A program made the position numbers and the translations under genes. A stretch of DNA of 61,468 nt, from positions 1 through 61,468 of IMG/VR virus record IMGVR_UViG_3300012924_000002. One strand, given 5' to 3'. Source of the DNA: a virus. Taxonomy: Duplodnaviria; Caudoviricetes. Below are positions 1 to 61,468 of the stretch, piece after piece; position 1 is the first letter of the stretch; every line of letters begins with the position of its first letter. The notes under the pieces are model-generated. The model had not been told where the DNA came from, searched no databases, and saw nothing but the letters and a program-made list of their open reading frames with translations.

Positions 1-123
1 ACGTCGGAATCGGAGACCACGTCGCCGGACTCGGCCTCCTGGTCGGCCTGCGCCGGGCGCAGGTAGGTGGACAGGCCAGCTGCCGCCTCAGCCCGCTTGT
101 GGGCTGCGATCTCCAGCTGAACA
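1..123. repeat. Terminal direct repeat (copy 1), circular overlap
   Basis: 1-123 is identical to 61346-61468 and lies inside an ORF that reads through the junction, implying a 61,345-bp circle. Confidence 0.95.
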
Positions 124-224
124 TTGCTGCCAGGTCCCGGGATGTTCGCCGGGTCGGAGCCGTCGAACGGGACAGTCGGGTCGGTGTTGCGCTGCTCGAA
201 GTCCGCGACTTCATCGGTTGCCAT
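1..224 (-). CDS. 5' part of a head-region protein that spans the window junction and continues to 61180
   Basis: ATG at 224 with GAGGAG upstream; MATDEVADFEQRNTDP... is in frame with ORF 61180..61365 after circularisation. Confidence 0.8.
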   Translation of the reverse strand, partial: MATDEVADFEQRNTDPTVPFDGSDPANIPGPGSNVQLEIAAHKRAEAAAGLSTYLRPAQADQEAESGDVVSDSD

Positions 225-236
225 GATTGAAGCTCC

Positions 237-593
237 TCACTCGGGGAAAACGATGGCTGCGGTGTTGGCTGTCACCGCTGGAGATGTGCCACCGATGGTC
301 GCTGTGACCCGGACCAACTGCTTGGTCATCTTCCCGAAGATCACACCGGAGCCGGCCGCGTTGAGGGATGCGGTGGCGGCGCCGGTAACCGCTGTCCAGC
401 TGGATCCGTCGTTCGACTCGTCGAGGCTGAAGACCACCGTCGGGCTGGTGCCCGTGATGGCCGTGATCTGGTACATGGCCAGGCAATACCCGGCCAGGCC
501 ACCCGCGGCGATAGGGCCACTGCTGATGGTGGCCGCCGCCGCCGCGAGGGTCAGCACGATGTCGCCTGACGCGTTCTGCAATCCGAACGGCAC
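237..593 (-). CDS. Small beta-rich virion protein (possible capsid decoration)
   Basis: Directly after the major capsid gene; AAGGAGG RBS; Ala/Thr/Gly-rich. Confidence 0.6.
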   Translation of the reverse strand: MPFGLQNASGDIVLTLAAAAATISSGPIAAGGLAGYCLAMYQITAITGTSPTVVFSLDESNDGSSWTAVTGAATASLNAAGSGVIFGKMTKQLVRVTATIGGTSPAVTANTAAIVFPE

Positions 594-645
594 TTCGACC
601 TCCTTCGGGTCGGACCGAAAAGTGGTTTTCGGCCGAAAATTCGGC

Positions 646-2109
646 TCAGAAGGTCGGGGCGATCATGCCGGTACCGGAGATCGCCTGCACCGCCGAGGTG
701 TAGCGCCGGAACGTGTACGCGAAGTAGCCGTACAGCACGAGTAGGACGCCCAGCGAAGCCGCCGCGGCCTGCTCCGCCCGGATGAACACCGGCGCGTTCG
801 GGTCCTCCCACAGGTGGCATTCCTGCGAGGACACGACGTAGATCCGGTCCTCGGTGCCGCCGCCCGCGGTCGTGGTCACGTTGTTGTCGGTGATCACGAC
901 GAGACCTGACGGGAGGACACCGCGAGCACCCTGGCCGTAGTCCCGGCCGTTCGAGGTTGCCAGCGGGGCACCCATGCCGCCCTGGAATCCGGGCGGAGTG
1001 GTCAGCGGCCACGAGTTGGTGAGCTGCGACTGCATCCAGAACCAGCGCCGCGCGTGCATGACCGCGATATCGGCCGAGCCGTAACCCAGCAGCGAAGTCT
1101 CCACGCCCGAGGCCGCACCCAGCAGCTTCGGCCACATCTCGGCCGCCGTCGGCGACGCGTCGACGTAGCTGTACGTCGTCGCGGCCAGAGCATCCAGACC
1201 GGTCGTGGCCTGGTTCAACAGCGTCGAGTCGAGGGTCGCCGCGTAACGGCGGAACAGGTCGTCCATGACGACGCCCTCAATGCCGGTGCCGCGCTCGATC
1301 GCCTGGCGGGACAGGGTCTGCTGCCCGGCCGCGGTCTGCACGTTCTCCGTGAGGAGCGTGTCGTCGATGTCGGTTGCCGACACGGCGACGTTCTCCGTCG
1401 CTTGCAGGGCCGCCGACGTTGCCGTGGTGATCCGGGAGATGTTGACGGTCATCCCGTTCGGGGGCAGGTCGTGGTGGTTGCAGGCGTCCGCGAACGGACG
1501 CAGGTTGCTCACCGCGGGGGCGTACATCTCGGTGAGGTACTGCGGGACGACGAGACCGGAGAACGCACCGGTGCCGGCCGCGCGCTCCAGGTACTGGCCC
1601 CGCTCGACGCGCTCCTCCTGCATGTGGCGCTGAAGCCGGGCGCTGGCCTGCACATCGTTGTAGAGGTACTGGTTGACGATGTCGGAAACGAACGCGCCAC
1701 CACGGCCCGTGTTGCCCTTGTTGTAGGTGCGCTGTTCCTGGCCGACCCGCGCCACCTCGTCGTAGGCGGGCTTCGCCCGGGTGTGGCCGTCACCGATCGC
1801 CTCAAGCGGGGCGCCGGACACACGCCGCTCGGCCAGCTGGTCATCGATGGCAAGCTCGCTCGCCTTCGTGCGCCGGGAGACTCCGAGCTTGTGTTCGATC
1901 CCGACGATGTTGGTCGACTCGCGCTGGAAGCGTTCCTGCGCGGCCTTGATGTCCTCATCCTCTTGGGGGGTGAGGCTCGCGCGGGACTCCTGCTTGGCCG
2001 AGGCGAGGATCGCCTTCACCTCGCCGAGGGCACGATCTCGGGCGCGCTTAGCTAGATCCAGCTCTGCTTCCTGGCTGATGATGATGTCGTCGATGCCGTA
2101 GCCCGACAT
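646..2109 (-). CDS. Major capsid protein (HK97 fold, N-terminal scaffold domain)
   Basis: Coiled-coil N-terminus, GLVVPQYL motif, position after protease, AAGGAG RBS. Confidence 0.9.
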   Translation of the reverse strand: MSGYGIDDIIISQEAELDLAKRARDRALGEVKAILASAKQESRASLTPQEDEDIKAAQERFQRESTNIVGIEHKLGVSRRTKASELAIDDQLAERRVSGAPLEAIGDGHTRAKPAYDEVARVGQEQRTYNKGNTGRGGAFVSDIVNQYLYNDVQASARLQRHMQEERVERGQYLERAAGTGAFSGLVVPQYLTEMYAPAVSNLRPFADACNHHDLPPNGMTVNISRITTATSAALQATENVAVSATDIDDTLLTENVQTAAGQQTLSRQAIERGTGIEGVVMDDLFRRYAATLDSTLLNQATTGLDALAATTYSYVDASPTAAEMWPKLLGAASGVETSLLGYGSADIAVMHARRWFWMQSQLTNSWPLTTPPGFQGGMGAPLATSNGRDYGQGARGVLPSGLVVITDNNVTTTAGGGTEDRIYVVSSQECHLWEDPNAPVFIRAEQAAAASLGVLLVLYGYFAYTFRRYTSAVQAISGTGMIAPTF

Positions 2110-2165
2110 GGTGACTCCTTCGCTTGACGGAATGTGTTCCGCCCGCGATGGATCGAGCCGCTATT

Positions 2166-2320
2166 CGGTCTGACCGCCGGGTCGCTCGTTCCTGGCGCCC
2201 GGTCTGACTGCCGTTTGGCCCGCGAGGCTTGCTCCAACCCTCTGGAGCTTTTGGAGAAAACTTGGGGGCGTAGCCGGGCTGATCACCGGTGGGCCGCCGG
2301 TCTGACTGCCGACTACGCCC
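2166..2320 (-). promoter_or_regulatory. Structured leader of the capsid gene with three CGGCRGTCAGACCG repeats
   Basis: Copies at 2166-2179, 2200-2213, 2298-2311 fold into two hairpins with internal loops. Confidence 0.6.
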
Positions 2321-2328
2321 CGAAACGC

Positions 2329-4098
2329 CTAAACGTCTAGGTCCGTGACCCCGAGGGCCGCGAACTCGGCCGCGATACGCGCGATACTACGGCCTTGGGG
2401 CTTGACAGGGGTAGATCCACTGGTTTCGGGGACGACCAGCCCGTCGGACGCTGCCGCCGGCTCGTTGCCGCTAGCCACCAGCGAGCGCCGCAGCTGAGTA
2501 ACCGGGGCGGCCTCCCGACTCGCATACCGGTAGGGCAGGTTATCCCAGCGCCGGACCATGCGCGGATCGGTCATAGCCCGCTCACCGCGCTTTTTCGTGC
2601 CGCTCGACCACACTCGGTCAGCCAGGCCGGCGTCCTGCGCCTCAGCCCCGGTGAACCAGGTCTCCTCGACCATCATCTGCAGCCAGTCTTCGGCGTTGCC
2701 CGACTTCACTGCGTACGTCTCGGCGATGTTGCGGTCCTGGCGCTGAAGGAACGTCTGGATCTGCCCGGCGACCTCCTCGTTGCCGTCGATCGTGGTCGAT
2801 GCCCGGTGCACCATCCACTGCGCGCCCGGCATCGTCGTGACCACGTCGCAGGCCATCAGGATGAGCGTGGCAGCGCTGGCGATGATGCCGTCACCCCACC
2901 CGCGGATCGTCTGCCCGCCGTCGGACGCATGCCGGATCGACGAGGCGATCGCTACGGCGTCCGTGACTGAGCCTCCCGGCGAGTTGACCCGCACGTTGAT
3001 CACCGGCGTATCGATCTTCGCGAGATCGCGGGCGAACTGGCTGGCGGTCACGCCCATCGACCCACCGATCTCGTCGTAGATCAGGATGTCGGTTTCCGCC
3101 GCGCCGACCGTTTCCGTAACGGTGCCATCTTCCGCCGCCGGGTCGTCGCCCAGTTCCGAACCGGTCACCGCGCGTACCTCATACCAGGGCAGCGCAACGT
3201 TCAGCAGCTCACGCGGGCCGTAGCCGGTCGCCTCCGCGAGCACCGCGTAACGCTCAGCCGTGTTCGCCCGGCGCCACTGCAGCATCCGCACGTGCGGGCT
3301 GGCGGTGCGGTCCACCATCGGTGGCTTCACGACGATTCGCTCCCGGGCCTCCGTCTGCCGTTCGACGTCAGCGACGCTGAGGCGGGCCGCAGCCTCCTCG
3401 CGTGCCGCCCGCGGCAGGTGGTCAAGGGCACGCATGAACTCGCCGGCCGAGCCGGCAATGTCCGTGTACGGGTTCGCACCGTTGTTAACGGCGCTGACGT
3501 CGCCACCGTCCAGGTCATAGGCGCGAATCTGGAAGGTGGTGAAGTCGTCCGTCCACACCCCCTGACCCTCGGGGATCATGAACGCGAAGGACATCTCTTC
3601 GACGTCGCCATCCTTGACGGCCGCGGCGAGTATCTGCACGTCGCCGCGCTCCAGGTTCATCCATGACTCGTGGTGCCCGCCGGTGCTGTCCTCGGTGAGG
3701 ATCAAACTGCCGGTCTTCGTCCGGGCCATTGCGACCCCGAGATGGTTGACCAGAAAGCACACGTTCGGCCGGGCCGCCAGGGTGGCCGCACCAGAGCCCC
3801 CCATGGTCATTTCGACGTAGACGCCATAGTCGTCCCACATCTCGTAACCACGCTCGTAGGCGGTGAAGTAACCCAGGGTGTGGAACTGAAGTTTCCCCGA
3901 CGGACCGGGCTCTTTGGTGCCGCGCATCATCGTCTGGATGGACACTCGCCGGGCGCGGGGCACCCCCGCCACCAGGCTGCGCTGTCGCATGAACGCAGCC
4001 GAGTCGTTGCCGTCCCGTTCAGCTGCCCGTTCTGCTGCGGCGCGCCGTGCGTCCGCGGCGCGCCGTTCGATCTGCGTCGTCACGCTGCTTCCCCTCAC
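2329..4098 (-). CDS. Prohead protease: HK97-type protease fused to a ClpP-like domain
   Basis: N-half FLVNH...MARTK.GSL...EMSFAF; C-half ILIYDEIG...VRVNSPGG...IIASAATLI...MVH...ETWF. Confidence 0.85.
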   Translation of the reverse strand: MRGSSVTTQIERRAADARRAAAERAAERDGNDSAAFMRQRSLVAGVPRARRVSIQTMMRGTKEPGPSGKLQFHTLGYFTAYERGYEMWDDYGVYVEMTMGGSGAATLAARPNVCFLVNHLGVAMARTKTGSLILTEDSTGGHHESWMNLERGDVQILAAAVKDGDVEEMSFAFMIPEGQGVWTDDFTTFQIRAYDLDGGDVSAVNNGANPYTDIAGSAGEFMRALDHLPRAAREEAAARLSVADVERQTEARERIVVKPPMVDRTASPHVRMLQWRRANTAERYAVLAEATGYGPRELLNVALPWYEVRAVTGSELGDDPAAEDGTVTETVGAAETDILIYDEIGGSMGVTASQFARDLAKIDTPVINVRVNSPGGSVTDAVAIASSIRHASDGGQTIRGWGDGIIASAATLILMACDVVTTMPGAQWMVHRASTTIDGNEEVAGQIQTFLQRQDRNIAETYAVKSGNAEDWLQMMVEETWFTGAEAQDAGLADRVWSSGTKKRGERAMTDPRMVRRWDNLPYRYASREAAPVTQLRRSLVASGNEPAAASDGLVVPETSGSTPVKPQGRSIARIAAEFAALGVTDLDV

Positions 4099-5417
4099 TT
4101 CGTCGCCGGTGCCGGTTGCACAGGTGCGCCATCACTGGAGGCCGAGTCTCCCGAACTGCCCCCACCCGGCGCTAGAGCCGGAACTGTTTCGGCCTCGCCG
4201 GGCGTCGGCGGTCCCGCGCCGGACGCCTTCGGCTTGCCGTAGATCTCGGTCATCTCCTTGACCTGCTCGGGCGTCAACGGTCCCTTGTCGTCGAGCAACC
4301 GGGCTTCCGTGTTGGTCGACTGCCAGGTCTCGATCTGCGAGCGGATCAACTGCTGGCGGCTGATCGGATCCAGCCGCAGCAGTGCGTCGGTGTTCAGCTT
4401 CACGTAGCGCGGCGCCGGCAGCAGGTTCGTCAGCGCCTCCTCACGCCGGTTGATACCCGGCCCGAGGTGGATGATCAGGAACTCAAGGTTGCGCTGGCTG
4501 ATGTTCGCGTACGTGATCGACTGCCCGGACACGGCGGCGTCGATGATGTCCGACGGGACCGCGAAAAAGCGGGCGATGTCGCCGAGGCCGAAACGGCGGC
4601 CTTCCAGCCACTCCATGCCGGCCTGCTCCGCCTGAATCATGTTGTATTCCCAGTCGTTACCCGTCACCATCAGGTCGCCGTTCTGGATGGTGTCGTGGTA
4701 CCACTGCTTCGCCGAGTCCCGCTCGATGTCACCGAGCCTCTTGACGGTGTTCTTCATCCACGCTTTCGGTACGCCACCGGAGCTGAACCAGTCGTTCGCG
4801 TACTGCTGCAGCGACAGGTACTCGCCGATGCTGGCAGCCGCGTACACCAGCGGAGACAGGCCGATCGGGGTGCCCGACCACGGGTACTGCCGCTCGTGGT
4901 AGACGTCGGGCAGGTTGTACATCTTGCCCGCGATGCGCCACATCCGCTTGCCCTTGTACTGGATCAGCGAACAGCTGCGGGTGTCCTGCAGCTGGATCTC
5001 CGCGGGCAGGCCCTCCGGGTAGAACTGCGTCTTTACGCCGTTGCGTGCCGTGATCAACCCCACGGTGTTGCCCACGTAGTCGAGGTCGTGTTGGCTGGCC
5101 CACATCCACTGTTTGTACGTCCAGCCCTGCCCGCCCGGGGAGTAGAACAGGGGCGGCCGCGGCAGCTCGACAGGCCGGTCACCCATATCGCGCAGGAACC
5201 GCGGCGGGAACGTAGAGATCAGGTCCGCCCGGATCCTGGTCGCGGCCCACACACCGGAGTGCCGTAGGCCGCGGTCCTCGTTCACCAGTACGGCACCGTG
5301 CCGACCCACGCTTTGGCGGCCCGGGATGAGCGCCCCGCCGTTGTCCATGAAGCCTGTGAGGCCGCTGAACTCGCGCCGCTGCCTAGATTGCGTGTACGCG
5401 CGACGGAACATGCTCAC
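4095..5417 (-). CDS. Portal protein (HK97 family)
   Basis: GLSPL motif, IARFFAVP, TYAN; lies between terminase and protease. Confidence 0.92.
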   Translation of the reverse strand: MSMFRRAYTQSRQRREFSGLTGFMDNGGALIPGRQSVGRHGAVLVNEDRGLRHSGVWAATRIRADLISTFPPRFLRDMGDRPVELPRPPLFYSPGGQGWTYKQWMWASQHDLDYVGNTVGLITARNGVKTQFYPEGLPAEIQLQDTRSCSLIQYKGKRMWRIAGKMYNLPDVYHERQYPWSGTPIGLSPLVYAAASIGEYLSLQQYANDWFSSGGVPKAWMKNTVKRLGDIERDSAKQWYHDTIQNGDLMVTGNDWEYNMIQAEQAGMEWLEGRRFGLGDIARFFAVPSDIIDAAVSGQSITYANISQRNLEFLIIHLGPGINRREEALTNLLPAPRYVKLNTDALLRLDPISRQQLIRSQIETWQSTNTEARLLDDKGPLTPEQVKEMTEIYGKPKASGAGPPTPGEAETVPALAPGGGSSGDSASSDGAPVQPAPATK

Positions 5418-5421
5418 TAGA

Positions 5422-5730
5422 TCACCTTCCGCTCACGTGCAGGCTTCCCGGGTCGGTCGGGCCGGGAAGCGGCCTCAACGGGATCGGCGAGACCGGATTT
5501 ACGGTGTCGTCCGGACGCGAGCGGAGCCACCCGGCTATCGAGTTCAACACGACGACGATCACGCCACCGATCGCCACAGCATACGGTCCGAGCACCGGAA
5601 ACAGCCCCCACGAGATGCCGCCGGCAATAGCGAGGCCGCCGGCCACGTCCAGCCACGTCGACAGGTGCTCCTTCAGCGGCTCCGAATCGTCGCCGGCCAC
5701 GACGGGCAGATTCTCCAGCGGCCGGCTCAT
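5422..5730 (-). CDS. Small two-TM membrane protein
   Basis: ATGA overlap with TerL stop; two hydrophobic segments. Confidence 0.65.
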   Translation of the reverse strand: MSRPLENLPVVAGDDSEPLKEHLSTWLDVAGGLAIAGGISWGLFPVLGPYAVAIGGVIVVVLNSIAGWLRSRPDDTVNPVSPIPLRPLPGPTDPGSLHVSGR

Positions 5731-7367
5731 CCCAGCGACTCCATCACGTCGTAAGAGCCGCCCAGCCACTCCTGAGCGTCGCCGGCCGCTATCGCCAACG
5801 TCGCCGCGTACACCGGGCCGGTGTCCGCGGTCGACTCGTCGCGGTGCCAACTCCACCGGTCGCCGTGGAAATGCTTCACCAGGCCGCCTACGCTCTGATC
5901 GAATTCGGGCTGCCCGGAGTGCTGCAGCCTGCGCAACGTCGGGGCGTTGTCCTCGTCATCGTCAGTCTCCCCGGTCAGGTTGTAGAACGTCGCGCAGGCT
6001 GCGGTCACCTTCGGACTGGGTAACAGCTCGATCGTGAGGTCGACGTTCTCGTCGATCGCTGCCCTCTTCAACGGCGTGTACAGGCCCTCGATAGGCCCGT
6101 TGCGATCGATACCAACCGCGCACACCTTCCGGTTACGGGCCAACGCGATGATCGCGTCTTGCAGCCAGTCCACCCTCGCGCGGCGGTCGATCAGCTCTAC
6201 GTACACGTCACCCTTCTCCTCAACCTGCGCTGCCATGCTGATGGATGCGCTGCTCAGCTGCCGGTTCGCATCGACACCCAACGCGATCGGCTCGCGGAAG
6301 TCGGGAGACCCCGTGCGGCGCAACCCCCACGCCTCACGGCTGATCGTCTTCCACTCCACCACCTGCGTGGTCGGGAAAATCCCCAGGTACTCCGCCGCGA
6401 AGTCCGCTAGCTTGCCCTCGTCGGCAGCGGTCCGGTAGTCCTCCTGGATGCGTGACTCCGGGACCGTGAAACCAAGACCTGGCATGGTGCGCCACCACAC
6501 GTCAGGGTCGCCGCAGTTGACGTCCTCGATCTTCTCCGCTGCGGAGAACTCGAAGTAGGCCCGGCCATGCCGCATATCCGCCCGCACGCGCTGGCGGCCG
6601 GCCTCCATCCGCAGCCTGAGCCACGGCCAGGCGTCCGGCGCGACCCTGGACGCACCCGGCACCATCGACAGCGCCCACAGCTGCGACCATGGCCGGGTCA
6701 TCATGGCGGGGCGCATACCCAGCTCGGTGCGGTTGTCAGGCCGTGACCACGCCTCGTCGATGACCCCCAGGTCGATCGAGTCGCCGGTACCGCCTGTCTT
6801 ACCTGTCGTCGACCCGGGCGACCAGGACGAACCGTTGACCCAGCGCATCTCCTCCTTGTTCTGCGTCAAGGTTGGCGACTGCGCCCACATCTGCCGAAAC
6901 GGTGACTGTTTGATCGCCTCCACGTGCTTACGGCGCCAGCGCACCCGGGCGTCGTCGGCGGTCTGCGCCGTGAAGAACACCCGCTGAGGGCCAGGCTCGG
7001 GGACCTTGATCCCGTACTCCCGGCGGGCAAACTCGACGAGTTCATGGCCGACGCCGGTACATCGGTGGATCATCACCGGCTCGATCTGCTGCGTCTTCCC
7101 GCTCACCTGACGAGGACCGACGAACGTCACATCCGAGTAGGCGAACAGCCCCGTCCTCTCGTCGATCTCCAGCGACACATCCCAGATGTACTGCTGGTGC
7201 GGCATGGGCGGCATCCCCATAGCCGTCGCGATCTTCCCGACCGCCGGGCCGAGTGTCAGTCGGCTAGGGGTCCTTCGGGTAGCGAACCTCGGCGGACACG
7301 GGAGCTCCTCCGGAGCTAGGTGTGCTGAGGAGTTCAGCCAGGAGTTCTCGATCATGGGAATTCGCAT
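5727..7367 (-). CDS. terL: Terminase large subunit (start may be 7355)
   Basis: PMPHQ, PRQVSGKT Walker A, VIDEAW Walker B, ALGVDA nuclease motif; upstream of portal. Confidence 0.92.
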   Translation of the reverse strand: MRIPMIENSWLNSSAHLAPEELPCPPRFATRRTPSRLTLGPAVGKIATAMGMPPMPHQQYIWDVSLEIDERTGLFAYSDVTFVGPRQVSGKTQQIEPVMIHRCTGVGHELVEFARREYGIKVPEPGPQRVFFTAQTADDARVRWRRKHVEAIKQSPFRQMWAQSPTLTQNKEEMRWVNGSSWSPGSTTGKTGGTGDSIDLGVIDEAWSRPDNRTELGMRPAMMTRPWSQLWALSMVPGASRVAPDAWPWLRLRMEAGRQRVRADMRHGRAYFEFSAAEKIEDVNCGDPDVWWRTMPGLGFTVPESRIQEDYRTAADEGKLADFAAEYLGIFPTTQVVEWKTISREAWGLRRTGSPDFREPIALGVDANRQLSSASISMAAQVEEKGDVYVELIDRRARVDWLQDAIIALARNRKVCAVGIDRNGPIEGLYTPLKRAAIDENVDLTIELLPSPKVTAACATFYNLTGETDDDEDNAPTLRRLQHSGQPEFDQSVGGLVKHFHGDRWSWHRDESTADTGPVYAATLAIAAGDAQEWLGGSYDVMESLG

Positions 7368-7701
7368 CCTCCCCGGTCATGATCTGGTTCAGTGTGATCC
7401 GCAGCGTGTCCACAGCCTTGGCGGTCTGGCTGGCGGGCTCCTCGTCGCCGCGGGCGTCGATGACTCTTGCCAGCTTGCGGGCCAGGGCCGCGAGCGCGAA
7501 CTTCCCGGGCCGGATGCGCTCGGCCAGGGCTGCGAGGTCGTCCTCCACAGCCTTTTCCACAGGCCCGACCTCGCGGGCCTGTGGCTCCTGAATCCACGGC
7601 GTCTCGTCGTCCGACTCGAAGCGGGCACACGGCCGGTCACCGCAGCCCGCCGACCACTGGGATGGACACTGCCGGGCGTCCAAGATCCGGCAACTAGCCA
7701 T
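7264..7701 (-). CDS. terS: Terminase small subunit
   Basis: Helical GPVEKAVEDDL...LARKLARVID; overlaps the TerL start. Confidence 0.65.
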   Translation of the reverse strand: MASCRILDARQCPSQWSAGCGDRPCARFESDDETPWIQEPQAREVGPVEKAVEDDLAALAERIRPGKFALAALARKLARVIDARGDEEPASQTAKAVDTLRITLNQIMTGEDANSHDRELLAELLSTPSSGGAPVSAEVRYPKDP

Positions 7702-7706
7702 GCCGC

Positions 7707-8129
7707 TCAGCTCCCCGACGGCCACTCGGGATGCACCGCGAGGAACGCGTTCACCAGGAAGTTCAGCGACTGCGCCTGCACCACCGACTGGTCGCCATAC
7801 CTCCACACCGTGGCTACGTACCGGGTGAACGACAGGTCCATGCCGGGTTCGTAGCTGTCCGTCGCGACCACCTGGATCCAGAACGGCCAACGTCGCCTAG
7901 GCGCCGCCTCCTGCACGCCGTTCAACCAGCCGTTGACGAACTCCAGCGTCTCCAGACCGCCCGGCTGCGGGGGGTGGATCTCCGGTGCGCGCACCCCATC
8001 AAGGCGCAACTCGGCCCGGTAGCAGACGTTGAACCCGCAGTCGACGAGCATGAAAAACGAGTCACCGTCGTGAGGCTTCGACAGGGCTGAACGGAACCCC
8101 CACGCCAGAGACGACGAGGTGGCGATCAC
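7707..8129 (-). CDS. Thermonuclease (SNase)-like protein
   Basis: HDGDS...VDCGF...LRLDGVRAPE...RYVATV motifs. Confidence 0.75.
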   Translation of the reverse strand: MIATSSSLAWGFRSALSKPHDGDSFFMLVDCGFNVCYRAELRLDGVRAPEIHPPQPGGLETLEFVNGWLNGVQEAAPRRRWPFWIQVVATDSYEPGMDLSFTRYVATVWRYGDQSVVQAQSLNFLVNAFLAVHPEWPSGS

Positions 8130-9109
8130 GCCGTGAATCCCTTCCGGCGGGTCCATATCCGAACGTCGTGCCGCAAGTGGACGGCCTGGGTGGGTGATAT
8201 GAAGTCGGAGTGAGTCGTCAGCAGCCGCTTGATTGACTTCGCGTCGTACAGCTCCTCATCAGCGGCATCGACCACAGGAGCCGGCGCAGGAGTTGGCGAA
8301 GGCGCAGGAGTTGGTACTGGAGGGTTCGGGTCAGGGGTCGGAAACGGATTCGGGCCGCCGGTCAGCGCGGCGAAATTCGCACCCAACGCGGCGAGGTCGA
8401 GAGCCCCGGCATACGCGTTGGCCCCCAAGGCCGTGATCGTCTCGTCGGTGACACCCACCCAGGCTTCATCCGTGTAGGTGGTCCAGAACTCCCGCGACAT
8501 CTTCTGCACGGTGCCCCACGTCAACACGTACAGCCAGTCGGCGTCGTAGCCGACCAGGACCACGCAGTGCCCGCCGTCGATCGGGCTGCCCTTCTCCACC
8601 GTCCACGGCATCCCGATGTTGAACTGCTCCATCGCCGACTCGGGGAAGTTGAAGCCAATCACCACCTGGCCGAAGATGAAAACGGCTAGTTCGATCTCCG
8701 TCCAGTCGGACAGCTTCACCGCGGCAAACGCGGTCAGCTTGTGGCCACCAAACACGCCCTTCTTGCGCCAGTAGTCCAGGGCGTCTTGAACGACGGTCCC
8801 CCGGTCGGTGCTCGGAACGTTCGGGTTGTAGCCGGTCAACGTGGTGTACAGCGCGAGCGTGTCAGCCGTCGAAACGACCTGCTCAGCGCCTGTGGCGTAC
8901 TGGGTATCCTGTTCGACGACGTGGCCCACCCCCGCCTCGACACAGTCCCCCGCCTCGTCGTTCCCCAGCATCCCGATGTCCGGCATGTTGTCGTAAATCA
9001 CGCTGGTCGGCGGAGTCGGCAGACCGCCCGGCCCGAGTGCCGACCGAAGCTCTAGACGTGGTCGGCCTGGTTGGGCCGGCAGCTTGCCGGTGCGCAGTGT
9101 GCGGGGCAT
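8126..9109 (-). CDS. Papain-like cysteine peptidase
   Basis: MLGND.AGDCV (Cys), GGHCVVLVGYD (His), LTWG; Pro-rich C-terminal linker. Confidence 0.7.
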   Translation of the reverse strand: MPRTLRTGKLPAQPGRPRLELRSALGPGGLPTPPTSVIYDNMPDIGMLGNDEAGDCVEAGVGHVVEQDTQYATGAEQVVSTADTLALYTTLTGYNPNVPSTDRGTVVQDALDYWRKKGVFGGHKLTAFAAVKLSDWTEIELAVFIFGQVVIGFNFPESAMEQFNIGMPWTVEKGSPIDGGHCVVLVGYDADWLYVLTWGTVQKMSREFWTTYTDEAWVGVTDETITALGANAYAGALDLAALGANFAALTGGPNPFPTPDPNPPVPTPAPSPTPAPAPVVDAADEELYDAKSIKRLLTTHSDFISPTQAVHLRHDVRIWTRRKGFTA

Positions 9110-9261
9110 AAACGCCTCATCCTCTCCGTTACCCTGGACGTCACGCATCCCCCGTGACGTGAGACAGGGGAAGCGTGACCTGTGCGCAGTGTAAGTCCGG
9201 AGCCGACCTCTCAACGAGAGCGTGTCGGATGCGCCTGTCAGCATCGAGAAGGGGTCCAACC

Positions 9262-9732
9262 GTGCAGTTCGCCAACCAGCCGCCGAAACCACGCCACACC
9301 GGACGCAACATCACCCTCATCGCGTTGGCCGTGCTCCTCGGCCTATGCGGCCTCATCGGCGGTATCGCCGGGGCCATCACCTTCGCCACGTCGTCCCCCA
9401 CACCCCCGGCGTTGTCCGCCGGACAGACGCCGGACAGTGCCGGACAGCCGGACAGTGCCGGACAGCTCAGCGGCAAAGCTGGACCTGCGGTCAAGTCGAC
9501 CGTCGGGGGTGACGACGTCGTCCACGTCGGCCAGGACATTCCCGCAGGCACCTACCGGGTAGTCACGGCCGTCACCAAAGACGCCCTCTGCTACTGGTCG
9601 AAGAGTTCCGACGCTGAAGGCGCCAACATCATCGACAACGGGATACCCGCCGGCGGACGGCCCCAGGTCACCCTCAAGGCCGGCCAATGGTTCACCTCCC
9701 GCGGCTGCCCTACCTGGTCGAAGGTCGGCTGA
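9262..9732 (+). CDS. Membrane-anchored surface protein
   Basis: One TM helix, then VGQDIPAGTY...CYW...F.SRGC.TW domain typical of actinobacterial surface proteins. Confidence 0.7.
   Translation: MQFANQPPKPRHTGRNITLIALAVLLGLCGLIGGIAGAITFATSSPTPPALSAGQTPDSAGQPDSAGQLSGKAGPAVKSTVGGDDVVHVGQDIPAGTYRVVTAVTKDALCYWSKSSDAEGANIIDNGIPAGGRPQVTLKAGQWFTSRGCPTWSKVG
9418..9465 (+). repeat. Five direct copies of GCCGGACAG
   Basis: Copies start at 9418, 9429, 9439, 9447, 9457. Confidence 0.85.
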
Positions 9733-9735
9733 GAC

Positions 9736-10137
9736 ATGGGCGAACACAACCGGCAAATCACCTGCCCCTGGTGTCGCAGCACCCACGGCCGTCGATTCCT
9801 GTGTGACCCCGCGGCGACTGTCCTCGTCGAGGCCGGCCGCCGCGGCGAGAGCGGCAACCTGCCCACCATCGCATTCGACGAACCCGTCCAAGGCGTCGTC
9901 GACCCGAAGGCCGACACGCTGATAGCCCAGTTCGTCGTGAAGGGCGCCACCCTCCCCGGGCCGGGCGGCGTCATCCACCCGGCGCTCGTCTTCACCGGCA
10001 TGGACGCCACTTTCCGCGCGCTACCCCAGTGGATCTATCCCGGCTCCGACCAGGAGCTACGACGAGCGGCGCCGCTCGTCAAGAGCATGACCGACCTGGC
10101 CATTGCACAGGCCAACCGGCTGAACGGGAAGCGGTGA
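9736..10137 (+). CDS. Hypothetical protein (N-terminal CxxC)
   Basis: Tightly packed operon ORF. Confidence 0.65.
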   Translation: MGEHNRQITCPWCRSTHGRRFLCDPAATVLVEAGRRGESGNLPTIAFDEPVQGVVDPKADTLIAQFVVKGATLPGPGGVIHPALVFTGMDATFRALPQWIYPGSDQELRRAAPLVKSMTDLAIAQANRLNGKR

Positions 10138-10394
10138 GCGCCCGGGCGAAAGCGCCCCCCGTCGTCGAGCCGTGGCAGGAAACCGACTGGTCCGGCAACG
10201 GGCCGTACGGCGCTGCCACCCTGCTCAAACACCCACAGCCGTGTGCTGCCTGCAAAAAGCCTGCGTGGCTGCTGTCGCCGCGCAAAAAGGTGGCCATGCA
10301 CAAAACCTGTGCGGAGCAGGCCGTGATCGCTGTCTGCCTGGGTGGAATCCTCGCAACACTCGGCCAGGATGTAACGCGTCGAGCGTTACAGTAG
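10134..10394 (+). CDS. Hypothetical Zn-finger protein
   Basis: GTGA overlap; CxxC...HxxC. Confidence 0.6.
   Translation: MSARAKAPPVVEPWQETDWSGNGPYGAATLLKHPQPCAACKKPAWLLSPRKKVAMHKTCAEQAVIAVCLGGILATLGQDVTRRALQ
10370..10392 (+). promoter_or_regulatory. 21-bp inverted-repeat motif ending in a -10-like TACAGT
   Basis: TGTAACGCGTCGAGCGTTACA; member of a genome-wide motif family. Confidence 0.65.
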
Positions 10395-10428
10395 GGGTGG
10401 ACCTGCCGCCTAGCCGAAAGCCGCCACC

Positions 10429-10917
10429 ATGTCCGATCCCACAGTGCGACATTGGGTCTGCCCCGAATGCCACAGCCACCAGCCGCTACAGGCGGACGGG
10501 CGTCTCTACCCGCACGCAGCCAACGACGCCGCCGGTAACCGATGCCCCGGAAGCTACGACTACCCGAACCGGGTCGTGTCCGGTCGCTACAGCGAGGGCA
10601 GCCAGTTCGAGTCCTGCCCGGCCGCCACCGGCGAACCCGCATTCGAAGTGCAGCGGTGCGGCGACTTTCCCGACGGAGCCCACCGGTGTGCGCTCGGCCG
10701 GGCGCACATCAAGCAGTCCGCTGAAGCCTCCGACCTGGACGGAGCCACCCATCGATGCACCTGCGGCTGGGGATGGTTCTCCGTCGAAGGCACCCCGGCC
10801 GCGCTCATCACCTCGCTAGCTAGCCCCACCCAACGGGCACCCGACTCGCGCAAACACGAAACCCGGCATGTGGCCGGCGTCGGCAACCTGTGCGTGAAAT
10901 GCGGGAAGGTCGCCTAG
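10429..10917 (+). CDS. Cys/His-rich hypothetical protein
   Basis: Several CxxC and H-C clusters; abuts the next gene. Confidence 0.65.
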   Translation: MSDPTVRHWVCPECHSHQPLQADGRLYPHAANDAAGNRCPGSYDYPNRVVSGRYSEGSQFESCPAATGEPAFEVQRCGDFPDGAHRCALGRAHIKQSAEASDLDGATHRCTCGWGWFSVEGTPAALITSLASPTQRAPDSRKHETRHVAGVGNLCVKCGKVA

Positions 10918-11286
10918 ATGGCCACCATCGGCTACCGGCTCCGCGAACAGCACGAGCCTTCCTGGCGGTGCGACGACCTGCACTGCTACAGCCACAACGT
11001 CGACGAGCTACGCATCGGCCGCCCGTACCGGGTGTGCGGTGAATGCTTCCACGTCTACCCCACCCGGTATGCCCTGCGACGCGACTACCGGCGGGGAGGT
11101 CGGCGGGTCTACTGGGAAGACGTCAAGACCCCGCTACTCCCGCCGCCCGCGCTGTGGGTTGCCATGGGGATGAAACCGCAGGGCAAAACCCGTGCCCGCC
11201 TGAACTCGCTGGTCATGATGATCCGACCCGTGTTCCTCAAAACCCGGAATATCACGTTCTGCCCGCACTGCATCCACGACTTCTGA
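10918..11286 (+). CDS. Hypothetical Zn-binding protein
   Basis: CGECFH and CPHC.HDF. Confidence 0.65.
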   Translation: MATIGYRLREQHEPSWRCDDLHCYSHNVDELRIGRPYRVCGECFHVYPTRYALRRDYRRGGRRVYWEDVKTPLLPPPALWVAMGMKPQGKTRARLNSLVMMIRPVFLKTRNITFCPHCIHDF

Positions 11287-11298
11287 GGAGATCAGGCA

Positions 11299-11682
11299 GT
11301 GATCTACACCCTCGGCCTGGCCGCGCTCGTCGCCAATATCTGGGCCTGGATCATCACCATATGGTGCGTACTGGACATCATTCAACACCACGCCGGGAGC
11401 CGGGAAGTCTTTGCGGGACCTGGTCGAAGGCTCGCGGACCTACATCGTGAGATCCGACCGTTCGCCCTACCCGGGATACTCGTCATCCTCTCCCGAGACG
11501 TTCGAGGTCACCATTGGGTAGGCGCCGTCGTATGCATGGTCTCGCTTTACGTGTGGTGGATCAGCCGTAACTGGCCGGACGACCACGACGAGCGCTGGAA
11601 GAAACGGGCGAAACGTCTCGGTGAGGCAGTCAAACGCCAAGGCGCGAAACTGGCCGTCGTACCCGACGAGGCGCCGGCATGA
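11299..11682 (+). CDS. Membrane protein
   Basis: GAGGAG RBS; about 3 TM segments. Confidence 0.65.
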   Translation: MIYTLGLAALVANIWAWIITIWCVLDIIQHHAGSREVFAGPGRRLADLHREIRPFALPGILVILSRDVRGHHWVGAVVCMVSLYVWWISRNWPDDHDERWKKRAKRLGEAVKRQGAKLAVVPDEAPA

Positions 11683-12236
11683 CCATCCAAATCAGGCGCC
11701 GCTACGTACTGCTGCACGCCGAACGCGAAAGCGCCTGGCAGGCATACACCCAGGCCATGGAACCCACCCGGGCGCTCGCCGCGCAGCGACACATGCTCAC
11801 CCGAGAAGAGTTCGACGGAATCTGCTGGAACGGCCGCATCTCTAAAGCGCTCGCAGTCGACACCGACACGGGGAACGTCGTGGGGATCGCCGTGTACACC
11901 CGACACCTCGACGCCTACGACTGGATCGAACCCGCCTACTTCGAGCGGCGCTGGCCCGACGCCTACAAGCGGGAAGCGATCATCTACGTCCTGTTCGTCA
12001 TCGCCACCGAAGCCGCCCCGCCCGAAGTGTTCACGAAACTGGTGAACACCGTCGTAGCCAAGATCAGAGCACTCTGCGGCGTCGGCGCGCTCGACTGGTC
12101 CCAAGCCCGAGTAGACCGAGGTCTAGCCCGAGCCGCGCGGCTCATCATCGCCCGGCAGCAGCCCATCGTCGCCGAACACATCGACACGCAGCACTTCCAC
12201 ACCTACGAATTTGACTGGGAGCACACCACCTCATGA
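11679..12236 (+). CDS. Hypothetical protein, possibly GNAT-fold
   Basis: ATGA overlaps; LAVDTDTGNVVGIAVY beta pattern; fold is a guess. Confidence 0.5.
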   Translation: MTIQIRRRYVLLHAERESAWQAYTQAMEPTRALAAQRHMLTREEFDGICWNGRISKALAVDTDTGNVVGIAVYTRHLDAYDWIEPAYFERRWPDAYKREAIIYVLFVIATEAAPPEVFTKLVNTVVAKIRALCGVGALDWSQARVDRGLARAARLIIARQQPIVAEHIDTQHFHTYEFDWEHTTS

Positions 12237-12517
12237 ACAAGCGAACCGCGCTCGCCGCGCTCACCGTCACAGCGCTCGCGCTCGGTGGCTGCGGTAACTC
12301 CAACCAGAAGTCCCTGAGCGAACCCGTCTCCAACCACTACCTCACCGGACAGATCGTGTTCATGGAACCTGACGGGTTCCGCAATGTCGCGTTCGGCTGC
12401 AACGGCACCGTCGGCGTGTACGTCACCTCCCGCGGCGTGTACAACGCCAGCGGCTCCAACATCACGGCGCTACCCTCAGGCATCGCGGTGATCCCCGCCG
12501 ACCCCAACTGCAAGTAG
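12233..12517 (+). CDS. Lipoprotein
   Basis: Signal peptide with lipobox LGGC. Confidence 0.75.
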   Translation: MNKRTALAALTVTALALGGCGNSNQKSLSEPVSNHYLTGQIVFMEPDGFRNVAFGCNGTVGVYVTSRGVYNASGSNITALPSGIAVIPADPNCK

Positions 12518-12619
12518 GGGCGACGTGCCCGCCACACACCGCTGCGACACCTACGGCAACACCACCCGGCACCGCAACCCGACCTGACCCTGCAGACCTC
12601 ACGAGGAGAGACGAGAAAA

Positions 12620-12868
12620 GTGGACATCGAAGCACAGAGCGAGATCCTGCTAGGTGTCAGCCTGGAACAACTCGCGCAGCTAGTCTCAGGCGAGTTCAAA
12701 GACGGCACCGTGTCGGTGCCGCTCACAGGGCAAGTCGGGCCGATCAACAAGCAGCCGCTCACGTTCGGCGAACACAAGCTCGGCGACTACGGCGTGGCCA
12801 GCGTTAGCGACTGCTCCTGCGGCCGCGCTGAAACGCACTACGTCGTCACCCTCGCCAGGGTCGAATAG
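12620..12868 (+). CDS. Hypothetical protein
   Basis: GAGGAG RBS; abuts the next gene. Confidence 0.6.
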   Translation: MDIEAQSEILLGVSLEQLAQLVSGEFKDGTVSVPLTGQVGPINKQPLTFGEHKLGDYGVASVSDCSCGRAETHYVVTLARVE

Positions 12869-13297
12869 ATGACCAAGAGGCCCACCCGTGAAGACGCCGG
12901 CCGCACCCACGACGTGCCACCCTCAGCGCTACCCGAGACACAGTGTTGGCTGGACACGTGCCGCAACACCGGACACGTCGTGCTCTACGCCTCCAGCGAC
13001 AAGCTCGGCGGTCAGCCCACCACACCACGGCAACCCGTGGTGTTCTGCCTACACCACGGGGGGGAGATCTACGACGTGGCCCATGCCTGGAAAAACAGGA
13101 GCCGCCCCCTACGAGAAGACGGGGCCATCCCCTACACGACAGGCCCAGGGCGAGGGGCCTGGGCCATCTGCCCCAACTGGCTGATAGCCGACCTGCGCAA
13201 CAACCGGCTACCACGTACCAGCCCCGACCCCGCAGGATGGCAGCCCGCCTCCACCGTGGCCACAGCACGACGGTGGACAACAGGCAAACCACGATGA
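12869..13297 (+). CDS. Hypothetical protein
   Basis: Starts directly after the upstream stop. Confidence 0.6.
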   Translation: MTKRPTREDAGRTHDVPPSALPETQCWLDTCRNTGHVVLYASSDKLGGQPTTPRQPVVFCLHHGGEIYDVAHAWKNRSRPLREDGAIPYTTGPGRGAWAICPNWLIADLRNNRLPRTSPDPAGWQPASTVATARRWTTGKPR

Positions 13298-13377
13298 GAG
13301 ACATGACCACCGCACTCATCGCAGTACTCATCGCCATCACCGTTGTCGTCGCCTTCGTGCACCACTACCTGCTATAG
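13294..13377 (+). CDS. 27-aa single-TM peptide
   Basis: ATGA overlap; MRDMTTALIAVLIAITVVVAFVHHYLL; precedes a terminator hairpin. Confidence 0.5.
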   Translation: MRDMTTALIAVLIAITVVVAFVHHYLL

Positions 13378-13395
13378 ACCACACACCATCCCCAA

Positions 13396-13437
13396 CACTG
13401 CAGCCCTCCACGACGTCACCCATGGAGGGCTGCAGTG
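13396..13437 (+). terminator. 15-bp hairpin ending the plus-strand operon
   Basis: CACTGCAGCCCTCCA / TGGAGGGCTGCAGTG. Confidence 0.7.
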
Positions 13438-13814
13438 CGTCCACCCACATCCCGACCGATGCATAACTATCAATGCGGAACGACGCGCGAACGATCACCT
13501 TCCACTAGCCCGAAGATGGTGACACGCAGTGATGAACACGGAGAGTCATAAGCGCAGGTCAAAGGTACTGAGACCACCGTTTTTTAGCGCCGCCGCAGCC
13601 TCGACGCGCGCCGCGCTGATCACTTATATATACGCAGCGCAACTTTCACGGATCCCGCGGGCTGCATAACCACTCATGACCGCATAACGCCTGGTCAGGG
13701 CCTTGCGAAAGTGTCCGGTTCACCCCTTGACAAAGCCTGATGTCACGCTCAGCGAACCATAATCCCCGGACCCGGCAGTTTCACGTAGCGTGACCAGGGA
13801 GGCTCGCGCCTGGC

Positions 13815-14021
13815 TTACGGTGTGTGACTGCGTTTTGCGGGGCATCTCGGGTCGGTTTCCGGCCGGGGCATGACCTCGATGCGCCAGTGGTGGCGTGAGA
13901 GGTGCTTGGCTTCGTCGATGGTTGAGGCGGCTGGCCAGGAGGTGTGCACCTCAAGGAGCTCACCCATTCCGGCGGCCTCCACCAGTGCCCGGATACTCTC
14001 GGCCAGCTCGGAGCGGGTCAC
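13815..14021 (-). CDS. Hypothetical protein
   Basis: GTGA overlap with the upstream gene. Confidence 0.55.
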   Translation of the reverse strand: MTRSELAESIRALVEAAGMGELLEVHTSWPAASTIDEAKHLSRHHWRIEVMPRPETDPRCPAKRSHTP

Positions 14022-14503
14022 AGCGGATCGTGTCCAGCTGCGATGCCTCGCCGCTCAAGCAGCCAGGCTGTGCGGGCGTTCAGCGACACGGTTATCGGGG
14101 TGATCGGCGGGAACGTGTACCGGCCGTGGATCGGGCAATGGTCGAGGTGGCAGGCGGATCGGTTCTCTCGGCCGAAGACCCACGGCGGGAACGCTGGGAT
14201 CTCCTCGCAGCGGCAGCGGGGTTGTACCAGCGGGTTCGGCCAGCTTGAGTCGTACTCCGTCCAGATACCTTTGATCTTCACGTCGGATGCGAGAAGCACC
14301 CGGATCGGGAACCGGAAGCCGGGCCAGATCAGCCGCTCGATCGTGTAGAGCGTCATCGGCGGCTTCTCGGCGAGTGGATTCAGCTCCTCGGCGGCGACGA
14401 ACTTGACCGAGCGGATCTCTGGCACGACCAAGCCCCGGGACCGGGTATCGACGTCGTACCAGCGGTCGTGGGCGTGACCGCCGATACAGCGCATCCAGGT
14501 CAT
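14018..14503 (-). CDS. Hypothetical protein
   Basis: Overlap-coupled; CIGG.AH N-terminus, CPIHG. Confidence 0.6.
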   Translation of the reverse strand: MTWMRCIGGHAHDRWYDVDTRSRGLVVPEIRSVKFVAAEELNPLAEKPPMTLYTIERLIWPGFRFPIRVLLASDVKIKGIWTEYDSSWPNPLVQPRCRCEEIPAFPPWVFGRENRSACHLDHCPIHGRYTFPPITPITVSLNARTAWLLERRGIAAGHDPL

Positions 14504-14616
14504 CGCAGGCCGCCAGAGTCGATCCAGTTGAATCGGATGCAGTACCGCCGACCATGACGCCCGGGAATTTGGATCTCGAATCCGGGAAGCCAGCGCATCG
14601 GCTTGTGGCGCTTCAC
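14500..14616 (-). CDS. 38-aa hypothetical protein (not in ORF track)
   Basis: 4-bp start/stop overlaps at both ends; MKRHKPMRWLPGFEIQIPGRHGRRYCIRFNWIDSGGLR. Confidence 0.55.
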   Translation of the reverse strand: MKRHKPMRWLPGFEIQIPGRHGRRYCIRFNWIDSGGLR

Positions 14617-15017
14617 CGGCGCGCCCGCTTCCGGAGCTTGTCCGCCCAATGCTTCGCGAGCGCCTTCACGGTCGGCGCCGGCGCCGGCGGCGGGAAGATC
14701 ATCGGATCAGGTTTGTAGACGTTGATCGTTCGACCAAGTGTGGCCTGATGGCGGATCGACGCGTCGATGTCGGTTTCGGCGACCAGGTGGATCCGCCCCG
14801 GCTGGACACTGGTCGTAATGCGCACGGGGAAGCCGAGCAGCCTGTCATCGTTAGGCGGATAGGCGGTCGGGGTATTCACCCCGCCGTCAGGGCGCTGCAG
14901 TTCGATGGCAGTGTCCGGGTGGATGTGCCACTCGGCCCACTTCTCGTCCCGCGGGTCATGCTCGATCAGTTTGTAGCGCTGGCGCATCGCATCGGTCAGC
15001 ATTTCGGCAGGTGTCAC
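14613..15017 (-). CDS. Hypothetical protein, probably leaderless
   Basis: TATCAT -10 box 7 nt before the GTG. Confidence 0.6.
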   Translation of the reverse strand: MTPAEMLTDAMRQRYKLIEHDPRDEKWAEWHIHPDTAIELQRPDGGVNTPTAYPPNDDRLLGFPVRITTSVQPGRIHLVAETDIDASIRHQATLGRTINVYKPDPMIFPPPAPAPTVKALAKHWADKLRKRARR

Positions 15018-15309
15018 GCGCCGAATGATACAACCGGTCGTCGGCTGAACCGCCCCGCCGGACTTTCACCGACGCCCCGGCCGCACGGGGACTTCGGGCA
15101 GCCCACCTGAACCGGCCGGTGATCAACCCGGTCGCCACGACTGGTCGATCGTACGCTGCGGTGCAGACGATCGTGTTGCCTCAGCTCGGGAGATGACGGG
15201 GGACCGTGATTCCCCGGTCGGTTCCTTGCCGGATCGACACCTTGGGTCCAAGCGCTTAGAGCCCGCAGGCTGCGTCCCCTCCAGCCCCGGTCAATCGTAC
15301 GCTGAGGCC

Positions 15310-15768
15310 ATGAGCTACGACGAGCCGACGGAGTGGCTAGGCCACGGGGCGCGGGACCGCAGCGGCTGGCCGAACCGCACGTTCGAGCCGGACCCCGCGG
15401 GGCCACGGTCGCATCGGGCCGCGGAGGTCACGGAAGCGTTCGAGCGACGGGCGGAATGGATCGGCGTGCAGTTCCCGCCGCCGGGTGTGCAGCAGAAGAT
15501 CGTCGACACGGGTGAGTTCCGGGCACCGTACGAGGACGAGATGCCGACGGACCCGGCGATCCGTGGTCCGCTGCGGGGGCCGGGTCAGGGTCGGCGGGTG
15601 ATCCGCCCACGGTTCACGCTGACCCGGGAAGACGACCCACTGTGGCGGGTCAGCTTGTGGCTGGGCGTGCTGCTGAAGGTGTTAGGGATCGTCGCCTTGG
15701 TGGGTGTGATCTGGGTGCTTGCGGTGGCGATCCGTTCCGGGGGTGTGCCAATATGGGTTCCGAGGTAG
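15310..15768 (+). CDS. Membrane protein, probably leaderless
   Basis: TACGCT 6 nt before the ATG; C-terminal TM helix. Confidence 0.6.
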   Translation: MSYDEPTEWLGHGARDRSGWPNRTFEPDPAGPRSHRAAEVTEAFERRAEWIGVQFPPPGVQQKIVDTGEFRAPYEDEMPTDPAIRGPLRGPGQGRRVIRPRFTLTREDDPLWRVSLWLGVLLKVLGIVALVGVIWVLAVAIRSGGVPIWVPR

Positions 15769-15866
15769 CAGGTCCGGCGGCTTGGCGTCCTCAGCGAAAG
15801 CCCGGAGTTCCCCTGGTCGTGTCGGCAGTCAAGGCCGGGGTCGAGCGCCGGGCTTTCGACCGTTCG

Positions 15867-16238
15867 CTACCTGGTGTCGCGCCGCAAGTCCGTCAGGGTG
15901 TCTTCGATCCCGGCGACTTCCCGGCGTGCTTTCGCTCCGCTACGAACCACCATTTCCGGTGGGATCGGGTTTTCCGGGTCGGGGGTTCGGCCGGCGGCGC
16001 GTAGCTGGAACGAGTAGTTCCCGGAGATGGCCCGCCAGTACTCGGAAACCCGGCGTTCGTGCTCAAGTCGGGTCTCGGCGTCGGTGCGGGCGCTGGCGAG
16101 GTCTCTCACCACGGCCCGGGTGTTAGCCCGGGCTCCGATCGACAACGACTTCCAGACTTTGATGCCTTGGGTGATGAATGCCGCGAACCCGCCGCCAACG
16201 ACGAAGGTGATGATCGCCTGCGTGGTGCTGCCGCTCAT
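15867..16238 (-). CDS. Lysis-cassette membrane protein (TM plus coiled coil)
   Basis: Coupled downstream of lysin and the holin-like gene. Confidence 0.65.
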   Translation of the reverse strand: MSGSTTQAIITFVVGGGFAAFITQGIKVWKSLSIGARANTRAVVRDLASARTDAETRLEHERRVSEYWRAISGNYSFQLRAAGRTPDPENPIPPEMVVRSGAKARREVAGIEDTLTDLRRDTR

Positions 16239-16687
16239 TGCTGCCCCTCGGCGTCGGCGTTGGCCTGTTTCGCTCGCCTCGTCGACTCGATGCGGAGTAG
16301 TGCCACCTCCTGCCAACGACTAGCGAGGATCCAGAAGAAACCGATGAGGAAAGCGCCGCCAGCGACGCCCGTGCTACCGCGGGCCAGGGAGGAGAACGCG
16401 AACACAGCCGCGGACAGGGCGAGCGGGGCGAGGCCGATATATTCGCCGACCCACCGGTCGCTGAGGGCTCCGAACGCGCACACGGTGGAGGACACGGCCA
16501 GCAGTATTGCCCACGCGTAGAGGACCAGGCCATGGTGTGTCGCCGCAGCGACACTTGCCGGCGGGGACACGACCGCGGCGATCCCGGACCCTGCGATCGC
16601 GAAGTAGGCGATGACCCGCGACCATCTGATCGCGGACATCGCGTGCCCAACCCAGGCCCCTCGGAGACTGAAGTGGGGGGCTCTCAC
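16235..16687 (-). CDS. Holin-like 4-TM protein (start may be 16639)
   Basis: Four hydrophobic helices directly after the endolysin. Confidence 0.65.
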   Translation of the reverse strand: MRAPHFSLRGAWVGHAMSAIRWSRVIAYFAIAGSGIAAVVSPPASVAAATHHGLVLYAWAILLAVSSTVCAFGALSDRWVGEYIGLAPLALSAAVFAFSSLARGSTGVAGGAFLIGFFWILASRWQEVALLRIESTRRAKQANADAEGQQ

Positions 16688-17844
16688 TGGCCCATAATGC
16701 CGGGTTGGCGCTGCTGACGGGTGGCCCTGGTCGCCGCATCGGAGTCAGCTGCTGCGGCGTCGTAGATCGGGGTCGCGCCGCCGCCGATCTGGGTCGAGGC
16801 GACCGGGGCGATGAGATCCCTGATGGCCTGTTCGATCGCTGTCGCCAGCTCGCCCGGATCCTCGTGGTTGATCAGCGGCGCCAGCTGCGGGGCGAGGGTG
16901 GATGCGAATGCGGCCATGTCGACGCTGCCAGGGTTCGCCCTCAGGTACGCGACGTCGGCCGCTACCGCATCGACCTTGCCGGGGAGCGAGTTCAGCGCAG
17001 CGGTGCGTCCGAAGATCATCCAGAGGGCTCCGAACAGCGTATTGCCCGAGTTGGCGTCAGGATTGATGTCGGCGTTACGCATGGCGGTGATGATCGCCTG
17101 CACGTCGTCGTCAGTGATGTTGCGTGCCATGGAATCTCCCAGCCATCCGGGGCACAGTATCGCCGCAAGCTGCGTCGGGGTGCCCTTGAAGCAGTTCACG
17201 TCAGTAGTCGGGTCACCGTTCACGAGGCCGTTCGCGGAGAACTGCGCGATCGTGGGGACGATACCGGAGTAGGCGGACCACCCGGTATAGCTGTCACCCG
17301 GGTAGATCGACGCTGCCGCACCCTTCGCGCTGGTGTATGCAGACGACCACAGCGGGAACCGCAGGCCGGCCAGGCTATTGCCGTACGCCCACCGGGGTGC
17401 GTACACGATCGGCATCAGGTTCGGGGCCAGCACGCGGAGCCGGTTCGCGCACGCAGCGATGTCCCCGAGGCCAGGCTTCGTTGCCGGGTTGCCCTGCCAC
17501 TCTTCGCAGTCCAGCTGCAGGATGAACGGGGTGTCCCGCCACCCGGGGCATTGGCTGTTGAGTCTGGCGATGAAGCTGTCACCGGCGCCCGAGCCGCGGC
17601 CCGGGTAGAGCACCCAGTACGCACCGGGCAGGATGTGACCGTTCAGCCCGGTGGGGTCGGACAGGAAATCTGCCCGGGAGGCCCGGTGGGGTTTCGTGTC
17701 CGCCCACCACGCGCCTAGTTCGAGGTCGTCGCTGTCACCCCCGGCCTTGTGGGTGATGCCCCGGAAGCCTTCGCTGATGATCTGCGCGGTGCCGGTAGCC
17801 ACGTCGTAGTGACTCTTGTCCAGCAGCCACATGTGGTTGATCAT
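16684..17844 (-). CDS. Endolysin, GH25 muramidase
   Basis: LLDKSHYD, HKAGG, GAYW, LQLDCEE, PIVY, LWSSAY, AQFS, DVN motifs. Confidence 0.85.
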   Translation of the reverse strand: MINHMWLLDKSHYDVATGTAQIISEGFRGITHKAGGDSDDLELGAWWADTKPHRASRADFLSDPTGLNGHILPGAYWVLYPGRGSGAGDSFIARLNSQCPGWRDTPFILQLDCEEWQGNPATKPGLGDIAACANRLRVLAPNLMPIVYAPRWAYGNSLAGLRFPLWSSAYTSAKGAAASIYPGDSYTGWSAYSGIVPTIAQFSANGLVNGDPTTDVNCFKGTPTQLAAILCPGWLGDSMARNITDDDVQAIITAMRNADINPDANSGNTLFGALWMIFGRTAALNSLPGKVDAVAADVAYLRANPGSVDMAAFASTLAPQLAPLINHEDPGELATAIEQAIRDLIAPVASTQIGGGATPIYDAAAADSDAATRATRQQRQPGIMGQ

Positions 17845-17851
17845 TTCGGCC

Positions 17852-18088
17852 TCAGATTCGGATCTCGTATACCTGCGCCCGGGCGCCGTCACTGTCACGT
17901 GTTTCGTACCGGTCCGTCGCCTCGGCCTTCGCCAGGGTGCCGGTGGCCGAAGTCGCCCCCGAGCCGACCGGGTGGCCGCCGATCTGCCAGCGGGTATACC
18001 AGCGGCCATCCATTCCGGGTGGCAGCAGCCGGGCTGACGCCTCATCGGCCGCGCGGATCACTACGAACTGGGTTGGTTCGTTGTCCAT
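17852..18088 (-). CDS. Hypothetical protein, probably leaderless
   Basis: TACCAT 6 nt before the ATG. Confidence 0.6.
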   Translation of the reverse strand: MDNEPTQFVVIRAADEASARLLPPGMDGRWYTRWQIGGHPVGSGATSATGTLAKAEATDRYETRDSDGARAQVYEIRI

Positions 18089-18107
18089 CCCCGGATGGTA
18101 GGCGAGA

Positions 18108-18446
18108 TCAGCCCGGCGCGTACCAGTCCCGGCTCGTCCCAACCCGGCGTTCGCCGGCGCCCTTCGACTGGTTGCACAGCCGGTGGCAGGTCGGGCAGCG
18201 GTTGTGCCCGGTGCGCCTGGTCCGGTCGGAGCCCATCGAACCGTGCGCCGGTTGCAGGTTCTGTACGCCATCGAAGCCGGGCAGCATTCGACCGGCATCG
18301 TCCACCGGCCAGCGCGGTTTTGGGATGATGTGATCCACCGTCAGCGCCCCGCGGTGCCCGCACAACCCACACAGGTCCGATGCTGCGAGGATCAGCACCC
18401 GGTTTTGCTGAAATTCCCGGGTACCGGAGCGGCCCGAACCGGTCAT
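18108..18446 (-). CDS. HNH endonuclease (packaging-associated type)
   Basis: CGLCGH...TVDHIIP...NLQPAH...CNQSKG. Confidence 0.9.
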   Translation of the reverse strand: MTGSGRSGTREFQQNRVLILAASDLCGLCGHRGALTVDHIIPKPRWPVDDAGRMLPGFDGVQNLQPAHGSMGSDRTRRTGHNRCPTCHRLCNQSKGAGERRVGTSRDWYAPG

Positions 18447-20290
18447 CCCACGGACCCTGCCGCCGTGGTGCCGCCGTCGTACTGCAGGCTCCCGCTGGAC
18501 CCGGAGTCGGTGATCGTGGCACCCCCGGAGCTGTCGACCACACCGAACGGCACAACCCCGCCGGTCTGAACGATGGTCGCGTCGTACGCGGTCACGGTCA
18601 CGGCGGCGAACCCGGCGGGGGCGTTGGTGGGTCCGGAGGCGGTTGCGTCGTACGCGGTCGCCCCGGCGCTGGCGCTCCCAGCCCCAGCCCCCACCTGCAC
18701 GCTCACGTCGAAAGCCGCAGCGGAGGCCACGGCGGCGCCAGCAGCCGGGGCAACGCTTGCCAGGGCATCCAGGCCGACCGCGCTAGCGGTCGTTGTGCCC
18801 GCTTGAACCCCGGCCGCCGCCTGCGCGTCCAGACCGGTCACGGTCGCGCTGGCGGCTCCAGCGTCGACCGTAACAGACGTGCCGGCGTCGTAGCCGGTGA
18901 CGGTGGCGTCGGCCTCGCCCGCGGGTGCGTTGGTACTGCCGGACGTGGTGACCGTCGCGTCGTAGCCAGTCGCGGTGGCGTCGGCTTCGCCAGCGGACGG
19001 GTTGCTGTTGGTTTGAACCGTCGCGTCGTAGCCGGTAACGCTGGCGTCGGCCTCCCCAGCGTTGACAGAGAGGGCGGCCTGCGCGTCGTAGCCGGTTACG
19101 GTGGCATCGGCTTCGCCCGCGTTCGCCGATACGCTGGCTGACGCGTCGTAGCCGGTTACGGTGCCACTGGCCTGGCCAGCCAGTGCACCTGCGGCGGCTT
19201 GTACGTCGTAACCGGTGACGCTGGCGTCGGCCTCCCCGCCGGACGGGTTGCTGTCGGTTTGAACGGTGATGTCGTAGCCGGTCACTGTCACTGCGGCGAG
19301 CCCGGCGGGGACACCCACCGAAGCCTGCGCATCGCTGGCTACGGCGGTCGCGTCGGCGTTGGTGGTGTTGGTCGAGGCCGCCGCGGACGCGTCGTAGCCC
19401 GTGACGCTGGCGTCGGCCTCGCCGGCGGCCGCGGTGACCGCGGCTTGAGCGTCGTAGCCGGTGACAGTCGCGCCCGCCTCGGGGTCGGTGACAGCGTTGA
19501 CGAGCGGCGTCGAAGTGCCGTAGTCGTACGGGTCGGGAACCCAGAACCCGGACGGGGTGAACAGGCCCGGCATGACGCCGGGCAGGAACGCTGACGGGTC
19601 GGCCGGGGCCGGCGCGCCGGTGGCCGTCAGTACTGCGATGAGCAGGCCCGCCCATGGCGCCGCCCCGGCGCCGGTGAACGTCTTCGTCCCCGTCGTCCCG
19701 GACGCCGACAGCTGCTGCACGGCACCGGTGGTGCCCATGCCGCCACCGTTCGACTGGTCGTAGACCTCCGTCATCCCCGATGGGGGCGTGAAACTGGTGA
19801 TGTTCGATCCGCCACCGGAGCTGACGTGACCGATCAGGTATGCGTCGGAGGTCGCGGGGCTGATCGCGGTCAGCGGCATCGTGCTCTGCGAGGTGCCGCT
19901 GGCGGAGCCGCTGGCTGAGCCGTCGATGACGGTGGTGATGTCCGCGCCGGACAGCACGTAGGCGAAGAGGCTTTTCTCCTCGTCCGAGGTGCCCGTCTCG
20001 GTGACGGCAACCGTCAGGTTCCCCGTGGACGAGACGACGTAGTAGTAGCCCTTCGCGTGACCTTCGTTGCTTCCGCCGTCGGCGGATGCGCCCGTGATAG
20101 CGGTGACGCCGGCCGTGGAGCCCCCCACTGTGGGGGTGGGCATGTTCGACAGCAGGTAGAAGTCGTTGCAATGGATGATGATCAGAACATCGCTGGCCTG
20201 CGGCTGCGTCGTGCCTGACAGCGTCAGGGAGACGGACGTGGCAACGGAGTTGCTAAATGCAGGGGCTCCACTGCGTATTGCGATCGACAC
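18443..20290 (-). CDS. Fibre-like virion protein with about 15 repeats of ~20 aa (AGEADASVTGYDA...)
   Basis: Ser/Thr/Gly-rich N-domain, Pro linker, tandem repeats. Confidence 0.75.
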   Translation of the reverse strand: MSIAIRSGAPAFSNSVATSVSLTLSGTTQPQASDVLIIIHCNDFYLLSNMPTPTVGGSTAGVTAITGASADGGSNEGHAKGYYYVVSSTGNLTVAVTETGTSDEEKSLFAYVLSGADITTVIDGSASGSASGTSQSTMPLTAISPATSDAYLIGHVSSGGGSNITSFTPPSGMTEVYDQSNGGGMGTTGAVQQLSASGTTGTKTFTGAGAAPWAGLLIAVLTATGAPAPADPSAFLPGVMPGLFTPSGFWVPDPYDYGTSTPLVNAVTDPEAGATVTGYDAQAAVTAAAGEADASVTGYDASAAASTNTTNADATAVASDAQASVGVPAGLAAVTVTGYDITVQTDSNPSGGEADASVTGYDVQAAAGALAGQASGTVTGYDASASVSANAGEADATVTGYDAQAALSVNAGEADASVTGYDATVQTNSNPSAGEADATATGYDATVTTSGSTNAPAGEADATVTGYDAGTSVTVDAGAASATVTGLDAQAAAGVQAGTTTASAVGLDALASVAPAAGAAVASAAAFDVSVQVGAGAGSASAGATAYDATASGPTNAPAGFAAVTVTAYDATIVQTGGVVPFGVVDSSGGATITDSGSSGSLQYDGGTTAAGSVG

Positions 20291-20315
20291 GGCTCACCTC
20301 CCGCCTGAGAGGTGG

Positions 20316-20624
20316 CTAGGAGATTGCCGATCCCGCGTAGTTCGTACCGGTCAGTTTCTTCGCGTTCGAGAAGTAGTCACTGGAACCGCCGGGGGTGAAC
20401 TTCGCATGAGCCACGGACCACAACCCGGCGGGGCCACCCAGGTCACCGGCAGAGTTGGTGATCAACGTCTGGTCGCCAGAGATTCCCAAGCTGGCGAACG
20501 CGGCGGCGTTGTCCTGCAGCCACCAGTACCATTTCCGGGCGTCGTCTAGCGCACCCCAGACGCCCTGCGCGATCAACCCGGCCTTGAGTTCGAGATCCGC
20601 TCCGGTGTACGGGATTCCGGCCAT
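20316..20624 (-). CDS. Hypothetical protein in the fibre module
   Basis: TGATG coupling; GGAGGTG RBS. Confidence 0.65.
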   Translation of the reverse strand: MAGIPYTGADLELKAGLIAQGVWGALDDARKWYWWLQDNAAAFASLGISGDQTLITNSAGDLGGPAGLWSVAHAKFTPGGSSDYFSNAKKLTGTNYAGSAIS

Positions 20625-21166
20625 CAGTTGATCACCTCCACGGTGAACGACCTGCACGTGATCGACTGGGAGGCGACCGACAGGGTGACACCCAACGCAA
20701 TCGCGTTGGCGATCGTCGAGTTCACCGTCGCAGTGGTCGACGTGTCGACGTAGATCCCCGGGGTGTCCGTTGCCTGCGTCACCACGTTTTCGATGTCCAT
20801 CCAGCCAACCCCGGTGCCGGCGGTGCCGTTCGTTCGCAAGTCCACCTCGCCCGAGATCTTCCACGGCCGGGACGTCTGCGAAGCCACCCAGGTCAACGCG
20901 CCGGAAGCGACGACCGACGTCAGCGACCCGATCGCAGCGGTCGCGCCCATCCGCAGGTCGAACGTTGCCGTCCCCTGCGTACCCGTCGTCGTGTACCGGC
21001 CGCGGGCCATGAACCGCAGGCGGGTGCCGGGGACCGAGAACGCCGGGTAGGGAATGAGGATCTGCGGCGTCGGCGTCATTTCCGTCAACGCGCCAGAGGC
21101 GGTGACCGCGGTCGCGTCGGCGATGTGCCACGGGCCGAAGCTGTTCACCCAAAGCTGGTTAGCCAT
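20624..21166 (-). CDS. Putative virion structural protein
   Basis: Thr/Ala-rich beta protein in the fibre module. Confidence 0.65.
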   Translation of the reverse strand: MANQLWVNSFGPWHIADATAVTASGALTEMTPTPQILIPYPAFSVPGTRLRFMARGRYTTTGTQGTATFDLRMGATAAIGSLTSVVASGALTWVASQTSRPWKISGEVDLRTNGTAGTGVGWMDIENVVTQATDTPGIYVDTSTTATVNSTIANAIALGVTLSVASQSITCRSFTVEVIN

Positions 21167-21168
21167 GG

Positions 21169-21648
21169 CTACACAGTCACCCTTATCAATCCGTTGGCTG
21201 ACCAGATCACCGTGAACGTCCCGGCCGTGACGCCCTGCGTTCCGCCGAAGTAGTGGAAGCTGACACCCTGCTTCGCGACGGTTCCGGCGGTGATCGTGTT
21301 GTCGTACACGAGGATGCCGAACGCGCTAGAGATCGTCATCGTGCCGCCGCCGGCAAGGTCCGCAGCGTCGAACATGAACACGCCACCCGAAGGGCTCGTG
21401 AACGTCTTCGACGCAAGCGCGCGGCCGCCGGAAACCCAGTTCGTGGCGTCGGTAACCTCGTTCGCGGTGACCCACTGGCCAGTATTGAAGCCGGTCGACG
21501 CGACCGCGACCGTCTTGTCCGGGGTGCCCGTGTTGTTGTACAAGGCGCCGTTGACGGTGTCCGAGTCCAGGCCCGTATAGCCGGTGCCGGACACCTGGAA
21601 CGCCTGCTCAAAGAACGCCTCGAAGACACCTGAGACTGACCAGCCCAT
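21169..21648 (-). CDS. Putative virion structural protein (fibre adaptor-like)
   Basis: DSDTV.GALY...NEVT...GG.AL...FDAAD...T.GTFTVIW pattern common in phage fibre modules. Confidence 0.7.
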   Translation of the reverse strand: MGWSVSGVFEAFFEQAFQVSGTGYTGLDSDTVNGALYNNTGTPDKTVAVASTGFNTGQWVTANEVTDATNWVSGGRALASKTFTSPSGGVFMFDAADLAGGGTMTISSAFGILVYDNTITAGTVAKQGVSFHYFGGTQGVTAGTFTVIWSANGLIRVTV

Positions 21649-21651
21649 GGC

Positions 21652-21882
21652 CTACTCGCCCCGTCCGGCTCGGGCGGCCTTAAGGTCCGCCTTGGCCTGC
21701 CTGAGTTCGTCGCGCAACGTTGCGGCTGTCTGCTTGGCGCCTGCCGCGACAGCCTCCGCCGACTTGATTCCGTACTCGATCTCTTCGACTCGCCTCGCGA
21801 GATATGCGCGGTTGTCGTGATTCCCGGCCGTGGTGTTCACCTCGGCGTCGTAGCCAGTCGCGCTGGCCTGTGCGTCACTCAT
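21652..21882 (-). CDS. Small coiled-coil protein carrying one fibre repeat
   Basis: N-terminus AQASATGYDAEV, then heptads. Confidence 0.65.
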   Translation of the reverse strand: MSDAQASATGYDAEVNTTAGNHDNRAYLARRVEEIEYGIKSAEAVAAGAKQTAATLRDELRQAKADLKAARAGRGE

Positions 21883-22223
21883 ACCCGAACCTCCACCCGT
21901 GCCGTCGGGGCGTACACGTACGTGTCGCAGTGTCCGTCAGCGTGTTCGACTTCGGCCCGCATGATGGGTCGGCCGTCCCCGTCGGTCTGCACGTCCTCGC
22001 CACCGACGTAGTCTTCCCGTTCGACCAGCCGCACATCGCCCCGTTCCCCTTGCGCCAGCATCGGCAGCCGGAAGCCCGCCTTCGCGGGGCACTCGTGCAG
22101 CGGGGTACGCGCCCCGGCGCCCTTCGTTTTGATGCTTGACGGGCAGTACGGACACACCCATACCTGATCGGGTGGGATGAGATCGACTACGCGCATGCCG
22201 GGGATTCTCGCACCGCTGTTCAC
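21879..22223 (-). CDS. Hypothetical protein (CPxC...HxCP)
   Basis: Overlap-coupled in the fibre module. Confidence 0.65.
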   Translation of the reverse strand: MNSGARIPGMRVVDLIPPDQVWVCPYCPSSIKTKGAGARTPLHECPAKAGFRLPMLAQGERGDVRLVEREDYVGGEDVQTDGDGRPIMRAEVEHADGHCDTYVYAPTARVEVRV

Positions 22224-22375
22224 TGACGTCTACGAGCCCCAGGCACCCGGCCCACTTTCGCAGCCTTCACCGTGGCAACCTTCGTCTGCTCCCGCGCGGG
22301 ATCCGGCACCTGCCAGCCGTCGGGAAGATCGGCGGAGTCGGAGGGCTCAGGGGGGCGGCTGTCGTCTCTGGGCAT
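22220..22375 (-). CDS. Small hypothetical protein
   Basis: MPRDDSRPP..., stop overlaps the next GTG. Confidence 0.4.
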   Translation of the reverse strand: MPRDDSRPPEPSDSADLPDGWQVPDPAREQTKVATVKAAKVGRVPGARRRQ

Positions 22376-22520
22376 GGAAGGAGCGTCGCAAACCCGGTCG
22401 GCTGCCGCCAGTATCACCCCTGGGCAAAGGAGAAGGCCCCCGCGCATGGGGTCACCATGCAAACGGGGGCCTCAGCCCTCCACAGCCTTTCCGGGGGCCG
22501 CCTTCACCTGGAGGGAGTCT

Positions 22521-22892
22521 CTACGTCGAGGAGTAGAACGCCTCGATCGTCATCGTGGTGACGCTGGTGTAGGTCAAGTTCACGTATCCGATGTTGCCCG
22601 ACGTCTGCTTCCAGCGGCTCACGTTCGCGTCGAACGCCAGGTAGGCGGTAGCGGTCGAAGCGAGAACACAGGTGATGTTCTGGTCCTGTCCGAAGTTCGA
22701 TAGATCCACCGAGTCGACTGTCACCGTAGCGCCGGTGCCGGCCGTGGCGATGCGCAAATACAGGGTGTCGCCGAGGAGCTGGAACGAATCACCGCCGGCG
22801 TTGGGGGTGATCGCTGCGACTGTCACGCCACCTGTCGTGGCGCCGTAGTTTTGCGACATCTCGGCGACAAGCGTCGGCGTGTAGGCGGTCAT
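22521..22892 (-). CDS. Putative small virion protein
   Basis: GGGAG RBS; Thr-rich beta-sandwich-like sequence. Confidence 0.65.
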   Translation of the reverse strand: MTAYTPTLVAEMSQNYGATTGGVTVAAITPNAGGDSFQLLGDTLYLRIATAGTGATVTVDSVDLSNFGQDQNITCVLASTATAYLAFDANVSRWKQTSGNIGYVNLTYTSVTTMTIEAFYSST

Positions 22893-22929
22893 AGGGGCAT
22901 CTCCCGGTTGCAGTTACCGGCAGCGTAGA

Positions 22930-23166
22930 TCAGGACTCGGCGGGCGGGAACCTTCGCACCGCGTGCACCCTCTTCAGCTCGTACTGGACGTACATCCGTT
23001 CACCCTTCTCGATCTTCCACTTTCGGCAGCGGCGTCCGACGGTGGCACCGCAGTCCGGACAGTCCCTCATGATCGTGTGGTTGATCTGGCCCCGGAGGGT
23101 GCGTTCCGTGGTGTCAGTGCTCCGCCCGCGGCGACCACGGCCGCCGCCTGCACGTATTTGCGCCAT
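22930..23166 (-). CDS. Small Zn-finger protein
   Basis: CPDCGA..G..C...H..R. Confidence 0.65.
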   Translation of the reverse strand: MAQIRAGGGRGRRGRSTDTTERTLRGQINHTIMRDCPDCGATVGRRCRKWKIEKGERMYVQYELKRVHAVRRFPPAES

Positions 23167-23170
23167 AACC

Positions 23171-23872
23171 TCACCTGCCGGGCATGAATGCGCTCTGCGG
23201 CTGCAGAAGCAGCAGCTGCAGGTACAGCTCAGACGGTGTCACGTCCTGCGACAGGCGCCCGTCGTCGAAGACGTGCCCAGCCCCGTCGAGACCACCGGAC
23301 AGGGTCAGCTGGGCGTCCACACCCTGCGAGCAGATCGCCCGGAGCGGCAGGCCGTTCGCCCCGACCCGGGCGATGAAATCGTCGAGGCCGCGGCTGTGGA
23401 TACCGAGCCGGTGTCCGGCGATAGCCGCATAATCTTCGAAACCGTACGGGGTGTGGGCGGCGACCATCATCCGGGCAAGCATCGCGACCGTATCGGCCTG
23501 GCTGACACCCGGCCTAGCGGCCGGTCCCGTCGACAGGGTCTGGTAGTTGGGCCGGACGTAGAGCCAATCGGCGTTCCAGTGGTCGGCGCCTAGCTCGATC
23601 TCTTCGTAGCCGCCCGGTTCGGCCTGCGCGAACATCGGCCCGTGCGACATCCCCGTCTGGGTGTTGAATAGGGGGCCAATTGTCGGCGTCCACCCCGGCG
23701 TCGCGGCCTGCGTGACGGTGCCGCAGTGGGCTACTCGGCGCCACACCCCTAGCGTGCGCCAGTGATCGACGGGCGCGACCAGCAGCTCACCAAGACGGAC
23801 GCTGACTCCAGCGATACCGGAGATCGGACCGAACCCGATGTCGCCGGGACGTAGGTCGGTGAGGCTAGGCAT
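23171..23872 (-). CDS. Permuted papain-like (NlpC/P60, YiiX-like) hydrolase
   Basis: LRPGDI, AHCG (His first), PYGF.DY, ICSQ.VD (Cys last), VTP.EL. Confidence 0.7.
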   Translation of the reverse strand: MPSLTDLRPGDIGFGPISGIAGVSVRLGELLVAPVDHWRTLGVWRRVAHCGTVTQAATPGWTPTIGPLFNTQTGMSHGPMFAQAEPGGYEEIELGADHWNADWLYVRPNYQTLSTGPAARPGVSQADTVAMLARMMVAAHTPYGFEDYAAIAGHRLGIHSRGLDDFIARVGANGLPLRAICSQGVDAQLTLSGGLDGAGHVFDDGRLSQDVTPSELYLQLLLLQPQSAFMPGR

Positions 23873-24062
23873 CGACCCCTCCCGGGGCGTGGTTTTCGCA
23901 CAGCATCCCCGCCGGGTAAAGCCGGGCCGGGCCGCCGCCGCACCTGCCGCACGGCCCGGCGCGCTCCGCTTCCCAGTCACGTCCGGCGAAGTGGGATTCC
24001 CCCACCCATTTGCCGTCTTCATAGTGACCGCGGACCCCGGAGATGTGCATCTCATCGATCAT
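23865..24062 (-). CDS. Small Zn-finger protein
   Basis: C.RC...RLYPAG.LC..H. Confidence 0.55.
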   Translation of the reverse strand: MIDEMHISGVRGHYEDGKWVGESHFAGRDWEAERAGPCGRCGGGPARLYPAGMLCENHAPGGVDA

Positions 24063-24216
24063 CGCGTGGCCTCTCCATGATCCCGGCCTGCACGGCGCAC
24101 TCGCCGGGGCAGATGTCCCACTTCACGTCGTTCACGTCCACGACGCACGTCTCAGCGGTGAGCTGCTCGAAACGGATCGCGCAGAACGTCCCGAACTGAG
24201 GGTGGTTGACAGACAT
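24052..24216 (-). CDS. 54-aa hypothetical protein (not in ORF track)
   Basis: GGGAGGTG RBS; MSVNHPQFGTFCAIRFEQLT... Confidence 0.55.
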   Translation of the reverse strand: MSVNHPQFGTFCAIRFEQLTAETCVVDVNDVKWDICPGECAVQAGIMERPRDDR

Positions 24217-24247
24217 TGGTGACCACCTCCCGGGAAGGCGAAAGTCC

Positions 24248-24598
24248 TCACGAGCCGGCGGCCGGCTCGTGCGGGTGATGCGGAAGCTTCACCTCGCTGC
24301 GGTGACGAGCCTGCCAGGCCCGCATCTCAGTCCTGGCCTTCAACACCTCGGCCGCCTGATAGGACAGGTCGTTCGCCACGCACAGGTCGTAGTACGAGTA
24401 GAGCGCTTCGCTCGCGAGGAGATCTTTCCCCTTGATCACGAAGACGGGCATGGGGTCGTCTCCGTAAGCGTCCTCGACGACCTCGACCTGCGACAGGATC
24501 TCAATCTCCGAGTGGTCGCCGGTGCTGCACATGTCCTCGATGTCCGACTCGATCTGCCGCCAGTGCGAGGCGGGCAGGCGGAGCGGTGACCAGCTCAT
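24248..24598 (-). CDS. Hypothetical protein
   Basis: ATGA overlap; PVFVIKGKD.LA. Confidence 0.6.
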   Translation of the reverse strand: MSWSPLRLPASHWRQIESDIEDMCSTGDHSEIEILSQVEVVEDAYGDDPMPVFVIKGKDLLASEALYSYYDLCVANDLSYQAAEVLKARTEMRAWQARHRSEVKLPHHPHEPAAGS

Positions 24599-24984
24599 CG
24601 GCCACGGCCGCCGCCCCCCTGCCCGTTGCCGTTCAGCTTGCTCAAGTCGATCCCGGCCGGCGGGACGACGAGCTGGGGGCCGGCCTGCGCCTGCCCCGCC
24701 GCCTTCAACTGGCCCAAAATCTGCGCGATCCCCGCACCCAACCCGTCCGCCGACTGCCACGGCACACGCAACGTGATCGAAAAGGAGCACGGCATGATGT
24801 TCGGGGCAATCGCATCCGAGATGATCAGTAACGCCCACTGGTGGCCGTTCGCGTCCGGCGGGGTCAACGCACCCTGAACGGTGATCGGGCTGCACGGCGG
24901 GTGCACACCGTCGGCTGGCGGCGCCGGAATCGTGATCGCCCACTGCGGAGTCGGCGCCGGGGCGCCCTGGTTCGGCATCATCAC
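24595..24984 (-). CDS. Hypothetical protein
   Basis: Overlap-coupled at both ends. Confidence 0.6.
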   Translation of the reverse strand: MMMPNQGAPAPTPQWAITIPAPPADGVHPPCSPITVQGALTPPDANGHQWALLIISDAIAPNIMPCSFSITLRVPWQSADGLGAGIAQILGQLKAAGQAQAGPQLVVPPAGIDLSKLNGNGQGGGGRGR

Positions 24985-25448
24985 GGCATCACTCCCGGTA
25001 CGAACGCTTCGCAGGCATGCACCCCTGGTGTTGAACGCATCCAGATCGACACGCGGTCCCTCGACTCGGGTAGGGGTACGAACAGGCGTAGCTGACTGGC
25101 CGGATCCTGGTAGGCCAGCGAGGACACGCCCAGGTCGAACCGGCCGAACGGGTGAACTTCCTGATCAAACTGCAGCCGCCATTCGCGGACGCTAAAGCGG
25201 GCATCGTCGCACGCCATCTGCGCGCCGACCAGTGGGCCGCCGACAGGCTGCCATCCCTCATGCTCGGAGATCTCGTCGTCCCAGCGGGCATGGTGCACGT
25301 ACGTCGTGAACCATGCCCTATTGCGCGGGGCAACGAACCAGGCGCCGGGCGGCAGCAAACCCCTCGACCCGAACGCGTACATAGCCTCCGCGGCCTCGAC
25401 GCTGGCCGGCACTTCTTCGCACTCGCGGCCCTGGATGACGCCCGGCAT
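24981..25448 (-). CDS. Hypothetical protein
   Basis: G-rich RBS; coupled to the next gene. Confidence 0.55.
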   Translation of the reverse strand: MPGVIQGRECEEVPASVEAAEAMYAFGSRGLLPPGAWFVAPRNRAWFTTYVHHARWDDEISEHEGWQPVGGPLVGAQMACDDARFSVREWRLQFDQEVHPFGRFDLGVSSLAYQDPASQLRLFVPLPESRDRVSIWMRSTPGVHACEAFVPGVMP

Positions 25449-25468
25449 AAGCCCCCCCTGCCGGAAGG

Positions 25469-25804
25469 TCACCGCGGACCGCCCATCTTCGCGCGCAGAA
25501 CTTCGTTCAGCTCCCGCCCCTGCGGTGAACGCATCTCCGCAGCCAGGACGGGACACAGCGTCGCCTGGGTGTCCCGGCCGCCGTACGCCACGGCCGTGAA
25601 CAGCAGTTTCGCCAAGGCTTGCTCACCTTCCGACCGGCTAGCCGAAGGCGAGGGGGATTCGACTTCGCTCATCTTCGCCGAGACCTCATCGGTGGTCATC
25701 GCCGGCGGGGTGACGCATAGCCGATCCCACGGGCAGGCTGCACACAGCAGTGTCGGGTCAATTCCCTGCTGAAGCTGGCCCTTGACGGCAGCGTAGTCGC
25801 TCAC
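25469..25804 (-). CDS. Hypothetical Cys-containing protein
   Basis: GTGA overlap with the globin stop; CAACPWDRLC. Confidence 0.6.
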   Translation of the reverse strand: MSDYAAVKGQLQQGIDPTLLCAACPWDRLCVTPPAMTTDEVSAKMSEVESPSPSASRSEGEQALAKLLFTAVAYGGRDTQATLCPVLAAEMRSPQGRELNEVLRAKMGGPR

Positions 25805-26562
25805 TGGGATGCCGCCTGCCGGGAGCGCCGGGCCACAGTCGGGGCGCCGCGCTGCATGCGCCACTCGTCCGCCGACGCCTGCATCCACAGCGACACCGTA
25901 CGGTAAGCGCGCACCAGAGCGGCCACATGCTCCGCCTTCAGCCGGTGCCCCAATGCGTCGGCGAGCAGACCCACGAAGGTGTTACGCACCGTCAGGTAGT
26001 CCTCCTCCGCCGGCACGTAGATCGTGCCGTCGGGCAGCTGCCACTCCGCGTGAGCGCGACCCCAGCTCTGTGCGTTGACCTTCAGCGCCTGCATCTCGTC
26101 GGAACCCGGATGGTCCGGGTCGTAGCGGGTCAACATCTGTATGAGCGCGGTCAGTAGCTGATCCCGCTGGTTGTGGCCGTGGCTGTTCAGTGCATCGCCT
26201 TCCACCAGATCCTGCGGGAACGTGGGGATCAGGTGTGGGGCTGCGATGAGGAGCTGCCGGTAGAAGTCCGCGATGATCAGGTCCATCTGTAGCGGGCTGT
26301 CGCTGGGCAGTAGGGCCACCAGCTCACCCAGGTAGTCGCTGGTGCGCAGTTTCATCCCGGTCCCCCGGCAGTGCTCGCACGGTTCATGGTCGTCTTGCTG
26401 TTCCGGCGGTGCCACGAGCCGGGTCGTCGAGTCGTATGGAGTCTCGTTCAGTGACATGGCCGGCGGGGCGTCCAGGTAAATCTCCTGGCCTGCCGGGTCG
26501 GCGTCGGCGGTTTCAGGCACGTCTTCGACCTCCGTCTGAGTGCGGGGTTTGAAGAACCTCAT
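25801..26562 (-). CDS. Globin-domain protein
   Basis: DFYRQLLIAAPHLIPTFP (B/C/CD), QRDQLLTAL (E), WGRAH (proximal His), EDYLTV (G), ALVRAY.TVS.WM (H). Confidence 0.75.
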   Translation of the reverse strand: MRFFKPRTQTEVEDVPETADADPAGQEIYLDAPPAMSLNETPYDSTTRLVAPPEQQDDHEPCEHCRGTGMKLRTSDYLGELVALLPSDSPLQMDLIIADFYRQLLIAAPHLIPTFPQDLVEGDALNSHGHNQRDQLLTALIQMLTRYDPDHPGSDEMQALKVNAQSWGRAHAEWQLPDGTIYVPAEEDYLTVRNTFVGLLADALGHRLKAEHVAALVRAYRTVSLWMQASADEWRMQRGAPTVARRSRQAASQ

Positions 26563-26682
26563 CGAGGGCTCCGTGGGGTGTCGGCGTCGTCGCCCAGCAT
26601 AGCTCCCGCGTGACGCAGGACGTTGTGGGTGTCGGGGGTGGGTGGCGGCGTGGAGTGCCAGTCCCGACGGGCTTCAGCATGC

Positions 26683-26922
26683 TCATCCGTCGGTGGATCC
26701 GAGCACGTACCAGCCTTCCGGCCAGTCCACGGACGGGCAGATGGCCACGGGGTCTTCGTCTGCGATGAGGAAGAACGGCTGACTCATGTCGATCGGTCCG
26801 GCCTTCTCCTCAAGTCGGGTTCTGTCGTCGCTCCACACATAGTGGCGATCCGACCGGTTTTCGTGTGCGTCATGCTCCCGGCCGCCCGTCCCAGTCTCGT
26901 TTCGGTCCGACGGATCTTCCAC
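26683..26922 (-). CDS. Hypothetical protein
   Basis: GAGGAG RBS before the GTG. Confidence 0.5.
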   Translation of the reverse strand: MEDPSDRNETGTGGREHDAHENRSDRHYVWSDDRTRLEEKAGPIDMSQPFFLIADEDPVAICPSVDWPEGWYVLGSTDG

Positions 26923-27089
26923 TTGGATCTCCTCATGTTCGGGGTGTTGGGCTTGCGACGACCACTCGGGGCGAGCGGTGTCCTACATGCAGCAAGTTGG
27001 CTAGCTTCGACCCGTATTGCCCCCAGCCCGTTCTGTCCTAGTTGTGGGTGCCCTGCGGGTGCCTTTGGGCGAAAAATTCCAGGATCCCA

Positions 27090-27260
27090 TTTCGATCATG
27101 AGACGCTGATTTTGTGTGCCACGCCGTCTCATGATCGATGTCCATTTAGTGGCTAAATTATGTCCGCTAGTGTCTGAATCTCATGAGATCCCATTACCGT
27201 CTCACAGCGTCCCACGTCCCACCCCCCTATAGGGGGTGGGATGGGTGGGACGTGGGACCT
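27090..27260. other. Candidate replication origin
   Basis: Non-coding, relatively AT-rich, downstream of the helicase; nested GTCCCAC palindrome around CCCCCTATAGGGGG; TCATGAGA repeats. Confidence 0.55.
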
Positions 27261-27293
27261 GGCGGCTGGGACATGGAACCCCCAAAAACAAGA

Positions 27294-28472
27294 TCAAAAG
27301 AGCGGGTCGGGGGGTGGAGGCGGAGGCAAGTCCGGGGCCTCAGGTTCGGGTCGCTCTCCCGGCGGAATCCCAGGATCTCCAGTGAGCGCGTACCTCGGTG
27401 CGCGGCCACCCGTCGACACCACGTAGTCGAGACGGAGGAGATCCTGGCGGTGCCGGTGGAACGTCGACCGGGGACGGCCCGTCGCCTCGATCAGAACGTT
27501 CGGCGTCTGCCACTCCCGCCGGAAGTGCTCCCACCACTTGCGCGCCGTGAACATGACGTCCTCCTGCAGCGCCTGAACCAAGCTCCCCTGCCCCAGGTTC
27601 GAGGTTGCGATCAACACGGCAGACGACCCGTTACTGACCAACTGGAACTCGACGGCTGCCCACTCCGGTGCGTCTTTGTTCTTCACACAGGACAACGTGA
27701 CCAGGCCGTCGGACTTCTCGCACCGCATGATCGTGGTCAAGGCGCCGTCCAGGGTTGTCGCACCACGGCCACGCTCACCGCCAGCTCCGACGTGGTGCAC
27801 AAGCAGGGTGCACGCGTTGGAAGCCTTACGTAGACGCTCAGCCTGTTGCACGAAGGTGCCCATCTCCTTGTTCGAGTTCTCCTCGACACCGACGGTGACC
27901 CGGGCCTGGGTGTCGACGACGATCAGGGTGTAGCCGACCTCCCGCGCTGCACCGACCAGCGCGTCCCAGTGGGAGCCGTTCGTGGACTGCACCGGGAACG
28001 GCAGGAAGTCGACACCGATCATCGGCTTACCGTGCTTGCGCTCCCACGCCCGCACACGCTGTTTAACGCCCCTGACGCCCTCTGCAGCGATGTAGAGCAC
28101 CCGACCCTGCCGAACCGGGTGCCTATGCCACGCTGTGCCCGTACCGACGCAGCCAGCTAGGTCTAAGGCCACGAAGGATTTCCCTTCACCAGGCTTGCCG
28201 ACCAACCAGTTCAGGGTGTCTACGAACAGATGTTCGTCTCCGACGAGCGGGACAGGTTCGGGGATGGAGTCGAGTTGATCCGTGGTGAGCAGCGCCCCGC
28301 GTAGCCGTTTGATCAGGTCGGCCTTGTGGTCGGTGGTCCGCTCCTCCTCGGGCTGCTCACGGATGGCGCCCTCATCCAGCGGCGGCGGCGGCTCCACGAA
28401 GGGGTTCTCGTCGTCCTCTGGCGGTTCACGCCAGGCAGACGGGTCGTCGGGGTCGTACGGCAGGTCCGGCAT
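27294..28472 (-). CDS. RepA-like AAA helicase (AAA_25)
   Basis: GKPGEGKS Walker A, VLYIAAEG, IVVDTQAR Walker B, LLVHH, RG.T. Confidence 0.88.
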   Translation of the reverse strand: MPDLPYDPDDPSAWREPPEDDENPFVEPPPPLDEGAIREQPEEERTTDHKADLIKRLRGALLTTDQLDSIPEPVPLVGDEHLFVDTLNWLVGKPGEGKSFVALDLAGCVGTGTAWHRHPVRQGRVLYIAAEGVRGVKQRVRAWERKHGKPMIGVDFLPFPVQSTNGSHWDALVGAAREVGYTLIVVDTQARVTVGVEENSNKEMGTFVQQAERLRKASNACTLLVHHVGAGGERGRGATTLDGALTTIMRCEKSDGLVTLSCVKNKDAPEWAAVEFQLVSNGSSAVLIATSNLGQGSLVQALQEDVMFTARKWWEHFRREWQTPNVLIEATGRPRSTFHRHRQDLLRLDYVVSTGGRAPRYALTGDPGIPPGERPEPEAPDLPPPPPPDPLF

Positions 28473-28484
28473 GGTGACCCCCGA

Positions 28485-28676
28485 TCAGATGTTCGTGTCG
28501 GCCTTGACAGTGGTCGGCCGCGGGGGTTCGGTGAGCGTCAGCCCGTGCTCGGTGATGGAACGGACCCAGCCGAGTTCGACCAGGGTTTCGACAGCCTTCT
28601 CGACCTTCACCCGGTCCCACCGTCGGCGGTTGCCGGCCTGCATCGGGGCAAGGTCGCGGACCTGTGATGGCTTCAA
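28485..28676 (-). CDS. Small putative DNA-binding protein
   Basis: wHTH-like VEKAVETLVELGWVR; upstream of the helicase. Confidence 0.5.
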   Translation of the reverse strand: MKPSQVRDLAPMQAGNRRRWDRVKVEKAVETLVELGWVRSITEHGLTLTEPPRPTTVKADTNI

Positions 28677-28766
28677 AATGACCCCCCTGAAAGTGGCAGC
28701 CCACCCACGCTATCACGCAAAGCGATCAAGCAGTAGATGGGCTGCTCAGGCGGGTTGTTTAGTCGC

Positions 28767-29636
28767 CTATTCCGGATCGTCCGGGCTGTCCCTGAACTCC
28801 GGGATCAGGCCCTTCGTGCCGTCGGCGTCGGCGTTCTCCTGCATGACGTCTTCCGCACGGCGGATGCCGTGGCCTTCGGGGTCTTCGTCTTCGTCCGGGT
28901 CCACGCCCTCGTTCGCGTCTGCGTCCTCCTCGGCCTGATCCGGATCGGTCAGACCTTCGCCGCCCATGGCCCGCAGATTCGCGTCAACGATCGCGACCGA
29001 TTCCTCCTCGGTTTCGGCCGGCTCCTCCGAGTCGCCGAGAATGTCGACCAGGTCGACACGACGCCACATCCGCGACTCCGGGTCATGGTCGGGCCAGGCC
29101 CTGTCGGCGGGGTCCTTCGCGTGTTCGGCCTCGTGTGCCCGCTCGACGTCGGCGGTGGTGGCCTCGTCGTCAGTGACGATGTGGGCGTCGAAGTCGTGCA
29201 CCGCGACGAGGTGGCGTCGGAGCCGGCCGCCGTCGTCGAGTTCTGCGTCGATCGTCTTCTCCTCGTCATCCTGAAGCTGGATGCCGACGGTCACGCCTTT
29301 GTCGCCGGTCCCACCGAACGCGCGGTCCAGGATGTCTTTCTCCTCGAACGGGAGCATGGTGCCTTCCCCGCGCCGTTCCGCGACCTGTTCGAGGATCATC
29401 TTCTGGGCTTTGCGGGCACGTTCGATCGAGGTGATCGCTTCCAGTCGGCGGACGCGAACGACCGCGATATGGGTTCCCGACTCCGGGTCCAGCTTCACCT
29501 CTTTGACGTCGATTACGCCCATGACGGGGACCATCCGGGACTTGTTCCCGGCGATGATCTCTTCGACGATCTCCTGCACGACCTCTTCGATTCCCCAGCC
29601 GTCACCCTTGGGGACTTCTGCGCTGAACTTGCTCAC
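28767..29636 (-). CDS. Acidic hypothetical protein
   Basis: GTGA overlap with the MazG stop. Confidence 0.65.
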   Translation of the reverse strand: MSKFSAEVPKGDGWGIEEVVQEIVEEIIAGNKSRMVPVMGVIDVKEVKLDPESGTHIAVVRVRRLEAITSIERARKAQKMILEQVAERRGEGTMLPFEEKDILDRAFGGTGDKGVTVGIQLQDDEEKTIDAELDDGGRLRRHLVAVHDFDAHIVTDDEATTADVERAHEAEHAKDPADRAWPDHDPESRMWRRVDLVDILGDSEEPAETEEESVAIVDANLRAMGGEGLTDPDQAEEDADANEGVDPDEDEDPEGHGIRRAEDVMQENADADGTKGLIPEFRDSPDDPE

Positions 29637-30232
29637 TGTGCGGGGCCTTCCTGATGGGGGGTAACCGGCGTCGATGTGGCGCCGGTGAGCACGCGTCCAC
29701 CGTGCTGCCACGGCCGCGTGACGTTGTAGGCCATCTTCCGTTCGACTTCCTGGGTGAGGTTGATCCCCCAGCGCTGCGCGAAGGTTTGCAGGGCACGCAG
29801 GAGTGCCACCATGGCGTGTTCCTGCTGCGCGCGTCCGTGCAGTGCGGCTGACCAGAGGCGACCGACCCGGTAGCCGAGCCACGCCACCCAGTCGCCGAAG
29901 CTGACCACTCCGGGTGGGGAGTACAGGATTCCGACGTCTTCGAGGGTGACGTCGGGGTTGGTGATGAACAGGCCGAATGCGTCGGCGGTGTTGAGTAGCC
30001 GGATGACACAGTCGGCGACCTCGGAGGCCACGTCGTCGGGTTTGCCGGTCGCGGTCGTGTAGGCAGCCATCCGCCGGTCTCGGTACGCTTCCAAGATCTC
30101 GCCCACTTCGGTGAGCAGCAGGGCCACGTAGTCACCCCATGTGTTGTCTCCAGGCCCACCTTCGGCCGGCATGAAACCTTTCTGAACGCAGTTGGCGTGA
30201 ATGGCCTTTGTCAATTCCTCAATGGTGGGCAT
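29633..30232 (-). CDS. MazG-like nucleotide pyrophosphohydrolase
   Basis: LLLTEVGEILEAYR...SEVADCVIRLL...KMAYN.TRP.QHG. Confidence 0.85.
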   Translation of the reverse strand: MPTIEELTKAIHANCVQKGFMPAEGGPGDNTWGDYVALLLTEVGEILEAYRDRRMAAYTTATGKPDDVASEVADCVIRLLNTADAFGLFITNPDVTLEDVGILYSPPGVVSFGDWVAWLGYRVGRLWSAALHGRAQQEHAMVALLRALQTFAQRWGINLTQEVERKMAYNVTRPWQHGGRVLTGATSTPVTPHQEGPAQ

Positions 30233-30251
30233 GTGCGGTATTCCTCTCGGG

Positions 30252-30467
30252 TCAGGCGTCGCGACGCCAGAATGTCACAGCCGCGCCCAATGCGGCCGCT
30301 CTATCGGGATGCGTCAATGCTAATTTCGCAGTGGATTCGACGGCCATTCGCATTTCAGAGGGTAGCTGAAACCAGTGCTGCGGGCAGGCGAGGAGCCTAT
30401 TCGGAACCACTTTCGGGCACGGATACGCGGGGCAGGTGTGCGTCGCGCGTGGGTTGTTGGGCCGCAA
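30252..30467 (-). CDS. Small Zn-finger protein
   Basis: HTCP..PC...LLACPQHW..LP. Confidence 0.6.
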   Translation of the reverse strand: MRPNNPRATHTCPAYPCPKVVPNRLLACPQHWFQLPSEMRMAVESTAKLALTHPDRAAALGAAVTFWRRDA

Positions 30468-30485
30468 GGCGAGTCCTTTCTGGGC

Positions 30486-30683
30486 TCAGAACAGCGCGTC
30501 TGGCTGCTCTATCATATTCCACACCCTGGAGGTGTATTTACGTACCATCTCGTATGCGTCGTCCCAATGATCGTCACAGTGGTAGATCTTCCCGGTTGCG
30601 GGTGTCGCGCCACCGGTCGCGGAGACTTCGCCGGTGGCGAGGTGTGCGCAGAACCGGCAGGTGAGTGCCCGCTGTATCGTCAA
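30486..30683 (-). CDS. Small Zn-finger protein
   Basis: TTGA overlap; CRFC...CDDH. Confidence 0.55.
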   Translation of the reverse strand: MTIQRALTCRFCAHLATGEVSATGGATPATGKIYHCDDHWDDAYEMVRKYTSRVWNMIEQPDALF

Positions 30684-31231
30684 CCGTTCCGGCCTCGCGT
30701 GCGCGTACTGTGCGGGCGCGCCGCGAGGTCGGGCCACTTCAGCTTGACCAGCAGCTCCCGGGCCAGTTCCTGCTTCACGCCGATACTCTGCCCGCTGTAG
30801 TGGTGCATGCCGGCCGCCCAGCACCAGAACGCGTCAGCCTCGTCGCCGTTGCGGGGCCGGTAGTCGACGTCGAGCGCGGCGTCGACCATCGCCTGCTTAT
30901 CGGCCCGCCCACCACCGGTCCCGTATTTCTTCAGTGTCTGCGCGCCGATGTACATCAGCGGGATGCCATGTCCGGCCAGCAGCTCCCGGGCTACGCCGTG
31001 GACCAGCCCGAGCCGGACCAGGGTGATGGTGCCGCCGCGCATCGACGGCGGTACCTCCTCGGCTACCGCCACGTCGGGTTTGGAAAGGTCGATGTAGTAG
31101 GTCAGTGCCCGCCTGAAGTGGACTAGCCGGTTGTCGCCGGCGCCCTTCGGCTCGATCGTGGTCATCTGCCCGGACGGCAGGCAGATACCGGTCTTCACGA
31201 TCGAGAGGTCCAGCCCCACCACCCGGGTCAC
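30680..31231 (-). CDS. ruvC: RuvC-like Holliday junction resolvase
   Basis: VVGLDLS..TG, VAEE, LKKYGTG.G.ADK..M, DEADA. Confidence 0.88.
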   Translation of the reverse strand: MTRVVGLDLSIVKTGICLPSGQMTTIEPKGAGDNRLVHFRRALTYYIDLSKPDVAVAEEVPPSMRGGTITLVRLGLVHGVARELLAGHGIPLMYIGAQTLKKYGTGGGRADKQAMVDAALDVDYRPRNGDEADAFWCWAAGMHHYSGQSIGVKQELARELLVKLKWPDLAARPHSTRTRGRNG

Positions 31232-31458
31232 TTGGCGCCGTCGAGGAGGTCGGCCCGGCGGTTCAGATACCAGGCGGCTTTGCGCAGATCGACGCTGGTG
31301 TCCGCACCCGGCTTCGACCCAGCCCGGACGATGTACTTCAGTGCGTTGCCCGTGTGGAAGTCCATCTTCATCGCCTCGATCAGATCGATGGCGTCGTACT
31401 GTTTGCCGTCCAGCTCCAGCCGGTAGTGCGCCGGGTGGTCAACCTCTTCACCGTTCAC
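31228..31458 (-). CDS. DUF3310-family protein
   Basis: VDHPAHY...F.TGNALKYIVRAG.K...DLRKAAWYL. Confidence 0.88.
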   Translation of the reverse strand: MNGEEVDHPAHYRLELDGKQYDAIDLIEAMKMDFHTGNALKYIVRAGSKPGADTSVDLRKAAWYLNRRADLLDGAK

Positions 31459-31628
31459 CGGTCCCGCCGGCCCTTCATGTCGTCGCGTTCGATGTCGACC
31501 ACATCAGGTGCGTCGATGGCCAGGCGCACCTGATGTCCGACCTGTATCTTCATGACGGTTATGGTGATGGCTCCGTCGCTGGTGCGCAGGATCAGCGACT
31601 CACCCTCGCCGCGGCTAAGCGCCAGCAT
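31455..31628 (-). CDS. csrA: CsrA/RsmA-family translational regulator, 57 aa (not in ORF track)
   Basis: MLALSRGEGESLILRTSDGAITITVMKIQVGHQVRLAIDAPDVVDIERDDMKGRRDR fits the CsrA pattern ML.L.R..GES..I...I.V.V......VR.GI.AP..V...R.E; AAGGGG RBS; coupled to both neighbours. Confidence 0.85.
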   Translation of the reverse strand: MLALSRGEGESLILRTSDGAITITVMKIQVGHQVRLAIDAPDVVDIERDDMKGRRDR

Positions 31629-32526
31629 TGCTGTCCCCTTCCGCTGGCCGGGTCTCTTCGATTTCCGCTGTGGTCACATCGATGACCCGCTGAACCTCGG
31701 CCCTGGTCATCTCGTTCGAGCTGGTGATTTCACGGCCGACAATGTCGCTGATACCGGCCAGTCGCTGCTCGCGGGTCGGCTGGAAGTTGTCGAGCTGCGC
31801 CACTTCGGCAAGTTTGCCGAACATGTGGTTCAGCATCGGCCTCGGCGGTACATCACCCTGCCCGGTGGCGGGGTCCCCGCCCGGCAGCGACTCGGCCGCT
31901 GCCGGGGTCGCCTGCCGGTTGGAGCGGGCCGCTGCGGGCTTGCGCGCGGCGCCGCGGTTGACTTGCGCGCGGACGCCGGCAGGCTCCTGCCCGTCGGAGA
32001 TCATCGTGGCCATGGCATCGTCGTCCTCTTCCGCAGCGATCCCGAGTAGCGCGGCCAGGATGTACCGGCGTAGGTAGGTGAGTCGCCCACCGAGGGTTTG
32101 AATGTTCTCGGCCCCGGCGATGGGCCATTCCCCGTCGAGGGTTTCGCCGGACTCGTGTCGCAGGCTGTACCGGATCGACAGTCCTTTGCCGTCGGATGCG
32201 GCTCCGGGCAGGCATGCGAACGACAACCTGTTGGCTCCGAGGATCGGTAGGGCCAGGTTCGAGATGCTGGCCAGGGTGGCATAGCTGTAGCTGTATGGCT
32301 CTTTGGCGGCGTCCTTCGGGACCACGGTGACTCGGCGGTCGCGTTTGATCTCGGCCCGACCGATCTCGATCTGCGCTTTCGCGAGGGCGGCGTTCAGCTC
32401 GGGGGTGACACCGCGGGCGACCCGTTCTCCGACCGCCACCCTTTCCACGAGGGCCTCTCTGCGCCGCTCGTATGCCTTGATCAGGTCTTCCCCGGTCAGG
32501 AACTCCTGGGGCTGTGGTGTGCTCAC
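31615..32526 (-). CDS. ERF-family ssDNA annealing protein
   Basis: YSYATL, LRHESGE, Q.LG..LTYLRRY.L..LLGIA.EEDDD. Confidence 0.88.
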   Translation of the reverse strand: MSTPQPQEFLTGEDLIKAYERRREALVERVAVGERVARGVTPELNAALAKAQIEIGRAEIKRDRRVTVVPKDAAKEPYSYSYATLASISNLALPILGANRLSFACLPGAASDGKGLSIRYSLRHESGETLDGEWPIAGAENIQTLGGRLTYLRRYILAALLGIAAEEDDDAMATMISDGQEPAGVRAQVNRGAARKPAAARSNRQATPAAAESLPGGDPATGQGDVPPRPMLNHMFGKLAEVAQLDNFQPTREQRLAGISDIVGREITSSNEMTRAEVQRVIDVTTAEIEETRPAEGDSNAGA

Positions 32527-33356
32527 AGGTCATCTACCTTCGTGATCGCGTAGCGGGCGGTGCGGGGCGGGATCAGCGGGTCGCCGCGCAGGAACTTCGA
32601 GTCCTCCACGATCCGGGCGACTTCCTTGATGAACAGGAAGTCCCGGTACACGTCCGGCCCCGTCTCCAGCGGGATCGCGCTGTACCCGTCGGCGGTCAGG
32701 TGCACTGCGATCGTCAGTTCGACGTGCGGCATCTCGATCTCGGAGCCGTCGGGTAGCACCAGCCAGCGGGAATGCCGGTACGGCCCGAGCTGGTAGGCGC
32801 TCTCCCCGTACACCCCGGACGCCGAAGTCTTCCAGTCGATGATCGCCGGGAAGCGGCCCTCGGCGTCGGGGGTGTAGATCCCGTACTCGGATAGGTCGGG
32901 CAGCAGGATCGAGCCGATCGCGTCGAGCTTGCCGGCGTGGTCGTGTTCGTCGGCGGAGTGCACGACCGCCTCCGTGTACCACGCCTGAAAGTCGAACTCT
33001 TCGATGAACGTCGCCGCGGACCGGACGTAGCCGATCAGCTCGGGAGGGACGTCCACGGTCTCTTCCGCGAGGAGCCTGTCAGCGAACTTGTGGATGGTCG
33101 AACCCTTGGCGCCGGCCTTGTTCAGCTTGCGGTAGGGGGCCTTACGGATCTCGTTGTAGCGCTCGACGGGGGGCAGCTTCGCAAGCTCATCCCAGTGGTC
33201 GACGGCATACCCGGCGGCCTCCTCGGCGTGCCACTTCATCAGGCCCGGCTTCGGCAGGCCGGCACCCTGGACGGTGGTCACCCCGGGGACTTTCTCCCCC
33301 GTCTCCACCCGGCGGTACGAATGCCCGCGGCCGTGGTTGCGGATCTCTATTGCCAC
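32523..33356 (-). CDS. PD-(D/E)XK exonuclease
   Basis: PGVTTV, KGSTIH, TE..V, AGKLD, IIDWKTS, QL..Y. Confidence 0.85.
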   Translation of the reverse strand: MAIEIRNHGRGHSYRRVETGEKVPGVTTVQGAGLPKPGLMKWHAEEAAGYAVDHWDELAKLPPVERYNEIRKAPYRKLNKAGAKGSTIHKFADRLLAEETVDVPPELIGYVRSAATFIEEFDFQAWYTEAVVHSADEHDHAGKLDAIGSILLPDLSEYGIYTPDAEGRFPAIIDWKTSASGVYGESAYQLGPYRHSRWLVLPDGSEIEMPHVELTIAVHLTADGYSAIPLETGPDVYRDFLFIKEVARIVEDSKFLRGDPLIPPRTARYAITKVDDL

Positions 33357-33422
33357 GAAGTGCCTCCTCCATGAGACAGGCCCGGCCGCGGAAGGTCCCA
33401 CGGCCGGGCGGGCAGGAACATC

Positions 33423-34007
33423 TCAGATGATGAAACGGGGGTCGGACACTGCCGCTGTGGTGTTGCCACCATCCGTGTCGACACGCTCGTATTGGTCGCC
33501 CGGCCAGTCCGCCGGCAGGGTTTCCCGCAACATGCGCAGGATGCCCAATATGGTGCGGATCAGCTCGCCGCGGTGTTCCTGGCAGAGGATCTGGTCGTCG
33601 TCGTCGAGCTGCTTGTCGTTGCGTAGGTCCGCCCACATGGCGTCCTCGGCCGCCCGGAGAAGGGTCGCCGCGGTACTCGCCTCGACGTGGCTCGCCCGGC
33701 TGAGGCAGGTCGTCCGAGGCCGCCCGGCGGTGACCGCATCCCCTTCCAGCATGATCGCTTCGGTGTCCAGCGCGACCAGCACGGCAGGTCCACAGATCGG
33801 CACCGGACTCCGGGACACCACCGTTGCGAGGTAGCTTGCCGGGACGTTCAGCGGCATCGGACGGCTGTCCTCCCGGACGTACACCCCGAAGTTTCGGCTC
33901 AATCCGACCCGGACGGCTACACCGCCCAGCAGGTCGGACATGTAGCCGTCGGACGCTTTGGCGTCCACGATGCGGGGCCATGCATTGTCCGGCAGATGTA
34001 AGAACAT
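33423..34007 (-). CDS. Hypothetical protein
   Basis: GAAAGG RBS; N..AS...PICGPAVL motif. Confidence 0.6.
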   Translation of the reverse strand: MFLHLPDNAWPRIVDAKASDGYMSDLLGGVAVRVGLSRNFGVYVREDSRPMPLNVPASYLATVVSRSPVPICGPAVLVALDTEAIMLEGDAVTAGRPRTTCLSRASHVEASTAATLLRAAEDAMWADLRNDKQLDDDDQILCQEHRGELIRTILGILRMLRETLPADWPGDQYERVDTDGGNTTAAVSDPRFII

Positions 34008-34011
34008 GGGG

Positions 34012-34320
34012 TCAGAACCTTTCCTGATAGGACTCGATGAGCGCCTGAGCGGTCGCCCGAGCGCGGTCGTAGCGGGCCTCGGCCTGCACGAGTTCATGGT
34101 TCATGGGCAGGTTGAAGGCACCATCGGCCAGGGTCATTTGCTCAATGACACGTGTCAGGTGGTGTGCCGACGCGACCCATTCGAGCATCTCTTCGGGGTG
34201 CGCACTGATCAGGTGGCGTAGGCGCAACTTCGCCGTCTCGGTGGGTTCCATCAGGCTGAACCCGCTGTCCTTAGCGAAGTTGTGGCCACCGGAGAGGTAT
34301 GGACGATTCACGTCGCTCAC
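34012..34320 (-). CDS. Hypothetical protein
   Basis: GTGA overlap with the Toprim gene. Confidence 0.6.
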   Translation of the reverse strand: MSDVNRPYLSGGHNFAKDSGFSLMEPTETAKLRLRHLISAHPEEMLEWVASAHHLTRVIEQMTLADGAFNLPMNHELVQAEARYDRARATAQALIESYQERF

Positions 34321-35276
34321 CCCTCGCCGAAGCGTTCGTCGGCGTAGCTTGCGATCTCGGCCCAGTTGTCGGAGACGCGCCGCAGCTGCTGGCGCTCCCC
34401 GGCCTCTCGGGCAACCCACTCCTCGTACAGGTCCCGGTCGAGGTGTTCTTCGATCTTGCCGCGCACCAGTTCGGCCAGCGCATCCGGCGGCAACGCGTCC
34501 AACTCCCACGACTCGTAGCCGTGCTCCTCCGCGTAGCTTTGCGCCCGGCTGTCGCTCATCTTCGCCGGATTCGGGGGCGGGTTGTACTCGTCGATCTGGT
34601 CGCGGTTCAGGGCGATCCGTTCGAAGCTCAGCCGCCGCTCAGCCAATATGCCGTGATCCTCGGCGATGATCGTCCGGAGGCGATCCTCGTTGTCCCGCGA
34701 CATGTCGATGCCCGACGGGTCATGGTCACCCAAGTGCAGCACGGTGACCCGGGTGCCGTCCGAGACGATCCAGCCGAGCCGACGGGCGGCCCTCCACAGA
34801 GCTGAGGAGGACATGTAGCCACGACACGCCATGTATGGCGTGTCCAGGCCCTCCGCGACCCCGCCGATGACGCCGGCGAGGGCCTCCTTCTCCACCCACA
34901 CGGCTACCCGCTCGGGCTGCTCCTGCCATTTGTCCACGGAGTAGCTGGCGCGAGCACTGTTGATAATGTCGCCGGGGGTCTCCCAGTGGGGGCTGATGTG
35001 CTCACCGCGAGTCCGGTCCTCGATGTGGAACCAGTCGATCAGTCCGCACATCCGGGCCTTGTCGACGATCGACCCGAGCCGCTTATACGAGCGTTCAGTG
35101 TTGTGTCCGGTCGGCCAGTCCGCGGTGAGGCCGCGGGCGACGAACTGGTAGTAGAGCTGGCGCAGGGTCAGGCTGTAGCCAGCCGTGGAGTACTCCCGCG
35201 CAATGGTCGCCGCTTGCTCCGCCACGGCCAGCTGGGCTGGCCGCATCGTGTTCGGCTCGTACTGGATCTTCGGCAC
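34317..35276 (-). CDS. Topo VI-A/Spo11-like Toprim protein
   Basis: TLRQLYYQ, VWVEKEAL, RGY.S.S, LGDHDPSG.DM, RIAL, WELDAL. Confidence 0.8.
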   Translation of the reverse strand: MPKIQYEPNTMRPAQLAVAEQAATIAREYSTAGYSLTLRQLYYQFVARGLTADWPTGHNTERSYKRLGSIVDKARMCGLIDWFHIEDRTRGEHISPHWETPGDIINSARASYSVDKWQEQPERVAVWVEKEALAGVIGGVAEGLDTPYMACRGYMSSSALWRAARRLGWIVSDGTRVTVLHLGDHDPSGIDMSRDNEDRLRTIIAEDHGILAERRLSFERIALNRDQIDEYNPPPNPAKMSDSRAQSYAEEHGYESWELDALPPDALAELVRGKIEEHLDRDLYEEWVAREAGERQQLRRVSDNWAEIASYADERFGEG

Positions 35277-35645
35277 GTTGTTTCGCTCCTATCCTTGGGT
35301 GCTGTGTGCCTTTCGAGGCCCCTACTTCGGGTCGCTGATTTTGACCTGCCTGCTAGCGCGTACCCGGCGTCGTTCCTTCGCGACAGCCAGCCGTTCCGGC
35401 GACCCCTGCTGCTGCGCCCGCTGGCGCTGTGCGCGTCCGGCGCCGGCAACCGCATCCGTCGTGATACGTGGACTCCACCACATGGCGAGAACCTTTCGGG
35501 GGGTTAGAAGAGTTGGGCGGCCGGGACAGCGCGTCGGGAAAACCTTGACCGGCCGCTGGCCGGCCGCCCCGCCGGTTTAGCACCCGGTCCGGCTCCCGGT
35601 TGAGATCCCCCGGTCATCCGACCAAGAGGGGCCGGGGGTCGTGCG

Positions 35646-35718
35646 TGGACCGGGCGGGGATCGAACCCGCGAGTGAAGGTCTGAAGAAGACCCAACGGGG
35701 GCGCCAGCCCCCCAGCCC
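35646..35718 (-). ncRNA. 73-nt tRNA-like cloverleaf with non-canonical D and anticodon arms
   Basis: GGGCTGG/CCGGTCC-A acceptor; GCGGG-TTCGATC-CCCGC T arm; 5-nt loop in the anticodon-position arm; no CCA. Confidence 0.65.
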
Positions 35719-35771
35719 TAGTGCTTCCCGTTTCGCGGAGACCGGCCGGGAAGCGAACGCCGGATCGCAGA

Positions 35772-35810
35772 CCACCCGGGCGGTAAGCAGTTAGAAACCC
35801 GCCCGGGTGG
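35772..35810 (-). terminator. 12-bp GC hairpin after the DUF932-like gene
   Basis: CCACCCGGGCGG / CCGCCCGGGTGG. Confidence 0.55.
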
Positions 35811-35817
35811 ACCCCCG

Positions 35818-37029
35818 CTAAACCAGGTCGAGAACCTTGACGGCTGCCGCCTCCAGTGCGTCAGCGCGTTCCGCGCTCGCGACGGTCTGCGCTACGGAGG
35901 TGACCGCGTTCAGCACGCCACCGGAGGTGTGCTGACCGCCGAGAAGGAAGTGTGACCAGATGTCCTCGCGCTCCTTCTCGGTGAAGTTCAGCGCCTTACC
36001 AACCCGCTCGATCGTGGCCGCCCCGTCGGTGATGGTCCGGCCGGCCTTCGCGGCGAGCTTGCCGACCTGCTCCTGCCAGTACTGCGGCGACAGGAACTGG
36101 CCGACAGCGTCCTTCGTCTTCGCCTTGATCAGTGCGCGTTGGGCCTGCTGGGTTTCGTCGGACCAGTTGATCGTCCCCTGCTCCAGCCGACCGCCAAGGT
36201 GCACCTGACCGATGGCGTCGGACTCGATCGCCAGCCCGTTGAAGCACACCCGGAATTTGGCGTAGGGGACAATCTTGAACATGCCGTCGCCGACCTCGGA
36301 GTTCTTCAGCTTGAACCCGGCCCACAGGGTCTCGCCGTCACCGCCGTAGCGGCTCATCATGTCGGCGACCCGGTCAAAGTTCTCGAACATGCCGGCCCGG
36401 GTGACGCCCGGGGAGTTGAACGGGGAACGGTACTGCTCCAGTAGCGCCTTCGCGGACACGGCAACCTGGGGTGCCATGAAGTTGACGAACATGTGGCGGT
36501 CGGACAGGTCCGCCGACGAGACCGTGACCTTGCCCTCCAGTCCGGGCACCCCGGACATGCCTTCCAGTGCGGCAGTCAGCACGTCGTAGTTGTCCATGAC
36601 CCGGTACTTCGAGGACAGCAGTGCCCGCGCGGTCGGGGCCGCGCCGTCGGCCTCCGCGTACCCACGGAACAGGAAGCTGCGGGCGTCCGCCGGGTAGCCC
36701 GCGCTGAAGCCGTCGGGGCTGCGGCCGTGCCACAGACCGTTGACCATGTCAGCGGCAACGTCGGGCCGTTCGGCGAACATGCGCCGCGCGAACGGGATGC
36801 CGATCTTCAGCGCGTTGGCGACCTGCTCGATGAATACGTCGTTCGGCTCGAACGCCCGGGTCAGCGTGTCGGTGCTGCCGGGGATCTGCTCCGTGACTTC
36901 GATCAGGCCCTTGCCGGTGACGTGCAGGTCGGTGGCCAGTCGCACGATGTCAACCTTGCGGGCTTCCAGCTCGGAGAGCGTTTCGCGGAGCTGGGAGAAG
37001 CTGATGTTGCGCTCAGAAAGCGACTGCAT
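35818..37029 (-). CDS. DUF932/DUF945-like mobile-element protein
   Basis: RALLSSKY..MDN.D, GF.L.NSEVG.G, R.CFNG, H.G. Confidence 0.7.
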   Translation of the reverse strand: MQSLSERNISFSQLRETLSELEARKVDIVRLATDLHVTGKGLIEVTEQIPGSTDTLTRAFEPNDVFIEQVANALKIGIPFARRMFAERPDVAADMVNGLWHGRSPDGFSAGYPADARSFLFRGYAEADGAAPTARALLSSKYRVMDNYDVLTAALEGMSGVPGLEGKVTVSSADLSDRHMFVNFMAPQVAVSAKALLEQYRSPFNSPGVTRAGMFENFDRVADMMSRYGGDGETLWAGFKLKNSEVGDGMFKIVPYAKFRVCFNGLAIESDAIGQVHLGGRLEQGTINWSDETQQAQRALIKAKTKDAVGQFLSPQYWQEQVGKLAAKAGRTITDGAATIERVGKALNFTEKEREDIWSHFLLGGQHTSGGVLNAVTSVAQTVASAERADALEAAAVKVLDLV

Positions 37030-37077
37030 GGGGGCGATCCCTCCTGGATCTTTGCGGCAGTAAACCCTACCGCCTAG

Positions 37078-37098
37078 TGTAACGCGTCGCGCGTGACA
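37078..37098 (-). promoter_or_regulatory. 21-bp motif with -10-like TACACT
   Basis: TGTAACGCGTCGCGCGTGACA. Confidence 0.65.
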
Positions 37099-37113
37099 AC
37101 CATTCCGCGTAGG

Positions 37114-37449
37114 TCACAGGTATTTCTTCGTCCGGGGTGACCGCTTATGCAGCCACAGGGCGGCCTGCCGGGCGGTCCACGAGTTGCCGCCGCTACCGAC
37201 CCGGGTGATGCGCCCGTCCGCGCGCACGCGCAGTACAACAGTGATCCGCCGCGCCCCGACGTCCTTCAGGTACAGCCGGACCACGGCGTTGTCGCCGGGC
37301 TCGTCGCCCCGCTCGATCGTCTGGATGGGGCCGTAGTCGAAGCCGAGCCGGCCGAGTTCGCGCATCACTTCGCGCGTCCACTTCTCCTCTTCGCGCCACA
37401 GCCGGTCGTCCTGCTCCCGGACGGTGGGAAGGCGCCTGATGATCCTCAT
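37114..37449 (-). CDS. Hypothetical protein
   Basis: Hairpin RBS GATCC-ATGGAG-GGATC. Confidence 0.65.
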   Translation of the reverse strand: MRIIRRLPTVREQDDRLWREEEKWTREVMRELGRLGFDYGPIQTIERGDEPGDNAVVRLYLKDVGARRITVVLRVRADGRITRVGSGGNSWTARQAALWLHKRSPRTKKYL

Positions 37450-37481
37450 TGCAAGATCCCTCCATGGATCAAGGTGAAAAC

Positions 37482-37516
37482 TGAGAGGGGCCGGGCCTGC
37501 ACCCCGGCCCCTCTCA
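37482..37516 (-). terminator. Intrinsic terminator after the HTH gene
   Basis: 14-bp stem followed by GTTTT on the minus strand. Confidence 0.7.
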
Positions 37517-37828
37517 CTCGTCGGCGGTGAGCTTCGCCAGTTCGACGGCCAGCTCCGCCCCGCGCTCCGCATCAATCGCGGAGGCGACCTGGCGAAGCAG
37601 ATCGTTCGGCACCTCCGACGGAACCTGAACGGTGAAGTGCGAACCCCCGGACAGCGTCCGGGACAGCCACTGCCGACCCGGGCGCTTACCCGTCTGCCGC
37701 TCGATCCGGTCGGCGAGCTGGTTACGATCGATCCCCTCGCGGGCCATCAATGCGCGGATTCGCTCGGCGATACGCGCGGAAGCCGTACTGCGGGGCTCGG
37801 TGCGAGCCCTGGTTGTTGCATCCGTCAC
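37514..37828 (-). CDS. XRE/Cro-like HTH regulator
   Basis: IAERIRALM.REGI.RNQLA.RI...RQWLSR.LSG; a 21-bp motif lies in its own upstream region. Confidence 0.75.
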   Translation of the reverse strand: MTDATTRARTEPRSTASARIAERIRALMAREGIDRNQLADRIERQTGKRPGRQWLSRTLSGGSHFTVQVPSEVPNDLLRQVASAIDAERGAELAVELAKLTADE

Positions 37829-37859
37829 GACGCCTCCTCTCCTCTGTGCTGACCTTCAA

Positions 37860-37880
37860 TGTAACGCGCCAGACGTGACG
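37860..37880 (-). promoter_or_regulatory. 21-bp motif with -10-like TACATT
   Basis: TGTAACGCGCCAGACGTGACG. Confidence 0.6.
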
Positions 37881-37913
37881 GTGCTTCCCTCGTCTGGCGC
37901 GAAACAATGCAGG

Positions 37914-38477
37914 TCAGGTCCCATCCGTGCGAGAAGTCGGATCGGTTGCGCGCCCAGCCGACACATCAGCCAGCCGACCCAGCAGCTTCCGCAGTTCCTC
38001 GCTGGTCAAGACGAACGACCGTTCGGGGGACAGCTGGTTCCGGCCAGTCCACGTGACGTTGACGCTGACGCCGAGACGTAGCGCCTGCTCCTGCAGAGTC
38101 TCCGCGGCCTTTTCCGCTACGATTCGGCGCTCAAGGTGAGCCTCCCGCGCGGCATCCTCGCTCCGCCGGGTTTCGGCCTGCTCCGTGCGGGCCTCTTGCC
38201 AGGTCCCGCGGATGTGCCGGATGTCGACGTAGCGGTCCCCGGATAGGGACTCCATCGCGATCCCCGTTTCGGGGTCGAGGAACACCACGCGAACGTGGCG
38301 GCCTTGGCTCGACGCCGTGTAGGTGTAAGGCTTCATCGACCAGACGCCGCGCTGGCTTTCGACGAACCGGTTGGTAGACAGTAGCCGCACCCGCCGCGAT
38401 CCGCTGTCGTACTTACGCCAGTCGGCAGCCCGGTTGACGAGGTACTCGGCCCCGACCCTCAGTAGCTTGTGTTGCAT
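37914..38477 (-). CDS. Hypothetical protein
   Basis: Hairpin RBS CCC-AAGGAG-GGG. Confidence 0.65.
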   Translation of the reverse strand: MQHKLLRVGAEYLVNRAADWRKYDSGSRRVRLLSTNRFVESQRGVWSMKPYTYTASSQGRHVRVVFLDPETGIAMESLSGDRYVDIRHIRGTWQEARTEQAETRRSEDAAREAHLERRIVAEKAAETLQEQALRLGVSVNVTWTGRNQLSPERSFVLTSEELRKLLGRLADVSAGRATDPTSRTDGT

Positions 38478-38494
38478 GATCCCCTCCTTGGGGT

Positions 38495-38845
38495 TCAGCG
38501 GTTCAGGGCCGCCTTGACGGCGGCATCGACAGAGGCGGGTAGCCGACCCGACGAGGAATGCAGCGCGTCGAAGTCCCACATCCGCCAGCAGCGTGTGCGG
38601 GTGAGCCGCGCCGGGCGACTGCCGCTGGCCGGCCGCTGCTCGTATCCGATCACCACCACCGCGTACGCGCCGCGCCCGTTCGGGGTGGTGGTGACGGTGG
38701 CAGCCACGGGCACGAAGTAGGCGTCCCGGCCAGGCACCCTCAACGCTCCGGAGCCTGCAATGCCTAGATGGATCCGCCTTCCGTCTCTCCCTTTCACCGT
38801 CGCGGTGACTTCGGAGCGGAGCCCGCTGTACGTTCCAGTCCTCAT
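38495..38845 (-). CDS. Hypothetical protein
   Basis: ATGA overlap; AAAGGA RBS. Confidence 0.6.
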   Translation of the reverse strand: MRTGTYSGLRSEVTATVKGRDGRRIHLGIAGSGALRVPGRDAYFVPVAATVTTTPNGRGAYAVVVIGYEQRPASGSRPARLTRTRCWRMWDFDALHSSSGRLPASVDAAVKAALNR

Positions 38846-39234
38846 TTTCGGTGGTCCTTTCCGGCATACACCAGCGGCCCGAGGTTCAATTCCAGGGCGG
38901 CATCGTTGACCATGGAACGGAGGTCGGCCGAGTTCCAGGTGTTCCAGCACTCCTCGCTGAGCCTGTGCGTGCCGTGGTCCAGCGCGTCATGGTTCGCCCG
39001 CTGTCCCTTGATCCAGCCGTCCAGTACGGCCAGCACCAGGGCGAGGGCTTCGCGTTGCGCGCCCCCTTTGGAGACCATCTCTGGCTTGTAGACCAGCCGT
39101 TCGGAGGTCTCGAAGACCTCCGGGCCTTTCTCCGTGTTGTCGTCGGCCCACTGTTTGGCGTCGACCGCGTTGCCGAACGCGAGTTCCACCGGCGCCGGGT
39201 CGGTCGCGTTGTCGTATCGGACGATGAAGCCCAT
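38842..39234 (-). CDS. Hypothetical protein
   Basis: Hairpin RBS GGTCC-AAAGGAG-GGATC. Confidence 0.65.
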   Translation of the reverse strand: MGFIVRYDNATDPAPVELAFGNAVDAKQWADDNTEKGPEVFETSERLVYKPEMVSKGGAQREALALVLAVLDGWIKGQRANHDALDHGTHRLSEECWNTWNSADLRSMVNDAALELNLGPLVYAGKDHRK

Positions 39235-39261
39235 ATCAAGATCCCTCCTTTGGACCGGGGC

Positions 39262-39492
39262 TCAGGCCCCTCGCGTGTCCGTGGTCAGCGTCCACGTCTT
39301 CGCCCCTGAGTAGGTCGAGCCCGCCTCGCGGACCTCGCCGAAGCCGACGAGTCGCCTGATCGAGGGTCGAACTCGGGTCACGCTCAGCGCGAGTTGGTCG
39401 GCAATCTCTCCGATCGACTCCGGCGCTTCGTTCCTGCGGATCAGCCGGGCTAGGTGCTCGGTCACCTGCCGGTCGATGTCGTCGCTGCTCAT
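39262..39492 (-). CDS. Winged-HTH protein
   Basis: SIGEIADQL.LS.TRV..SIRRL...GEV. Confidence 0.7.
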   Translation of the reverse strand: MSSDDIDRQVTEHLARLIRRNEAPESIGEIADQLALSVTRVRPSIRRLVGFGEVREAGSTYSGAKTWTLTTDTRGA

Positions 39493-39530
39493 CGGTTCTC
39501 CTTCACTGCTTGCGCCGGCTCGGGTCGGAT

Positions 39531-39589
39531 CGCACCCCCGGCCGGAATCGAACCGGTGAGCGGGCCGTGACCATCACGGTTCCGGGGGT
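39531..39589 (-). ncRNA. Mini tRNA-like element
   Basis: ACCCCCGG..hairpin..CCGG-TTCGATT-CCGG-CCGGGGGT-GCG. Confidence 0.6.
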
Positions 39590-39594
39590 GTCGT

Positions 39595-39765
39595 TCACGA
39601 GTTGAAGGCGAAGTGTTCCGGCGTCGAGGTGATGCACGGTTTGCGCGTGGCGACGTCGTAGGTGGTCCAACGCTCGAACGCGTACTCCTCCAAGTCCGGC
39701 CAGCTCAGCGAGTCGATGAGGTTCACGTACAGCGCCTTGCGGGCTTTGCGCGAGGCTTTCAACAT
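39595..39765 (-). CDS. Small hypothetical protein
   Basis: Hairpin RBS GATCC-AGGAG-GGATC. Confidence 0.6.
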   Translation of the reverse strand: MLKASRKARKALYVNLIDSLSWPDLEEYAFERWTTYDVATRKPCITSTPEHFAFNS

Positions 39766-39804
39766 CGGGTGATCCCTCCTGGATCTGTGTCGGCTTCCTG
39801 CCAC

Positions 39805-39849
39805 TGTAACGCGCGGCGCGTGACAGTCATTCCCGTGCTGCGCGTTACA
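39805..39849 (-). promoter_or_regulatory. Tandem pair of 21-bp motifs
   Basis: TGTAACGCGCGGCGCGTGACA and ATTCCCGTGCTGCGCGTTACA. Confidence 0.65.
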
Positions 39850-39859
39850 GGCGATGCCG

Positions 39860-40189
39860 CTAGATCAGCTTCTTGTTGACCTTCCCGGAGCCGCCGCAGG
39901 CGCGACAGGTCTCCGTCGTCCAGACGGACTTGCCCTTGACAATCTTGTTGACCTGCACGGTGCCATTGCCTTGACAGTTCTGGCACGCTACAACGTTCGC
40001 CATTTCAAGATCCCCTCCATGGAAGGCCCGGCGGATCGGGCCGGCGTGGATATGCCAGGCGGTCTCACACACCCTGTCGTCGTTGACCTGACAGAACGGC
40101 GTCACCTCGTGGGAGACGTGTGGCCCGTCAGTGGTGAGCTCTCGAAGGACCGGGTAGCGGTCACTTCGTGCGTTGTGCGGATGGAACAT
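39860..40189 (-). CDS. DnaJ-type Zn-finger protein with a second in-frame start at 40003
   Basis: CQNCQGNG...CRACGGSG; both ATGs follow the same 16-mer. Confidence 0.65.
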   Translation of the reverse strand: MFHPHNARSDRYPVLRELTTDGPHVSHEVTPFCQVNDDRVCETAWHIHAGPIRRAFHGGDLEMANVVACQNCQGNGTVQVNKIVKGKSVWTTETCRACGGSGKVNKKLI

Positions 40190-40237
40190 TTCAAGATCCC
40201 CTATTCAGTTGTGGAGGCCCGGCCCGTTGCCGGGCCT

Positions 40238-40280
40238 CGTGCCTGCCGGGGGCTCGAACCCCGGTGCCTGCCGGTCAGGC
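40238..40280 (-). ncRNA. Mini tRNA-like element
   Basis: GCCTG-accggcaggca-CCGGGG-TTCGAGC-CCCCGG-CAGGC-ACG. Confidence 0.65.
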
Positions 40281-40288
40281 GGTAGCGG

Positions 40289-40723
40289 CTAACGGCCGGG
40301 CAGGGTGGCTGCGCCGCCCTCCGCGGGAACGAACACGCCAGCCGGGTGCGGCGCCCCCATGTCGGTGCCGTACAGGTAGGCGCCTACCAGCTGCGGCCGC
40401 TCCCCGTTAGCGACACCTTCGGCGAGGACGACCTCTTCCGTTCGGAAGTACGTGTTGCCGCTCGCGATGAAGTCGTCCACGAAGATCCAGCGGCGGCCGA
40501 TCTCGCCCTCGAACCTGCTGGTCGAGTGGCTCCCGTCGCCGGGCTTACGGACGATCGCCCACTTCTTCCCGAGTGCCCTGGCGAGGATCGGGACGACTAG
40601 CGCCCCGGACAGGCCCCGCCCGACCATCGTGTCGTAGGTGACGTCCTTCAGCGCCTGCCGCGCTGCCAAGATCAGAGCCTCGGGCTCGTCGAACGCTTTG
40701 AACGAATAGCTGACGTGGCGCAT
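40289..40723 (-). CDS. Type I phosphoribosyltransferase
   Basis: VGRGLSG, IVRK, WIFVDDFIASGNT PRPP-binding loop. Confidence 0.85.
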   Translation of the reverse strand: MRHVSYSFKAFDEPEALILAARQALKDVTYDTMVGRGLSGALVVPILARALGKKWAIVRKPGDGSHSTSRFEGEIGRRWIFVDDFIASGNTYFRTEEVVLAEGVANGERPQLVGAYLYGTDMGAPHPAGVFVPAEGGAATLPGR

Positions 40724-40754
40724 GTCCCCTCCATGGGTCGGTGGTTGCGCTTTA

Positions 40755-40797
40755 CGTGCCCGCCCCGGGCTCGAACCGGGGTGCCTGCCAGCCGGGC
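40755..40797 (-). ncRNA. Mini tRNA-like element
   Basis: GCCCG-gctggcaggca-CCCCGG-TTCGAGC-CCGGGG-CGGGC-ACG. Confidence 0.65.
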
Positions 40798-40804
40798 TGC
40801 AAGA

Positions 40805-41050
40805 TCAGAAGTTTGCGAGGTGGTTCAGGTAGCGGGTCTGCGCGTCGTACCGGCCCTGCATTGCCAGCATCCGCACGTCCCATCCGGTGATCTGCTCGTT
40901 CAGCGGCCACTCGTCGAGTGCGTGCACCATGGCCTGGAACGCCTCGATCTGGTCGGTGTCGCGGATCGGGTGGACCCGCTGCGACTCGGGCCGGGAGAAC
41001 ATGTTCTCCTCGACGGCCAGCGCCGCGCCTTCCTCGGCGATGATGTCCAT
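40805..41050 (-). CDS. Hypothetical protein
   Basis: TGATG coupling to the upstream ORF. Confidence 0.6.
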   Translation of the reverse strand: MDIIAEEGAALAVEENMFSRPESQRVHPIRDTDQIEAFQAMVHALDEWPLNEQITGWDVRMLAMQGRYDAQTRYLNHLANF

Positions 41051-41178
41051 CAGGCGTTCCGCCGAGCCCGGTAGTCGGCGACGTCACGCCGAACCTTGCG
41101 GTCGCTAGCTCGGGCGATGAACGGGGCGAGCGTGCCGGCGGTGACCAGGGCTAGCGCGGTGAGCAGTAGTTCGACCAT
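41050..41178 (-). CDS. 42-aa TM peptide (not in ORF track)
   Basis: MVELLLTALALVTAGTLAPFIARASDRKVRR...; hairpin RBS AACCC-AAGGAG-GGGTT. Confidence 0.6.
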   Translation of the reverse strand: MVELLLTALALVTAGTLAPFIARASDRKVRRDVADYRARRNA

Positions 41179-41214
41179 CTGGAACCCCTCCTTGGGTTGT
41201 GGCAGATCTTGCGG

Positions 41215-41256
41215 AGTGCCTGGGGCGGGAATCGAACCCGCCCTTCACCATCAGGC
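41215..41256 (-). ncRNA. Mini tRNA-like element
   Basis: GCCTG-atggtgaa-GGGCGGG-TTCGATT-CCCGCCC-CAGGC-ACT. Confidence 0.65.
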
Positions 41257-41364
41257 GATGCGGCCAGCCCGACGCGCCTTGCGAGTGATCCGGCCGATCC
41301 GGTAGTTCACGTAGCTGCCGCTGACCTTGACAACGGCAGCGACGAACAGGTTCAGCAGGAACAT
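41251..41364 (-). CDS. 37-aa basic/hydrophobic peptide (not in ORF track)
   Basis: GAGGAG RBS; MFLLNLFVAAVVKVSGSYVNYRIGRITRKARRAGRIA. Confidence 0.55.
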   Translation of the reverse strand: MFLLNLFVAAVVKVSGSYVNYRIGRITRKARRAGRIA

Positions 41365-41399
41365 GACGTTCTCCTCTCAAGATCGGCCAGGGCTGGCCT

Positions 41400-41465
41400 C
41401 GTACCCGGGACCGGAATCGAACCGGCCCTACACCGTCGGGGGGGCGTTTTGAGGTCTCCCGGGGT
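41400..41465 (-). ncRNA. Mini tRNA-like element
   Basis: ACC(C)CGGG...GCCGG-TTCGATT-CCGGT-CCCGGGT-ACG. Confidence 0.55.
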
Positions 41466-41498
41466 GAGGCCGGGGGCGGGTTGCCCCCGGCGTGCTCC

Positions 41499-41741
41499 CT
41501 ACTCGTCTCCGAAGTGACCGGCGTTCAAGGTGCGCCGGTGTGGCTCGGTGGCGGGTTCCGGAAGGTCAACCGGGTCAACCGGCTTGCCGACCTTCGGAGT
41601 GAGGATCCTGATCAGGACCGTTAGCCGGGTGTAGATCCGGACCCCGACCTTGGCGTCCAGCGCGGTTACCACGCTGAGCACCCAAGTCGCAAGGGTGATC
41701 CCCTTGTCGTCCAGGACGTAAGCGGCGATCGTTTCGATCAT
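41499..41741 (-). CDS. First gene of the leftward early operon
   Basis: Hairpin RBS AACCC-AGGGAG-GGGTT. Confidence 0.6.
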   Translation of the reverse strand: MIETIAAYVLDDKGITLATWVLSVVTALDAKVGVRIYTRLTVLIRILTPKVGKPVDPVDLPEPATEPHRRTLNAGHFGDE

Positions 41742-41799
41742 CGTGAACCCCTCCCTGGGTTACCTCTGTGGAGTTGTTTTTGCCTTGCTTGCCTTACGA

Positions 41800-41950
41800 G
41801 AAGAACTATCCCACGTCACGCGTGACAGCGTCAAGGGGTTTCGCCAAGATTCTTCTATCTCTTTTCTGTGACGCGTTTCCGCAGGTCAGAGACCATATTG
41901 GAAAATCTTGGCGCCAATCTTCCCACGCGACGCGTGACAGCGTATAGTCC
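41800..41950. promoter_or_regulatory. Divergent promoter region with two 21-bp motifs
   Basis: Leftward TTGACG-N18-GATAGT; rightward -10 TATAGT; motifs at 41807-41827 and 41919-41939. Confidence 0.65.
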
Positions 41951-41998
41951 CTTTACGTAAGGCACACACGGGCACATGGGATTTCCAGGGAGGGAATC

Positions 41999-42367
41999 AT
42001 GATCCGCAACCTGATCACTGCCGCAGCAGTCATCTCCGCTACCGCGCTCACCGCCTGCGCGCCCCCCGCCCCGCTGAACTGCCCGGCCGCGGACTACGCG
42101 ATCACGACCAGCACCATCCGCGGGCCGCTGAACAACCACACGTGGCCGATCACGATCACCATCACCGACCCTGCCGGCGGTAGCCGCGCCGTCGCTTACG
42201 AGACGCTCGACGACCAGGGCAAGATCCGGGCCGCCGCCACCGTCACCACCCACGGTGGAGCCGCCTCTGCGAAGTGGAACATCGGTGAGTACGTCACCTC
42301 CCTGAAGCTGCGCACCGAGGTCGACTCTGTTGACGGGTGCGACACCACCGACGGCTACATCCGCTGA
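41999..42367 (+). CDS. Lipoprotein
   Basis: Lipobox LTAC; hairpin RBS TTCC-AGGGAG-GGAA. Confidence 0.75.
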   Translation: MIRNLITAAAVISATALTACAPPAPLNCPAADYAITTSTIRGPLNNHTWPITITITDPAGGSRAVAYETLDDQGKIRAAATVTTHGGAASAKWNIGEYVTSLKLRTEVDSVDGCDTTDGYIR

Positions 42368-42405
42368 GCACGATCCACCGACACCACCCCAAGGGAGACC
42401 CGATC

Positions 42406-42621
42406 ATGTTCGAGCCGCAGACCATCCAGCTGAGCCCGTCGTCCGCCGCGGAGATCGTCGTCGAGAACGGTCGCGTCCGACTGATCCACTCCGGGAAGTA
42501 CGGAGACGCCGACGTGACCACCATGTCGGACGACGATGCTGACACGATCGCCGGCGCGCTGAAGGCGGCTGCCGCTGCGAACCGTGCGAACCGCGATGCG
42601 AACGCCTCGCGGGTTCGCTAG
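42406..42621 (+). CDS. Hypothetical protein
   Basis: AAGGGAG RBS. Confidence 0.6.
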   Translation: MFEPQTIQLSPSSAAEIVVENGRVRLIHSGKYGDADVTTMSDDDADTIAGALKAAAAANRANRDANASRVR

Positions 42622-43045
42622 CGAAGATCCAGACATCCCGGCCCCCGTTCGCATGCGAACGGGGGGCCGCTTCGCGTTCGCATGCGAACTTCGCACGAGG
42701 GGCGAACGTGCGCCGTTCGCACCCAGCAGCGAACACGCGTGCCGGAACCGGACAACGCGTGCTACGTTCGCATGCATGTCTGCCGACACGAAAACGAACG
42801 AACGTTCGCGCCCAGTGAGGAGCGAACGTTCGCGACGCCTCATGCGAACGGTCATCGGCTTCGTAGCCGCTTCGGCGTTCGCAGCCTTCGCGATACAGGC
42901 GTGGTTCGCATACGGCTTCGCACGACAGGTACTTAAGCTGCCCGTCGCGCTTTCGTTCGCAGTGCCCGTAGCGAACGACCTGTACATCGTGACGCTGATG
43001 GTTATCAGCTACCTACTTCGCTTCGCGCACCTTCGCGTTCGCGCG
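42575..43045. repeat. Dense TTCGC/GCGAA motif array 1
   Basis: About 29 copies by hand count in ~470 bp; palindrome GTTCGCATGCGAAC at 42647 and 42676. Confidence 0.85.
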
Positions 43046-43717
43046 TACGTCTGGTCGGTGTTGGGGCTGGGCATTGCGACGCAGATCGGCGCCGCCTGGT
43101 CGTTCGAGCGGTGGAGGGCCACGGGCGAACACACGGGGGTGTCGGTCGCCGCGCTGGTACCGGCCGCGCTGCTCGCGGCTGCCATGCACTCGCTGATCAT
43201 CGCGGCGAGGCACATCGACGAGTCAGACGACCAGGGGTACAGGCCGGTCCGGCCTGACCGGGGGTGGCGTGACGCAGCGATCGAGGCCCATGGCAGGCAC
43301 GTCGCCAGCGCCGAGGAGCAGGCCGCAGGTCGCGCCCCGGTGACCGCCCCGCCGTCCCGCCCGGACCGGGCGGCGCAGGCCCCGCCCATCTCGTCAGGCC
43401 GCGGCGCGTCCCGGCCGGCCAACCTGGTCCGTGAGCTGGCCGTGAAGCGTCGGCTCGCTGGTGAGCCGGCGGCTCTGATCGCAGCCGAGCTGGGTGTTAC
43501 TCCGCGGGCCGTACAGGGCTGGGTGAAGGACCATCACCGTACGCAGCGTAACTCTGGATCTAGTGAGATGCAGCGGCCTGCAATTGCCGGCGAGGCCGCT
43601 TTCTCCCCTAAGGAAATCGGGACGCCTGGCCGTGAGATGCAGGGTGATGTTGGAGGGCATGTCGGCCCAAAGGGGATGCCTGCAAGAGGCGCGTCTGACC
43701 GAATGCAAGAGAGTTGA
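42776..43717 (+). CDS. DUF2637/Spd-like membrane protein with C-terminal HTH
   Basis: 4 TM helices with P.A.D motif; IAAELGVT.RAVQGW HTH; next to traB. Confidence 0.7.
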   Translation: MSADTKTNERSRPVRSERSRRLMRTVIGFVAASAFAAFAIQAWFAYGFARQVLKLPVALSFAVPVANDLYIVTLMVISYLLRFAHLRVRAYVWSVLGLGIATQIGAAWSFERWRATGEHTGVSVAALVPAALLAAAMHSLIIAARHIDESDDQGYRPVRPDRGWRDAAIEAHGRHVASAEEQAAGRAPVTAPPSRPDRAAQAPPISSGRGASRPANLVRELAVKRRLAGEPAALIAAELGVTPRAVQGWVKDHHRTQRNSGSSEMQRPAIAGEAAFSPKEIGTPGREMQGDVGGHVGPKGMPARGASDRMQES

Positions 43718-43759
43718 TATTGGTGAAAGAGTCACAGCCGGTGAGCAGGAAGGGGGCGA

Positions 43760-46159
43760 GTGGACGTGAGCACTGACCAGAACTACGTGGGCGGCGGCGG
43801 CCGTGGTAGCGGCCGGATGGGCTACCAGCATGAGCAAATGCACGAGCGCCGGATCCCGGTGCGCGACCGTTTCGTGCCGTTCCTGGCACCCTTCCTGATG
43901 ACGTTCGTCGTCGTGCCCGGGGTCGAGCTGATCTCCTGGGGGTTCTGCAAGCTCTGGGTCGGCTACCTGGGGATGGTGGTCATCGGCTGGTGCGTTACGG
44001 GCAGCCTTGTCGCTGTGGTCTCCTACGGCATCGGCCGCAACGTCAGCAAGCGAGTCCCGTGGGTGTACGTCCACGTCACGATCACCAGCCTCGCGTGGGG
44101 CTACGCATCGGCGTTCACGACCGCGTACGGCCTGTGGACGACACCCCCGTGGCTTGTCGTACACGCGTTCGGTTCGCTTCTGTTCGCACTGTCGTGGGTG
44201 CTGTACCGCATCGATTCGCTTCGCAGTGCGGCTGCGAACAACGATGCGAAGAACTACTGGGGCGAAGTGATCGGGCTTCGCAGTTCGCATCCGCGAAAGA
44301 TCACGCCGACGCCGACGGGGATCGAGATCGAGATCGACCACGGGCCGGGCGAAACGCGAAGCGACGTGCAGGCCGCTGCGAAAAAGCTGGAGTCGGCGAT
44401 GGACGCTGTCGCGGGGCGAACGACCGTGACGGACGTTGCTTCGGGTCGGGCCGGATCTTCGCTCGTTCGCCTCTCGCTGGTCGACGTGTTTCGCGACTGG
44501 TGGGAGGACCCGGGTCCTTCGCATCCGGGCATGTCGTTCGCATACCCGCTTCGCACCGGGTACTACGAGACCGGCGAATGGGAGTGGTTTTCGTTCGCAT
44601 CCTCGCTTCGCTCCCCGCACACCGATTTCGCATCGGAGATGGACACGTTCCTGGGCGCGGCCGGCACGACCGGGTCCGGAAAGTCCGGCGGGATCAACAA
44701 CACTGCCCGGGAGGCACTGACCCGCTGCGACGCGATCGTGTGCTGGCTGGACCGGGCGAAGATCGAACAGAACGCCGGGTGGTGCCTCGACATGCTTGGC
44801 ATGGCAGGCAACGACAGCTCGGCCAAAGCGTTCACGCTGGCGCTGCGCAAGCTCGCCGAGTACCGGGTGAAACTGTTCGGCCAGGTGGCCCTGTCCGCCG
44901 CGCTCGGGACCGACCTCGACAGTGAGCAGGGGCGTAAGTGGACCGCCGAGCTTGCCCAGCAAACCGGTGAGGCCGCCGTCCTGGTGATCGTCGATGAGGC
45001 GGACACCGCGATCCAGGGAACCAACTGGGAGTGGCTGTCCGCCCGCGGCCGGTCGCTGGGGATCTTCCTTCTCGCGGCGACCCCCCGGGCGTCCGCCGCG
45101 GAGGTGCCGGCCCTGGTGCGGGGTTCGATCGGCGCGTGGAAGACGTACGCGATCGGCGACAACTACAGCGACGGCTTCACCCTGTCGGCGGAGACGATGG
45201 ACGCTGGTGCTGACCCGAAGCGTCTGCGTTCGCCGGGGTTGCACTACCTGGACCGGGCGCCGGGTGTTGACCTGCGCCACTGCGCGACCCTGGCCCGGGA
45301 GTTCCGGACGTCCCCCGGTCGGCTACGCGCGTCCGTATTGAAATACAGGGGGGTCACGTTCCAGCCGATGGGTTTCAGTCGGGGTGCGATCGACGCCATG
45401 GGCGACTCGTATCGGCAGTGCAACCCGGCCCGGCTGCTGCCCGGCTGGCAGCCACCCGCGCGCGACGATGAGCTACCCGAGCATGGGCGGCGCACGCAGG
45501 TCGGCCCGGACTTCGTTCAGCGGGTGCTGACCGCGGTTGTCGACGGGTCCGTGGCGAGCACCCCCGACGAGATGGCGGAAGCCCGTCGGATCTTGACGAG
45601 CAACGGAGTGCAGCTCCCCGCGCCGCAGGCAGGGCCGGGCGGCAACATGACTTCCACCGACCGACTCGGTCCGGTGGGCGACCAAGATGATCAGGAGGAT
45701 GACGAGGACATGCGAGCCACCGCACAGGGAACTGACGAGGAGGCCGGGATCGCCCGGCCTATCGACCCGCGGAGCCTGCTGGACGATGACCAGTGGGACG
45801 ACTTCCAGCAGGCGAACCCGTCGATGGAACTGCCGGTCCGCGACGGCCCGGAGATGACGTTCGAGCACGCGAAGCCGGTCTGGGAGTCCGACGCCGTGGA
45901 GCGGGAGCTGGACCACGTGATCGTGCTGTTCAAGCGGACCGGCAAGACGACGTTCACCAACTCGGACGTGTTGGAGGCGATGCGGTGCTACTTCGACCCG
46001 TCGACCTGTTCCCGCCGACTGGAGGCCCTGTCGACGGGCTCCCGTACCGCGCCGGGCGGCTTGGGCGTGACCCGGACAGGCCGCGGTGAGTTCGAGATCT
46101 TGGGCGAACTCGACGAGTCGTACCAGCGCCCCCGTCCGCACCGCCCCGAAGGGAACTGA
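43760..46159 (+). CDS. traB: TraB-like FtsK/SpoIIIE conjugal DNA translocase
   Basis: N-terminal TM helices, AGTTGSGKS Walker A, VIVDEAD Walker B, RGRSLGI.L..AT.R, C-terminal wHTH. Confidence 0.8.
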   Translation: MDVSTDQNYVGGGGRGSGRMGYQHEQMHERRIPVRDRFVPFLAPFLMTFVVVPGVELISWGFCKLWVGYLGMVVIGWCVTGSLVAVVSYGIGRNVSKRVPWVYVHVTITSLAWGYASAFTTAYGLWTTPPWLVVHAFGSLLFALSWVLYRIDSLRSAAANNDAKNYWGEVIGLRSSHPRKITPTPTGIEIEIDHGPGETRSDVQAAAKKLESAMDAVAGRTTVTDVASGRAGSSLVRLSLVDVFRDWWEDPGPSHPGMSFAYPLRTGYYETGEWEWFSFASSLRSPHTDFASEMDTFLGAAGTTGSGKSGGINNTAREALTRCDAIVCWLDRAKIEQNAGWCLDMLGMAGNDSSAKAFTLALRKLAEYRVKLFGQVALSAALGTDLDSEQGRKWTAELAQQTGEAAVLVIVDEADTAIQGTNWEWLSARGRSLGIFLLAATPRASAAEVPALVRGSIGAWKTYAIGDNYSDGFTLSAETMDAGADPKRLRSPGLHYLDRAPGVDLRHCATLAREFRTSPGRLRASVLKYRGVTFQPMGFSRGAIDAMGDSYRQCNPARLLPGWQPPARDDELPEHGRRTQVGPDFVQRVLTAVVDGSVASTPDEMAEARRILTSNGVQLPAPQAGPGGNMTSTDRLGPVGDQDDQEDDEDMRATAQGTDEEAGIARPIDPRSLLDDDQWDDFQQANPSMELPVRDGPEMTFEHAKPVWESDAVERELDHVIVLFKRTGKTTFTNSDVLEAMRCYFDPSTCSRRLEALSTGSRTAPGGLGVTRTGRGEFEILGELDESYQRPRPHRPEGN
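44165..44635. repeat. Dense TTCGC/GCGAA motif array 2, inside traB
   Basis: About 24 copies by hand count in ~470 bp. Confidence 0.8.
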
Positions 46160-46161
46160 TC

Positions 46162-46593
46162 ATGGCTACGAGCAACACAGCAGCGGCAGGCGCCGGTCCC
46201 ATCCTCATCTTCCCCCCGAAGACGATCGTCATCAGGGGCGACGTCTCGGCGACCGAATGGTGCAACGCCGGCCGCGCCCAGTTCGACGGGTTCGCCCGTT
46301 GGATGGACAGCTACACCGCGGCGCTGGCCGCGGACCTGGCCGAGATGATGCGTAACGAGGGCATCGACGGGCAGACCTCCATCGGCCCGATCTCGTGGGG
46401 GTCGTCGGCGCGCGCCGCCGCCGCGAAAGCGACGAAGCCGTTGAGAGCGATCGCGTCGGAAGCGTCGAACATGGCCCGCATGTTCACCGTCGCCGACAAG
46501 CAGATGCAGGCGCAGGTGTTCGAGGTGATCCGGCAGGTGCGGGCGGCGCGTGAGCGTCAGCAGCGCGGCTCCGGGCTGTCGATCGGCGCGTGA
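46162..46593 (+). CDS. Helical transfer-accessory (TraA-like) protein
   Basis: Directly after traB; all-alpha; family assignment from context. Confidence 0.5.
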   Translation: MATSNTAAAGAGPILIFPPKTIVIRGDVSATEWCNAGRAQFDGFARWMDSYTAALAADLAEMMRNEGIDGQTSIGPISWGSSARAAAAKATKPLRAIASEASNMARMFTVADKQMQAQVFEVIRQVRAARERQQRGSGLSIGA

Positions 46594-46597
46594 CCTC

Positions 46598-46789
46598 ATG
46601 CATCCGAAGGACGAACGGCTGATGACTCCGGGCGAGGTTGCCGCACTGTTTCGGGTGGACCCGAAGACGGTGACTCGGTGGGCGAAGGTCGGGCGGATCG
46701 GCTCCATCCGCACACCGGGCGGTCATCGCCGGTTCCGCGAGTCAGAGGTTCGGGCGCTTCTCAAGGCGCCCGGTACCGACACCGAGTAA
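46598..46789 (+). CDS. bldC: BldC-family (MerR/Xis-like) DNA-binding protein
   Basis: LMTPGEVAALFRVDPKTVTRWAK.G.I.SIRT.GGHRRFRESEVRALL, very close to the BldC consensus. Confidence 0.9.
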   Translation: MHPKDERLMTPGEVAALFRVDPKTVTRWAKVGRIGSIRTPGGHRRFRESEVRALLKAPGTDTE

Positions 46790-46807
46790 AAGGAGAGGGG
46801 ACGGACG

Positions 46808-47191
46808 ATGCCGGGCCTGAGCCGTGCAGAGAAACGTCGCGAACTGGAGCGCAGTGCGTACCGGCATTACGGCCGTAAGTACGCCGCGCTGATCGTGTTC
46901 GGTCCGTGGCTGTCGAAGCTCGCCCTGTGGGCCGGGCTGATCGGCCTGGCGTACCTGGGTTGGGTGAAGATCCCGCATTGGGTGTTGGGTTCGCTGGCGC
47001 TAGCGCTGGCCGCCGGCGGGGCGGCGGCGCTAGCCGTCCCAGCCCTGTCGGCGCTGTCGTCGAGGCGGCGCATGCTCGCGAAGGCCATCGGGGGCGCGCC
47101 CGGCCGCCTGCAGCTGGGTTGGGCCTACGCGACCCTGATGGTGGTCGGTTCCGGGATGGCCTGGCTTGCCCTGTGGAGCCCGTTCTCATGA
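46808..47191 (+). CDS. Membrane protein (Spd-like by context)
   Basis: 3 TM helices; AAGGAG upstream. Confidence 0.6.
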   Translation: MPGLSRAEKRRELERSAYRHYGRKYAALIVFGPWLSKLALWAGLIGLAYLGWVKIPHWVLGSLALALAAGGAAALAVPALSALSSRRRMLAKAIGGAPGRLQLGWAYATLMVVGSGMAWLALWSPFS

Positions 47192-47532
47192 CGCCACAAG
47201 CCTGCGGCGCATCCCTGCCGGATATCCTGGATGCGGGATGGAAATGCACGGGTAGGGGACTGATCGTCGTGTACGTACTTCCCCGGATCAACCTTCCCGT
47301 AGTCCTGCCGGCCCGCGCTCTGGACGTGATCGAACCTGAGCCGTGGTGGGATCTGCCAGTCGAGCGGTTCACGGGTGGCGACCATGCGCACCTCGTCGTG
47401 CCGCGCCGGCCGCCCCCGTTCGAAGGCGACACGCCCGTGATCATCGGCGACGCCGTGCAGTCCTGGAGATATGTCGGCCAGGTGGACGGAAAAGGCCAGC
47501 TGTGGCAATGGCAGGGGGGAACCTCGTCATGA
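47188..47532 (+). CDS. Hypothetical protein
   Basis: ATGA overlaps at both ends. Confidence 0.6.
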   Translation: MTPQACGASLPDILDAGWKCTGRGLIVVYVLPRINLPVVLPARALDVIEPEPWWDLPVERFTGGDHAHLVVPRRPPPFEGDTPVIIGDAVQSWRYVGQVDGKGQLWQWQGGTSS

Positions 47533-47915
47533 TCGGGCCTGCGCTGTTCATCATCCTCGCGTTCGTCGCCAGCCTGACACTGCTCGCGATCGCGCGTACG
47601 CTCACGGCCCCGCGCCCGGTTGCCGTGGTGCACCCGGGCGCCCGCCGACCCTGCGCCACCTACGAGATCGACCTGACCGACGGCCGCAGGTACATCGGGT
47701 ACGGCTTCAACCCGCACCAGCGGATCATGCAATCGCACCGACGAGCCACGTGGTTCAAGCTGACCGTGACCGCGCAACGCACCGAGGAGCCGGACCGGGT
47801 CGACTGGTACGACACGGAGGAACTTGCGCATGCGGAGGAGATCCGCCGGATCCGGTCGGCAAAGCCTGGCACCCTCGTCAACAAGGTTCTTTACAAGAGC
47901 GGAGCCGCGCAATGA
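47529..47915 (+). CDS. TM-anchored GIY-YIG-like nuclease
   Basis: ATY...RYIGY..NP.QR...H...E.A.AEE...I...N. Confidence 0.65.
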   Translation: MIGPALFIILAFVASLTLLAIARTLTAPRPVAVVHPGARRPCATYEIDLTDGRRYIGYGFNPHQRIMQSHRRATWFKLTVTAQRTEEPDRVDWYDTEELAHAEEIRRIRSAKPGTLVNKVLYKSGAAQ

Positions 47916-48271
47916 TCGAGGACCCCTTCGAGACCGACACCGACTGGCTTGCCCGTCATGGCGCGCTCATCCGTGAAGCCACCGAAAGCCACCTCGACGA
48001 GGAATGGATTACGCGGGCACGAGACGAGACGACCACCGGCCTGCCGCAGCTTGGTGGAAGCCGCCGGGATGCCCACTACTGGGGGCGTTGGCTGTTGACG
48101 GTGGCTTCCGTGATCGGTCGCGCCTACCTGCAGTGCATGATCCAGCCCGTGGAGGACACCCTGTTGGGAATTCGGAAGGGGCTGCAGACCGCGATGCGTC
48201 ACCCGATCATCGTCGCTCTGCTGACCCTCGTCGTGCTGTTCGCGGTCGGTTTCGCTGCCGCCCGGTTGTAA
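47912..48271 (+). CDS. Membrane protein
   Basis: ATGA overlap; C-terminal TM. Confidence 0.6.
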   Translation: MIEDPFETDTDWLARHGALIREATESHLDEEWITRARDETTTGLPQLGGSRRDAHYWGRWLLTVASVIGRAYLQCMIQPVEDTLLGIRKGLQTAMRHPIIVALLTLVVLFAVGFAAARL

Positions 48272-48281
48272 CATTCGACGC

Positions 48282-48638
48282 GTGACTGCCGACTTGAGTA
48301 CTCAGAGCGCCGCGGACCGTTTGGTCGCGGCGCTCGCCATACCTGGCGCGACGTTCACGGGCGAGCAGCTCGTCTGGTTCATCGCGCAGGATCGCCGCTG
48401 GATGCGCGGGTCGGACCCGGACCCGCTGAGCTACGCGGCCGGTTACCAGGCTGGCTACCGCGCCCGGTTGGCCGAGGAGAATGAGGAGTATCGCCAAGCG
48501 ACCGAGGCTCACCGCACGCATGGGGGCGAGGCGATCCGGTGGATGGACAAAGTTGACGCCCGGCGGCGCGCTGACGCTGACGCCCGTCGGCGCCGCCTAG
48601 GCGATCATGCGGGCGGTCCTGTGGAGACCTGGGAGTGA
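48282..48638 (+). CDS. Hypothetical protein
   Basis: Continues the operon. Confidence 0.6.
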   Translation: MTADLSTQSAADRLVAALAIPGATFTGEQLVWFIAQDRRWMRGSDPDPLSYAAGYQAGYRARLAEENEEYRQATEAHRTHGGEAIRWMDKVDARRRADADARRRRLGDHAGGPVETWE

Positions 48639-48841
48639 AAGCGGGCCGCCGACCCTCCCGTGGGGGGCACAGGGGGGCCGGCGTTCCGGACAGCGCCACG
48701 GGGGTAGCGCCCGCCCGCATATCACCATCCTAGGTGCCAAGCTCAGTTGCCACGTCGGGGGCTCGCGCCAACGATGTCCCTCTTGCTGTTTGCACGACTG
48801 GCTTTTAGGTGCCGCTTCGGCTGCCGCCCTCCGGGAACAGG

Positions 48842-48864
48842 ATTCCCGCGCCACGCGTTACACT
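48842..48864 (+). promoter_or_regulatory. 21-bp motif with -10-like TACACT
   Basis: ATTCCCGCGCCACGCGTTACA-CT. Confidence 0.6.
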
Positions 48865-48930
48865 TGGCGTACATCCCCCTCACTGCCAGATGAAGGCCGA
48901 CCCCTGGCCCGATCCTGAGAGGAGAACGTC

Positions 48931-49224
48931 ATGTTCGCCATGCCTGACGGGCCGGACCTGACAGCCCACATCCGGCACTGCAACTCGTGCAGCGCGGCAA
49001 TCATCTGGGCTCGCACAATCCACGGCCGCGCGATGCCCATCGATGCCTACCCTTCCTACGCGGGAAACATCATGTTGGAGTTGCGCCAGGGCTTCGTCCG
49101 GGCGACGGTCCTCACCGCGGAGGCCGCAGCCGCAGCGTTCAGTACGGATCCGAACGATGAGCAGCAGCTACGAACCTCCCACTTCGTCACCTGCCCCGAC
49201 GCCGACGGGTGGAGGCACCGCTGA
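48931..49224 (+). CDS. Zn-binding phage protein
   Basis: C.SC.A.IIWA.T..G..MPID...GN...SHF.TCP.A. Confidence 0.7.
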   Translation: MFAMPDGPDLTAHIRHCNSCSAAIIWARTIHGRAMPIDAYPSYAGNIMLELRQGFVRATVLTAEAAAAAFSTDPNDEQQLRTSHFVTCPDADGWRHR

Positions 49225-49436
49225 TGGCCCTCCGGGAATGGTGTGCCGACGAGGGGAAGATCAGCTACCCGACCGCAGACGACGCCTGGAGGGCGCTCGC
49301 CTGGATGGGCAAACGCCAGCGCGAGCGGAAGGGCTCCGCCTACCGCTGCCCAAAGTGCCAGGGATGGCACCTGACTAGTAAACCGAAAAGCGCACGAGAC
49401 GAGATGCGCCACGCCTGGAGGAGGTTCAGTCGATGA
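49224..49436 (+). CDS. Small Zn-ribbon protein
   Basis: C...GK..Y...AYRCP.C.GWHLTS. Confidence 0.7.
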   Translation: MALREWCADEGKISYPTADDAWRALAWMGKRQRERKGSAYRCPKCQGWHLTSKPKSARDEMRHAWRRFSR

Positions 49437-49660
49437 ATGTGGAGCATGGACCGGCCAGCACGATGCACCACCTAAGGGAGAGTGGAGCGCGGGCCGAACG
49501 GGGTCGGCTGGCACTGCTGGAAGGTCTCGGAGAGATCGAGGGCGCTCTTGATCTGCATGCCCTCGCGGTCTTGCTCGACCGCGAAGTGCCGCCGCTTGAC
49601 GAGGTGATGCGCAAGGCGATCAGCCGGGCGCACGAAGCCCACCGCCGGGCCTGGAAGTAG
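49433..49660 (+). CDS. Hypothetical protein
   Basis: GGAGG RBS; ATGA overlap. Confidence 0.55.
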   Translation: MNVEHGPASTMHHLRESGARAERGRLALLEGLGEIEGALDLHALAVLLDREVPPLDEVMRKAISRAHEAHRRAWK

Positions 49661-49671
49661 GGGCAGTCGGG

Positions 49672-50271
49672 ATGAGCCGTAACCAGTGGGCTTTCGGTGA
49701 GCGTTCCCGCTACGGCAAGCACACCCCGCCGGGTGTCATCCGCGGTGTCCGCCGCGGCGTGGAGTGGAACGGGGCGCTGAGCTATAACGGGCACCGACAC
49801 GTTCCCCAGCATCTGCGCAAGCTGATCCTCGACTTCGTGGGTAGTTTGACCCGGCCAACGACCGCCCGCGAAATCACCGTCGTCTTGGGCGGCTACTCGA
49901 ACAAGCACATCGCCCGCGTGTTGTCCTGGATGTACGCGGATGGCGACCTGGCCCGTTCCGGTCAGTGGGCCTCGTATCTGTGGACGCTCCCGTCGTACAT
50001 TCCGGCGGAGGAGCCCTCCCGGCCGTGTTCGAAGTGCCGGGAAGTGAAGCCTGCGGATCATTTCGGTCGAGACCGTGCGCAGGCCACGGGCAGGGCCAGC
50101 CAGTGCCGCCAGTGCCGCAGTCCGAAAGCGGACAAAGACCAGGTCCGGACCTACCCGGACCGCCAGACCAGCCAGGGAAGGGGGTGTAGTGGACAATGTC
50201 CGGTTCCGTCAAAAGCGGTGAGATCGTCTGGGACTTCGCCCAGAAAGAACTCATCTGGTACTGACAGCTGA
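49672..50271 (+). CDS. wHTH plus Zn-finger protein
   Basis: TAREI...IARVL..M...GDL; CSKC...F...CRQC. Confidence 0.6.
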   Translation: MSRNQWAFGERSRYGKHTPPGVIRGVRRGVEWNGALSYNGHRHVPQHLRKLILDFVGSLTRPTTAREITVVLGGYSNKHIARVLSWMYADGDLARSGQWASYLWTLPSYIPAEEPSRPCSKCREVKPADHFGRDRAQATGRASQCRQCRSPKADKDQVRTYPDRQTSQGRGCSGQCPVPSKAVRSSGTSPRKNSSGTDS

Positions 50272-50276
50272 CGAAC

Positions 50277-50317
50277 GCACGGAACCCTCGGCAAGAGCGC
50301 TGCCGAGGGTTCCGTGC
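50277..50317. terminator. Bidirectional hairpin terminator
   Basis: 17-bp perfect stem between convergent operons. Confidence 0.8.
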
Positions 50318-50342
50318 CGTAAGGAATCAGGCAGTTGTCAGG

Positions 50343-50711
50343 CTAGTTGACACGCCGGCCGTTGACTACGGCACCGGAGTGAATGTCTGCGGCCGGCGAG
50401 ACCTGCCCATGCGTGAACAGTGCGAGCACCGCCAGCAGCGCCGTGGAGAACGCGGACACGTTGCCCTGGCTGAGGTGCAGCCCGTACGCCCCGGCGAGCG
50501 CGGCCAGAGCGGACACGGCATACGTCCACACCTGCGGCGCGATCGGACGTGTCTTCCAGGATGCGATCACGAGCGCGACAGCGTTGACGGCGGCAACCCA
50601 CCAGGCCGCCTCGGCGGGGGTGAGTGAGTGCCAGCCGAACCCGGCCACCCAGTCCAGGACACCTGCGAGCGCGGCGAGCCCGAGAGTCCATTGCGCGGTT
50701 AGCTTGCCCAT
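50343..50711 (-). CDS. Holin
   Basis: 4 TM helices, C-terminal QVSP motif, last gene of the tail operon. Confidence 0.75.
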   Translation of the reverse strand: MGKLTAQWTLGLAALAGVLDWVAGFGWHSLTPAEAAWWVAAVNAVALVIASWKTRPIAPQVWTYAVSALAALAGAYGLHLSQGNVSAFSTALLAVLALFTHGQVSPAADIHSGAVVNGRRVN

Positions 50712-50818
50712 ACTTCTCGTCTCCTTCAGCTCGCCCCGGACGGGGCGATTCGGCCGCGTTGGTTGCGGCTCTGCGTAGGCGTCAGTCTGCCGCGGAATGC
50801 CCGCGGGGAACAGGCAGC

Positions 50819-51145
50819 CTACGGCAGGGGGAACGTTCCGAGCCGGTTCCAGCCGATCGTGTCCCGCGCCGGGATCCCGGACGGAGACTCGGACCAGCTG
50901 AACCCGGTAGCGTCCACCCAGCGGACCACGGCGGTTCGGCGGTTCGGGTCCCCCTGCTCCAACACGTCGCCCAACGCGACCGTGAACTGTACGGGCGTGA
51001 CCACCCCCTGAGGCAGCGTCACCGCGGGCGACAGGAAAGTGCCGTTGTTGTCGATCACCCGCACCGTCGCTGTCACCGCAACGGAATCGATGCTGATGAT
51101 TTTCGCGGACACCTCCGCGATCATGCCTGCTACCAGAACCGTCAT
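50819..51145 (-). CDS. Minor tail-region protein
   Basis: Follows the tail tip gene. Confidence 0.6.
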   Translation of the reverse strand: MTVLVAGMIAEVSAKIISIDSVAVTATVRVIDNNGTFLSPAVTLPQGVVTPVQFTVALGDVLEQGDPNRRTAVVRWVDATGFSWSESPSGIPARDTIGWNRLGTFPLP

Positions 51146-51147
51146 GG

Positions 51148-52764
51148 CTATCGCTTTCTCGTGATACGTCGTTTGGACAGGTCGGCGATCGCCCTGGACA
51201 CCGTCAGCGGGTACGAGTCGAGTTCCAGTGAGACAACCCCAGAGCCGGCGTTGTACTCCGCCGCCGCGATCTTGAACACGGTGATGCCGTCCCGTGCGGT
51301 CGCGTTCAACGCGTCGATACGGGGCATGACGCTGCGCACCCTGATCAGGTGTCCGGGCCTGACCTCCCACGGCATGACGTAGCGGCCGCGGTCCAGGTCG
51401 AGGATGGGGCGGGCGATCGTCAGGGTGCCCTGGTTGACGGGGGTCTGGTGCTCGGCCAGGAACTGAGTTCCCGCCTGCGTCGCGTTCGCTGCGCTACCGA
51501 CTTCGTCTGACAGGTCGATGTACGCCTCACGGATCAGCCCGATGTCGTCGAGCGCGGGGACCGCCTGCGTGAGGTAGGTCGTGTGGCCCACGCCGACGCT
51601 GTTGCGCCAGCGCACAGACACGCGGTTGTAGAGCTCGCTCGCCGAGGAGGGGGAACTGAACCCGTCCGCAGCGGACGCCTCATACCTGACTTCGCTAGGC
51701 CACGACGTCCACTCGAAGCGGTGCAGGCCGTTGCTGTTCCGCTCCCAGGCCGCCCATGTGTAGGCCGGTTCGAGGGTCATCAGGTCGGCGAAGATCGCCG
51801 ACGCTGTGGTCCCGTCCGGGTAGGACAGCTGGTCGATGGCCGCAAGCGTCGTCTCAACACTGGCGTTCGGTCCGTCGAACAGCGGCAAGAGCCGGCCGAG
51901 TACGTCCTTGACCACGTCCGACCCGAGGATCGTGTCAGTGGTGTACCCGGAGGTGATGTCGGTGCCGCCGGCGTCCTTCAGTAGGCCGCGTACGACCGGG
52001 GTGAACTGGACCCAAATGGTGTCATTGGTGGCGGTGAAATCCGACACGTTGCGGGCAAACCGGAGTCGGACCGTGTCGTGTCCGGCCGTGATCGCATTGG
52101 TCCCGCCCCGGGCGCCGGTGAGCGCACCCGGCGTGAGTGAGGCGGCATCGGTGTCCACGGCCACCGTCGCGCCGACCCCCAGCGAGGTGCCCAGCCGGAA
52201 CTCGAAGTTCGAGCTGGCCATTCCAGCAACCCACCCGATGGTGACCCGGGCGAGCTGCTGTCCCGTGTATTCGACCTGGTGGTAGACGCTTAACCCTGCG
52301 AGGCCGGCCTGGAAGGTCGTGCCGTTCGTCAGCGACATCTGGATTGCCTGGTTGTCGTTGCTCGACACGTTCACCGAGGTTGTCGAGCCGGGAGGCCCAC
52401 CGGTGGACCACCCGTCCAGGCCGGTGTCCACGTAGACGATCGCCATGTTGCGGTCGAGCGCGTGCGCCGCTGGCCCAGTCGCGGTGAGCTGCCAGATTTC
52501 TCCAGCGTCTCCCGCCGTGCGGCCGGCGTCGTCCAGGCGCCCCTCCCACGCCGTGGAGCCGTCCCGCCGGTCGTAGACGTACACCTCGCCGAACTGGTCG
52601 ATCTCGTCGGGCTGCAACGCCAGCGGCCGGGACAGGGTGAAGGTCGCCGACGCGAACCCGCCCGGCGCCGTCGACCGGAACGTGAGGTCGTGCAGGTCCC
52701 GGGTGACGTGCACGTCGCCCTTGGCTGTGGACAGCCGCACCGCCAGTGGCACGGTAAGCGTCAT
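51148..52764 (-). CDS. Minor tail protein (hub/Tal-like)
   Basis: L.F.ST.PGGF.SA.F.L, WEGRL; second gene after tape measure. Confidence 0.8.
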   Translation of the reverse strand: MTLTVPLAVRLSTAKGDVHVTRDLHDLTFRSTAPGGFASATFTLSRPLALQPDEIDQFGEVYVYDRRDGSTAWEGRLDDAGRTAGDAGEIWQLTATGPAAHALDRNMAIVYVDTGLDGWSTGGPPGSTTSVNVSSNDNQAIQMSLTNGTTFQAGLAGLSVYHQVEYTGQQLARVTIGWVAGMASSNFEFRLGTSLGVGATVAVDTDAASLTPGALTGARGGTNAITAGHDTVRLRFARNVSDFTATNDTIWVQFTPVVRGLLKDAGGTDITSGYTTDTILGSDVVKDVLGRLLPLFDGPNASVETTLAAIDQLSYPDGTTASAIFADLMTLEPAYTWAAWERNSNGLHRFEWTSWPSEVRYEASAADGFSSPSSASELYNRVSVRWRNSVGVGHTTYLTQAVPALDDIGLIREAYIDLSDEVGSAANATQAGTQFLAEHQTPVNQGTLTIARPILDLDRGRYVMPWEVRPGHLIRVRSVMPRIDALNATARDGITVFKIAAAEYNAGSGVVSLELDSYPLTVSRAIADLSKRRITRKR

Positions 52765-54176
52765 GTGCTGGCCGGCCTGACCACCAGGTAGCGGGGCCAG
52801 TAGGTGGCAACGATGGCGGTCGTCTCGGACTTAGTGACCGTGGCTCCCCGCCCACTCCTTCGGATCCAGTACATCCGGTTGGTGACGTTCGGGGTGACCG
52901 TCGGGAACCCGCCGGCCAGCGCGTGCGGCAGGGTGCCGTACACCTGGCCGGAACCGTTCTGCGTGTAGATCATCTCGTGGGTGCCGTCGATGACGAAACT
53001 GTCCGAGGTCGAGGCGGCATCACCCCAGTCGATCAACGCCAGCTGATCGTCCGCCGGCACGAACAGCAGGTAGTCGATGTCCAGAGTCGAGGTGCCGGCG
53101 GTACGCGACGCTGCGACCTCGATGTAGCGGCCGGCCACCGACAACTCCGTGTTGGAGTACCCGTCCATGACGGGGTCTGCCCCCGTCGGGAAGGTGATGA
53201 TCCCTAGGTCGACGTGGCAGCGCGCGGTCACATCGTCGGTAGCTACCGGGTCGTTCTGCACCAGCACAGGCGCCGTCGACGACGTGTACCCCAACTGCAC
53301 GGTGATGTCGCCGGTCGCGGATGAGCGACGCAGCAGGGCGAACACCCGGTAGCGCCCGCGGACGTCAACAGACGCCGACGTGGGGTAGGTGGCGAGGTAC
53401 ACCCGGCGGACCATGGTGGCGTCCGTCGAGAACGAGGTTCGGGCGTAGCTTGACCCGCTGCCCGACATGGCCGCATCCGCCCCCGGCAGGGTCGTGTCGG
53501 TGCCCAACGTCATCGACTCGGCCTGCAGCAGGAACGGGACGTTCGCGACGGTGCCGCGCCGGCGGACCGCCAGGACCGAGATGGGGTTCCCGGCGTCGTA
53601 CAGGTTGCCGGTGGGGAACGTCAAAACCAGTGGGGTCTCCACGTCCCCCTTCACGCCGGTGATATCCCAGCTCATCGGGTTCGTGCCCGCGGCAGGGTCT
53701 TCGGTGACCGTTACCGAGGCGATCGCCTCTTTCAAGCCTAGGGCGAACGGCTCGGCGGGGATCTCTAGCGACATGACGGTGTTACCGGACAGCAGCAGCC
53801 GCAGCATCGACAGGGTGTAGTCCGGCGCGGAGTAGGTGCGGAAAAACACTGGGGAGGTGGCGCCGTCGAGCTGAACCTTCAGGATGTTCGACGGCCGGGC
53901 CAGCTCCCGGGCAAGGTTCTGCATCGCAGTGGCGGCAGCGTCCGTGGTCGCCGCGATCACCTTGACGGGGATCTTCAAGACACGATTGCTGTAGGCCGCC
54001 GCCGGGATGAACTCGCCGTCGTTCAGCATCGTCGAGACGACAGCCCGCCGCAGCGGCGGCGGGGACAGGTCGATACCTTCGTCGGACACGAGGAGGCTGC
54101 TGGCGAGCGAGTTCAGGTTCAGCCGGATCGTCGGGCTGGACGCGATGGAATCCACGAACTGGACTATCGACGCCAT
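52761..54176 (-). CDS. Distal tail (Dit-like) protein
   Basis: First gene after tape measure; A.PFA.G, GDV.TP, Y.PRY. Confidence 0.8.
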   Translation of the reverse strand: MASIVQFVDSIASSPTIRLNLNSLASSLLVSDEGIDLSPPPLRRAVVSTMLNDGEFIPAAAYSNRVLKIPVKVIAATTDAAATAMQNLARELARPSNILKVQLDGATSPVFFRTYSAPDYTLSMLRLLLSGNTVMSLEIPAEPFALGLKEAIASVTVTEDPAAGTNPMSWDITGVKGDVETPLVLTFPTGNLYDAGNPISVLAVRRRGTVANVPFLLQAESMTLGTDTTLPGADAAMSGSGSSYARTSFSTDATMVRRVYLATYPTSASVDVRGRYRVFALLRRSSATGDITVQLGYTSSTAPVLVQNDPVATDDVTARCHVDLGIITFPTGADPVMDGYSNTELSVAGRYIEVAASRTAGTSTLDIDYLLFVPADDQLALIDWGDAASTSDSFVIDGTHEMIYTQNGSGQVYGTLPHALAGGFPTVTPNVTNRMYWIRRSGRGATVTKSETTAIVATYWPRYLVVRPAST

Positions 54177-57100
54177 TAGCCCCCCCTCGTGTAGATGCGC
54201 GTCTGTCGCCCTGCAGCGTAGTTACCTGCCCCGATCGCGTTGGACATCTCCCGCCCGATGATCCGGCCGAGGGCTTCAAGGTCGGCGGGGTGCCAACGCA
54301 TCGGCTGCCCGGCGGACCCCGGGTCGCTGAGGTGTTCGGGCCGCCCCAACCCGTTGTAGATCAGGTTGTGTCCCCGGGCCAGGGTTACCGAGCCGAAATC
54401 CGCGCGGGCGATCTTCGCCAGCTCGACGAGCCCTCCCCGTGCCCGTGCTACACCCGAGTTGGCGAACTCGGTAGTGCGCCGGGCGGACGCCCCGACGTGC
54501 ACGCCGCGGGAACCGGTCGACTCGAACGGAAGGCCACCGATCATGCCCGCCATGTGCCCCACCGACGCCGACGCCGGCCGCTGCCCGGGGTGCGACCACC
54601 CGGCCACGAGCGGGCCTATCTTCGCGCTGGTGTTGAACCACTTACCCGGCAGTGACTCCGTGGAGAAGGTGTGATCGTACGGGTTGTGCCCTTTGAGCAC
54701 GTTGTAGACCGCGGAGACGATACCGGAGCAGTCGTAGCCGCCAGGCCCGGCCGAGGCCCACACGTAAGGCTTGCCGGCCTGCGCCCGCACGAAGTTCTGC
54801 GCAGCCTGGATGTTCCCGGAACCGATCCCGGAGCCGCCGCCCCACGACGTCGCCCACTTGAACAGGCCGTCGATCAGCTTGTGACCCATCCCGGTCAGTA
54901 CCTGCTTGAACAGGCCGCCGCCCGGGATCGCACCCATGGCGCTTTCGAGCGGACTCTTGATCGCCTTGATCGGGTTCGACAGCGCGTCCCACACGTTGGA
55001 AAGGAAGCCGACGAGGCCGCCCTTCGAGAATGCCCACCCTTCCGACCCGTCGCCTGGGTACTGGGTGGGTTGCCGGCCGATCCGCTTCGCAGCCTCAGTG
55101 GGGCCGCCGCGCATACCCGCGTTGATCCATTGCAGTAATGGCAGTGCCTTGGCCGTGTCACGCGCGTTGACGATGAACTCGCCGGTCGCGACCTTGATGT
55201 TGGAGATCACTTTCCCGGCACCGTTGGTCAACCAGGCCAGCCGGTTGTCACGGCTCGACGGCGCGCCCGGAATCTGGCCGCCCTCCTCGAAGCCCCCGAT
55301 TTTGTCGATCGTCGGGGTGTGGAAGACCTTCGCCAGCTTGTTGAAACCCCCGATCAGGGGATTGATGACGCTGTTCACTACGAACGTGACAGGTGCCTTC
55401 GCGACGGCCTTCAGCCCGGACCAGATCTTGCCGATGGCGGTGACGGTGTTACGGAAGCTCTGGACCAGGCCATGCTCCATGTAGGTGCCTAGCTGCTGGA
55501 AGATGCCGCGCAGGAACGACACCACCGTGGAGATGGTGCCCTTGATGCCGTTCCAAACCGGCTGAATGATCGTGTGCCACAGCCATAGGAACTGGGGTGC
55601 CATCACGGTGCGGAACCAGCCCATCCAGGCGGACAGTATCCCGCGGATGAAGTTGACGGCCGTGCTGATCGCCGACTGGATGCCGTGCCACACGGGGGCG
55701 ACGACGTTCTTCCACACCCACACGTATGTCGGTGCCAGCACGTTGCGGATGTAGGCAACGACCAGGGCGATGGCCAACTGGATTATCGCAGACGCAGCCT
55801 GGATGATCCGCTGAATGCCGTGCCACACAGGTTCGATCTGGGTGTGCCACAGCCACATCGCGCCCGCTGCGATACCGTCCCACACGGCCCGAATGATGGG
55901 CCACAGCGTGTTCGTGAACCACGAGGCGACCGCCCCGACGGCAGCCCTGATGCCGTTCCACGTCCCGATGACGACGTCGCGGAACGTCTGCGAATGCTTC
56001 CACGCGAAGATCAGCCCGGCGACGAGGGCTGCCAGGGCGACCACGACGATACCGATCGGGTTCGCGGTCAGCGCGGCGTTCAACACCCACTGCACCGCTG
56101 CCCACACCTTCGTGACCGCCTGAACGATGTTGATCTGCGCGATGTATTTGACAAGCCCGCCGGCCGCTTCGACGGCCAGCACCGCGGCATGCACCTTCGT
56201 GACCGCGACCAGCGCTGCCATCACCCCCAGCAGGGTGATGGTGACGTCGCGGTGCCTCGTGAACCATCCAACGATGGAGGACACCAGTGGGATAACGGTC
56301 TTGAACGCGTTGACGAGATCCACAGCGATGGCGTGGGTGACCGACTCGATCTTAGGCAGCATGCCCTTGAGCTGCTCAGCGACACGCGTGAACCCGTTCT
56401 CGGCCTCCGACGCGATCGGGTTGCCTTTGAGAATCTGCACGACGTTGCCGATCGTCGCGCCCACGTTCTCGATGGCCCCCATGAAGCCTTTCGAGGTAAC
56501 CGCGCCCGTCTTGAACGCGCCGACCATCGTCACGACAGTTTTCGACATCCACGCCAGGGCGGACGATGCCGCCGTCGCGGCCTTCGGCAGGAAGTTCTCC
56601 ATCATCGGCACCAGCGGCTTGATGGCGTTCGCCAGGCCAATAGCGACGGTGTCCTTCAACGTCGACCAAACCCCGGCGAGGGTCTGCGACTGCCTCGCCA
56701 TCGCCCCGCCGTAGTCCTTCTCCATCTGCTTCTGCAGGGCCGGGAGGACGTCCTTCGACAGCAGCTGCCCGTGCGAGATCATCGCTTGCAGAGCCGGGAC
56801 GGGCTTGTGCATCGCCTCCGACATAAGCTTCCAGATTGGCAGCCCGTTGTTCATCAGCTGGTTCATGTCGCCGAGCTTGATTTTCCCGGCCGAAATCGAC
56901 TGGCTGACAGCGATCATGATCCGCTGGAATGCGTCCTGCTGGATGCCCAGAGCACCCGCTGCGTCGCCGAACGCCGTCAGCGTCGGGATGACCTGCTTCG
57001 CCGACACGCCCACACCCAGCAAAGTGCGGGACGCCTCGATCAGGCCGGGTAGCTCGAACGGTGTCGCAGCCGCAAACTTCTGCAGCTGCGACAGGAACGC

Positions 57101-57337
57101 CGACGCCTTCTTGCCCGAGCCCAGCATCGTCTCGAAGCCGACCTGAGCCTGTTCCAGGCTGGCAGCCGATTTGATACCGAACGACACCAGGCCGGCCAGC
57201 CCGACCCCGGTCACCGCGGCGGTGAGAGAGCCCATCATCCCGGCTGCGCGCCCGGCGAACCCCTTCACCGTCGACTCGAACTTGCCGAAGTCGGGGAGGA
57301 CGACCACGGACGCGTTAGCGATCGGCCGGACCGGCAT
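54176..57337 (-). CDS. Tape measure protein with C-terminal NlpC/P60 domain
   Basis: FA..TPFE, ANPIG, Trp-periodic repeats; GKPYVW...GYDCSG...GHMA. Confidence 0.93.
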   Translation of the reverse strand: MPVRPIANASVVVLPDFGKFESTVKGFAGRAAGMMGSLTAAVTGVGLAGLVSFGIKSAASLEQAQVGFETMLGSGKKASAFLSQLQKFAAATPFELPGLIEASRTLLGVGVSAKQVIPTLTAFGDAAGALGIQQDAFQRIMIAVSQSISAGKIKLGDMNQLMNNGLPIWKLMSEAMHKPVPALQAMISHGQLLSKDVLPALQKQMEKDYGGAMARQSQTLAGVWSTLKDTVAIGLANAIKPLVPMMENFLPKAATAASSALAWMSKTVVTMVGAFKTGAVTSKGFMGAIENVGATIGNVVQILKGNPIASEAENGFTRVAEQLKGMLPKIESVTHAIAVDLVNAFKTVIPLVSSIVGWFTRHRDVTITLLGVMAALVAVTKVHAAVLAVEAAGGLVKYIAQINIVQAVTKVWAAVQWVLNAALTANPIGIVVVALAALVAGLIFAWKHSQTFRDVVIGTWNGIRAAVGAVASWFTNTLWPIIRAVWDGIAAGAMWLWHTQIEPVWHGIQRIIQAASAIIQLAIALVVAYIRNVLAPTYVWVWKNVVAPVWHGIQSAISTAVNFIRGILSAWMGWFRTVMAPQFLWLWHTIIQPVWNGIKGTISTVVSFLRGIFQQLGTYMEHGLVQSFRNTVTAIGKIWSGLKAVAKAPVTFVVNSVINPLIGGFNKLAKVFHTPTIDKIGGFEEGGQIPGAPSSRDNRLAWLTNGAGKVISNIKVATGEFIVNARDTAKALPLLQWINAGMRGGPTEAAKRIGRQPTQYPGDGSEGWAFSKGGLVGFLSNVWDALSNPIKAIKSPLESAMGAIPGGGLFKQVLTGMGHKLIDGLFKWATSWGGGSGIGSGNIQAAQNFVRAQAGKPYVWASAGPGGYDCSGIVSAVYNVLKGHNPYDHTFSTESLPGKWFNTSAKIGPLVAGWSHPGQRPASASVGHMAGMIGGLPFESTGSRGVHVGASARRTTEFANSGVARARGGLVELAKIARADFGSVTLARGHNLIYNGLGRPEHLSDPGSAGQPMRWHPADLEALGRIIGREMSNAIGAGNYAAGRQTRIYTRGG

Positions 57338-57816
57338 TACCGCATCACCCCGATCAGCTCCATCAGTTCGGCGTCTTCAGACTTCATGCCCGCGGCCTCC
57401 GGCTTCGACAGGAGCCACTGCTGGAACTCCTGCACGACCTCTTCGGGGGTGGGTATTTTGCTGCTGTCCTCCAGGTGCGGCGCCAGGGTCATCATGGTGA
57501 GCGCCTGCCGTTCCAGGGCTTCCACCTGCACCGCGTACGACAAGTCGCACACGGCGCGCAGACTCAGCCCGAAACGCTCCCGGAGAGAACGGGTTCGCGG
57601 CTGACGTCCACTCCATGGGCTTCCGCCACCATTGCCACCTGCGCGGCCATAGCCACCCCCACCCCGGTCCCCATCGCCTCGAAGCGTTCGATCTGCGCCA
57701 TGTAGCGGTCGCGTAGTCCCGCGTTCGGGGTGTCCGGCTCGAATGCAGCAGGAGGCGAGTACGGCGTGATTTCGGACCGCCCATCCGCAGAGGCGGAAGG
57801 CGGTCCAGTAGGGTTT
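57337..57816 (-). CDS. Tail assembly chaperone T segment (-1 frame)
   Basis: Open -1 frame from AAACCCT to the tape measure start. Confidence 0.65.
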   Translation of the reverse strand, partial: KPYWTAFRLCGWAVRNHAVLASCCIRAGHPERGTTRPLHGADRTLRGDGDRGGGGYGRAGGNGGGSPWSGRQPRTRSLRERFGLSLRAVCDLSYAVQVEALERQALTMMTLAPHLEDSSKIPTPEEVVQEFQQWLLSKPEAAGMKSEDAELMELIGVMR

Positions 57817-58223
57817 TCGGTCACCCCCTCGATGACCTTCCACATCAGGTTCATGGTCTCTTCGGCGGTCTGCCGGTGGGCACGCACCGACGCCCAGAAA
57901 TCTTCGAAGTCGTCGACGTGCAAGTTTTTGCGCACAAACTTTTTGATGATGGACATCGAAGCCGGGTCGTTCGGCTTGAGCTGCTCACTCGCCTCGGCGA
58001 AGTCGATGACGTCCAGCTCAGACAGATCAGGGTGCACCCTGAACGAGCGACCGAAGTAGCTGAACGAGGCGGTCAGAGGTGCCCGTTCCGTCCCGCCCAG
58101 CTCCCCGAGCTCGATGACCTCCCCGCGGCGTATCGGCTCCGTCGTGACCTGCTGCTGGCGTGGGCGCACATCGCCCTGGTAGTAGCTGCCCGCGCTCCTG
58201 CGACGACCCTTGCTTCGTGACAT
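57564..58223 (-). CDS. Tail assembly chaperone G
   Basis: Between major tail and tape measure; ENPT.PPSAS motif. Confidence 0.8.
   Translation of the reverse strand: MSRSKGRRRSAGSYYQGDVRPRQQQVTTEPIRRGEVIELGELGGTERAPLTASFSYFGRSFRVHPDLSELDVIDFAEASEQLKPNDPASMSIIKKFVRKNLHVDDFEDFWASVRAHRQTAEETMNLMWKVIEGVTENPTGPPSASADGRSEITPYSPPAAFEPDTPNAGLRDRYMAQIERFEAMGTGVGVAMAAQVAMVAEAHGVDVSREPVLSGSVSG
57810..57816 (-). other. Putative -1 slippery heptamer A-AAC-CCT
   Basis: X-XXY-YYZ in the correct phase of the G frame. Confidence 0.6.
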
Positions 58224-58332
58224 GACTGTTCGCGCCTCCCGGACGCTGGTAGGGACGCCCCCGGCGTCCGCTCGGCTCGTCGGATCGCCGGGGGCTGTGT
58301 TCGCTTTCTGGCAGACGTGCAAGCCGAGTGCG

Positions 58333-58917
58333 TCAGTTCCCGAGCCGACTAGTGCCGGCCGAGTAGACCTCGAAGATGTTGCTCGAAGCGTCGATCTCGA
58401 AGCGGAACTCGCACGGCACGACCGCGAAGTCCGGGGCCTTCTTGAACGCCGACTGGATCTCGTTGACCTGCACCGTCTGGTACATGAAGATCCGCATCGT
58501 CGCGTCCAACGACTGCCACAGCAGGGCGGACCGGGTCTCCTGCCCGACAGTCGGGGGCACCCACTTGGAGATCAAGCTGGCGCCGGACCCGGACACGGTG
58601 GAAAGGCTGCCGCCGTTCAGGCCCCGCTGGATGTTCTTCAGCGTGAAATCGGCCAGGTTGAACGCGAACGAACCCTGACGGGAAGTGGTGCGCCACTTCA
58701 CCGGGTCGTAGAACTCGGCGACGTTGATAGCCTCGATCGACTGCGAGTAGGTGAACGTGTAGCCAGCCTCCGTCGCGCCGATCTCGTACCACGATGCTGA
58801 AGGCGAGTCGGTGAACACGGAACCCGCTGCGACGCTCGAAGGGAACGCCGTGCCGGCCGGGGCATGCCACAGGAACCCCGGGTCGATCATCATGTTCGGG
58901 GTGAGGGTCGTAGGCAT
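58333..58917 (-). CDS. Major tail protein
   Basis: APAGTA.P, W..IGATE.G.TF.Y; precedes the chaperones. Confidence 0.85.
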   Translation of the reverse strand: MPTTLTPNMMIDPGFLWHAPAGTAFPSSVAAGSVFTDSPSASWYEIGATEAGYTFTYSQSIEAINVAEFYDPVKWRTTSRQGSFAFNLADFTLKNIQRGLNGGSLSTVSGSGASLISKWVPPTVGQETRSALLWQSLDATMRIFMYQTVQVNEIQSAFKKAPDFAVVPCEFRFEIDASSNIFEVYSAGTSRLGN

Positions 58918-59465
58918 TACTCGGCGTCCTTTCCGGCCTGGCCACGCTTCGCCGCGGGCTGCTTAGCGTCAGCGGCCGAACTGCGAGGCCCGTCGGTTGC
59001 CGGCGTGATGACCGGACCGTGAACGCCTTCGGTGTCGAGGTGCGCCGCCCCACCCCGCGGGTCCAGAGCCGCGGGGTGCAGCTCAGGCGCCAGAGGCTTC
59101 CGGCGTTGATAGTGCGGGTTCGCCTTGTCGAACTCTTCGTCCGACGCGAACACCTTTCCTACCCTCGCCAGCTCCGGGGTCGCGACCCGGACGATGAGTT
59201 CCTGCTCCCACAGCTTGTAACGGATCACGTGTTCCAGCGGGACCGCTGCACCGGGGACGAACGCCAGAGCGTTGCCGATGGTGATCGGTGCGATCGCCGC
59301 GAACTGCCCCCACGCCTCGCGCTGCGCAGCACGTCGGGCCTCGAACGTGGTGATCGCTTCGGGGTCTGCCGCCGTGGGTCCGTGCGGAAGCCCGGCAGCG
59401 TGGCCTTGCGTCATGACGGAGCGCTGAAGCTCCATCAGTTCCTGATCGGCGTCTGACATCGCCAT
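58917..59465 (-). CDS. Hypothetical head-tail region protein
   Basis: GGAGG RBS; TAATG coupling. Confidence 0.65.
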   Translation of the reverse strand: MAMSDADQELMELQRSVMTQGHAAGLPHGPTAADPEAITTFEARRAAQREAWGQFAAIAPITIGNALAFVPGAAVPLEHVIRYKLWEQELIVRVATPELARVGKVFASDEEFDKANPHYQRRKPLAPELHPAALDPRGGAAHLDTEGVHGPVITPATDGPRSSAADAKQPAAKRGQAGKDAE

Positions 59466-59484
59466 GCCGCCGCTACCTCCCTGG

Positions 59485-59784
59485 CTAGACGTACCGGATC
59501 TTTGCAATGGCCGGGTCGGCCCAATGCGTCCGGGACTGCTGAATCCCCATGTAGTAGTGCGCTTCGTCCCACCCGGCCTCGCCGGTCCAGCCCTGCACGG
59601 CCAGAGCCGTGTCCGAGGCAATCGACCCGCGGCCGGCCCCCGTCTTCACGGGGGCGTCGGAGCGCAGGCCCGCGGCGATGTCCGCCACCCGCTCTTTGAG
59701 CCATTCGCGCATCTCAGGCGAGCGGGCTATCTGCAACCCGGCGCCCGGGATCGGGGTCACCCTGTACTCGGCGCGGTTCGTCAA
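59485..59784 (-). CDS. HK97 gp10-like neck protein
   Basis: APVKTG..R.SI motif. Confidence 0.7.
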   Translation of the reverse strand: MTNRAEYRVTPIPGAGLQIARSPEMREWLKERVADIAAGLRSDAPVKTGAGRGSIASDTALAVQGWTGEAGWDEAHYYMGIQQSRTHWADPAIAKIRYV

Positions 59785-60269
59785 TTGGTCATCAGCTCCG
59801 CCTGGAAGACCAGCGACGCGAGGCCGGTAACCGACGGTTCCGGGTGTGGCGTGACCGCGGTCGGCCACTGCAACACCTCGTACAGGTAGAGGTCACCCAG
59901 CGACCGATCGACCAGCGGGTCACCGTCGATCACCGCCTTCGCGACCGCGTTGCACAGCTGACTCGTCAACAGGTCGACGTCGCCGACGTCCTCATCTGCT
60001 TCGCCCGGCTGATACACCCGGATGCGGATCTCGCAAGCCACCGACTCCGTGCAGGTGGTCCGCTCCGCTGTGGTGATCTGCCGGGTGGAGCGGACCGGGG
60101 TGCCGTACACGCAGATACGGTCCGGCTCGGCGGGCAGGATCGGGTTCACCTGCACCCCCGAACTGGTAAGCATCTCGGCGCCGGCCGGCGGCGGGATCGA
60201 ACCCGTATTGATGGCCTGAAGCCGGGCCATCACCGACCGTTTCAGGGCGAACGCGAGGATCGTCGTCAC
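59781..60269 (-). CDS. Putative tail terminator
   Basis: Size and position in the head-tail module. Confidence 0.55.
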   Translation of the reverse strand: MTTILAFALKRSVMARLQAINTGSIPPPAGAEMLTSSGVQVNPILPAEPDRICVYGTPVRSTRQITTAERTTCTESVACEIRIRVYQPGEADEDVGDVDLLTSQLCNAVAKAVIDGDPLVDRSLGDLYLYEVLQWPTAVTPHPEPSVTGLASLVFQAELMTN

Positions 60270-60273
60270 GTCA

Positions 60274-61176
60274 TCACCCGAAACCCGGGCGCGGTGACGG
60301 GTGCCGCGAGTACGCAGCGTCAACCGAGGGGATGCCCGTCGACCACTGCGACTCGCTGGCCAGTGAGACGACACCGATCTCCGAGGTTTGCAGACGCTCC
60401 GAACGGTCCGGCAGCGGGCTGCGTGACTTGCGCTCGAACATCAGCGACTTCCAGCGCAGCTTCGAACCGCGCACAATGTCCGGGTCCGGCCGGTCCTGGC
60501 CATGCTCGTACTCGACGACGATGTTTCCGATCCCCCACGGCCACACTGAGCCGAAGCCGCCGCCCCAGAACCACCACCATTCGGTGCCCGGCCGGATGAT
60601 GCCCAACCGGTCCGGGCCGATCGCGTCCACGCGGGCCTGGTCCCACGCCACCCCGTTGACGGTCACCGCCCGGACCTTGCGGATGTAGGGCCACCGAAGC
60701 CGCAGGTGTCGCTGCTGGGGGTGACCGTCCAGCCGCTCCCGCTCGAAACGGGGGACGAACGCCTGGCGGCAGATGTTCTCGCATTCGACCTCGACCTGCG
60801 TGCGCACCTCGATCACGTCCGCGGTCGGGTAACGGGTGATGTTCGTGAACGTAGTGTCGATCTGCCGGGCCTCGGAAAGCCCGAAGTAGTAGCCGCCGAC
60901 CACCTCGATCACATCCTGATCGAGGACTAGGGCATCACCGCCGACCGTCAACGCCCACGAGACGGGCAGCCGGTCCAGGATGTCGGAGCCGTTGAACGTG
61001 AACGTGTACACCTGGTTGGCGTCGGGGCCAGTCGCGTTGCCGGTCTGAACAACCGTGCCGTCCTCCCGGGTGATGGTCACCGTGACGACGCCCGTCGCGG
61101 AGGTCGCTACCTCGTCGAGGTAGAACGTCCGCGAGAGCGTCGTCTTAGCGGTGCGCAGCACCCGGAGGGTCGACAC
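60274..61176 (-). CDS. Head-to-tail adaptor with N-terminal Ig-like extension
   Basis: E.IC..AF.PR, V.YEHG, TGIP.VDA...R. Confidence 0.75.
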   Translation of the reverse strand: MSTLRVLRTAKTTLSRTFYLDEVATSATGVVTVTITREDGTVVQTGNATGPDANQVYTFTFNGSDILDRLPVSWALTVGGDALVLDQDVIEVVGGYYFGLSEARQIDTTFTNITRYPTADVIEVRTQVEVECENICRQAFVPRFERERLDGHPQQRHLRLRWPYIRKVRAVTVNGVAWDQARVDAIGPDRLGIIRPGTEWWWFWGGGFGSVWPWGIGNIVVEYEHGQDRPDPDIVRGSKLRWKSLMFERKSRSPLPDRSERLQTSEIGVVSLASESQWSTGIPSVDAAYSRHPSPRPGFG

Positions 61177-61179
61177 AGC

Positions 61180-61468
61180 TCAGCTCGTCTGCTGCTTGCC
61201 GCTGCGTGAAGTCCGACCGGATGTCCCCAGCTCCGTGCGAGCTTTCGCGTCTGCCTCGGCCTTGTCCGCGGCAGCCTTCGCGTCCGCCCGAGCCTTCGCC
61301 CCAACGTCCTCGCCAACGGTCATACCGCCTGCCGGGTTCGCGTTGACGTCGGAATCGGAGACCACGTCGCCGGACTCGGCCTCCTGGTCGGCCTGCGCCG
61401 GGCGCAGGTAGGTGGACAGGCCAGCTGCCGCCTCAGCCCGCTTGTGGGCTGCGATCTCCAGCTGAACA
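61180..61468 (-). CDS. 3' part of the junction-spanning protein (start at 224)
   Basis: Continuous frame through the terminal repeat. Confidence 0.8.
   Translation of the reverse strand, partial: VQLEIAAHKRAEAAAGLSTYLRPAQADQEAESGDVVSDSDVNANPAGGMTVGEDVGAKARADAKAAADKAEADAKARTELGTSGRTSRSGKQQTS
61346..61468. repeat. Terminal direct repeat (copy 2)
   Basis: Identical to 1-123. Confidence 0.95.

What the first reader, a model, noticed from the sequence alone, without database searches (positions are those of the whole stretch)
31455..41996. Candidate phage-encoded CsrA regulon: a csrA gene plus early-gene Shine-Dalgarno sequences displayed in A(N)GGAG hairpin loops
Seen: many early-region RBSs are stem-loops whose loop is the SD. 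In mRNA sense: TGTCTC-ATGGAG-GAGGCA (33361-33378, exonuclease), GATCC-AGGAG-GGATC (37036-37050 and 39771-39785), GATCC-ATGGAG-GGATC (37455-37470), CCC-AAGGAG-GGG (38481-38492), GGTCC-AAAGGAG-GGATC (39240-39256), TTCC-ATGGAG-GGGA (40011-40024), CCC-ATGGAG-GGG (40726-40737), AACCC-AAGGAG-GGGTT (41183-41198), AACCC-AGGGAG-GGGTT (41746-41761), and on the plus strand TTCC-AGGGAG-GGAA (41983-41996). Stem sequences vary while pairing and loop are kept. I did not see this layout at the head/tail RBSs I inspected. Established: CsrA/RsmA dimers bind C-ANGGAN-G hairpin loops overlapping SD sequences and block translation. Inference: the phage CsrA, encoded downstream on the same strand, shuts off early-gene translation as a temporal or lysis/plasmid-state switch. 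I do not know of such a self-contained phage circuit in an actinophage.
Basis: partly seen in the sequence, partly recalled or inferred. Interest (0 to 1): 0.93.

Follow-up and report, generated by a model that had tools for sequence, protein, structure and literature searches.

The report
Phage CsrA gene and ribosome-site hairpins
A soil actinomycete phage carries its own copy of the bacterial translation regulator CsrA and folds the ribosome-binding sites of about eleven early genes into small hairpins shaped like CsrA docking sites, so it may run a private translation switch, although no binding has been tested.

Summary
All 11 hairpins are at the stated coordinates. The 57-aa ORF at 31455-31628(-) is a CsrA-family protein (Pfam 44.1 bits, cut-off 27) and keeps the essential Arg. 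SD-in-loop hairpins occur at 9 of 15 genes in 35.8-42.4 kb, against 10 of 85 elsewhere and 3 of 21 head/tail genes. They exceed flank shuffles (19 observed, 9.3 expected). Four csrA-free actinophages sit at expectation: looped strong SDs are 14/34 here and 5/125 there. Outer stem pairs covary.

Caveats:
- The hairpins are weak. Only 6 of 11 are the minimum-energy fold, and none beats shuffles in energy.
- Several are repeated RBS cassettes, so about five are independent.
- Six similar looped SDs lie outside the early region.
- Other csrA+ phages (F116 and 10 IMG/VR loci) show no such enrichment.
- No usable relative could be read.

The CsrA-hairpin link is therefore a coherent inference (about 0.45) and is not shown. 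This scan's earlier notes report the same design on other phage DNA. My paper searches found phage csrA genes but no phage-private regulon, and no csrA in an actinophage.

The parts
31455..31628 (-). csrA: 57-aa CsrA/RsmA-family protein. Its start overlaps the end of the ERF gene by 14 nt and its stop overlaps the next start by 4 nt.
   Evidence: Pfam PF02599 44.1 bits against a cut-off of 27. PHROG 9500 'CsrA-like regulator'. Aligns to solved CsrA chains over residues 1-53. L2, L4, R6, G9, A40, P41 and R48 are invariant in 15 homologues. Homodimer model 0.44 against best control 0.00.
30680..33356 (-). Translationally coupled block: exonuclease, ERF, csrA, DUF3310-like gene, RuvC-like resolvase. 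Only the first gene has its own looped SD.
   Evidence: Gene calls and overlaps. Pfam ERF. PHROG exonuclease and RuvC-like families.
33361..33378 (-). SD hairpin TGTCTC-ATGGAG-GAGGCA, 4 nt before the exonuclease start. This is the first gene of the block that contains csrA.
   Evidence: An alternative fold is the MFE; closing-pair probability 0.84 in the longer context.
37036..37050 (-). SD hairpin GATCC-AGGAG-GGATC before gene 35818-37029, just downstream of a promoter-like palindrome.
   Evidence: Not the MFE.
37455..37470 (-). SD hairpin GATCC-ATGGAG-GGATC before gene 37114-37449, after a terminator-like hairpin.
   Evidence: MFE
38481..38493 (-). SD hairpin CCC(C)-AAGGA(G)-GGG(G) before gene 37914-38477, directly after the upstream stop codon.
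   Evidence: MFE. Loop probability 1.00.
39240..39256 (-). SD hairpin GGTCC-AAAGGAG-GGATC before gene 38842-39234.
   Evidence: Not the MFE.
39771..39785 (-). SD hairpin GATCC-AGGAG-GGATC before gene 39595-39765, downstream of a promoter-like palindrome.
   Evidence: MFE. Probability 0.92.
40011..40024 (-). SD hairpin TTCC-ATGGAG-GGGA before the 47-aa zinc-ribbon ORF 39860-40003.
   Evidence: Not the MFE. A 1-nt deletion in its G run in the 29-kb relative leaves TCC/GGA pairing.
40726..40737 (-). SD hairpin CCC-ATGGAG-GGG (3 bp only) before the phosphoribosyltransferase-like gene 40289-40723.
   Evidence: Below my 4-bp cut-off. Not the MFE.
41183..41198 (-). SD hairpin AACCC-AAGGAG-GGGTT before the 42-aa ORF 41050-41178.
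   Evidence: MFE
41746..41761 (-). SD hairpin AACCC-AGGGAG-GGGTT before gene 41499-41741, the first gene behind the leftward promoter-like site.
   Evidence: MFE
41980..41998 (+). SD hairpin (GAT)TTCC-AGGGA(G)-GG(G)AA(TC) before the lipoprotein-like gene 41999-42367, the first gene behind the rightward promoter-like site.
   Evidence: MFE, z -1.95
41805..41948 (.). Divergent promoter-like sites: minus strand 41834-41805, plus strand 41920-41948.
   Evidence: These are consensus matches only.
37078..37098 (.). Operator-like palindrome overlapping promoter-like hexamers. A second copy lies at 39805-39825.
596..612 (-). Looped SD outside the early region, before the gene that follows the major head gene. 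Others are at 20632-20646(-), 23875-23888(-), 58232-58246(-), 11282-11296(+) and 49415-49429(+).

Best explanation
The phage encodes a working CsrA-type RNA-binding dimer. It has placed the Shine-Dalgarno sequence of at least 11 genes in the apical loop of short hairpins, mostly C-G-closed A-N-GGA-G hexaloops, that end 0-7 nt before the start codon. Ten of these genes flank its divergent promoter region at 35.8-42.4 kb. The eleventh is the first gene of the coupled exo-erf-csrA operon.

The most likely mechanism is as follows. CsrA is made from the downstream recombination operon. It binds these loops, holds the SD in the hairpin and blocks 30S binding. Translation of the early genes is then turned down as CsrA accumulates. 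Through the exonuclease hairpin and translational coupling, CsrA also limits its own synthesis. In function this resembles the T4 RegA early-gene repressor, built from a borrowed bacterial regulator.

Shown: the gene, the family features, the hairpins, their position, their enrichment and their covariation.

Inferred: binding, repression, timing and autoregulation.
For: - CsrA family membership, with the essential Arg retained.
- Canonical interleaved homodimer model: 0.44 against a best control of 0.00. The mark was reached by 20 of 30 solved pairs and 1 of 23 single chains; runs agree in at least 94% of contacts; pLDDT at least 72. This may reflect memory of solved CsrA dimers.
- All 11 loops start with A and show GGA. 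Eight are hexaloops closed by C-G, matching the stated preference for GGA in the loop of a short hairpin (PMC7366521 passages).
- The constant feature is the distance to the start codon, not the distance to promoters or terminators.
- Enrichment holds against shuffles, against late genes and against four csrA-free actinophages.
- Compensatory outer stem pairs.
- Two rarities occur in one genome. No Streptomyces, Arthrobacter, Microbacterium or Gordonia phage record matched the protein by tblastn at E<=10 among 50,697 records, and 0 of 4 control phages show the hairpin excess.
- In 3 of 10 other csrA+ viral loci the csrA start itself lies behind a GGA-loop hairpin. This suggests that phage CsrAs read such sites.
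Against: - There is no binding or expression evidence.
- The hairpins are weak (-4 to -9.6 kcal/mol). They are the MFE fold in only 6 of 11 cases and are never more stable than shuffles.
- There is only one GGA hairpin per leader and no conserved second site. By recall, CsrA dimers usually bridge two sites.
- Several hairpins are repeated cassettes (GGATCTTG..ATG three times, AACCC..GGGTTC twice), so there are only about five independent stems.
- Similar looped SDs occur at 10 of 85 other genes, and the early-versus-rest contrast fades among strong SDs (9/13 against 7/21, P=0.08).
- csrA+ phage F116 (5 observed, 5.6 expected) and 10 csrA+ IMG/VR loci (25 observed, 22.9 expected) lack such an excess.
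- The phage encodes no antagonist: no FliW, no GGA-dense RNA, no Rfam family.
Confidence: 0.45

Rival explanations
1. The hairpins are cis-acting RBS design and need no protein. In a 66% G+C transcript, a short local stem keeps a very strong SD in an exposed loop, or partly occludes it to tune initiation. The phage CsrA acts elsewhere, for example on host mRNAs.
For: - Looped SDs go with strong SDs across the whole genome (16 of 34 strong SDs), including head/tail genes.
- The stems are weak and easily opened by a ribosome.
- Other csrA+ phages do not show the hairpins.
- The studied phage CsrA-domain protein Bci was reported to affect host quorum sensing, motility and infection (PMC7546807 passages).
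Against: - Four other high-G+C actinophages with as many strong SDs show no such design.
- The major head gene and other highly expressed late genes lack it.
- The coincidence with a csrA gene that is otherwise unseen in actinophage records would be unexplained.
Confidence: 0.3
2. A different factor reads the hairpins. This could be the host's own CsrA, if the host is a flagellated actinomycete, or another phage or host RNA-binding protein or RNase. In the RNase case the hairpins would act as stabilisers of processed 5' ends next to the tRNA-like elements.
For: - Some Actinobacteria are listed among phyla that may use FliW to control CsrA (one passage of PMC4682653).
- Six T-arm-like elements lie between the same genes and could create processed 5' ends near the hairpins.
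Against: - The host is unknown.
- The hairpins keep a fixed distance to the start codon, not to the T-arm-like elements or promoters.
- The phage carries its own CsrA, so a host copy is not needed.
Confidence: 0.12
3. There is no structural function. A few RBS cassettes were copied within the early region, and the apparent stems follow from the CC...GG context of a G-rich SD.
For: - Repeated cassettes extend beyond the stems.
- The word CANGGAGG is not over-represented genome-wide (16 observed, 12.5+-3.5 expected).
- Generic GGA-loop hairpins are near expectation genome-wide (88 observed, 75+-9.3 expected).
- Fold energies are unremarkable.
Against: - At least five unrelated stem sequences keep pairing through changes on both sides.
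- The shuffle tests keep flank composition and still fail to reach the observed count in 2000 trials.
- Controls with the same SD type do not show it.
Confidence: 0.1

Closest known systems
CsrA/RsmA/RsmE repression at SD hairpins (E. coli CsrA; Pseudomonas RsmE on hcnA, PDB 2jpp is among the hits; target details recalled)
   Same: A small dimeric PF02599 protein with the essential Arg. The targets are short hairpins with GGA in the loop that overlap the SD (PMC7366521 passages).
   Different: Here both the regulator and the candidate targets are on one phage genome. There is one site per leader. No sponge RNA or FliW was found. The nearest cellular CsrAs found are about 50% identical, in Planctomycetota/Phycisphaerae and one Opitutae assembly.
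Phage-borne csrA genes: Bci of P. aeruginosa prophage AUS531phi, F116/phi297-type and Vibrio phage csrA (PMC7546807, PMC7366521)
   Same: A CsrA-domain gene carried by a tailed phage. PMC7366521 counts 30 csrA+ phages among 2517, some in hosts without csrA.
   Different: Those are proteobacterial phages, and the reported effects are on host traits. F116 shows no looped-SD excess. No actinophage record matched.
T4 RegA translational repressor of early mRNAs (recalled, no call)
   Same: This is the proposed logic: a phage protein binds the RBS of many early mRNAs, including its own operon, to shut off early translation.
   Different: Unrelated protein fold. RegA sites are not GGA hairpins. Nothing here has been tested.
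Same design noted earlier in this scan on other phage genomes (e1-6099457, e1-5853322, e1-6106936, e1-5999542, e1-6022616, e1-6038075, e1-5931951)
   Same: SD sequences in A-N-GGA-G loop hairpins at early or promoter-proximal genes, together with a phage CsrA-like gene.
   Different: Those notes describe divergent, fused or single-chain CsrA-like proteins in other lineages. Here the protein is a canonical 57-aa CsrA in a high-G+C actinophage. I did not re-test those genomes.

Membership tests
CsrA/RsmA protein family (PF02599) | Profile match above the curated cut-off over the whole beta1-beta5 core | tested here: met
   44.1 bits against 27, residues 1-49. 42.5 bits by six-frame search. PHROG 9500.
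CsrA/RsmA protein family (PF02599) | Conserved Arg at the beta5/helix junction (R44 of E. coli CsrA), essential for GGA recognition | tested here: met
   Arg48 aligns with that Arg in solved CsrA chains. It is invariant in 15 homologues. Its role is as stated in PMC7366521.
CsrA/RsmA protein family (PF02599) | Interleaved homodimer | tested here: inconclusive
   The model supports a dimer: 0.44 against a best control of 0.00. The mark was reached by 20 of 30 solved pairs and 1 of 23 single chains; at least 94% contact agreement; pLDDT at least 72. A pass may come from likeness to solved CsrA dimers.
CsrA/RsmA protein family (PF02599) | Binds GGA-loop RNA and represses translation | not testable with these tools
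   Needs EMSA, toeprinting or reporters.
CsrA operator sites on mRNA | GGA in the apical loop of a short hairpin overlapping the SD | tested here: met
   11 sites. The hairpin is the MFE fold in 6 of 11.
CsrA operator sites on mRNA | Two or more GGA sites per target so that one dimer can bridge them (recalled feature) | tested here: not met
   No conserved second site in the aligned leaders. Only the overlapping GGAGGGA occurs.
Complete Csr/Rsm system | An antagonist: a GGA-rich sponge RNA or FliW | tested here: not met
   No FliW at E<=1. No Rfam family at gathering score. No intergenic region above 5.8 GGA per 100 nt, and the richest long one is a missed gene. A host-encoded antagonist cannot be excluded.

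The most novel reading that the evidence does not exclude
A self-contained translational circuit in an actinophage. A canonical CsrA, captured from bacteria and made from the recombination operon, binds at least 11 SD hairpins on the phage's own early mRNAs and on its own operon leader. It gives a RegA-like early shut-off with negative feedback, in a host group where CsrA is uncommon and with no antagonist encoded.
Probability: 0.4. Interest if true: 0.75.

Novelty: new variant of a known kind. Interest (0 to 1): 0.6.

Why it matters
CsrA is studied as a global regulator of bacteria. Phage-borne copies are listed in surveys but their targets are unknown. If a phage uses CsrA on its own messages, it would be a compact, portable translational timer with defined operators: about 15-nt hairpins. 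That is easy to test by gel shift and reporters, and useful as an orthogonal translational switch in high-G+C actinomycetes. It would also explain why csrA genes travel on mobile elements into hosts that lack the Csr system.

Tried and rejected
- Close relatives: none in GenBank phages, IMG/VR, JGI metagenomes or GTDB genomes. Only cellular or viral CsrAs of 37-56% identity were found.
- Read laying showed that this 29-kb contig (run X2) spans the region with 102 differences over 31434-38960 and 41 over 39530-42400. Only 40 of 153 substitutions were printed, none above 34965, so stem covariation in the relative could not be read.
- RNA library X4: contigs identical to the window lie on parts of 32.3-39.4 kb. 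Nothing was laid on csrA or on 40.55-42.4 kb. Contigs cannot show absence, and DNA carry-over is possible, so I draw nothing from it.
- Co-occurrence test on unrelated csrA+ phages: F116 and 10 IMG/VR loci of 8-20 kb show no excess. My gene caller is poorly trained on such short loci.
- An annotation-free scan (hairpin plus start plus ORF of at least 35 codons) did not discriminate in high-G+C DNA: window 15 against 8.1+-3.1, BroPlease 11 against 6.5+-2.3. I dropped it.
- Sponge RNA: the GGA-rich stretch 7356-7706 is a missed small-terminase-like gene.
- Three Mycobacterium phage hits to the CsrA were reported. The two rows I saw lie inside a minor tail protein at 28% identity and E=5, so they are spurious. 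The third row was not listed.
- Host: the TraB-like protein matches only two Streptomyces plasmids, at 29% identity over 38-39% of its length. The host genus is left open.
- Supplements are closed. Supplementary Table 7 of PMC7366521 lists the csrA+ phages and might name an actinophage. The main text has 0 occurrences of 'Actinobacteria'.
- Paper searches that found no phage-private CsrA regulon: (0 papers with 'CsrA' and 'actinobacteriophage'). For most papers I saw listings only.
- My gene calls come from a home-made codon-bias caller with SD-weighted start choice. It was used identically on the controls. It missed at least one gene.

Full report
WHAT THE DNA IS. The window is a complete 61,468-bp virus record with direct terminal repeats and 66% G+C. 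It has no near relative in the collections I could search. The terminase is under 28% identical to actinophage terminases. The only nucleotide match is a 34-39-nt tRNA-like piece shared with Streptomyces phages. The TraB-like protein matches two Streptomyces plasmids at 29% identity. The host is therefore an unidentified soil actinomycete; that is an inference. My own codon-bias gene caller gives about 100 genes. PHROG matches place the head/tail genes at 237-9109 and 50343-61365 on the minus strand. A long leftward block of regulatory, nucleotide and recombination genes runs from 41741 downwards. Promoter-like sites diverge at 41.8-41.95 kb.

THE csrA GENE. ORF 31455-31628(-) encodes 57 aa.
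- It scores 44.1 bits on Pfam CsrA against a cut-off of 27 and matches PHROG 9500 'CsrA-like regulator'.
- It aligns with solved CsrA chains over residues 1-53.
- In an alignment of 15 homologues, L2, L4, R6, G9, A40, P41 and R48 are invariant. R48 is the counterpart of the Arg that PMC7366521 calls essential for recognising the first G of GGA (passages).
- Two copies are modelled as the interleaved CsrA dimer. The score is 0.44 and the best of 3 controls is 0.00. The mark was reached by 20 of 30 solved pairs and 1 of 23 single chains. Runs agree in at least 94% of contacts, and pLDDT is at least 72. Because CsrA dimers are solved, this shows likeness rather than proof.
- The gene sits in a coupled block exo-erf-csrA-DUF3310-like-ruvC, with overlapping stops and starts.
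- The nearest cellular CsrAs found are about 50% identical, in Planctomycetota/Phycisphaerae and one Opitutae assembly.

THE HAIRPINS. Each ends 0-7 nt before a start codon. Eight are A-N-G-G-A-G hexaloops closed by C-G, two are AGGAG pentaloops and one is a heptaloop. With a fixed rule (stem >=4 bp, at most 1 G-U, loop 4-7 nt holding GGA, GGA 4-15 nt from the start):
- 9 of 15 genes at 35.8-42.4 kb are looped, against 10 of 85 elsewhere (P=1.3e-4).
- 9 of 15 are looped against 3 of 21 head/tail genes (P=0.01).
- Among genes with a strong SD and their own intergenic spacer, the figures are 9 of 13 against 3 of 15 (P=0.02).
- Shuffling each 14-nt 5' flank gives 9.35+-2.62 looped SDs genome-wide, against 19 observed. 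For stems >=5 bp it gives 2.70 against 14. None of 2000 shuffles reached either value.
- In the partition function of -45..+15, early strong SDs lie in small loops more often than the strong SDs of two control phages (P=4e-4). The rest of the genome does not differ from those controls (P=0.32).

CONTROLS FROM OTHER PHAGES. I used four actinophages without any PF02599 match in their whole records: BroPlease, Saftant, KellEzio and Fizzles, at 63-68% G+C, with 50 kb or the whole record analysed. Run through the same pipeline, they sit at the shuffle expectation: 7, 7, 5 and 10 observed against 7.8, 6.2, 7.8 and 7.2 expected. Looped strong SDs with stems >=5 bp are 5 of 125 there and 14 of 34 here (P=1.9e-7). 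The word C-A-(0-2 N)-GGAGG stands at 13 of 100 RBSs here and 16 of 318 there (P=0.011).

STRUCTURE OR SEQUENCE? The inner two pairs are nearly always C-G, because the SD continues into G's. Among 8 unique stems, the outer positions 3-5 pair in 20 of 24 cells, against 15.0 when the 5' arms are permuted among hairpins (P=0.0025). Changes occur on both sides, for example A-T to T-A and G-C to A-T.

Several points argue against a strong autonomous structure.
- Folding -30..+3 gives the proposed hairpin as the MFE in only 6 of 11 cases.
- Energies are -4.1 to -9.6 kcal/mol, with z-scores from -1.95 to +1.13.
- Some RBSs are copies of one cassette: GGATCTTG..ATG at 37449, 39234 and 40003, and AACCC..GGGTTC at 41178 and 41741. 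There are therefore about five independent stems.
- The word CANGGAGG is not over-represented genome-wide (16 observed, 12.5+-3.5 expected), but 9 of its 16 copies are at RBSs.
- Generic GGA-loop hairpins are near expectation (88 observed, 75+-9.3 expected).

What is unusual is the placement, not the stability.

WHERE THE HAIRPINS SIT. Four of the five genes directly behind promoter-like sites carry one: 41741, 41999(+), 39765 and 37029. The exception is the HTH repressor-like gene 37514-37828. The others follow a stop codon, a terminator-like hairpin or a T-arm-like element. Three early genes with strong SDs lack a hairpin: 37828, 39492 and 41364. The exonuclease, first gene of the block that holds csrA, has one (33361-33378). 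Among strong SDs, early against rest is 9/13 against 7/21 (P=0.08).

DOES csrA GO WITH LOOPED SDs ELSEWHERE? I could not test this in relatives.
- The one near relative is a 29-kb contig in run X2, whose CsrA differs by one residue. It spans the region, lacks 39260-39530, and has a 1-nt deletion in the G run of hairpin 40011-40024 that leaves TCC/GGA pairing. Its substitutions above 34965 were not printed.
- Unrelated csrA+ phages do not show the excess. F116 gives 5 observed and 5.6 expected. Ten IMG/VR loci pooled give 25 observed and 22.9 expected (11 against 6.0 for stems >=5 bp).
- In three of those ten loci the csrA start itself lies behind a GGA-loop hairpin: L028 and L032 and L031. This looks like autoregulation.
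- This scan's earlier notes report the same design (SD in ANGGAG loops plus a phage CsrA-like gene) on at least seven other phage genomes. I treat these as leads, and I did not re-test them.

MECHANISM. My best reading, at about 0.45, is that the phage CsrA dimer binds the looped SDs and blocks initiation. This would turn early translation down as CsrA accumulates from the downstream operon, with feedback through the exonuclease leader. Points in favour are the family features, the exact operator shape, the fixed distance to start codons, the genome-specific excess, and the coincidence of two rarities in one genome. The points against are set out in the sections STRUCTURE OR SEQUENCE? and DOES csrA GO WITH LOOPED SDs ELSEWHERE? 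above. In addition, I found no second GGA site per leader and no antagonist: no FliW, no sponge-like RNA and no Rfam family.

The rival readings, with my odds, are:
- protein-independent RBS design, with CsrA aimed at host mRNAs (0.3);
- another reader, such as a host CsrA in a flagellated actinomycete, or an RNase-related role next to the T-arm-like elements (0.12);
- copied cassettes without any function (0.1).

COMPARISON WITH WHAT IS KNOWN. CsrA repression at GGA hairpins over the SD is textbook (PMC7366521 passages). Details of particular targets are recalled. Phage csrA genes are known:
- PMC7366521 counts 30 csrA+ phages among 2517, some in hosts without csrA.
- Bci, a CsrA-domain protein of a P. 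aeruginosa prophage, affects infection and host quorum sensing (PMC7546807 passages).
- tblastn of this protein against 50,697 phage records at E<=10 hit 80 records: Pseudomonas 48, Vibrio 27, Mycobacterium 3, one 'Bacteriophage sp.' and one uncultured phage. The two Mycobacterium rows I saw are spurious, and the third was not listed.

I found no paper describing a phage that targets its own RBSs with its own CsrA. Supplements were closed. The finding is thus a new variant of a known kind: a canonical CsrA in an actinophage, with a candidate private regulon. It is untested at the bench.

Noticed in passing
35657, 39544, 40250, 40767, 41228, 41413 (minus strand) and 60193: The T-arm-like word GGTTCGANNCC occurs 7 times against 0.89 expected. 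Six copies lie between early genes, often just upstream of a looped SD. ARAGORN calls only 35645-35734 a tRNA (Ala-GGC, 90 nt). Rfam finds nothing at gathering score. A 34-39-nt piece at about 40240-40278 matches Streptomyces phages Kaine, Saftant, BroPlease and GreenWeasel.
   Followed up: partly
37078-37098, 39805-39825; related copies near 37860, 41814-41827, 41931-41939: An operator-like palindrome (TGTCACGCG..CGCGTTACA type) overlaps promoter-like -35/-10 hexamers in front of early genes. It is probably the repressor operator set.
   Followed up: partly
41364 (-) and 48931 (+); 40189 and 40003 (-): RBS cassettes are repeated word for word. GAGAGGAGAACGTC-ATGTTC stands before two small genes on opposite strands. 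GGGGATCTTGAA-ATG occurs twice in one ORF (39860-40189), which gives nested starts.
   Followed up: no
39260-39530; 31296-31434; 38960-39013: The roughly 98.6%-identical 29-kb contig in run X2 replaces gene 39262-39492 by 80 other letters, skips 137 nt at 31296-31434 and replaces 52 nt at 38960-39013.
   Followed up: no
37564-37844: In a soil RNA library (X4), contigs identical to the window lie on parts of 32.3-39.4 kb. The deepest (30.5) covers the HTH repressor-like gene, which lacks a looped SD. DNA carry-over is not excluded.
   Followed up: no
L028:9980-9997, L032:9983-9999, L031:9981-9995: In three of ten other csrA+ viral contigs, the csrA start codon itself lies directly behind a GGA-loop hairpin. 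This suggests autoregulation of phage csrA genes.
   Followed up: partly
7356-7706 (-): This stretch was left without a gene by my caller. It is a small-terminase-like ORF that overlaps the large terminase start. Its 14 GGA triplets are coding, not a sponge RNA.
   Followed up: yes
P0008: A 552-aa sulfite-reductase-like protein is filed in the same 90% cluster as the 57-aa CsrA. This looks like a clustering artefact.
   Followed up: partly

Follow-up and report, generated by a model that had tools for sequence, protein, structure and literature searches.

Paired arrays of a five-base word at the membrane-HTH and TraB-like genes of a tailed phage: candidate sites for a membrane DNA tether

Introduction

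What maintains a five-base word at high density across the end of one gene, an intergenic gap, and the beginning of the next? The locus that raises this question lies in a viral record of 61,468 bp, analysed here at its full length and referred to as the window. A preliminary description had interpreted the dense region as a protein-coating site (clt, centromere-like, or membrane tether) and named three encoded proteins as possible binders: a TraB-like protein, a protein with a membrane domain and a helix-turn-helix (membrane-HTH), and a BldC-like protein. The record represents a complete phage, with terminal repeats as well as head, tail, and replication genes, and an integrated element (AICE) at a tRNA is therefore out as an explanation. 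No integrase, partition, or plasmid replication genes were recognised in the window.

The locus comprises, on the plus strand, a small gene encoding 71 aa with no assigned family (42406–42621), the membrane-HTH gene (42776–43717, 313 aa, with its start codon placed at 42776), and a TraB/FtsK-like gene (43760–46159, 799 aa). A BldC/MerR-like gene (HTH_17, 45.8 bits) is found at 46550–46789. The dense region, designated array 1 (42577–43042), is located 0.7–1.2 kb 5′ of the traB-like gene; a second array of the same word (array 2, 44173–44631) lies inside that gene.

Array 1 and its borders

TTCGC/GCGAA was counted in both orientations over the whole window. Array 1 harbors 29 copies that start between 42577 and 43038, the last ending at 43042, and these are irregularly spaced, occur in mixed orientation, and extend to the form S-TTCGC-A. 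Across all window positions the word has a median of 2 and a mean of 2.01 copies per 500 bp, while the GC content of 0.663 predicts approximately 1.0 (hand calculation). Both estimates of the preliminary description, about 29 copies in ~470 bp and about one by chance, therefore hold. Its edges are also as sharp as had been claimed: the segment 42101–42600 has four copies, three of which lie at or beyond 42577, and past 43038 there is a single copy at 43125, with the next only at 44173. TTCGC is the first-ranked 5-mer for local clustering genome-wide, and 13 of the 23 genome copies of the extended word GTTCGCA fall within array 1.

The array covers the final 45 bp of the small gene, the 154-bp gap, and the initial ~270 bp of the membrane-HTH gene, in agreement with the extent first described. 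These three parts differ in how strongly they depart from expectation. The intergenic part has 13 copies versus a mean of 0.47 and a maximum of 4 in 1000 mononucleotide shuffles. The coding part (42842–43045) has 11 copies versus 6.6 in 1000 synonymous shuffles (maximum 9, none reaching 11) and 2.1 in codon-order shuffles, such that the enrichment persists under the synonymous shuffling that had been put forward as a check. The tail of the upstream gene, in which the first copies translate as A-N-R repeats, has four copies versus 1.5, a count equalled by 18 of 1000 shuffles and weak when taken alone. Half of the TTCGC copies in the membrane-HTH gene (6 of 12) are in-frame TTC-GCx, encoding Phe-Ala. 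Array 1 is under selection at the DNA level.

Two palindromes are found in the intergenic part. The 14-bp GTTCGCATGCGAAC occurs twice in the entire record, starting at 42647 and 42676 (second copy, 42676–42689), and nowhere else; the presence of two copies in the array had been noted before. The first of these head-to-head site pairs (42647–42660) is enclosed by the perfect 24-bp palindrome CCCCCGTTCGCATGCGAACGGGGG (42642–42665), 21 bp past the stop of the upstream gene, which could alternatively be a hairpin terminator.

Further downstream in the gap, TACGTT (42763–42768, plus strand) forms a −10-like TANNNT hexamer preceded by TGC and ending 7 nt before the ATG. This placement is the same in five of six loci, and the mRNA would therefore be leaderless. 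The hexamer is a putative promoter element of the membrane-HTH gene, judging by its position and conservation; it was not among the matches of a sigma-70 consensus scan. A GTTCGCA copy overlaps it, and array 1 extends from −199 to +266 about it.

Neither a tandem-repeat nor an RNA reading accounts for the arrays. Tandem Repeats Finder returned nothing at array 1 beyond tiny 2-copy repeats, in line with its earlier characterization as hidden, and Rfam had no match at the gathering score in the whole window. No regular period or helical phasing of sites emerged from a pair-distance table over nine arrays, in which the sole, minor peaks (3, 5, and 7 bp) stem from overlapping or palindromic pairs.

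Array 2 within the traB-like gene

Array 2 consists of 24 TTCGC/GCGAA copies over codons ~138–290 of the traB-like gene. They occupy all three frames and both strands, and their number compares with 6.3 in synonymous shuffles (maximum 10, none of 1000 reaching 24; z 11.9). Across related loci, the enrichment of the corresponding traB array has synonymous-shuffle z values from 7.0 to 12.8. In one pair of related loci (L003 and L005) the amino acids of the array 2 region are kept while the word is gone from L005. Array 2, too, is under selection at the DNA level.

Related phage loci

The comparative set comprises the window and six viral loci (L003–L007 and L011); additional viral scans yielded no further loci, cultured phages (INPHARED) contained no relatives, and a collection with one genome per prokaryote species had no relatives of the TraB-like or membrane-HTH proteins. 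Both arrays are present in all six genomes in which both positions are visible (the window, L003, L004, L005, L007, and L011), with L004 being weak; L006 has array 2, and its upstream part is missing from the locus. The word itself varies. Four of the six related loci use TTCGC (class I), while L004 and L005 use CGCAA/CGCA-type words (class II), switched at both arrays together.

In the membrane-HTH protein, the recognition helix reads R-[AS]-[VI]-[QE]-x-W in class I loci and R-T-A-Q-L-W in class II loci. In contrast, the most similar TraB pair of the set, L003 (class I) and L005 (class II), is 69% identical, with C-terminal helices SRRLGAL and SRRLAAL, and has different words; the membrane proteins of the same two loci are only 31% identical. 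Conversely, the class I word is common to TraBs that are just 30–33% identical to that of the window and that have helices SKRF and SRWL versus SRRL. As read from these sequences, word class is associated with the membrane-HTH recognition helix and not with TraB. The covariation is based on one word switch among seven phage genomes and one among five plasmid loci, and the phage case is confounded by phylogeny because the membrane proteins of L004 and L005 belong to sister lineages.

A different set of repeats accompanies TraB. TGCAA(G) clusters, mostly in the gap before traB, number about 13 in L003, about 9 in L005, and 4–5 in L004; the two TGCAAG copies immediately 5′ of the traB-like start in the window (43681–43709, plus strand) are a weak local counterpart. 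In L007, 4–5 copies of GACTTTCC-type repeats lie directly 3′ of the traB stop.

These comparisons bear on the three binders first proposed. The membrane-HTH protein is the best of the three since the word class tracks its recognition helix; TraB is the worse fit because the L003 and L005 proteins, so similar overall and with near-identical C-terminal helices, face different words. The BldC/MerR-like protein is rejected, as tblastn finds no counterpart to it in L003–L007 or L011. The general idea of a protein-coating site is well supported by the DNA-level selection, the conserved position, and the concerted word change at two arrays.

The membrane-HTH protein

The protein is arranged as four long N-terminal helices, a disordered linker, a three-helix HTH (residues 215–260, recognition helix PRAVQGWVKDH), and a disordered tail. 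In the AF2 model the long helices have pLDDT values of 70–83 and the HTH exceeds 90; a Foldseek search of this model against the PDB gave no match at E ≤ 0.001. In Pfam, the HTH falls below the cut-offs of HTH_28 (22.6 bits, cut-off 25) and HTH_23 (17.8, cut-off 24.6), while the L003 protein reaches 27.8 bits with HTH_23. Among close relatives of the protein, P0050–P0053 have a different helix.

Affiliation of the N-terminal region is indirect. The window protein has no match to PF10935 (DUF2637) at E ≤ 1; its counterpart in L007 scores 36.3 bits (cut-off 22.8). A family profile retrieved 346 proteins (representatives at 50% identity), and three of a sample of ten are DUF2637 above cut-off. 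Among Atlas neighbours, DUF2637+HTH_23 clusters appear at 0.87, a lead only. By sequence, the protein is classed as a putative divergent member of the DUF2637+HTH group through a link to DUF2637 that is transitive only. Like the DUF2637 (PF10935)+HTH_23 proteins of Actinomycetota, it is predicted to combine a helical membrane domain with a C-terminal homeodomain-like HTH, and unlike them it misses the Pfam model. The name Spd-like used initially is not supported. No published function for the DUF2637 family was found in the literature searched.

The TraB/FtsK-like protein

The translation of the neighbouring gene has a Walker A (GTTGSGKS) and a Walker B (VLVIVDEAD) motif and, read by eye, hydrophobic N-terminal stretches and a C-terminal block with invariant R753, L757, P765, and G776. 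In tblastn it is 29% identical to the annotated TraB of pCQ3/pCQ4 over 38–39% of the query (E 5e-11 and 3e-12), and its family profile matches the FtsK motor 2ius (E 4.4e-4); no Pfam family matches at E ≤ 0.01. The Streptomyces plasmid-phages pZL12, pFP4, and pCQ4 resemble the window in carrying phage structural genes and traB on one replicon (in pCQ4, traB and a terminase gene are 2.5 kb apart), while differing in that the TraB-like protein of the window retains only the partial similarity given above. The plasmid-phage concept is cited in PMC4170104.

A parallel in Streptomyces plasmids

In pCQ4-type loci (pCQ4, pSAM1, and others), the gene of a membrane protein contains 9–14 copies of CGCATC versus 2.6–4.6 in shuffles in all four loci examined. 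In a fifth locus, L020, the N-terminal domain is kept (61–63% identity) and the C-terminal domain is another one (14–30% identity to the four pCQ4-type loci); here, the word is GCGAA, with 32 copies versus 14.7 ± 2.1 (maximum 22) in shuffles. These plasmid arrays sit in the linker-coding part of the membrane protein gene and not on the promoter, and the loci are in transfer regions beside a TraB or coupling-protein gene. The large gene next to the array varies: it encodes TraB in pCQ4 and elsewhere 15–21% identical proteins without Walker A. The large genes beside the L017–L020 arrays, which have neither Walker A nor a Pfam match, were rejected as TraB. The plasmid membrane proteins have no detectable homology to that of the window (hmmsearch E 0.016 to 6; hhalign probability 0.2%) and match no Pfam DNA-binding family; thus, the plasmid case is an analogy only.

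Proposed role of the arrays

Considering the covariation of word and helix, both arrays are probably cognate sites of the membrane-HTH protein that tether phage DNA at the membrane by the translocase, a reading held with moderate confidence. A single C-terminal HTH would read each 5–7-bp word (S-TTCGC-A), which would leave the sites free to vary in spacing and orientation and allow ~50 of them to be occupied; the uneven spacing and the use of both orientations are consistent with independent monomer sites. Since array 1 is centred on the putative leaderless promoter of the membrane-HTH gene, occupancy should throttle synthesis of the protein. The number of sites is far above what autoregulation requires. 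Array 2 falls in the 5′ third of the adjacent traB-like gene. With its four N-terminal helices the membrane-HTH protein is predicted to be seated in the membrane, and occupied arrays would therefore pin ~2 kb of phage DNA to the cytoplasmic membrane face, possibly beside the site of translocase synthesis. Such a tether may label the genome in cis as a substrate of the pump, which would spread it from one hyphal compartment or cell to the next, or serve membrane-attached maintenance. The sequences show the arrays themselves, selection for them in the DNA, their conserved positions, the joint change of word, and its association with the C-terminal domain of the membrane protein; that this protein binds the arrays, tethers the DNA at the membrane, regulates its own gene, and is linked to translocation is inferred.

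Alternative explanations

The main rival holds that the arrays are clt, i.e., recognition sequences on which the TraB-like protein would assemble through its C-terminal winged helix in order to pump phage DNA. The clt loci of pSVH1, pIJ101, pJV1, and pWTY27 are, like the arrays, clusters of short (5–9 bp) repeats that adjoin the gene for an FtsK-like translocase or lie partly within it; they are bound by Tra, act in cis, and have lineage-specific words, as described in the available text of PMC3583192 and PMC4447253. The TraB and FtsK matches of the 799-aa protein and the position of the arrays, one inside traB and one upstream of it, are in keeping with this, and the L003 and L005 TraBs do differ in residues flanking the C-terminal helix. 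Nevertheless, known loci have 3–9 repeats in 50–175 bp in the account of PMC3583192, while the window has 53 copies in two irregular ~460-bp arrays whose mixed orientation is atypical and whose host is a tailed phage genome. The word differs between the very similar L003 and L005 TraBs, is common to distant class I TraBs with different helices, and follows the membrane-HTH protein instead, whereas the TGCAA(G) and GACTTTCC-type clusters occupy more clt-like places and track the TraB clade. Additionally, the Streptomyces plasmid arrays persist beside large genes without Walker A. The label clt from the preliminary description is not supported as such, and we regard this explanation as unlikely. 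A reading in which the clustering merely reflects the sequence or composition of the encoded proteins, for example Phe-Ala-rich helices, and has no function at the DNA level draws on the in-frame Phe-Ala copies, on the 6.6 of 11 copies retained by synonymous shuffles, and on FA-rich motifs (e.g., AIQAWxAYGFA) that even class II loci retain. The 13 non-coding copies against 0.47 expected, the spread of array 2 over all frames and both strands, the loss of the word from L005 on amino acids shared with L003, and the joint switch at both arrays make it extremely improbable.

Two further explanations, both judged improbable, assign the arrays to replication or to regulation. The arrays might form a bipartite origin, or a replication anchor at the membrane, with the membrane-HTH protein either holding replicating phage DNA there or acting as an initiator. 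In having numerous short, unevenly spaced boxes that face both ways they resemble clusters of initiator boxes, such as DnaA boxes, and the two clusters flank one gene. The phi29 protein p16.7 is a membrane protein that holds replicating phage DNA at the membrane, and the combination of membrane anchor and homeodomain-like HTH is reminiscent of it. However, the helicase/primase gene (27294–28472) and the genes for Erf, exonuclease, and RuvC lie 8–15 kb away on the other strand, an AT-richer palindrome-rich stretch by the helicase gene (27080–27270) is a better origin candidate, and the module is placed among transfer-type genes, with its plasmid analogues in transfer regions. The arrays could also be purely regulatory, combining autorepression operators with a roadblock on a potentially toxic traB-like gene in a kil-kor-like arrangement and no tethering. 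The conserved candidate leaderless promoter lies at the centre of array 1, with a site overlapping the −10 hexamer, array 2 is in the 5′ third of traB, plasmids have traB–traR as kil-kor pairs (PMC4447253), and no GntR-type regulator was found among 42 window proteins scanned (Pfam and/or PHROGs). On the other hand, operators seldom need 25–30 copies each, there is no obvious reason for a regulator to carry a four-helix membrane domain, and the plasmid arrays lie in linker-coding DNA and not at the promoter. Regulation and tethering are compatible and can coexist.

Comparison with known systems

A DNA-binding protein from the transfer or stability region of a Streptomyces plasmid that recognises a motif in or beside its own gene is known from SpdA2-sps of pIJ101, in which the sps motif constrains the amino acid sequence of SpdA itself (PMC4170104). 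The window locus shares this arrangement, with the motif of the predicted binder in and beside its own gene. According to PMC4170104, SpdA proteins (117–163 aa) bind DNA through an N-terminal region and recognise 1–3 copies of a conserved 12-bp palindrome; the window protein, in contrast, has 313 aa, an N-terminal membrane domain, a C-terminal HTH, and ~50 short lineage-specific sites. The 12-bp sps palindrome has no match in the window with up to one mismatch.

Repeated short sites coated by a small protein are the hallmark of iteron centromeres (parC-ParR and tubC-TubR) and of anchors (RacA-ram, Noc-NBS, and phi29 p16.7), and some of these handles are tied to the membrane or the cell pole and work with a DNA motor. 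The window arrays differ in having no regular spacing and no ParM-, TubZ-, or ParA-type partner or partition NTPase among the 42 proteins scanned (Pfam and/or PHROGs). A further difference is that the predicted binder would be an integral membrane protein itself.

Implications

A broader generalization is tentative and at present doubtful: DUF2637-type and analogous membrane-plus-HTH proteins may be widespread, unrecognised sequence-specific membrane DNA tethers of actinomycete mobile elements, each with a private array of 10–50 sites in or around its own gene that acts as a cis handle delivering double-stranded DNA to TraB or a T4SS coupling protein. The proposed tether, if real, would assign a large family its first function, together with a DNA target open to testing; the branch of the window protein alone has 346 representatives. 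The lineage-specific words would represent a natural specificity code, with helix R-A-V paired with TTCGC and R-T-A with CGCAA. To our knowledge, recognition in TraB-type transfer of double-stranded DNA has until now been attributed solely to TraB, and the arrays would be a second cis element in this process.

For the phage, the finding would mean that a tailed phage has a complete module to mark its DNA and pump it, which might let it move or keep its genome inside the mycelium without virions. It is an older suggestion that actinophages spread their DNA through the mycelium (PMC4447253), and this suggestion would become directly testable.

A Tailed Phage with Two Clustered-Word Arrays

The 61,468-bp record has direct terminal repeats, a completeness rating of 100%, and a GC content of 66%. 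It encodes structural proteins (major head protein, protease, portal, large terminase, and tape measure) as well as proteins of replication and recombination (helicase/primase, Erf-like annealing protein, exonuclease, and RuvC-like resolvase). Because the complete record thus carries head, terminase, tail, and replication genes, the window is a tailed phage; an integrated conjugative element is ruled out by the terminal repeats, completeness, and phage gene set. No integrase, partition protein, or plasmid initiator was recognized among the 42 window proteins scanned with Pfam and/or PHROGs.

The arrays lie in a plus-strand island (41999 to ~50271) with minus-strand genes around it. Its genes specify a lipoprotein-like protein, a protein of 71 aa (42406-42621), the 313-aa membrane-HTH protein (from 42776), a TraB/FtsK-like protein of 799 aa (43760-46159), and small proteins, one of them of the MerR/HTH_17 type (46550-46789), all on the plus strand.

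The preliminary description had counted about 29 copies of TTCGC/GCGAA and two copies of a 14-bp palindrome in array 1, and both counts are borne out: 29 starts fall at 42577-43038, compared to a median of 2 over all 500-bp windows, and the palindrome occurs exactly twice in the record and nowhere else, its first copy being enclosed by a perfect 24-bp palindrome. TTCGC is the most locally clustered 5-mer of the genome, and array 1 contains 13 of the 23 copies of the longer word GTTCGCA in the genome. The comparison with synonymous shuffles that had been proposed was run on the 204-bp coding part from 42842, where 11 copies are observed versus 6.6 expected (maximum 9, n = 1000); codon-order shuffles of the same part give 2.1. 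The intergenic part holds 13 copies versus 0.47 in shuffles, while the upstream gene's 62-bp tail gives a weak signal when taken alone (4 versus 1.5, with 18 of 1000 shuffles reaching 4). Phe-Ala dipeptides account for about half of the coding excess in the membrane-HTH gene, so the word has partly shaped the protein. Array 2, inside the TraB-like gene (44173-44631), has 24 copies in all three frames and on both strands, compared to 6.3 in synonymous shuffles (maximum 10, n = 1000). TRF detects neither array, and Rfam has no match anywhere in the window. A composition artefact is excluded.

Other features of the window include an AT-richer non-coding stretch (27080-27270) that borders the helicase/primase gene on its 3′ side and contains inverted repeats of GATCATGAGACG together with a long palindrome rich in GTCCCAC; this stretch may be an origin of replication or a terminator. 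Five near-tandem copies of GCCGGACAG (9410-9465, within the ORF 9175-9732) read as a short peptide repeat (…SAGQ…) and are therefore a coding repeat, not a site array. The minus-strand ORF 18443-20290 (615 aa) has no family match and carries internal nucleotide repeats, CGTAGCC/GCTACGAC, in 6 copies over 470 bp; its product is probably a repetitive structural protein. A 90-nt tRNA-Ala(GGC) called by ARAGORN on the minus strand (35645-35734) is doubtful because Rfam, at gathering score, finds no tRNA in the window. The 8-bp pattern that we take to be the pSVH1 TraB recognition word occurs 13 times in the window versus 6.1 ± 2.1 (maximum 11) in 100 dinucleotide shuffles, a lead only; its copies are scattered without clustering, one of them (46069) falling at the 3′ end of traB-like coding sequence.

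Conservation of the Arrays in Related Phage Loci

The TraB-like protein has 47 relatives in a large protein collection, many from contigs of ~62-63 kb, and none among cultured phages or in a set of one genome per prokaryote species. The phage comparison set consists of seven genomes, namely the window (locus W) and six related viral loci (L003-L007 and L011). One array is centered on the 5′ end of the membrane-HTH gene in W, L003, L004, L005, L007, and L011 (6/6), and the other lies 0.3-1.1 kb into traB in the same six; L006, whose upstream part is missing, has a traB array of 11 TTCGC in 540 bp.

The loci use two classes of word, S-TTCGC-(A) in class I and C-G-R-CGCA-(A-C) in class II, with a CGC(A) core common to both. 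Against synonymous shuffles, the TTCGC z score along traB peaks at 11.9 in W, 12.8 in L003, 11.4 in L007, and 7.0 in L011, while CGCAA peaks at 10.1 in L005 and 7.8 in L004; TTCGC rises no higher than 3.7 in L005. The arrays are weakest in L004, where 13 and 11 sites stand over a background of 2.55 per 500 bp. The switch of word occurs at both array positions together. Several array 2 sites of W, L003, L007, and L011 coincide with the same conserved residues, and L005 has these residues without the word, which shows that the DNA itself is under selection. The comparisons show that the arrays are under DNA-level selection, with conserved positions and concerted word change.

The Membrane-HTH Protein and Its Promoter

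The start codon of the membrane-HTH gene is best placed at 42776, and the MSADT N-terminus is kept in L004, L005, and several database relatives. A TANNNT hexamer precedes the ATG in five of six loci (L003 being without); the distance from the end of the hexamer to the ATG is 7 nt in W, L004, L005, and L011 and 8 nt in L007. This layout suggests a leaderless mRNA with TANNNT as the presumptive promoter element, so that array 1 (−199 to +266) would be centered on the gene's own promoter.

In the AF2 model, residues 15-150 make up four long helices (pLDDT ~70-83), and a disordered linker leads to a three-helix HTH at 215-260 (pLDDT >90), after which the tail is disordered. HTH_28 and HTH_23 score under the Pfam cut-offs in the window's protein, and the L003 protein reaches HTH_23; the L007 counterpart matches DUF2637 with 36.3 bits (cut-off 22.8). 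A family profile search returned 346 representatives at E ≤ 1e-3, with DUF2637 above cut-off in three of ten sampled matches. Atlas neighbors are DUF2637+HTH_23 clusters at 0.87, a lead only. No function for DUF2637 was found in the titles and abstract openings of the literature searched. In the L007 counterpart (2844-3941), the HTH is separated from the membrane domain by an additional segment that matches GIY-YIG weakly (E 0.071), and a separate GIY-YIG nuclease gene lies directly upstream of the membrane-protein gene in a Streptomyces zaomyceticus plasmid locus (L018).

Which Protein Follows the Word

Array 1 had been proposed as a protein-coating site for TraB, the membrane-HTH protein, or BldC. 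The idea of a coating site is well supported by the selection on the arrays and their conservation, and the membrane-HTH protein is suggested as the reader, while TraB is disfavored by the word comparison and BldC does not stand. For the BldC/MerR-like protein (46550-46789), no counterpart turned up in the six related loci.

The closest TraB-like pair of all, from L003 (class I) and L005 (class II), is 69% identical, with the C-terminal helices SRRLGAL and SRRLAAL, respectively. The class I word is also found beside TraBs that are 30-33% identical to the window's and have the helices SKRF and SRWL. The membrane-HTH proteins of L003 and L005 are only 31% identical. Those of L004 and L005, at 59% identity, have the recognition helix R-T-A-Q-L-W in common, and all class I proteins (W, L003, L011, and L007) have R-[AS]-[VI]-[QE]-x-W. 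The phage word class appears to go with the membrane-HTH helix and not with TraB, a covariation that is suggestive only because there is one switch, the sample is small, and L004 and L005 are sisters.

Evolution of the membrane-HTH binding domain is fast. Four database relatives (P0050-P0053; 46-56% identical) have the helix R-S-K/V-R-W-V/A-E… in place of T-P-R-A-V-Q-G-W (window 43430-43560), and other words are predicted at their loci.

A Parallel in Streptomyces Plasmids

Among plasmids, the TraB-like protein matches only pCQ3 and pCQ4, both from Streptomyces; the latter also has a terminase gene. Directly upstream of traA-traB in pCQ4 is a gene whose product is hydrophobic in its N-terminal half and helical at the C-terminus; this gene contains 14 GATGCG/CGCATC in all frames and on both strands (L008 4020-4500). 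Proteins of this type are encoded on 12 Streptomyces plasmids, five of which were examined (pCQ4, S. seoulensis, S. zaomyceticus, pSAM1, and S. platensis). The arrays (~4850-5300 in L017, L018, and L019; 4880-5510 in L020) all lie in the membrane-protein gene upstream of transfer genes.

The first four loci have 9-14 CGCATC in the gene versus 2.6-4.6 (maximum 6-8) in synonymous shuffles. They share this word although the next large gene encodes TraB in pCQ4 only; elsewhere it encodes a 15-21% identical product without Walker A and is followed by a coupling-protein gene. The S. platensis protein (L020) retains the N-terminal domain (61-63% identity) but differs in its C-terminal domain (14-30% identity to the other four loci), and its gene has 32 GCGAA instead of CGCATC (shuffles 14.7 ± 2.1, maximum 22). 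The C-terminal 52 residues of the S. tubercidicus protein are identical to those of S. platensis. The plasmid word, too, thus tracks the membrane protein's C-terminal domain rather than the neighboring machine, and this association of word and domain is shown in two unrelated sets, phage and plasmid. A helix-to-word code is proposed from two switches in seven phage genomes and five plasmid loci. Since these membrane proteins have no detectable homology to the window's membrane-HTH protein and their putative DNA binding is read by eye, the parallel is one of design, not descent. Six CTGACA copies also run from the last traB codons of pCQ4 into ~140 bp past the stop.

Alternative Explanations and Other Repeat Clusters

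At known clt loci, repeats of 5-9 bp are clustered beside or inside a tra gene and bound by Tra (PMC3583192, PMC4447253), and the arrays could be such a TraB site. This is unlikely: the word differs between the 69%-identical TraBs of L003 and L005, and other repeat clusters hold more clt-like places and track the TraB clade. TGCAA(G) repeats are grouped where the membrane-HTH gene ends, chiefly in the interval that precedes the traB-like gene, with ~13 copies in L003 (3796-4000, which holds 15/15 TGCAA copies of the 10-kb locus), ~9 in L005 (3324-3510), 4-5 in L004 (3807-3932), and 2-3 in the window (43579-43709; TGCAAG at 43681 and 43704). L007 and L011 have none. Since the cluster occurs exactly in the clade with TraB helix SRRL, it may be a TraB site or traB operator. 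In L007, 4-5 repeats of the GACTTTCC/CGGAAAG type (6131-6310, with four of the locus's six copies of the 8-mer) directly follow the traB-like stop at 6118, which is the classical clt position.

A replication origin or anchor is improbable to a greater degree, as a better origin candidate adjoins the helicase gene. An equally slim chance is given to purely regulatory arrays, which would be compatible with tethering but explain neither the membrane domain nor the copy number.

Proposed Mechanism and Relation to Known Systems

In the tethering mechanism favored here, each HTH would recognize a single 5-7-bp word, acting as a monomer or, at the palindromes, in pairs, a mode that fits the irregular spacing and mixed orientation of the sites. 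The membrane domain would hold a 2-kb stretch and its ~50 sites at the membrane, next to the TraB-like pump as it is being made, and occupancy of the promoter-centered array 1 would limit the protein's own synthesis.

Functionally, the arrays would be comparable to a clt or an iteron centromere; however, the word does not follow TraB, as would be expected of a clt, and, unlike iteron centromeres, the arrays have no regular spacing and no partition NTPase among the 42 proteins scanned. They resemble SpdA2-sps in having sites within the binder's own gene (PMC4170104), but the sps palindrome was not found in the window. Neither such arrays nor a function of the membrane-HTH protein is described in the literature searched, which was short of most subscription journals. 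Spd-type membrane proteins have been suggested as a means by which actinophages might spread DNA (PMC4447253). The DNA handle formed by the arrays may serve the movement or retention of DNA in a mycelial host.

Follow-up and report, generated by a model that had tools for sequence, protein, structure and literature searches.

The window, that is, the whole stretch of 61,468 nucleotides that was analyzed, is a complete 61-kb phage genome. The locus of interest combines a gene for a predicted membrane protein with an HTH domain (hereinafter, the membrane-HTH gene), a traB-like gene downstream of it, and arrays of short repeated words, two of them large and one small and tentative (Table 1).

Table 1. 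Features of the traB module in the window
Feature	Position	Strand	Description	Basis
Array 1	42577..43042	.	29 copies, same word as array 2	motif listing and shuffles
Palindrome	42642..42665	.	perfect 24-bp palindrome CCCCCGTTCGCATGCGAACGGGGG	read directly from the sequence
Membrane-HTH gene	42776..43717	+	313 aa from conserved MSADT start	HTH profile matches, conservation, structure model
Array 3 (tentative)	43569..43709	.	five TGCA(A/G) sites at the 3' end of the membrane-HTH gene, just upstream of traB	
traB-like gene	43760..46159	+	799 aa	translation, NCBIfam, family profile, C-terminal model
Array 2	44173..44631	.	24 copies of TTCGC, consensus (G/C)TTCGC(A), traB codons ~138-291	counts and synonymous shuffles

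The traB product consists of an N-terminal transmembrane (TM) region, in which the helices were judged by eye, an FtsK-type motor, an acidic linker and a C-terminal winged helix (residues ~690-799); the Walker A (GTTGSGKSG) and Walker B (VIVDEAD) motifs of the motor were read in the translation. The protein matches the NCBIfam equivalog model NF041214 (plasmid_TraB) with E=2.7e-43 and 148 bits, under the 800-bit cut-off of the model, and is a distant relative rather than an equivalog. The profile of the family matches FtsK structures (E=7e-5), and the C-terminus was modelled as a winged helix with a pLDDT of 85. The product has the architecture of the TraB/FtsK-SpoIIIE translocases, with a membrane part, a RecA-type motor and a winged helix.

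The membrane-HTH gene is conserved upstream of traB in the relatives. Its product comprises about four TM helices (again judged by eye), a long linker rich in Pro, Ala and Arg, and a C-terminal homeodomain-like HTH (residues ~205-265) that matches HTH_28 with E=1e-4; HTH_23 is matched in 7 of the 9 homologues, and no named homologues of the family were found. The C-terminal domain was modelled as three helices with a pLDDT of 86, and its top fold matches are the HTH domains of transposases and homeodomains; the Foldseek matches of this domain and of the TraB C-terminal domain are not significant by E-value, and the fold class alone was used. When the membrane portion of the membrane-HTH protein was predicted in complex with residues 30-300 of TraB, the score was 0.00, which carries no weight either way.

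The original prediction, made from the sequence of the window alone, held that about 24 TTCGC copies were written into some 470 bp of traB in different reading frames. Exactly 24 copies were counted over both strands, 15 of them as TTCGC on the plus strand and 9 as GCGAA in the both-strand motif listing, and all three frames are used (7, 9 and 8 copies in frames 0, 1 and 2). Synonymous-codon shuffles of traB yield 6.3±1.4 copies in the same region, with a maximum of 11, and none of the 2000 shuffles reaches 24; nor does any of 2000 sequences with codons drawn according to the usage of 17 other genes (5.9±1.3 copies). Outside array 2, traB shows no enrichment, with 5 copies against 2.9 expected in the downstream part and none against 0.24 in the upstream part. 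The codons that form the word, including CTT, GCA and AGT, which had been singled out as unusual for this genome, are indeed rare in the 17 reference genes (usage of CTT 0.05, GCA 0.10, CGA 0.06, AGT 0.03 and TCT 0.04). In the codon-usage profile along traB, rare codons account for 27 of 157 codons in array 2 and 61 of 642 in the remainder of the gene; 19 of these 27 overlap a copy of the motif, and GC3 is 0.76 in array 2 and 0.88 elsewhere.

Array 1 extends over the 3' part of a 94-aa ORF and the intergenic region into the membrane-HTH gene, of which it takes up the first ~90 codons. Its coding part contains 14 copies compared with 6.8±0.8 in shuffles (0 of 2000 reach the observed count), and another 10 copies are packed into the 154 bp of the intergenic part. 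The palindrome, which lies directly past the stop of the upstream ORF, is formed by two inverted motif copies at 42648 (+) and 42655 (-). The gap between the two arrays, described originally as about 1.1 kb poor in the motif, measures 1119 bp (43046-44164) and holds a single copy. The whole window contains 249 copies of TTCGC/GCGAA, compared with 161±11 per 61.5 kb in shuffles (about 1.2 per 470 bp), none of 100 of which reaches 249; the only 500-bp bins with at least 6 copies are those of arrays 1 and 2, and no further 500-bp bin with at least 7 copies was detected in three complete genomes (the window, G001 and G005). The spacing of the copies is irregular, with no clear helical phasing, and orientation polarity is a weak trend (for array 1, AUC above 0.5 in 9 of 10 loci, with p<0.05 in 2). 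Two classes of repeats do not fit this pattern. Polar FtsK words of the KOPS/SRS type are 8 bp long and genome-wide, whereas the present word is clustered in two places only and occurs in both orientations within each array. Iterons of a replication origin are at odds with the irregular spacing and with the 67% G+C of the region; the sole replication-type gene found, AAA_25, is located 14 kb from the arrays. Rfam yielded no RNA family in 41800-46800.

The two-array layout recurs in distant relatives, with TraB proteins about 30-68% identical: array 1 is located ~0.5-2 kb upstream of the traB start and array 2 at +250 to +1100, and this arrangement holds across TraB clades that are only ~30% identical. 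It is also present in the later found locus L027, the sole new locus from a profile search with a smaller alignment (A6). Among 18 loci, the locus's own word in the array-2 region exceeds all 1000 synonymous shuffles in 14, and in the other 4 it was matched in 2-6 of 1000. In an unbiased scan of all 5-mers, GCGAA ranks first in 10 of the 18 loci, and CGCAA ranks first in L004, L008 and L009. Relatives that use the other word, TTGCG, carry it in both arrays; in L004, there are 21 copies upstream, 13 in traB and almost none elsewhere. The switch can be followed in the sister loci L002 and L004 (tree support 100/99), whose TraB proteins are 68% identical overall and 77-86% identical over array 2; among the differences that alter the word in place are CGA/CGC, TTC GCT/TTT GCG and ATT CGC/GTT GCG.

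Some of the sites in array 2 fall on conserved residues (SFA, LRT, xSH) common to 8-11 of 12 loci, as would be expected if the array were a by-product of the amino acid sequence, in particular of F-A, L-R and A-N dipeptides, or of chance. However, the observed count is never approached in synonymous shuffles, 41 of 81 site positions are private to one locus, and synonymous substitutions change the word between sisters; such an origin is refuted by the shuffles, in the window and in the relatives, and by the L002/L004 word changes, and we regard it as scarcely credible. Given the synonymous-shuffle tests, the use of rare codons and the in-place word switch between sisters, we conclude that DNA-level selection is layered on the protein code of traB, in agreement with the original prediction. 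The suggestion that the paired arrays act as a bipartite site also fared well: both arrays always carry the same word, including the loci where the word differs. Because the two-array layout recurs, the words match and the word flips in place at homologous codons, arrays 1 and 2 are best described, on the comparative sequence evidence, as one selected, bipartite, putative protein-binding element.

About 40 further TraB homologues, on contigs of 62-66 kb, were seen at the protein level only. No DNA or protein match was detected in 50,697 phage records, and the plasmid records yielded two distant Streptomyces TraB matches alone, to pCQ3 and a related W75 plasmid record (29% identity over 38-39%). 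Neither TraB nor the membrane-HTH protein had a relative in four scans of genome contigs, with one genome per prokaryote species; viral contigs gave no match when scanned with the window protein alone, and no additional loci with alignments A2 and A7. Literature listings for the word and for FtsK-type transfer in Actinobacteria phage-plasmids revealed nothing on such arrays.

Comparison of the relatives points to the protein that might read the word. The 11 loci that lack CGCAA enrichment (the window, L002, L005, L006, L010, L011, L015, L016, L017, L019 and L027) all have a membrane-HTH recognition helix of the form R[ANS][VI][QE]xW; in six loci (L003, L004, L008, L009, L012 and L013) the helix reads RTAQLW, and four of these six have CGCAA arrays with at least 7 copies per kb. 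The helix does not fully predict the word because L012 has no CGCAA array although its helix is identical to that of L004, and L009 and L013, of the same RTAQLW class, keep a weak GCGAA enrichment. Pairs of loci with the same word and with different words are not separated by pairwise identity of TraB, of its C-terminus or of the HTH domain, and are separated by helix class alone, in contrasts of which about 2-3 are phylogenetically independent. In the sisters L002 and L004, the membrane-HTH proteins are of different types, with 31% identity, and the word of arrays 1 and 2 differs as well; TraB's C-terminal portion also differs between the two (57% identity). Array 1 overlaps the membrane-HTH gene, so that linkage alone would make both travel together, and the informative comparison is therefore that with array 2. 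The membrane-HTH protein is the best candidate for the reader of arrays 1 and 2, given that the class of its recognition helix goes with the word. The modelled three-helix, homeodomain-like fold would fit an asymmetric site of 5-6 bp.

The winged helix of TraB appears to follow a different repeat. The array 3 of the window is weak compared with the strong locus-specific arrays of relatives, such as L002, where all 15 TGCAA copies fall within 200 bp, and L019, with 15 copies of TGGAAG. The groups of array-3 words follow the groups of TraB alpha3 helices (SRRL with TG[CA]AA, SKRF with GGAAAG, SERF with TGGAAG, SDRL with GAATTCG), and L002, where the TraB winged helix is similar to that of L004, shares the array-3 word with it (TGCAAG). 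By these correspondences, the TraB winged helix seems to track array 3, which looks like a classical clt. The proposal that homologues would show a different word at the same place, covarying with an HTH, was borne out: the array is found at the same place in relatives, some with a different word, and the word covaries with the HTH of the upstream membrane protein and, as it appears, not with the winged helix of TraB.

An oversized clt is nevertheless the reading that familiar systems would suggest for arrays 1 and 2, with the winged helix of TraB recognizing TTCGC and hexamers assembling there, as pSVH1 TraB does on its 8-bp TRS. Known TraB proteins bind clt repeats through the alpha3 helix of the winged helix, as described in the available parts of three reports (PMC3583192, PMC4170104, PMC4447253), array 2 lies inside traB itself, and the structure model of the TraB C-terminus is a winged helix. 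Yet the putative TraB recognition helix varies among TTCGC loci (SRRL, SKRF, SDRL, SERF, TRRF) and is nearly identical in loci with different words (ATVSRRLTAL in L011 and ATMSRRLTAL in L013; L002 and L004), and the separate, locus-specific array of 6-8-mers adjoining traB is a better match to classical clt. There is also a discrepancy of scale: a known clt is single, lies on the 3' side of tra and is made up of 3-9 repeats, most of them direct and each 5-9 bp long, in a stretch of 50-175 bp (sections available of PMC3583192), whereas arrays 1 and 2 comprise 29 and 24 sites, respectively, in both orientations over ~470 bp each. We consider an oversized clt unlikely.

The remaining alternatives concern regulation, partition and an external reader. 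Under the kil-kor model, a repressor, be it the membrane-HTH protein or another one, would coat both arrays and silence a toxic traB. In Streptomyces plasmids, traB is a kil gene silenced by TraR/KorA, according to the available text of PMC4447253; the scanned neighbours include no recognizable GntR-type regulator, and array 1 spans the start of the membrane-HTH gene and includes the palindrome. Against such operators, ~25 sites per array is far above the usual number, no sigma-70-like promoter was detected inside array 1 (promoter-like sites were found at 41805-41948 alone), and repressors are not usually anchored in the membrane; we hold this model to be rather improbable. A reader from outside the module, either a host protein or another phage protein, with word changes reflecting host switches, would account for the conservation of TTCGC across very divergent TraB and membrane-HTH proteins; however, it leaves unexplained both the agreement of the word class with the helix class of the membrane-HTH protein and the restriction of the arrays to the traB module, and we deem it highly improbable. 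Two clusters of many short repeats further resemble type Ib and type II centromeres. In parC of R1, parC1/parC2 of pB171 and parH of TP228, small HTH or RHH proteins bind many short sites cooperatively, and the site of action has a cluster on either side. A plasmid form of the phage could be envisaged to use the arrays in a similar way for partition or positioning, as a centromere comparable to these or to SpdA-sps, given that SpdA2 binds a palindrome within its own gene and affects stability (PMC4170104, in the portion available); no integrase was identified among the ORFs scanned, and AAA_25 helicase, ERF and RuvC-like genes are present. However, the arrays occur in every case together with the traB module, the candidate reader here is membrane-anchored, and neither an adjacent ParA/ParM or small centromere-binding protein (neighbours and other ORFs scanned) nor any ParA/ParM-type NTPase was found in ~50 window ORFs scanned against Pfam, PHROGs and NCBIfam. 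The partition model appears quite improbable.

Several described systems share individual traits with the bipartite array. The clt of Streptomyces plasmids (pSVH1, pJV1, pIJ101, pWTY27), needed in cis for transfer, likewise consist of repeated short, element-specific words at an FtsK-like tra gene, and that of pWTY27 extends 16 bp into traA (available part of PMC3583192); the arrays described here differ in that there are two, one located upstream of traB and the other within its 5' third, and in that the word appears not to track the TraB helix. In pIJ101, SpdA2, a DNA-binding protein of the transfer and spread module, has its site, sps, in its own coding sequence, with synonymous removal serving as the test (PMC4170104, in part). 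The embedding of a recognition site in the gene of the DNA-binding protein is the point of likeness, although sps, a 12-bp palindrome, occurs just 2-3 times, SpdA is a small, soluble protein, and there is no second array in traB. SpdB2 of pSVH1 is an integral membrane spread protein that binds double-stranded DNA and interacts with TraB, according to the portions available of PMC4170104 and PMC4447253; it resembles the membrane-HTH protein as a dsDNA-binding membrane protein of a TraB module, such binding being proposed for the latter, but its binding is reported to be non-specific whereas the protein described here carries a sequence-type HTH. Streptomyces plasmid-phages (pZL12 and the pCQ3/pCQ4 type) are phage-like elements that also carry tra genes, as the available text of PMC4170104 and PMC3583192 indicates. 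The repeats of pCQ3, however, are different, with nine copies of CGCATCA upstream of traA and six of CTGACA at the 3' end of traB, and no TTCGC arrays were detected in the 10.9 kb inspected; TraA, encoded upstream in pCQ3, proved unrelated to the membrane-HTH protein (hhalign probability 0.15%). The pac sites of SPP1 and P22 lie in coding genes, and the small terminase subunit is the recognition subunit that hands the DNA to the motor; in the present case, the motor is a conjugation-type pump. We regard the arrays as a new form of the repeat arrays known from clt loci or centromeres.

The likely role of these arrays is docking of phage DNA at the TraB translocase. The selection at the DNA level, the conservation, the common word of the two arrays and its switch in place are shown; as to which protein reads the word, how the DNA docks at the membrane and how this relates to DNA transfer, we infer the following scheme. 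Selection has written ~53 short, asymmetric, putative protein-binding sites with the core TTCGC, often TTCGCA, over one intergenic region and two coding sequences, in two arrays that flank the membrane-HTH gene, the traB 5' end and, in the clade of the window, a small clt-like repeat cluster; flanking of the loading site is not a general feature because in clade B array 3 is located at the traB 3' end, outside arrays 1 and 2. The membrane-HTH protein, anchored by its ~4 TM helices, would be the reader, with a monomeric homeodomain-like HTH on a long flexible linker binding sites one by one, whatever their orientation and however irregular their spacing. Bound in many copies, the protein could zip a stretch of ~1 kb of phage DNA onto the membrane next to the hexamer of TraB. 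TraB in turn may use its winged helix to load on the locus-specific repeats nearby and would then pump double-stranded DNA; the outcome would be the spread of the phage or plasmid form from cell to cell or from compartment to compartment. Taken as a whole, the reading of a bipartite array read by the membrane-HTH protein and docking DNA at TraB for transfer is tentative, with a probability that we place somewhat short of even.

On a broader and more doubtful level, a family of tailed phages with complete genomes of 62-80 kb from soil-type metagenomes might carry a conjugation-type dsDNA pump with a three-part cis site, in which two docking arrays for a membrane-tethered homeodomain-like protein, a new cis-acting transfer element partly recoded into the pump gene, are combined with a small TraB loading array, so that the genomes could spread between hyphal compartments or cells without virions. 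The locus is a clear natural case of a putative protein-binding array overprinted on a conserved coding sequence, in which a change of specificity goes along with a codon-by-codon rewriting of the word. It also hints that FtsK-like conjugative pumps have a recognition layer not described before, namely, an adaptor that is anchored in the membrane, sequence-specific and provided with a large docking site of its own, and the placement of such machinery in phage genomes bears on the movement of phages and plasmids through mycelial bacteria.

Array 2, the cluster of the word TTCGC (GCGAA on the other strand) within the traB-like gene, contains 24 copies, 15 on the plus and 9 on the minus strand, distributed over frames 0, 1 and 2 as 7, 9 and 8, in agreement with the original prediction of about 24 copies in different frames. 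Synonymous codon shuffling within traB yielded 6.3±1.4 copies (maximum 11) and reached 24 in none of 2000 shuffles; a null based on the codon frequencies of 17 other genes yielded 5.9±1.3 copies, and traB outside array 2 shows no enrichment of the word. The motif-forming codons, including the CTT, GCA and AGT previously flagged as unusual, are indeed rare in this genome (CTT 0.05, GCA 0.10, CGA 0.06, AGT 0.03, TCT 0.04, CCT 0.09), and 19 of the 27 rare codons in array 2 overlap a motif copy. Array 1 comprises 29 copies; its coding part, codons 1-90 of the gene for a membrane protein with a helix-turn-helix (membrane-HTH), contains 14, compared to 6.8±0.8 after shuffling (0 of 2000). The intervening 1119 bp, predicted to be a motif-poor stretch of ~1.1 kb, holds a single copy, and outside the two arrays no 500-bp bin of the window contains at least six. 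The palindrome in array 1 could also be a hairpin or terminator, or a high-affinity dimer site.

A protein search retrieved 47 TraB homologues at E≤0.001, all unnamed and several from 62-66 kb contigs; no relative was found in a genome set with one representative per prokaryote species. The DNA sample consisted of 5 viral loci, 14 metagenome loci and 1 viral locus added later. Five of these viral records, all rated complete (62.7-79.5 kb), encode the tra module and a large terminase 47-57% identical to that of the window; because complete related viral records also have the large terminase, the module belongs to a phage family. In every locus with sufficient flanking sequence, the membrane-HTH gene is followed by traB. 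Examination of homologues for arrays, a check proposed with the original prediction, demonstrated that the two-array layout recurs among relatives. Both arrays are strong in six loci (L002, L006, L010, L011, L015, L019) and present in the later find, L027, which was retrieved with a different query; array 2 is strong in L007, L017 and L018, the contigs of which cover only this region, and in L016 array 1 alone is strong. In the array-2 region of 14 of the 18 loci, none of 1000 synonymous shuffles attained the count of the locus's own word; in the four weaker loci (L003, L005, L012, L016), 2-6 of 1000 did. When all 5-mers were compared with shuffles without preselection, GCGAA came out on top in 10 of the 18 loci. 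In two other complete genomes that were inspected, no place apart from the two array positions reached 7 copies per 500 bp. Individual sites turn over: in an alignment of 12 loci with 81 site positions, 41 occur in a single locus and 4 are common to at least 8. The closest relative with DNA, L007 (TraB 60% identical), has two co-enriched words in array 2, which may mean that the reader is less strict or recognizes both, or that a word switch is under way. The poly-C-rich run at the extreme end of the 79-kb viral contig L004 probably reflects an artefact of assembly or of the sequence end.

The word itself can change, and it does so in both arrays. In L004, TTGCG replaces TTCGC: traB holds 13 copies and the upstream region 21, against roughly one or fewer in any other bin. 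TTGCG is also found in array 2 of L008, where the upstream part is off the contig, and L003 has a related word, GGCGCA(A), in both arrays. L002 (TTCGC) and L004 are sisters in the TraB tree (support 100/99), and their TraB proteins are 68% identical overall and 77-86% across array 2. Homologous codons of L002 and L004 read, respectively, TGG CGA AAG and TGG CGC AAG, TCG TTC GCT and TCG TTT GCG, CTC GCT TCG and CTT GCG TCG, and ATT CGC and GTT GCG, the last with an Arg-to-Ala change. Because the word was switched in place at homologous codons, this is direct evidence that the kept entity is the DNA word, not the protein; the same change shows that one reader serves both arrays. The synonymous shuffles and the in-place switch bear out the predicted DNA-level selection over the protein code and exclude an origin of the array from chance or protein composition.

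The 61,468-bp window, a complete virus record in IMG/VR with a 123-bp repeat common to both ends, is a tailed-phage genome that contains a conjugation-type TraB/FtsK pump. Its gene products include a major head protein, maturation protease, portal, large terminase and tape measure, along with an AAA_25 helicase, ERF recombinase and RuvC-like nuclease; most other ORFs have no family match, and no integrase was found among those scanned. The TraB-like protein (799 aa) contains N-terminal hydrophobic helices, Walker A (GTTGSGKSG) and Walker B (VIVDEAD) motifs and an acidic linker; it matches NCBIfam plasmid_TraB at E=2.7e-43, with a score far under the cut-off, and a profile of the family finds FtsK structures (E=7e-5). 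Its last 110 residues are predicted to form a winged helix (pLDDT 85), and the fold matches of the model are all winged-helix proteins, none significant. The membrane-HTH protein (313 aa), encoded immediately upstream, consists of ~4 hydrophobic helices and a C-terminal HTH (HTH_28 at E=1e-4; HTH_23 in 7 of 9 homologues), joined by a long linker rich in Pro, Ala and Arg. This domain is predicted to be a three-helix bundle (pLDDT 86), with transposase HTH domains and homeodomains as top look-alikes, at E-values that are not significant for a domain so small. In L002 and L015, a zinc-ribbon-like insert (CPxCGG...H..RRHP) lies between the membrane part and the HTH; zf-Di19 matches 2 of 9 aligned members.

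Either protein might read the word. An oversized clt, the cis site of Streptomyces TraB transfer, would have TraB as the reader, and the predicted winged helix offers a DNA-binding domain. Its putative recognition helix, however, varies widely among TTCGC loci (SRRL, SKRF, SDRL, SERF, TRRF) and is nearly identical in some loci with different words. In the membrane-HTH protein, two classes of recognition helix can be distinguished. R[ANS][VI][QE]xW is present in all 11 loci without TTGCG enrichment, including L027, where the helix was read only after the arrays had been seen. RTAQLW is present in 6 loci, which belong to three TraB subclades and lie there beside non-RTAQLW sisters. All 6 lack a strong GCGAA array, and in 4 of them (L003, L004, L008, L009) array 2 contains at least 7 CGCAA per kb. 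The closest TraB winged helix to that of L002 is that of L004 (57%), whereas their membrane-HTH domains are of unrelated types (31%) and the array words also differ; L012 has the same helix as L004, yet lacks a CGCAA array. The expected covariation of word and HTH is seen, incompletely, for the membrane-HTH class and is not apparent for the TraB variants. These sequence patterns, which comprise few independent contrasts and an array 1 that overlaps the HTH gene, suggest the membrane-HTH protein as the candidate reader. If monomeric and flexibly tethered, such a homeodomain-like domain would fit a 5-6-bp asymmetric site in either orientation with irregular spacing.

The TraB variants do group with another set of words. 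Next to traB, relatives carry a compact group of repeats, mostly direct, of a 6-8-mer that is specific to the locus (array 3). Its place depends on the TraB clade: upstream of the gene in one, at the 3' end in the other. Published accounts describe clt as a small number of repeats of 5-9 bp next to tra that helix alpha3 recognizes (PMC3583192, PMC4170104, PMC4447253), and by its sequence array 3 looks like a classical clt.

Features in the window, in homologous loci (L numbers) and in plasmid pCQ3
Record	Positions	Placement	Feature
Window	41805-41948	where leftward genes meet rightward tra block	sigma-70-like promoter matches, back-to-back pair
Window	~41999-49436	+ strand	gene block including traB
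Window	42577-43042		array 1
Window	42642-42665	immediately 3' of 94-aa ORF stop	perfect 24-bp G+C-rich palindrome, two inverted motif copies
Window	43569-43709		array 3, weak version: five TGCA(A/G) sites
Window	44173-44631	inside traB	array 2
L002	2752-3753		membrane-HTH protein with zinc-ribbon-like insert
L015	2455-3309		membrane-HTH protein with zinc-ribbon-like insert
L004	1-300	contig end	poly-C-rich run, 23 overlapping CCCCCC hits
L007	10-730		array 2: GCGAA 17, GCGCA 17, TGCGCA palindromes included
L002	3796-3991	upstream of traB	array 3: TGCAAG; 15/15 of the locus's TGCAA copies within 200 bp
L004	3324-3506	directly upstream of traB	array 3: TGCAA, 10 copies
L010, L011		directly upstream of traB	array 3: TGCAATTGCA
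L008, L012		directly upstream of traB	array 3: TGAAA
L019	6318-6533	traB 3' end	array 3: TGGAAG, 15 copies
L015	5612-5760	traB 3' end	array 3: GAATTCG
L005, L006		traB 3' end	array 3: GGAAAG
L018		traB 3' end	array 3: CGCAATTGCG
L020	1401-1534	traB 3' end	array 3: CAGGAAC, 8 copies
L027		traB 3' end	array 3: TGCAA
pCQ3 (L024, NC_013449.1)	3101-3500	within hypothetical gene upstream of traA	CGCATCA x9
pCQ3 (L024, NC_013449.1)	6176-6575	traB 3' end	CTGACA x6

The sequence data demonstrate DNA-level selection, conservation, arrays with matching words and word switching; for the identity of the reader, membrane docking and the link to transfer, we infer the following scheme. Many copies of the membrane-anchored HTH protein would bind the ~53 sites of arrays 1 and 2, so that the phage DNA flanking the traB 5' region, ~1 kb per side, would be held at the membrane, where TraB hexamers would assemble and pump double-stranded DNA; by analogy, the HTH protein might relate to TraB as the terminase small subunit does to its motor, or SpdB2 to TraB in pSVH1. 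The arrays could instead be a kil-kor type operator or a roadblock. A partition centromere and an external reader of the word are further alternatives. The promoter pair is the only promoter-like signal near the arrays.

Binding sites within coding genes and paired short-repeat arrays are already known: sps lies inside spdA2 (PMC4170104), and 16 bp of the pWTY27 clt lie inside traA (PMC3583192). Compared to these, the arrays described here are larger (24-29 sites, twice over), are written by recoding over a conserved domain within the pump gene itself, have a word rewritten in a coordinated manner and a candidate membrane-tethered reader, and are located in complete phage genomes; in the literature searched, we did not find such arrays described. 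The nearest named element, pCQ3 of Streptomyces sp. W9, differs from the window in its repeats and has an unrelated upstream TraA. Arrays of repeats near tra genes may be commoner than the usual account of one clt suggests. The arrays are relevant to actinomycete conjugation and phage-plasmid research. If TraB loads at array 3, the two larger arrays would be a separate, previously undescribed layer.
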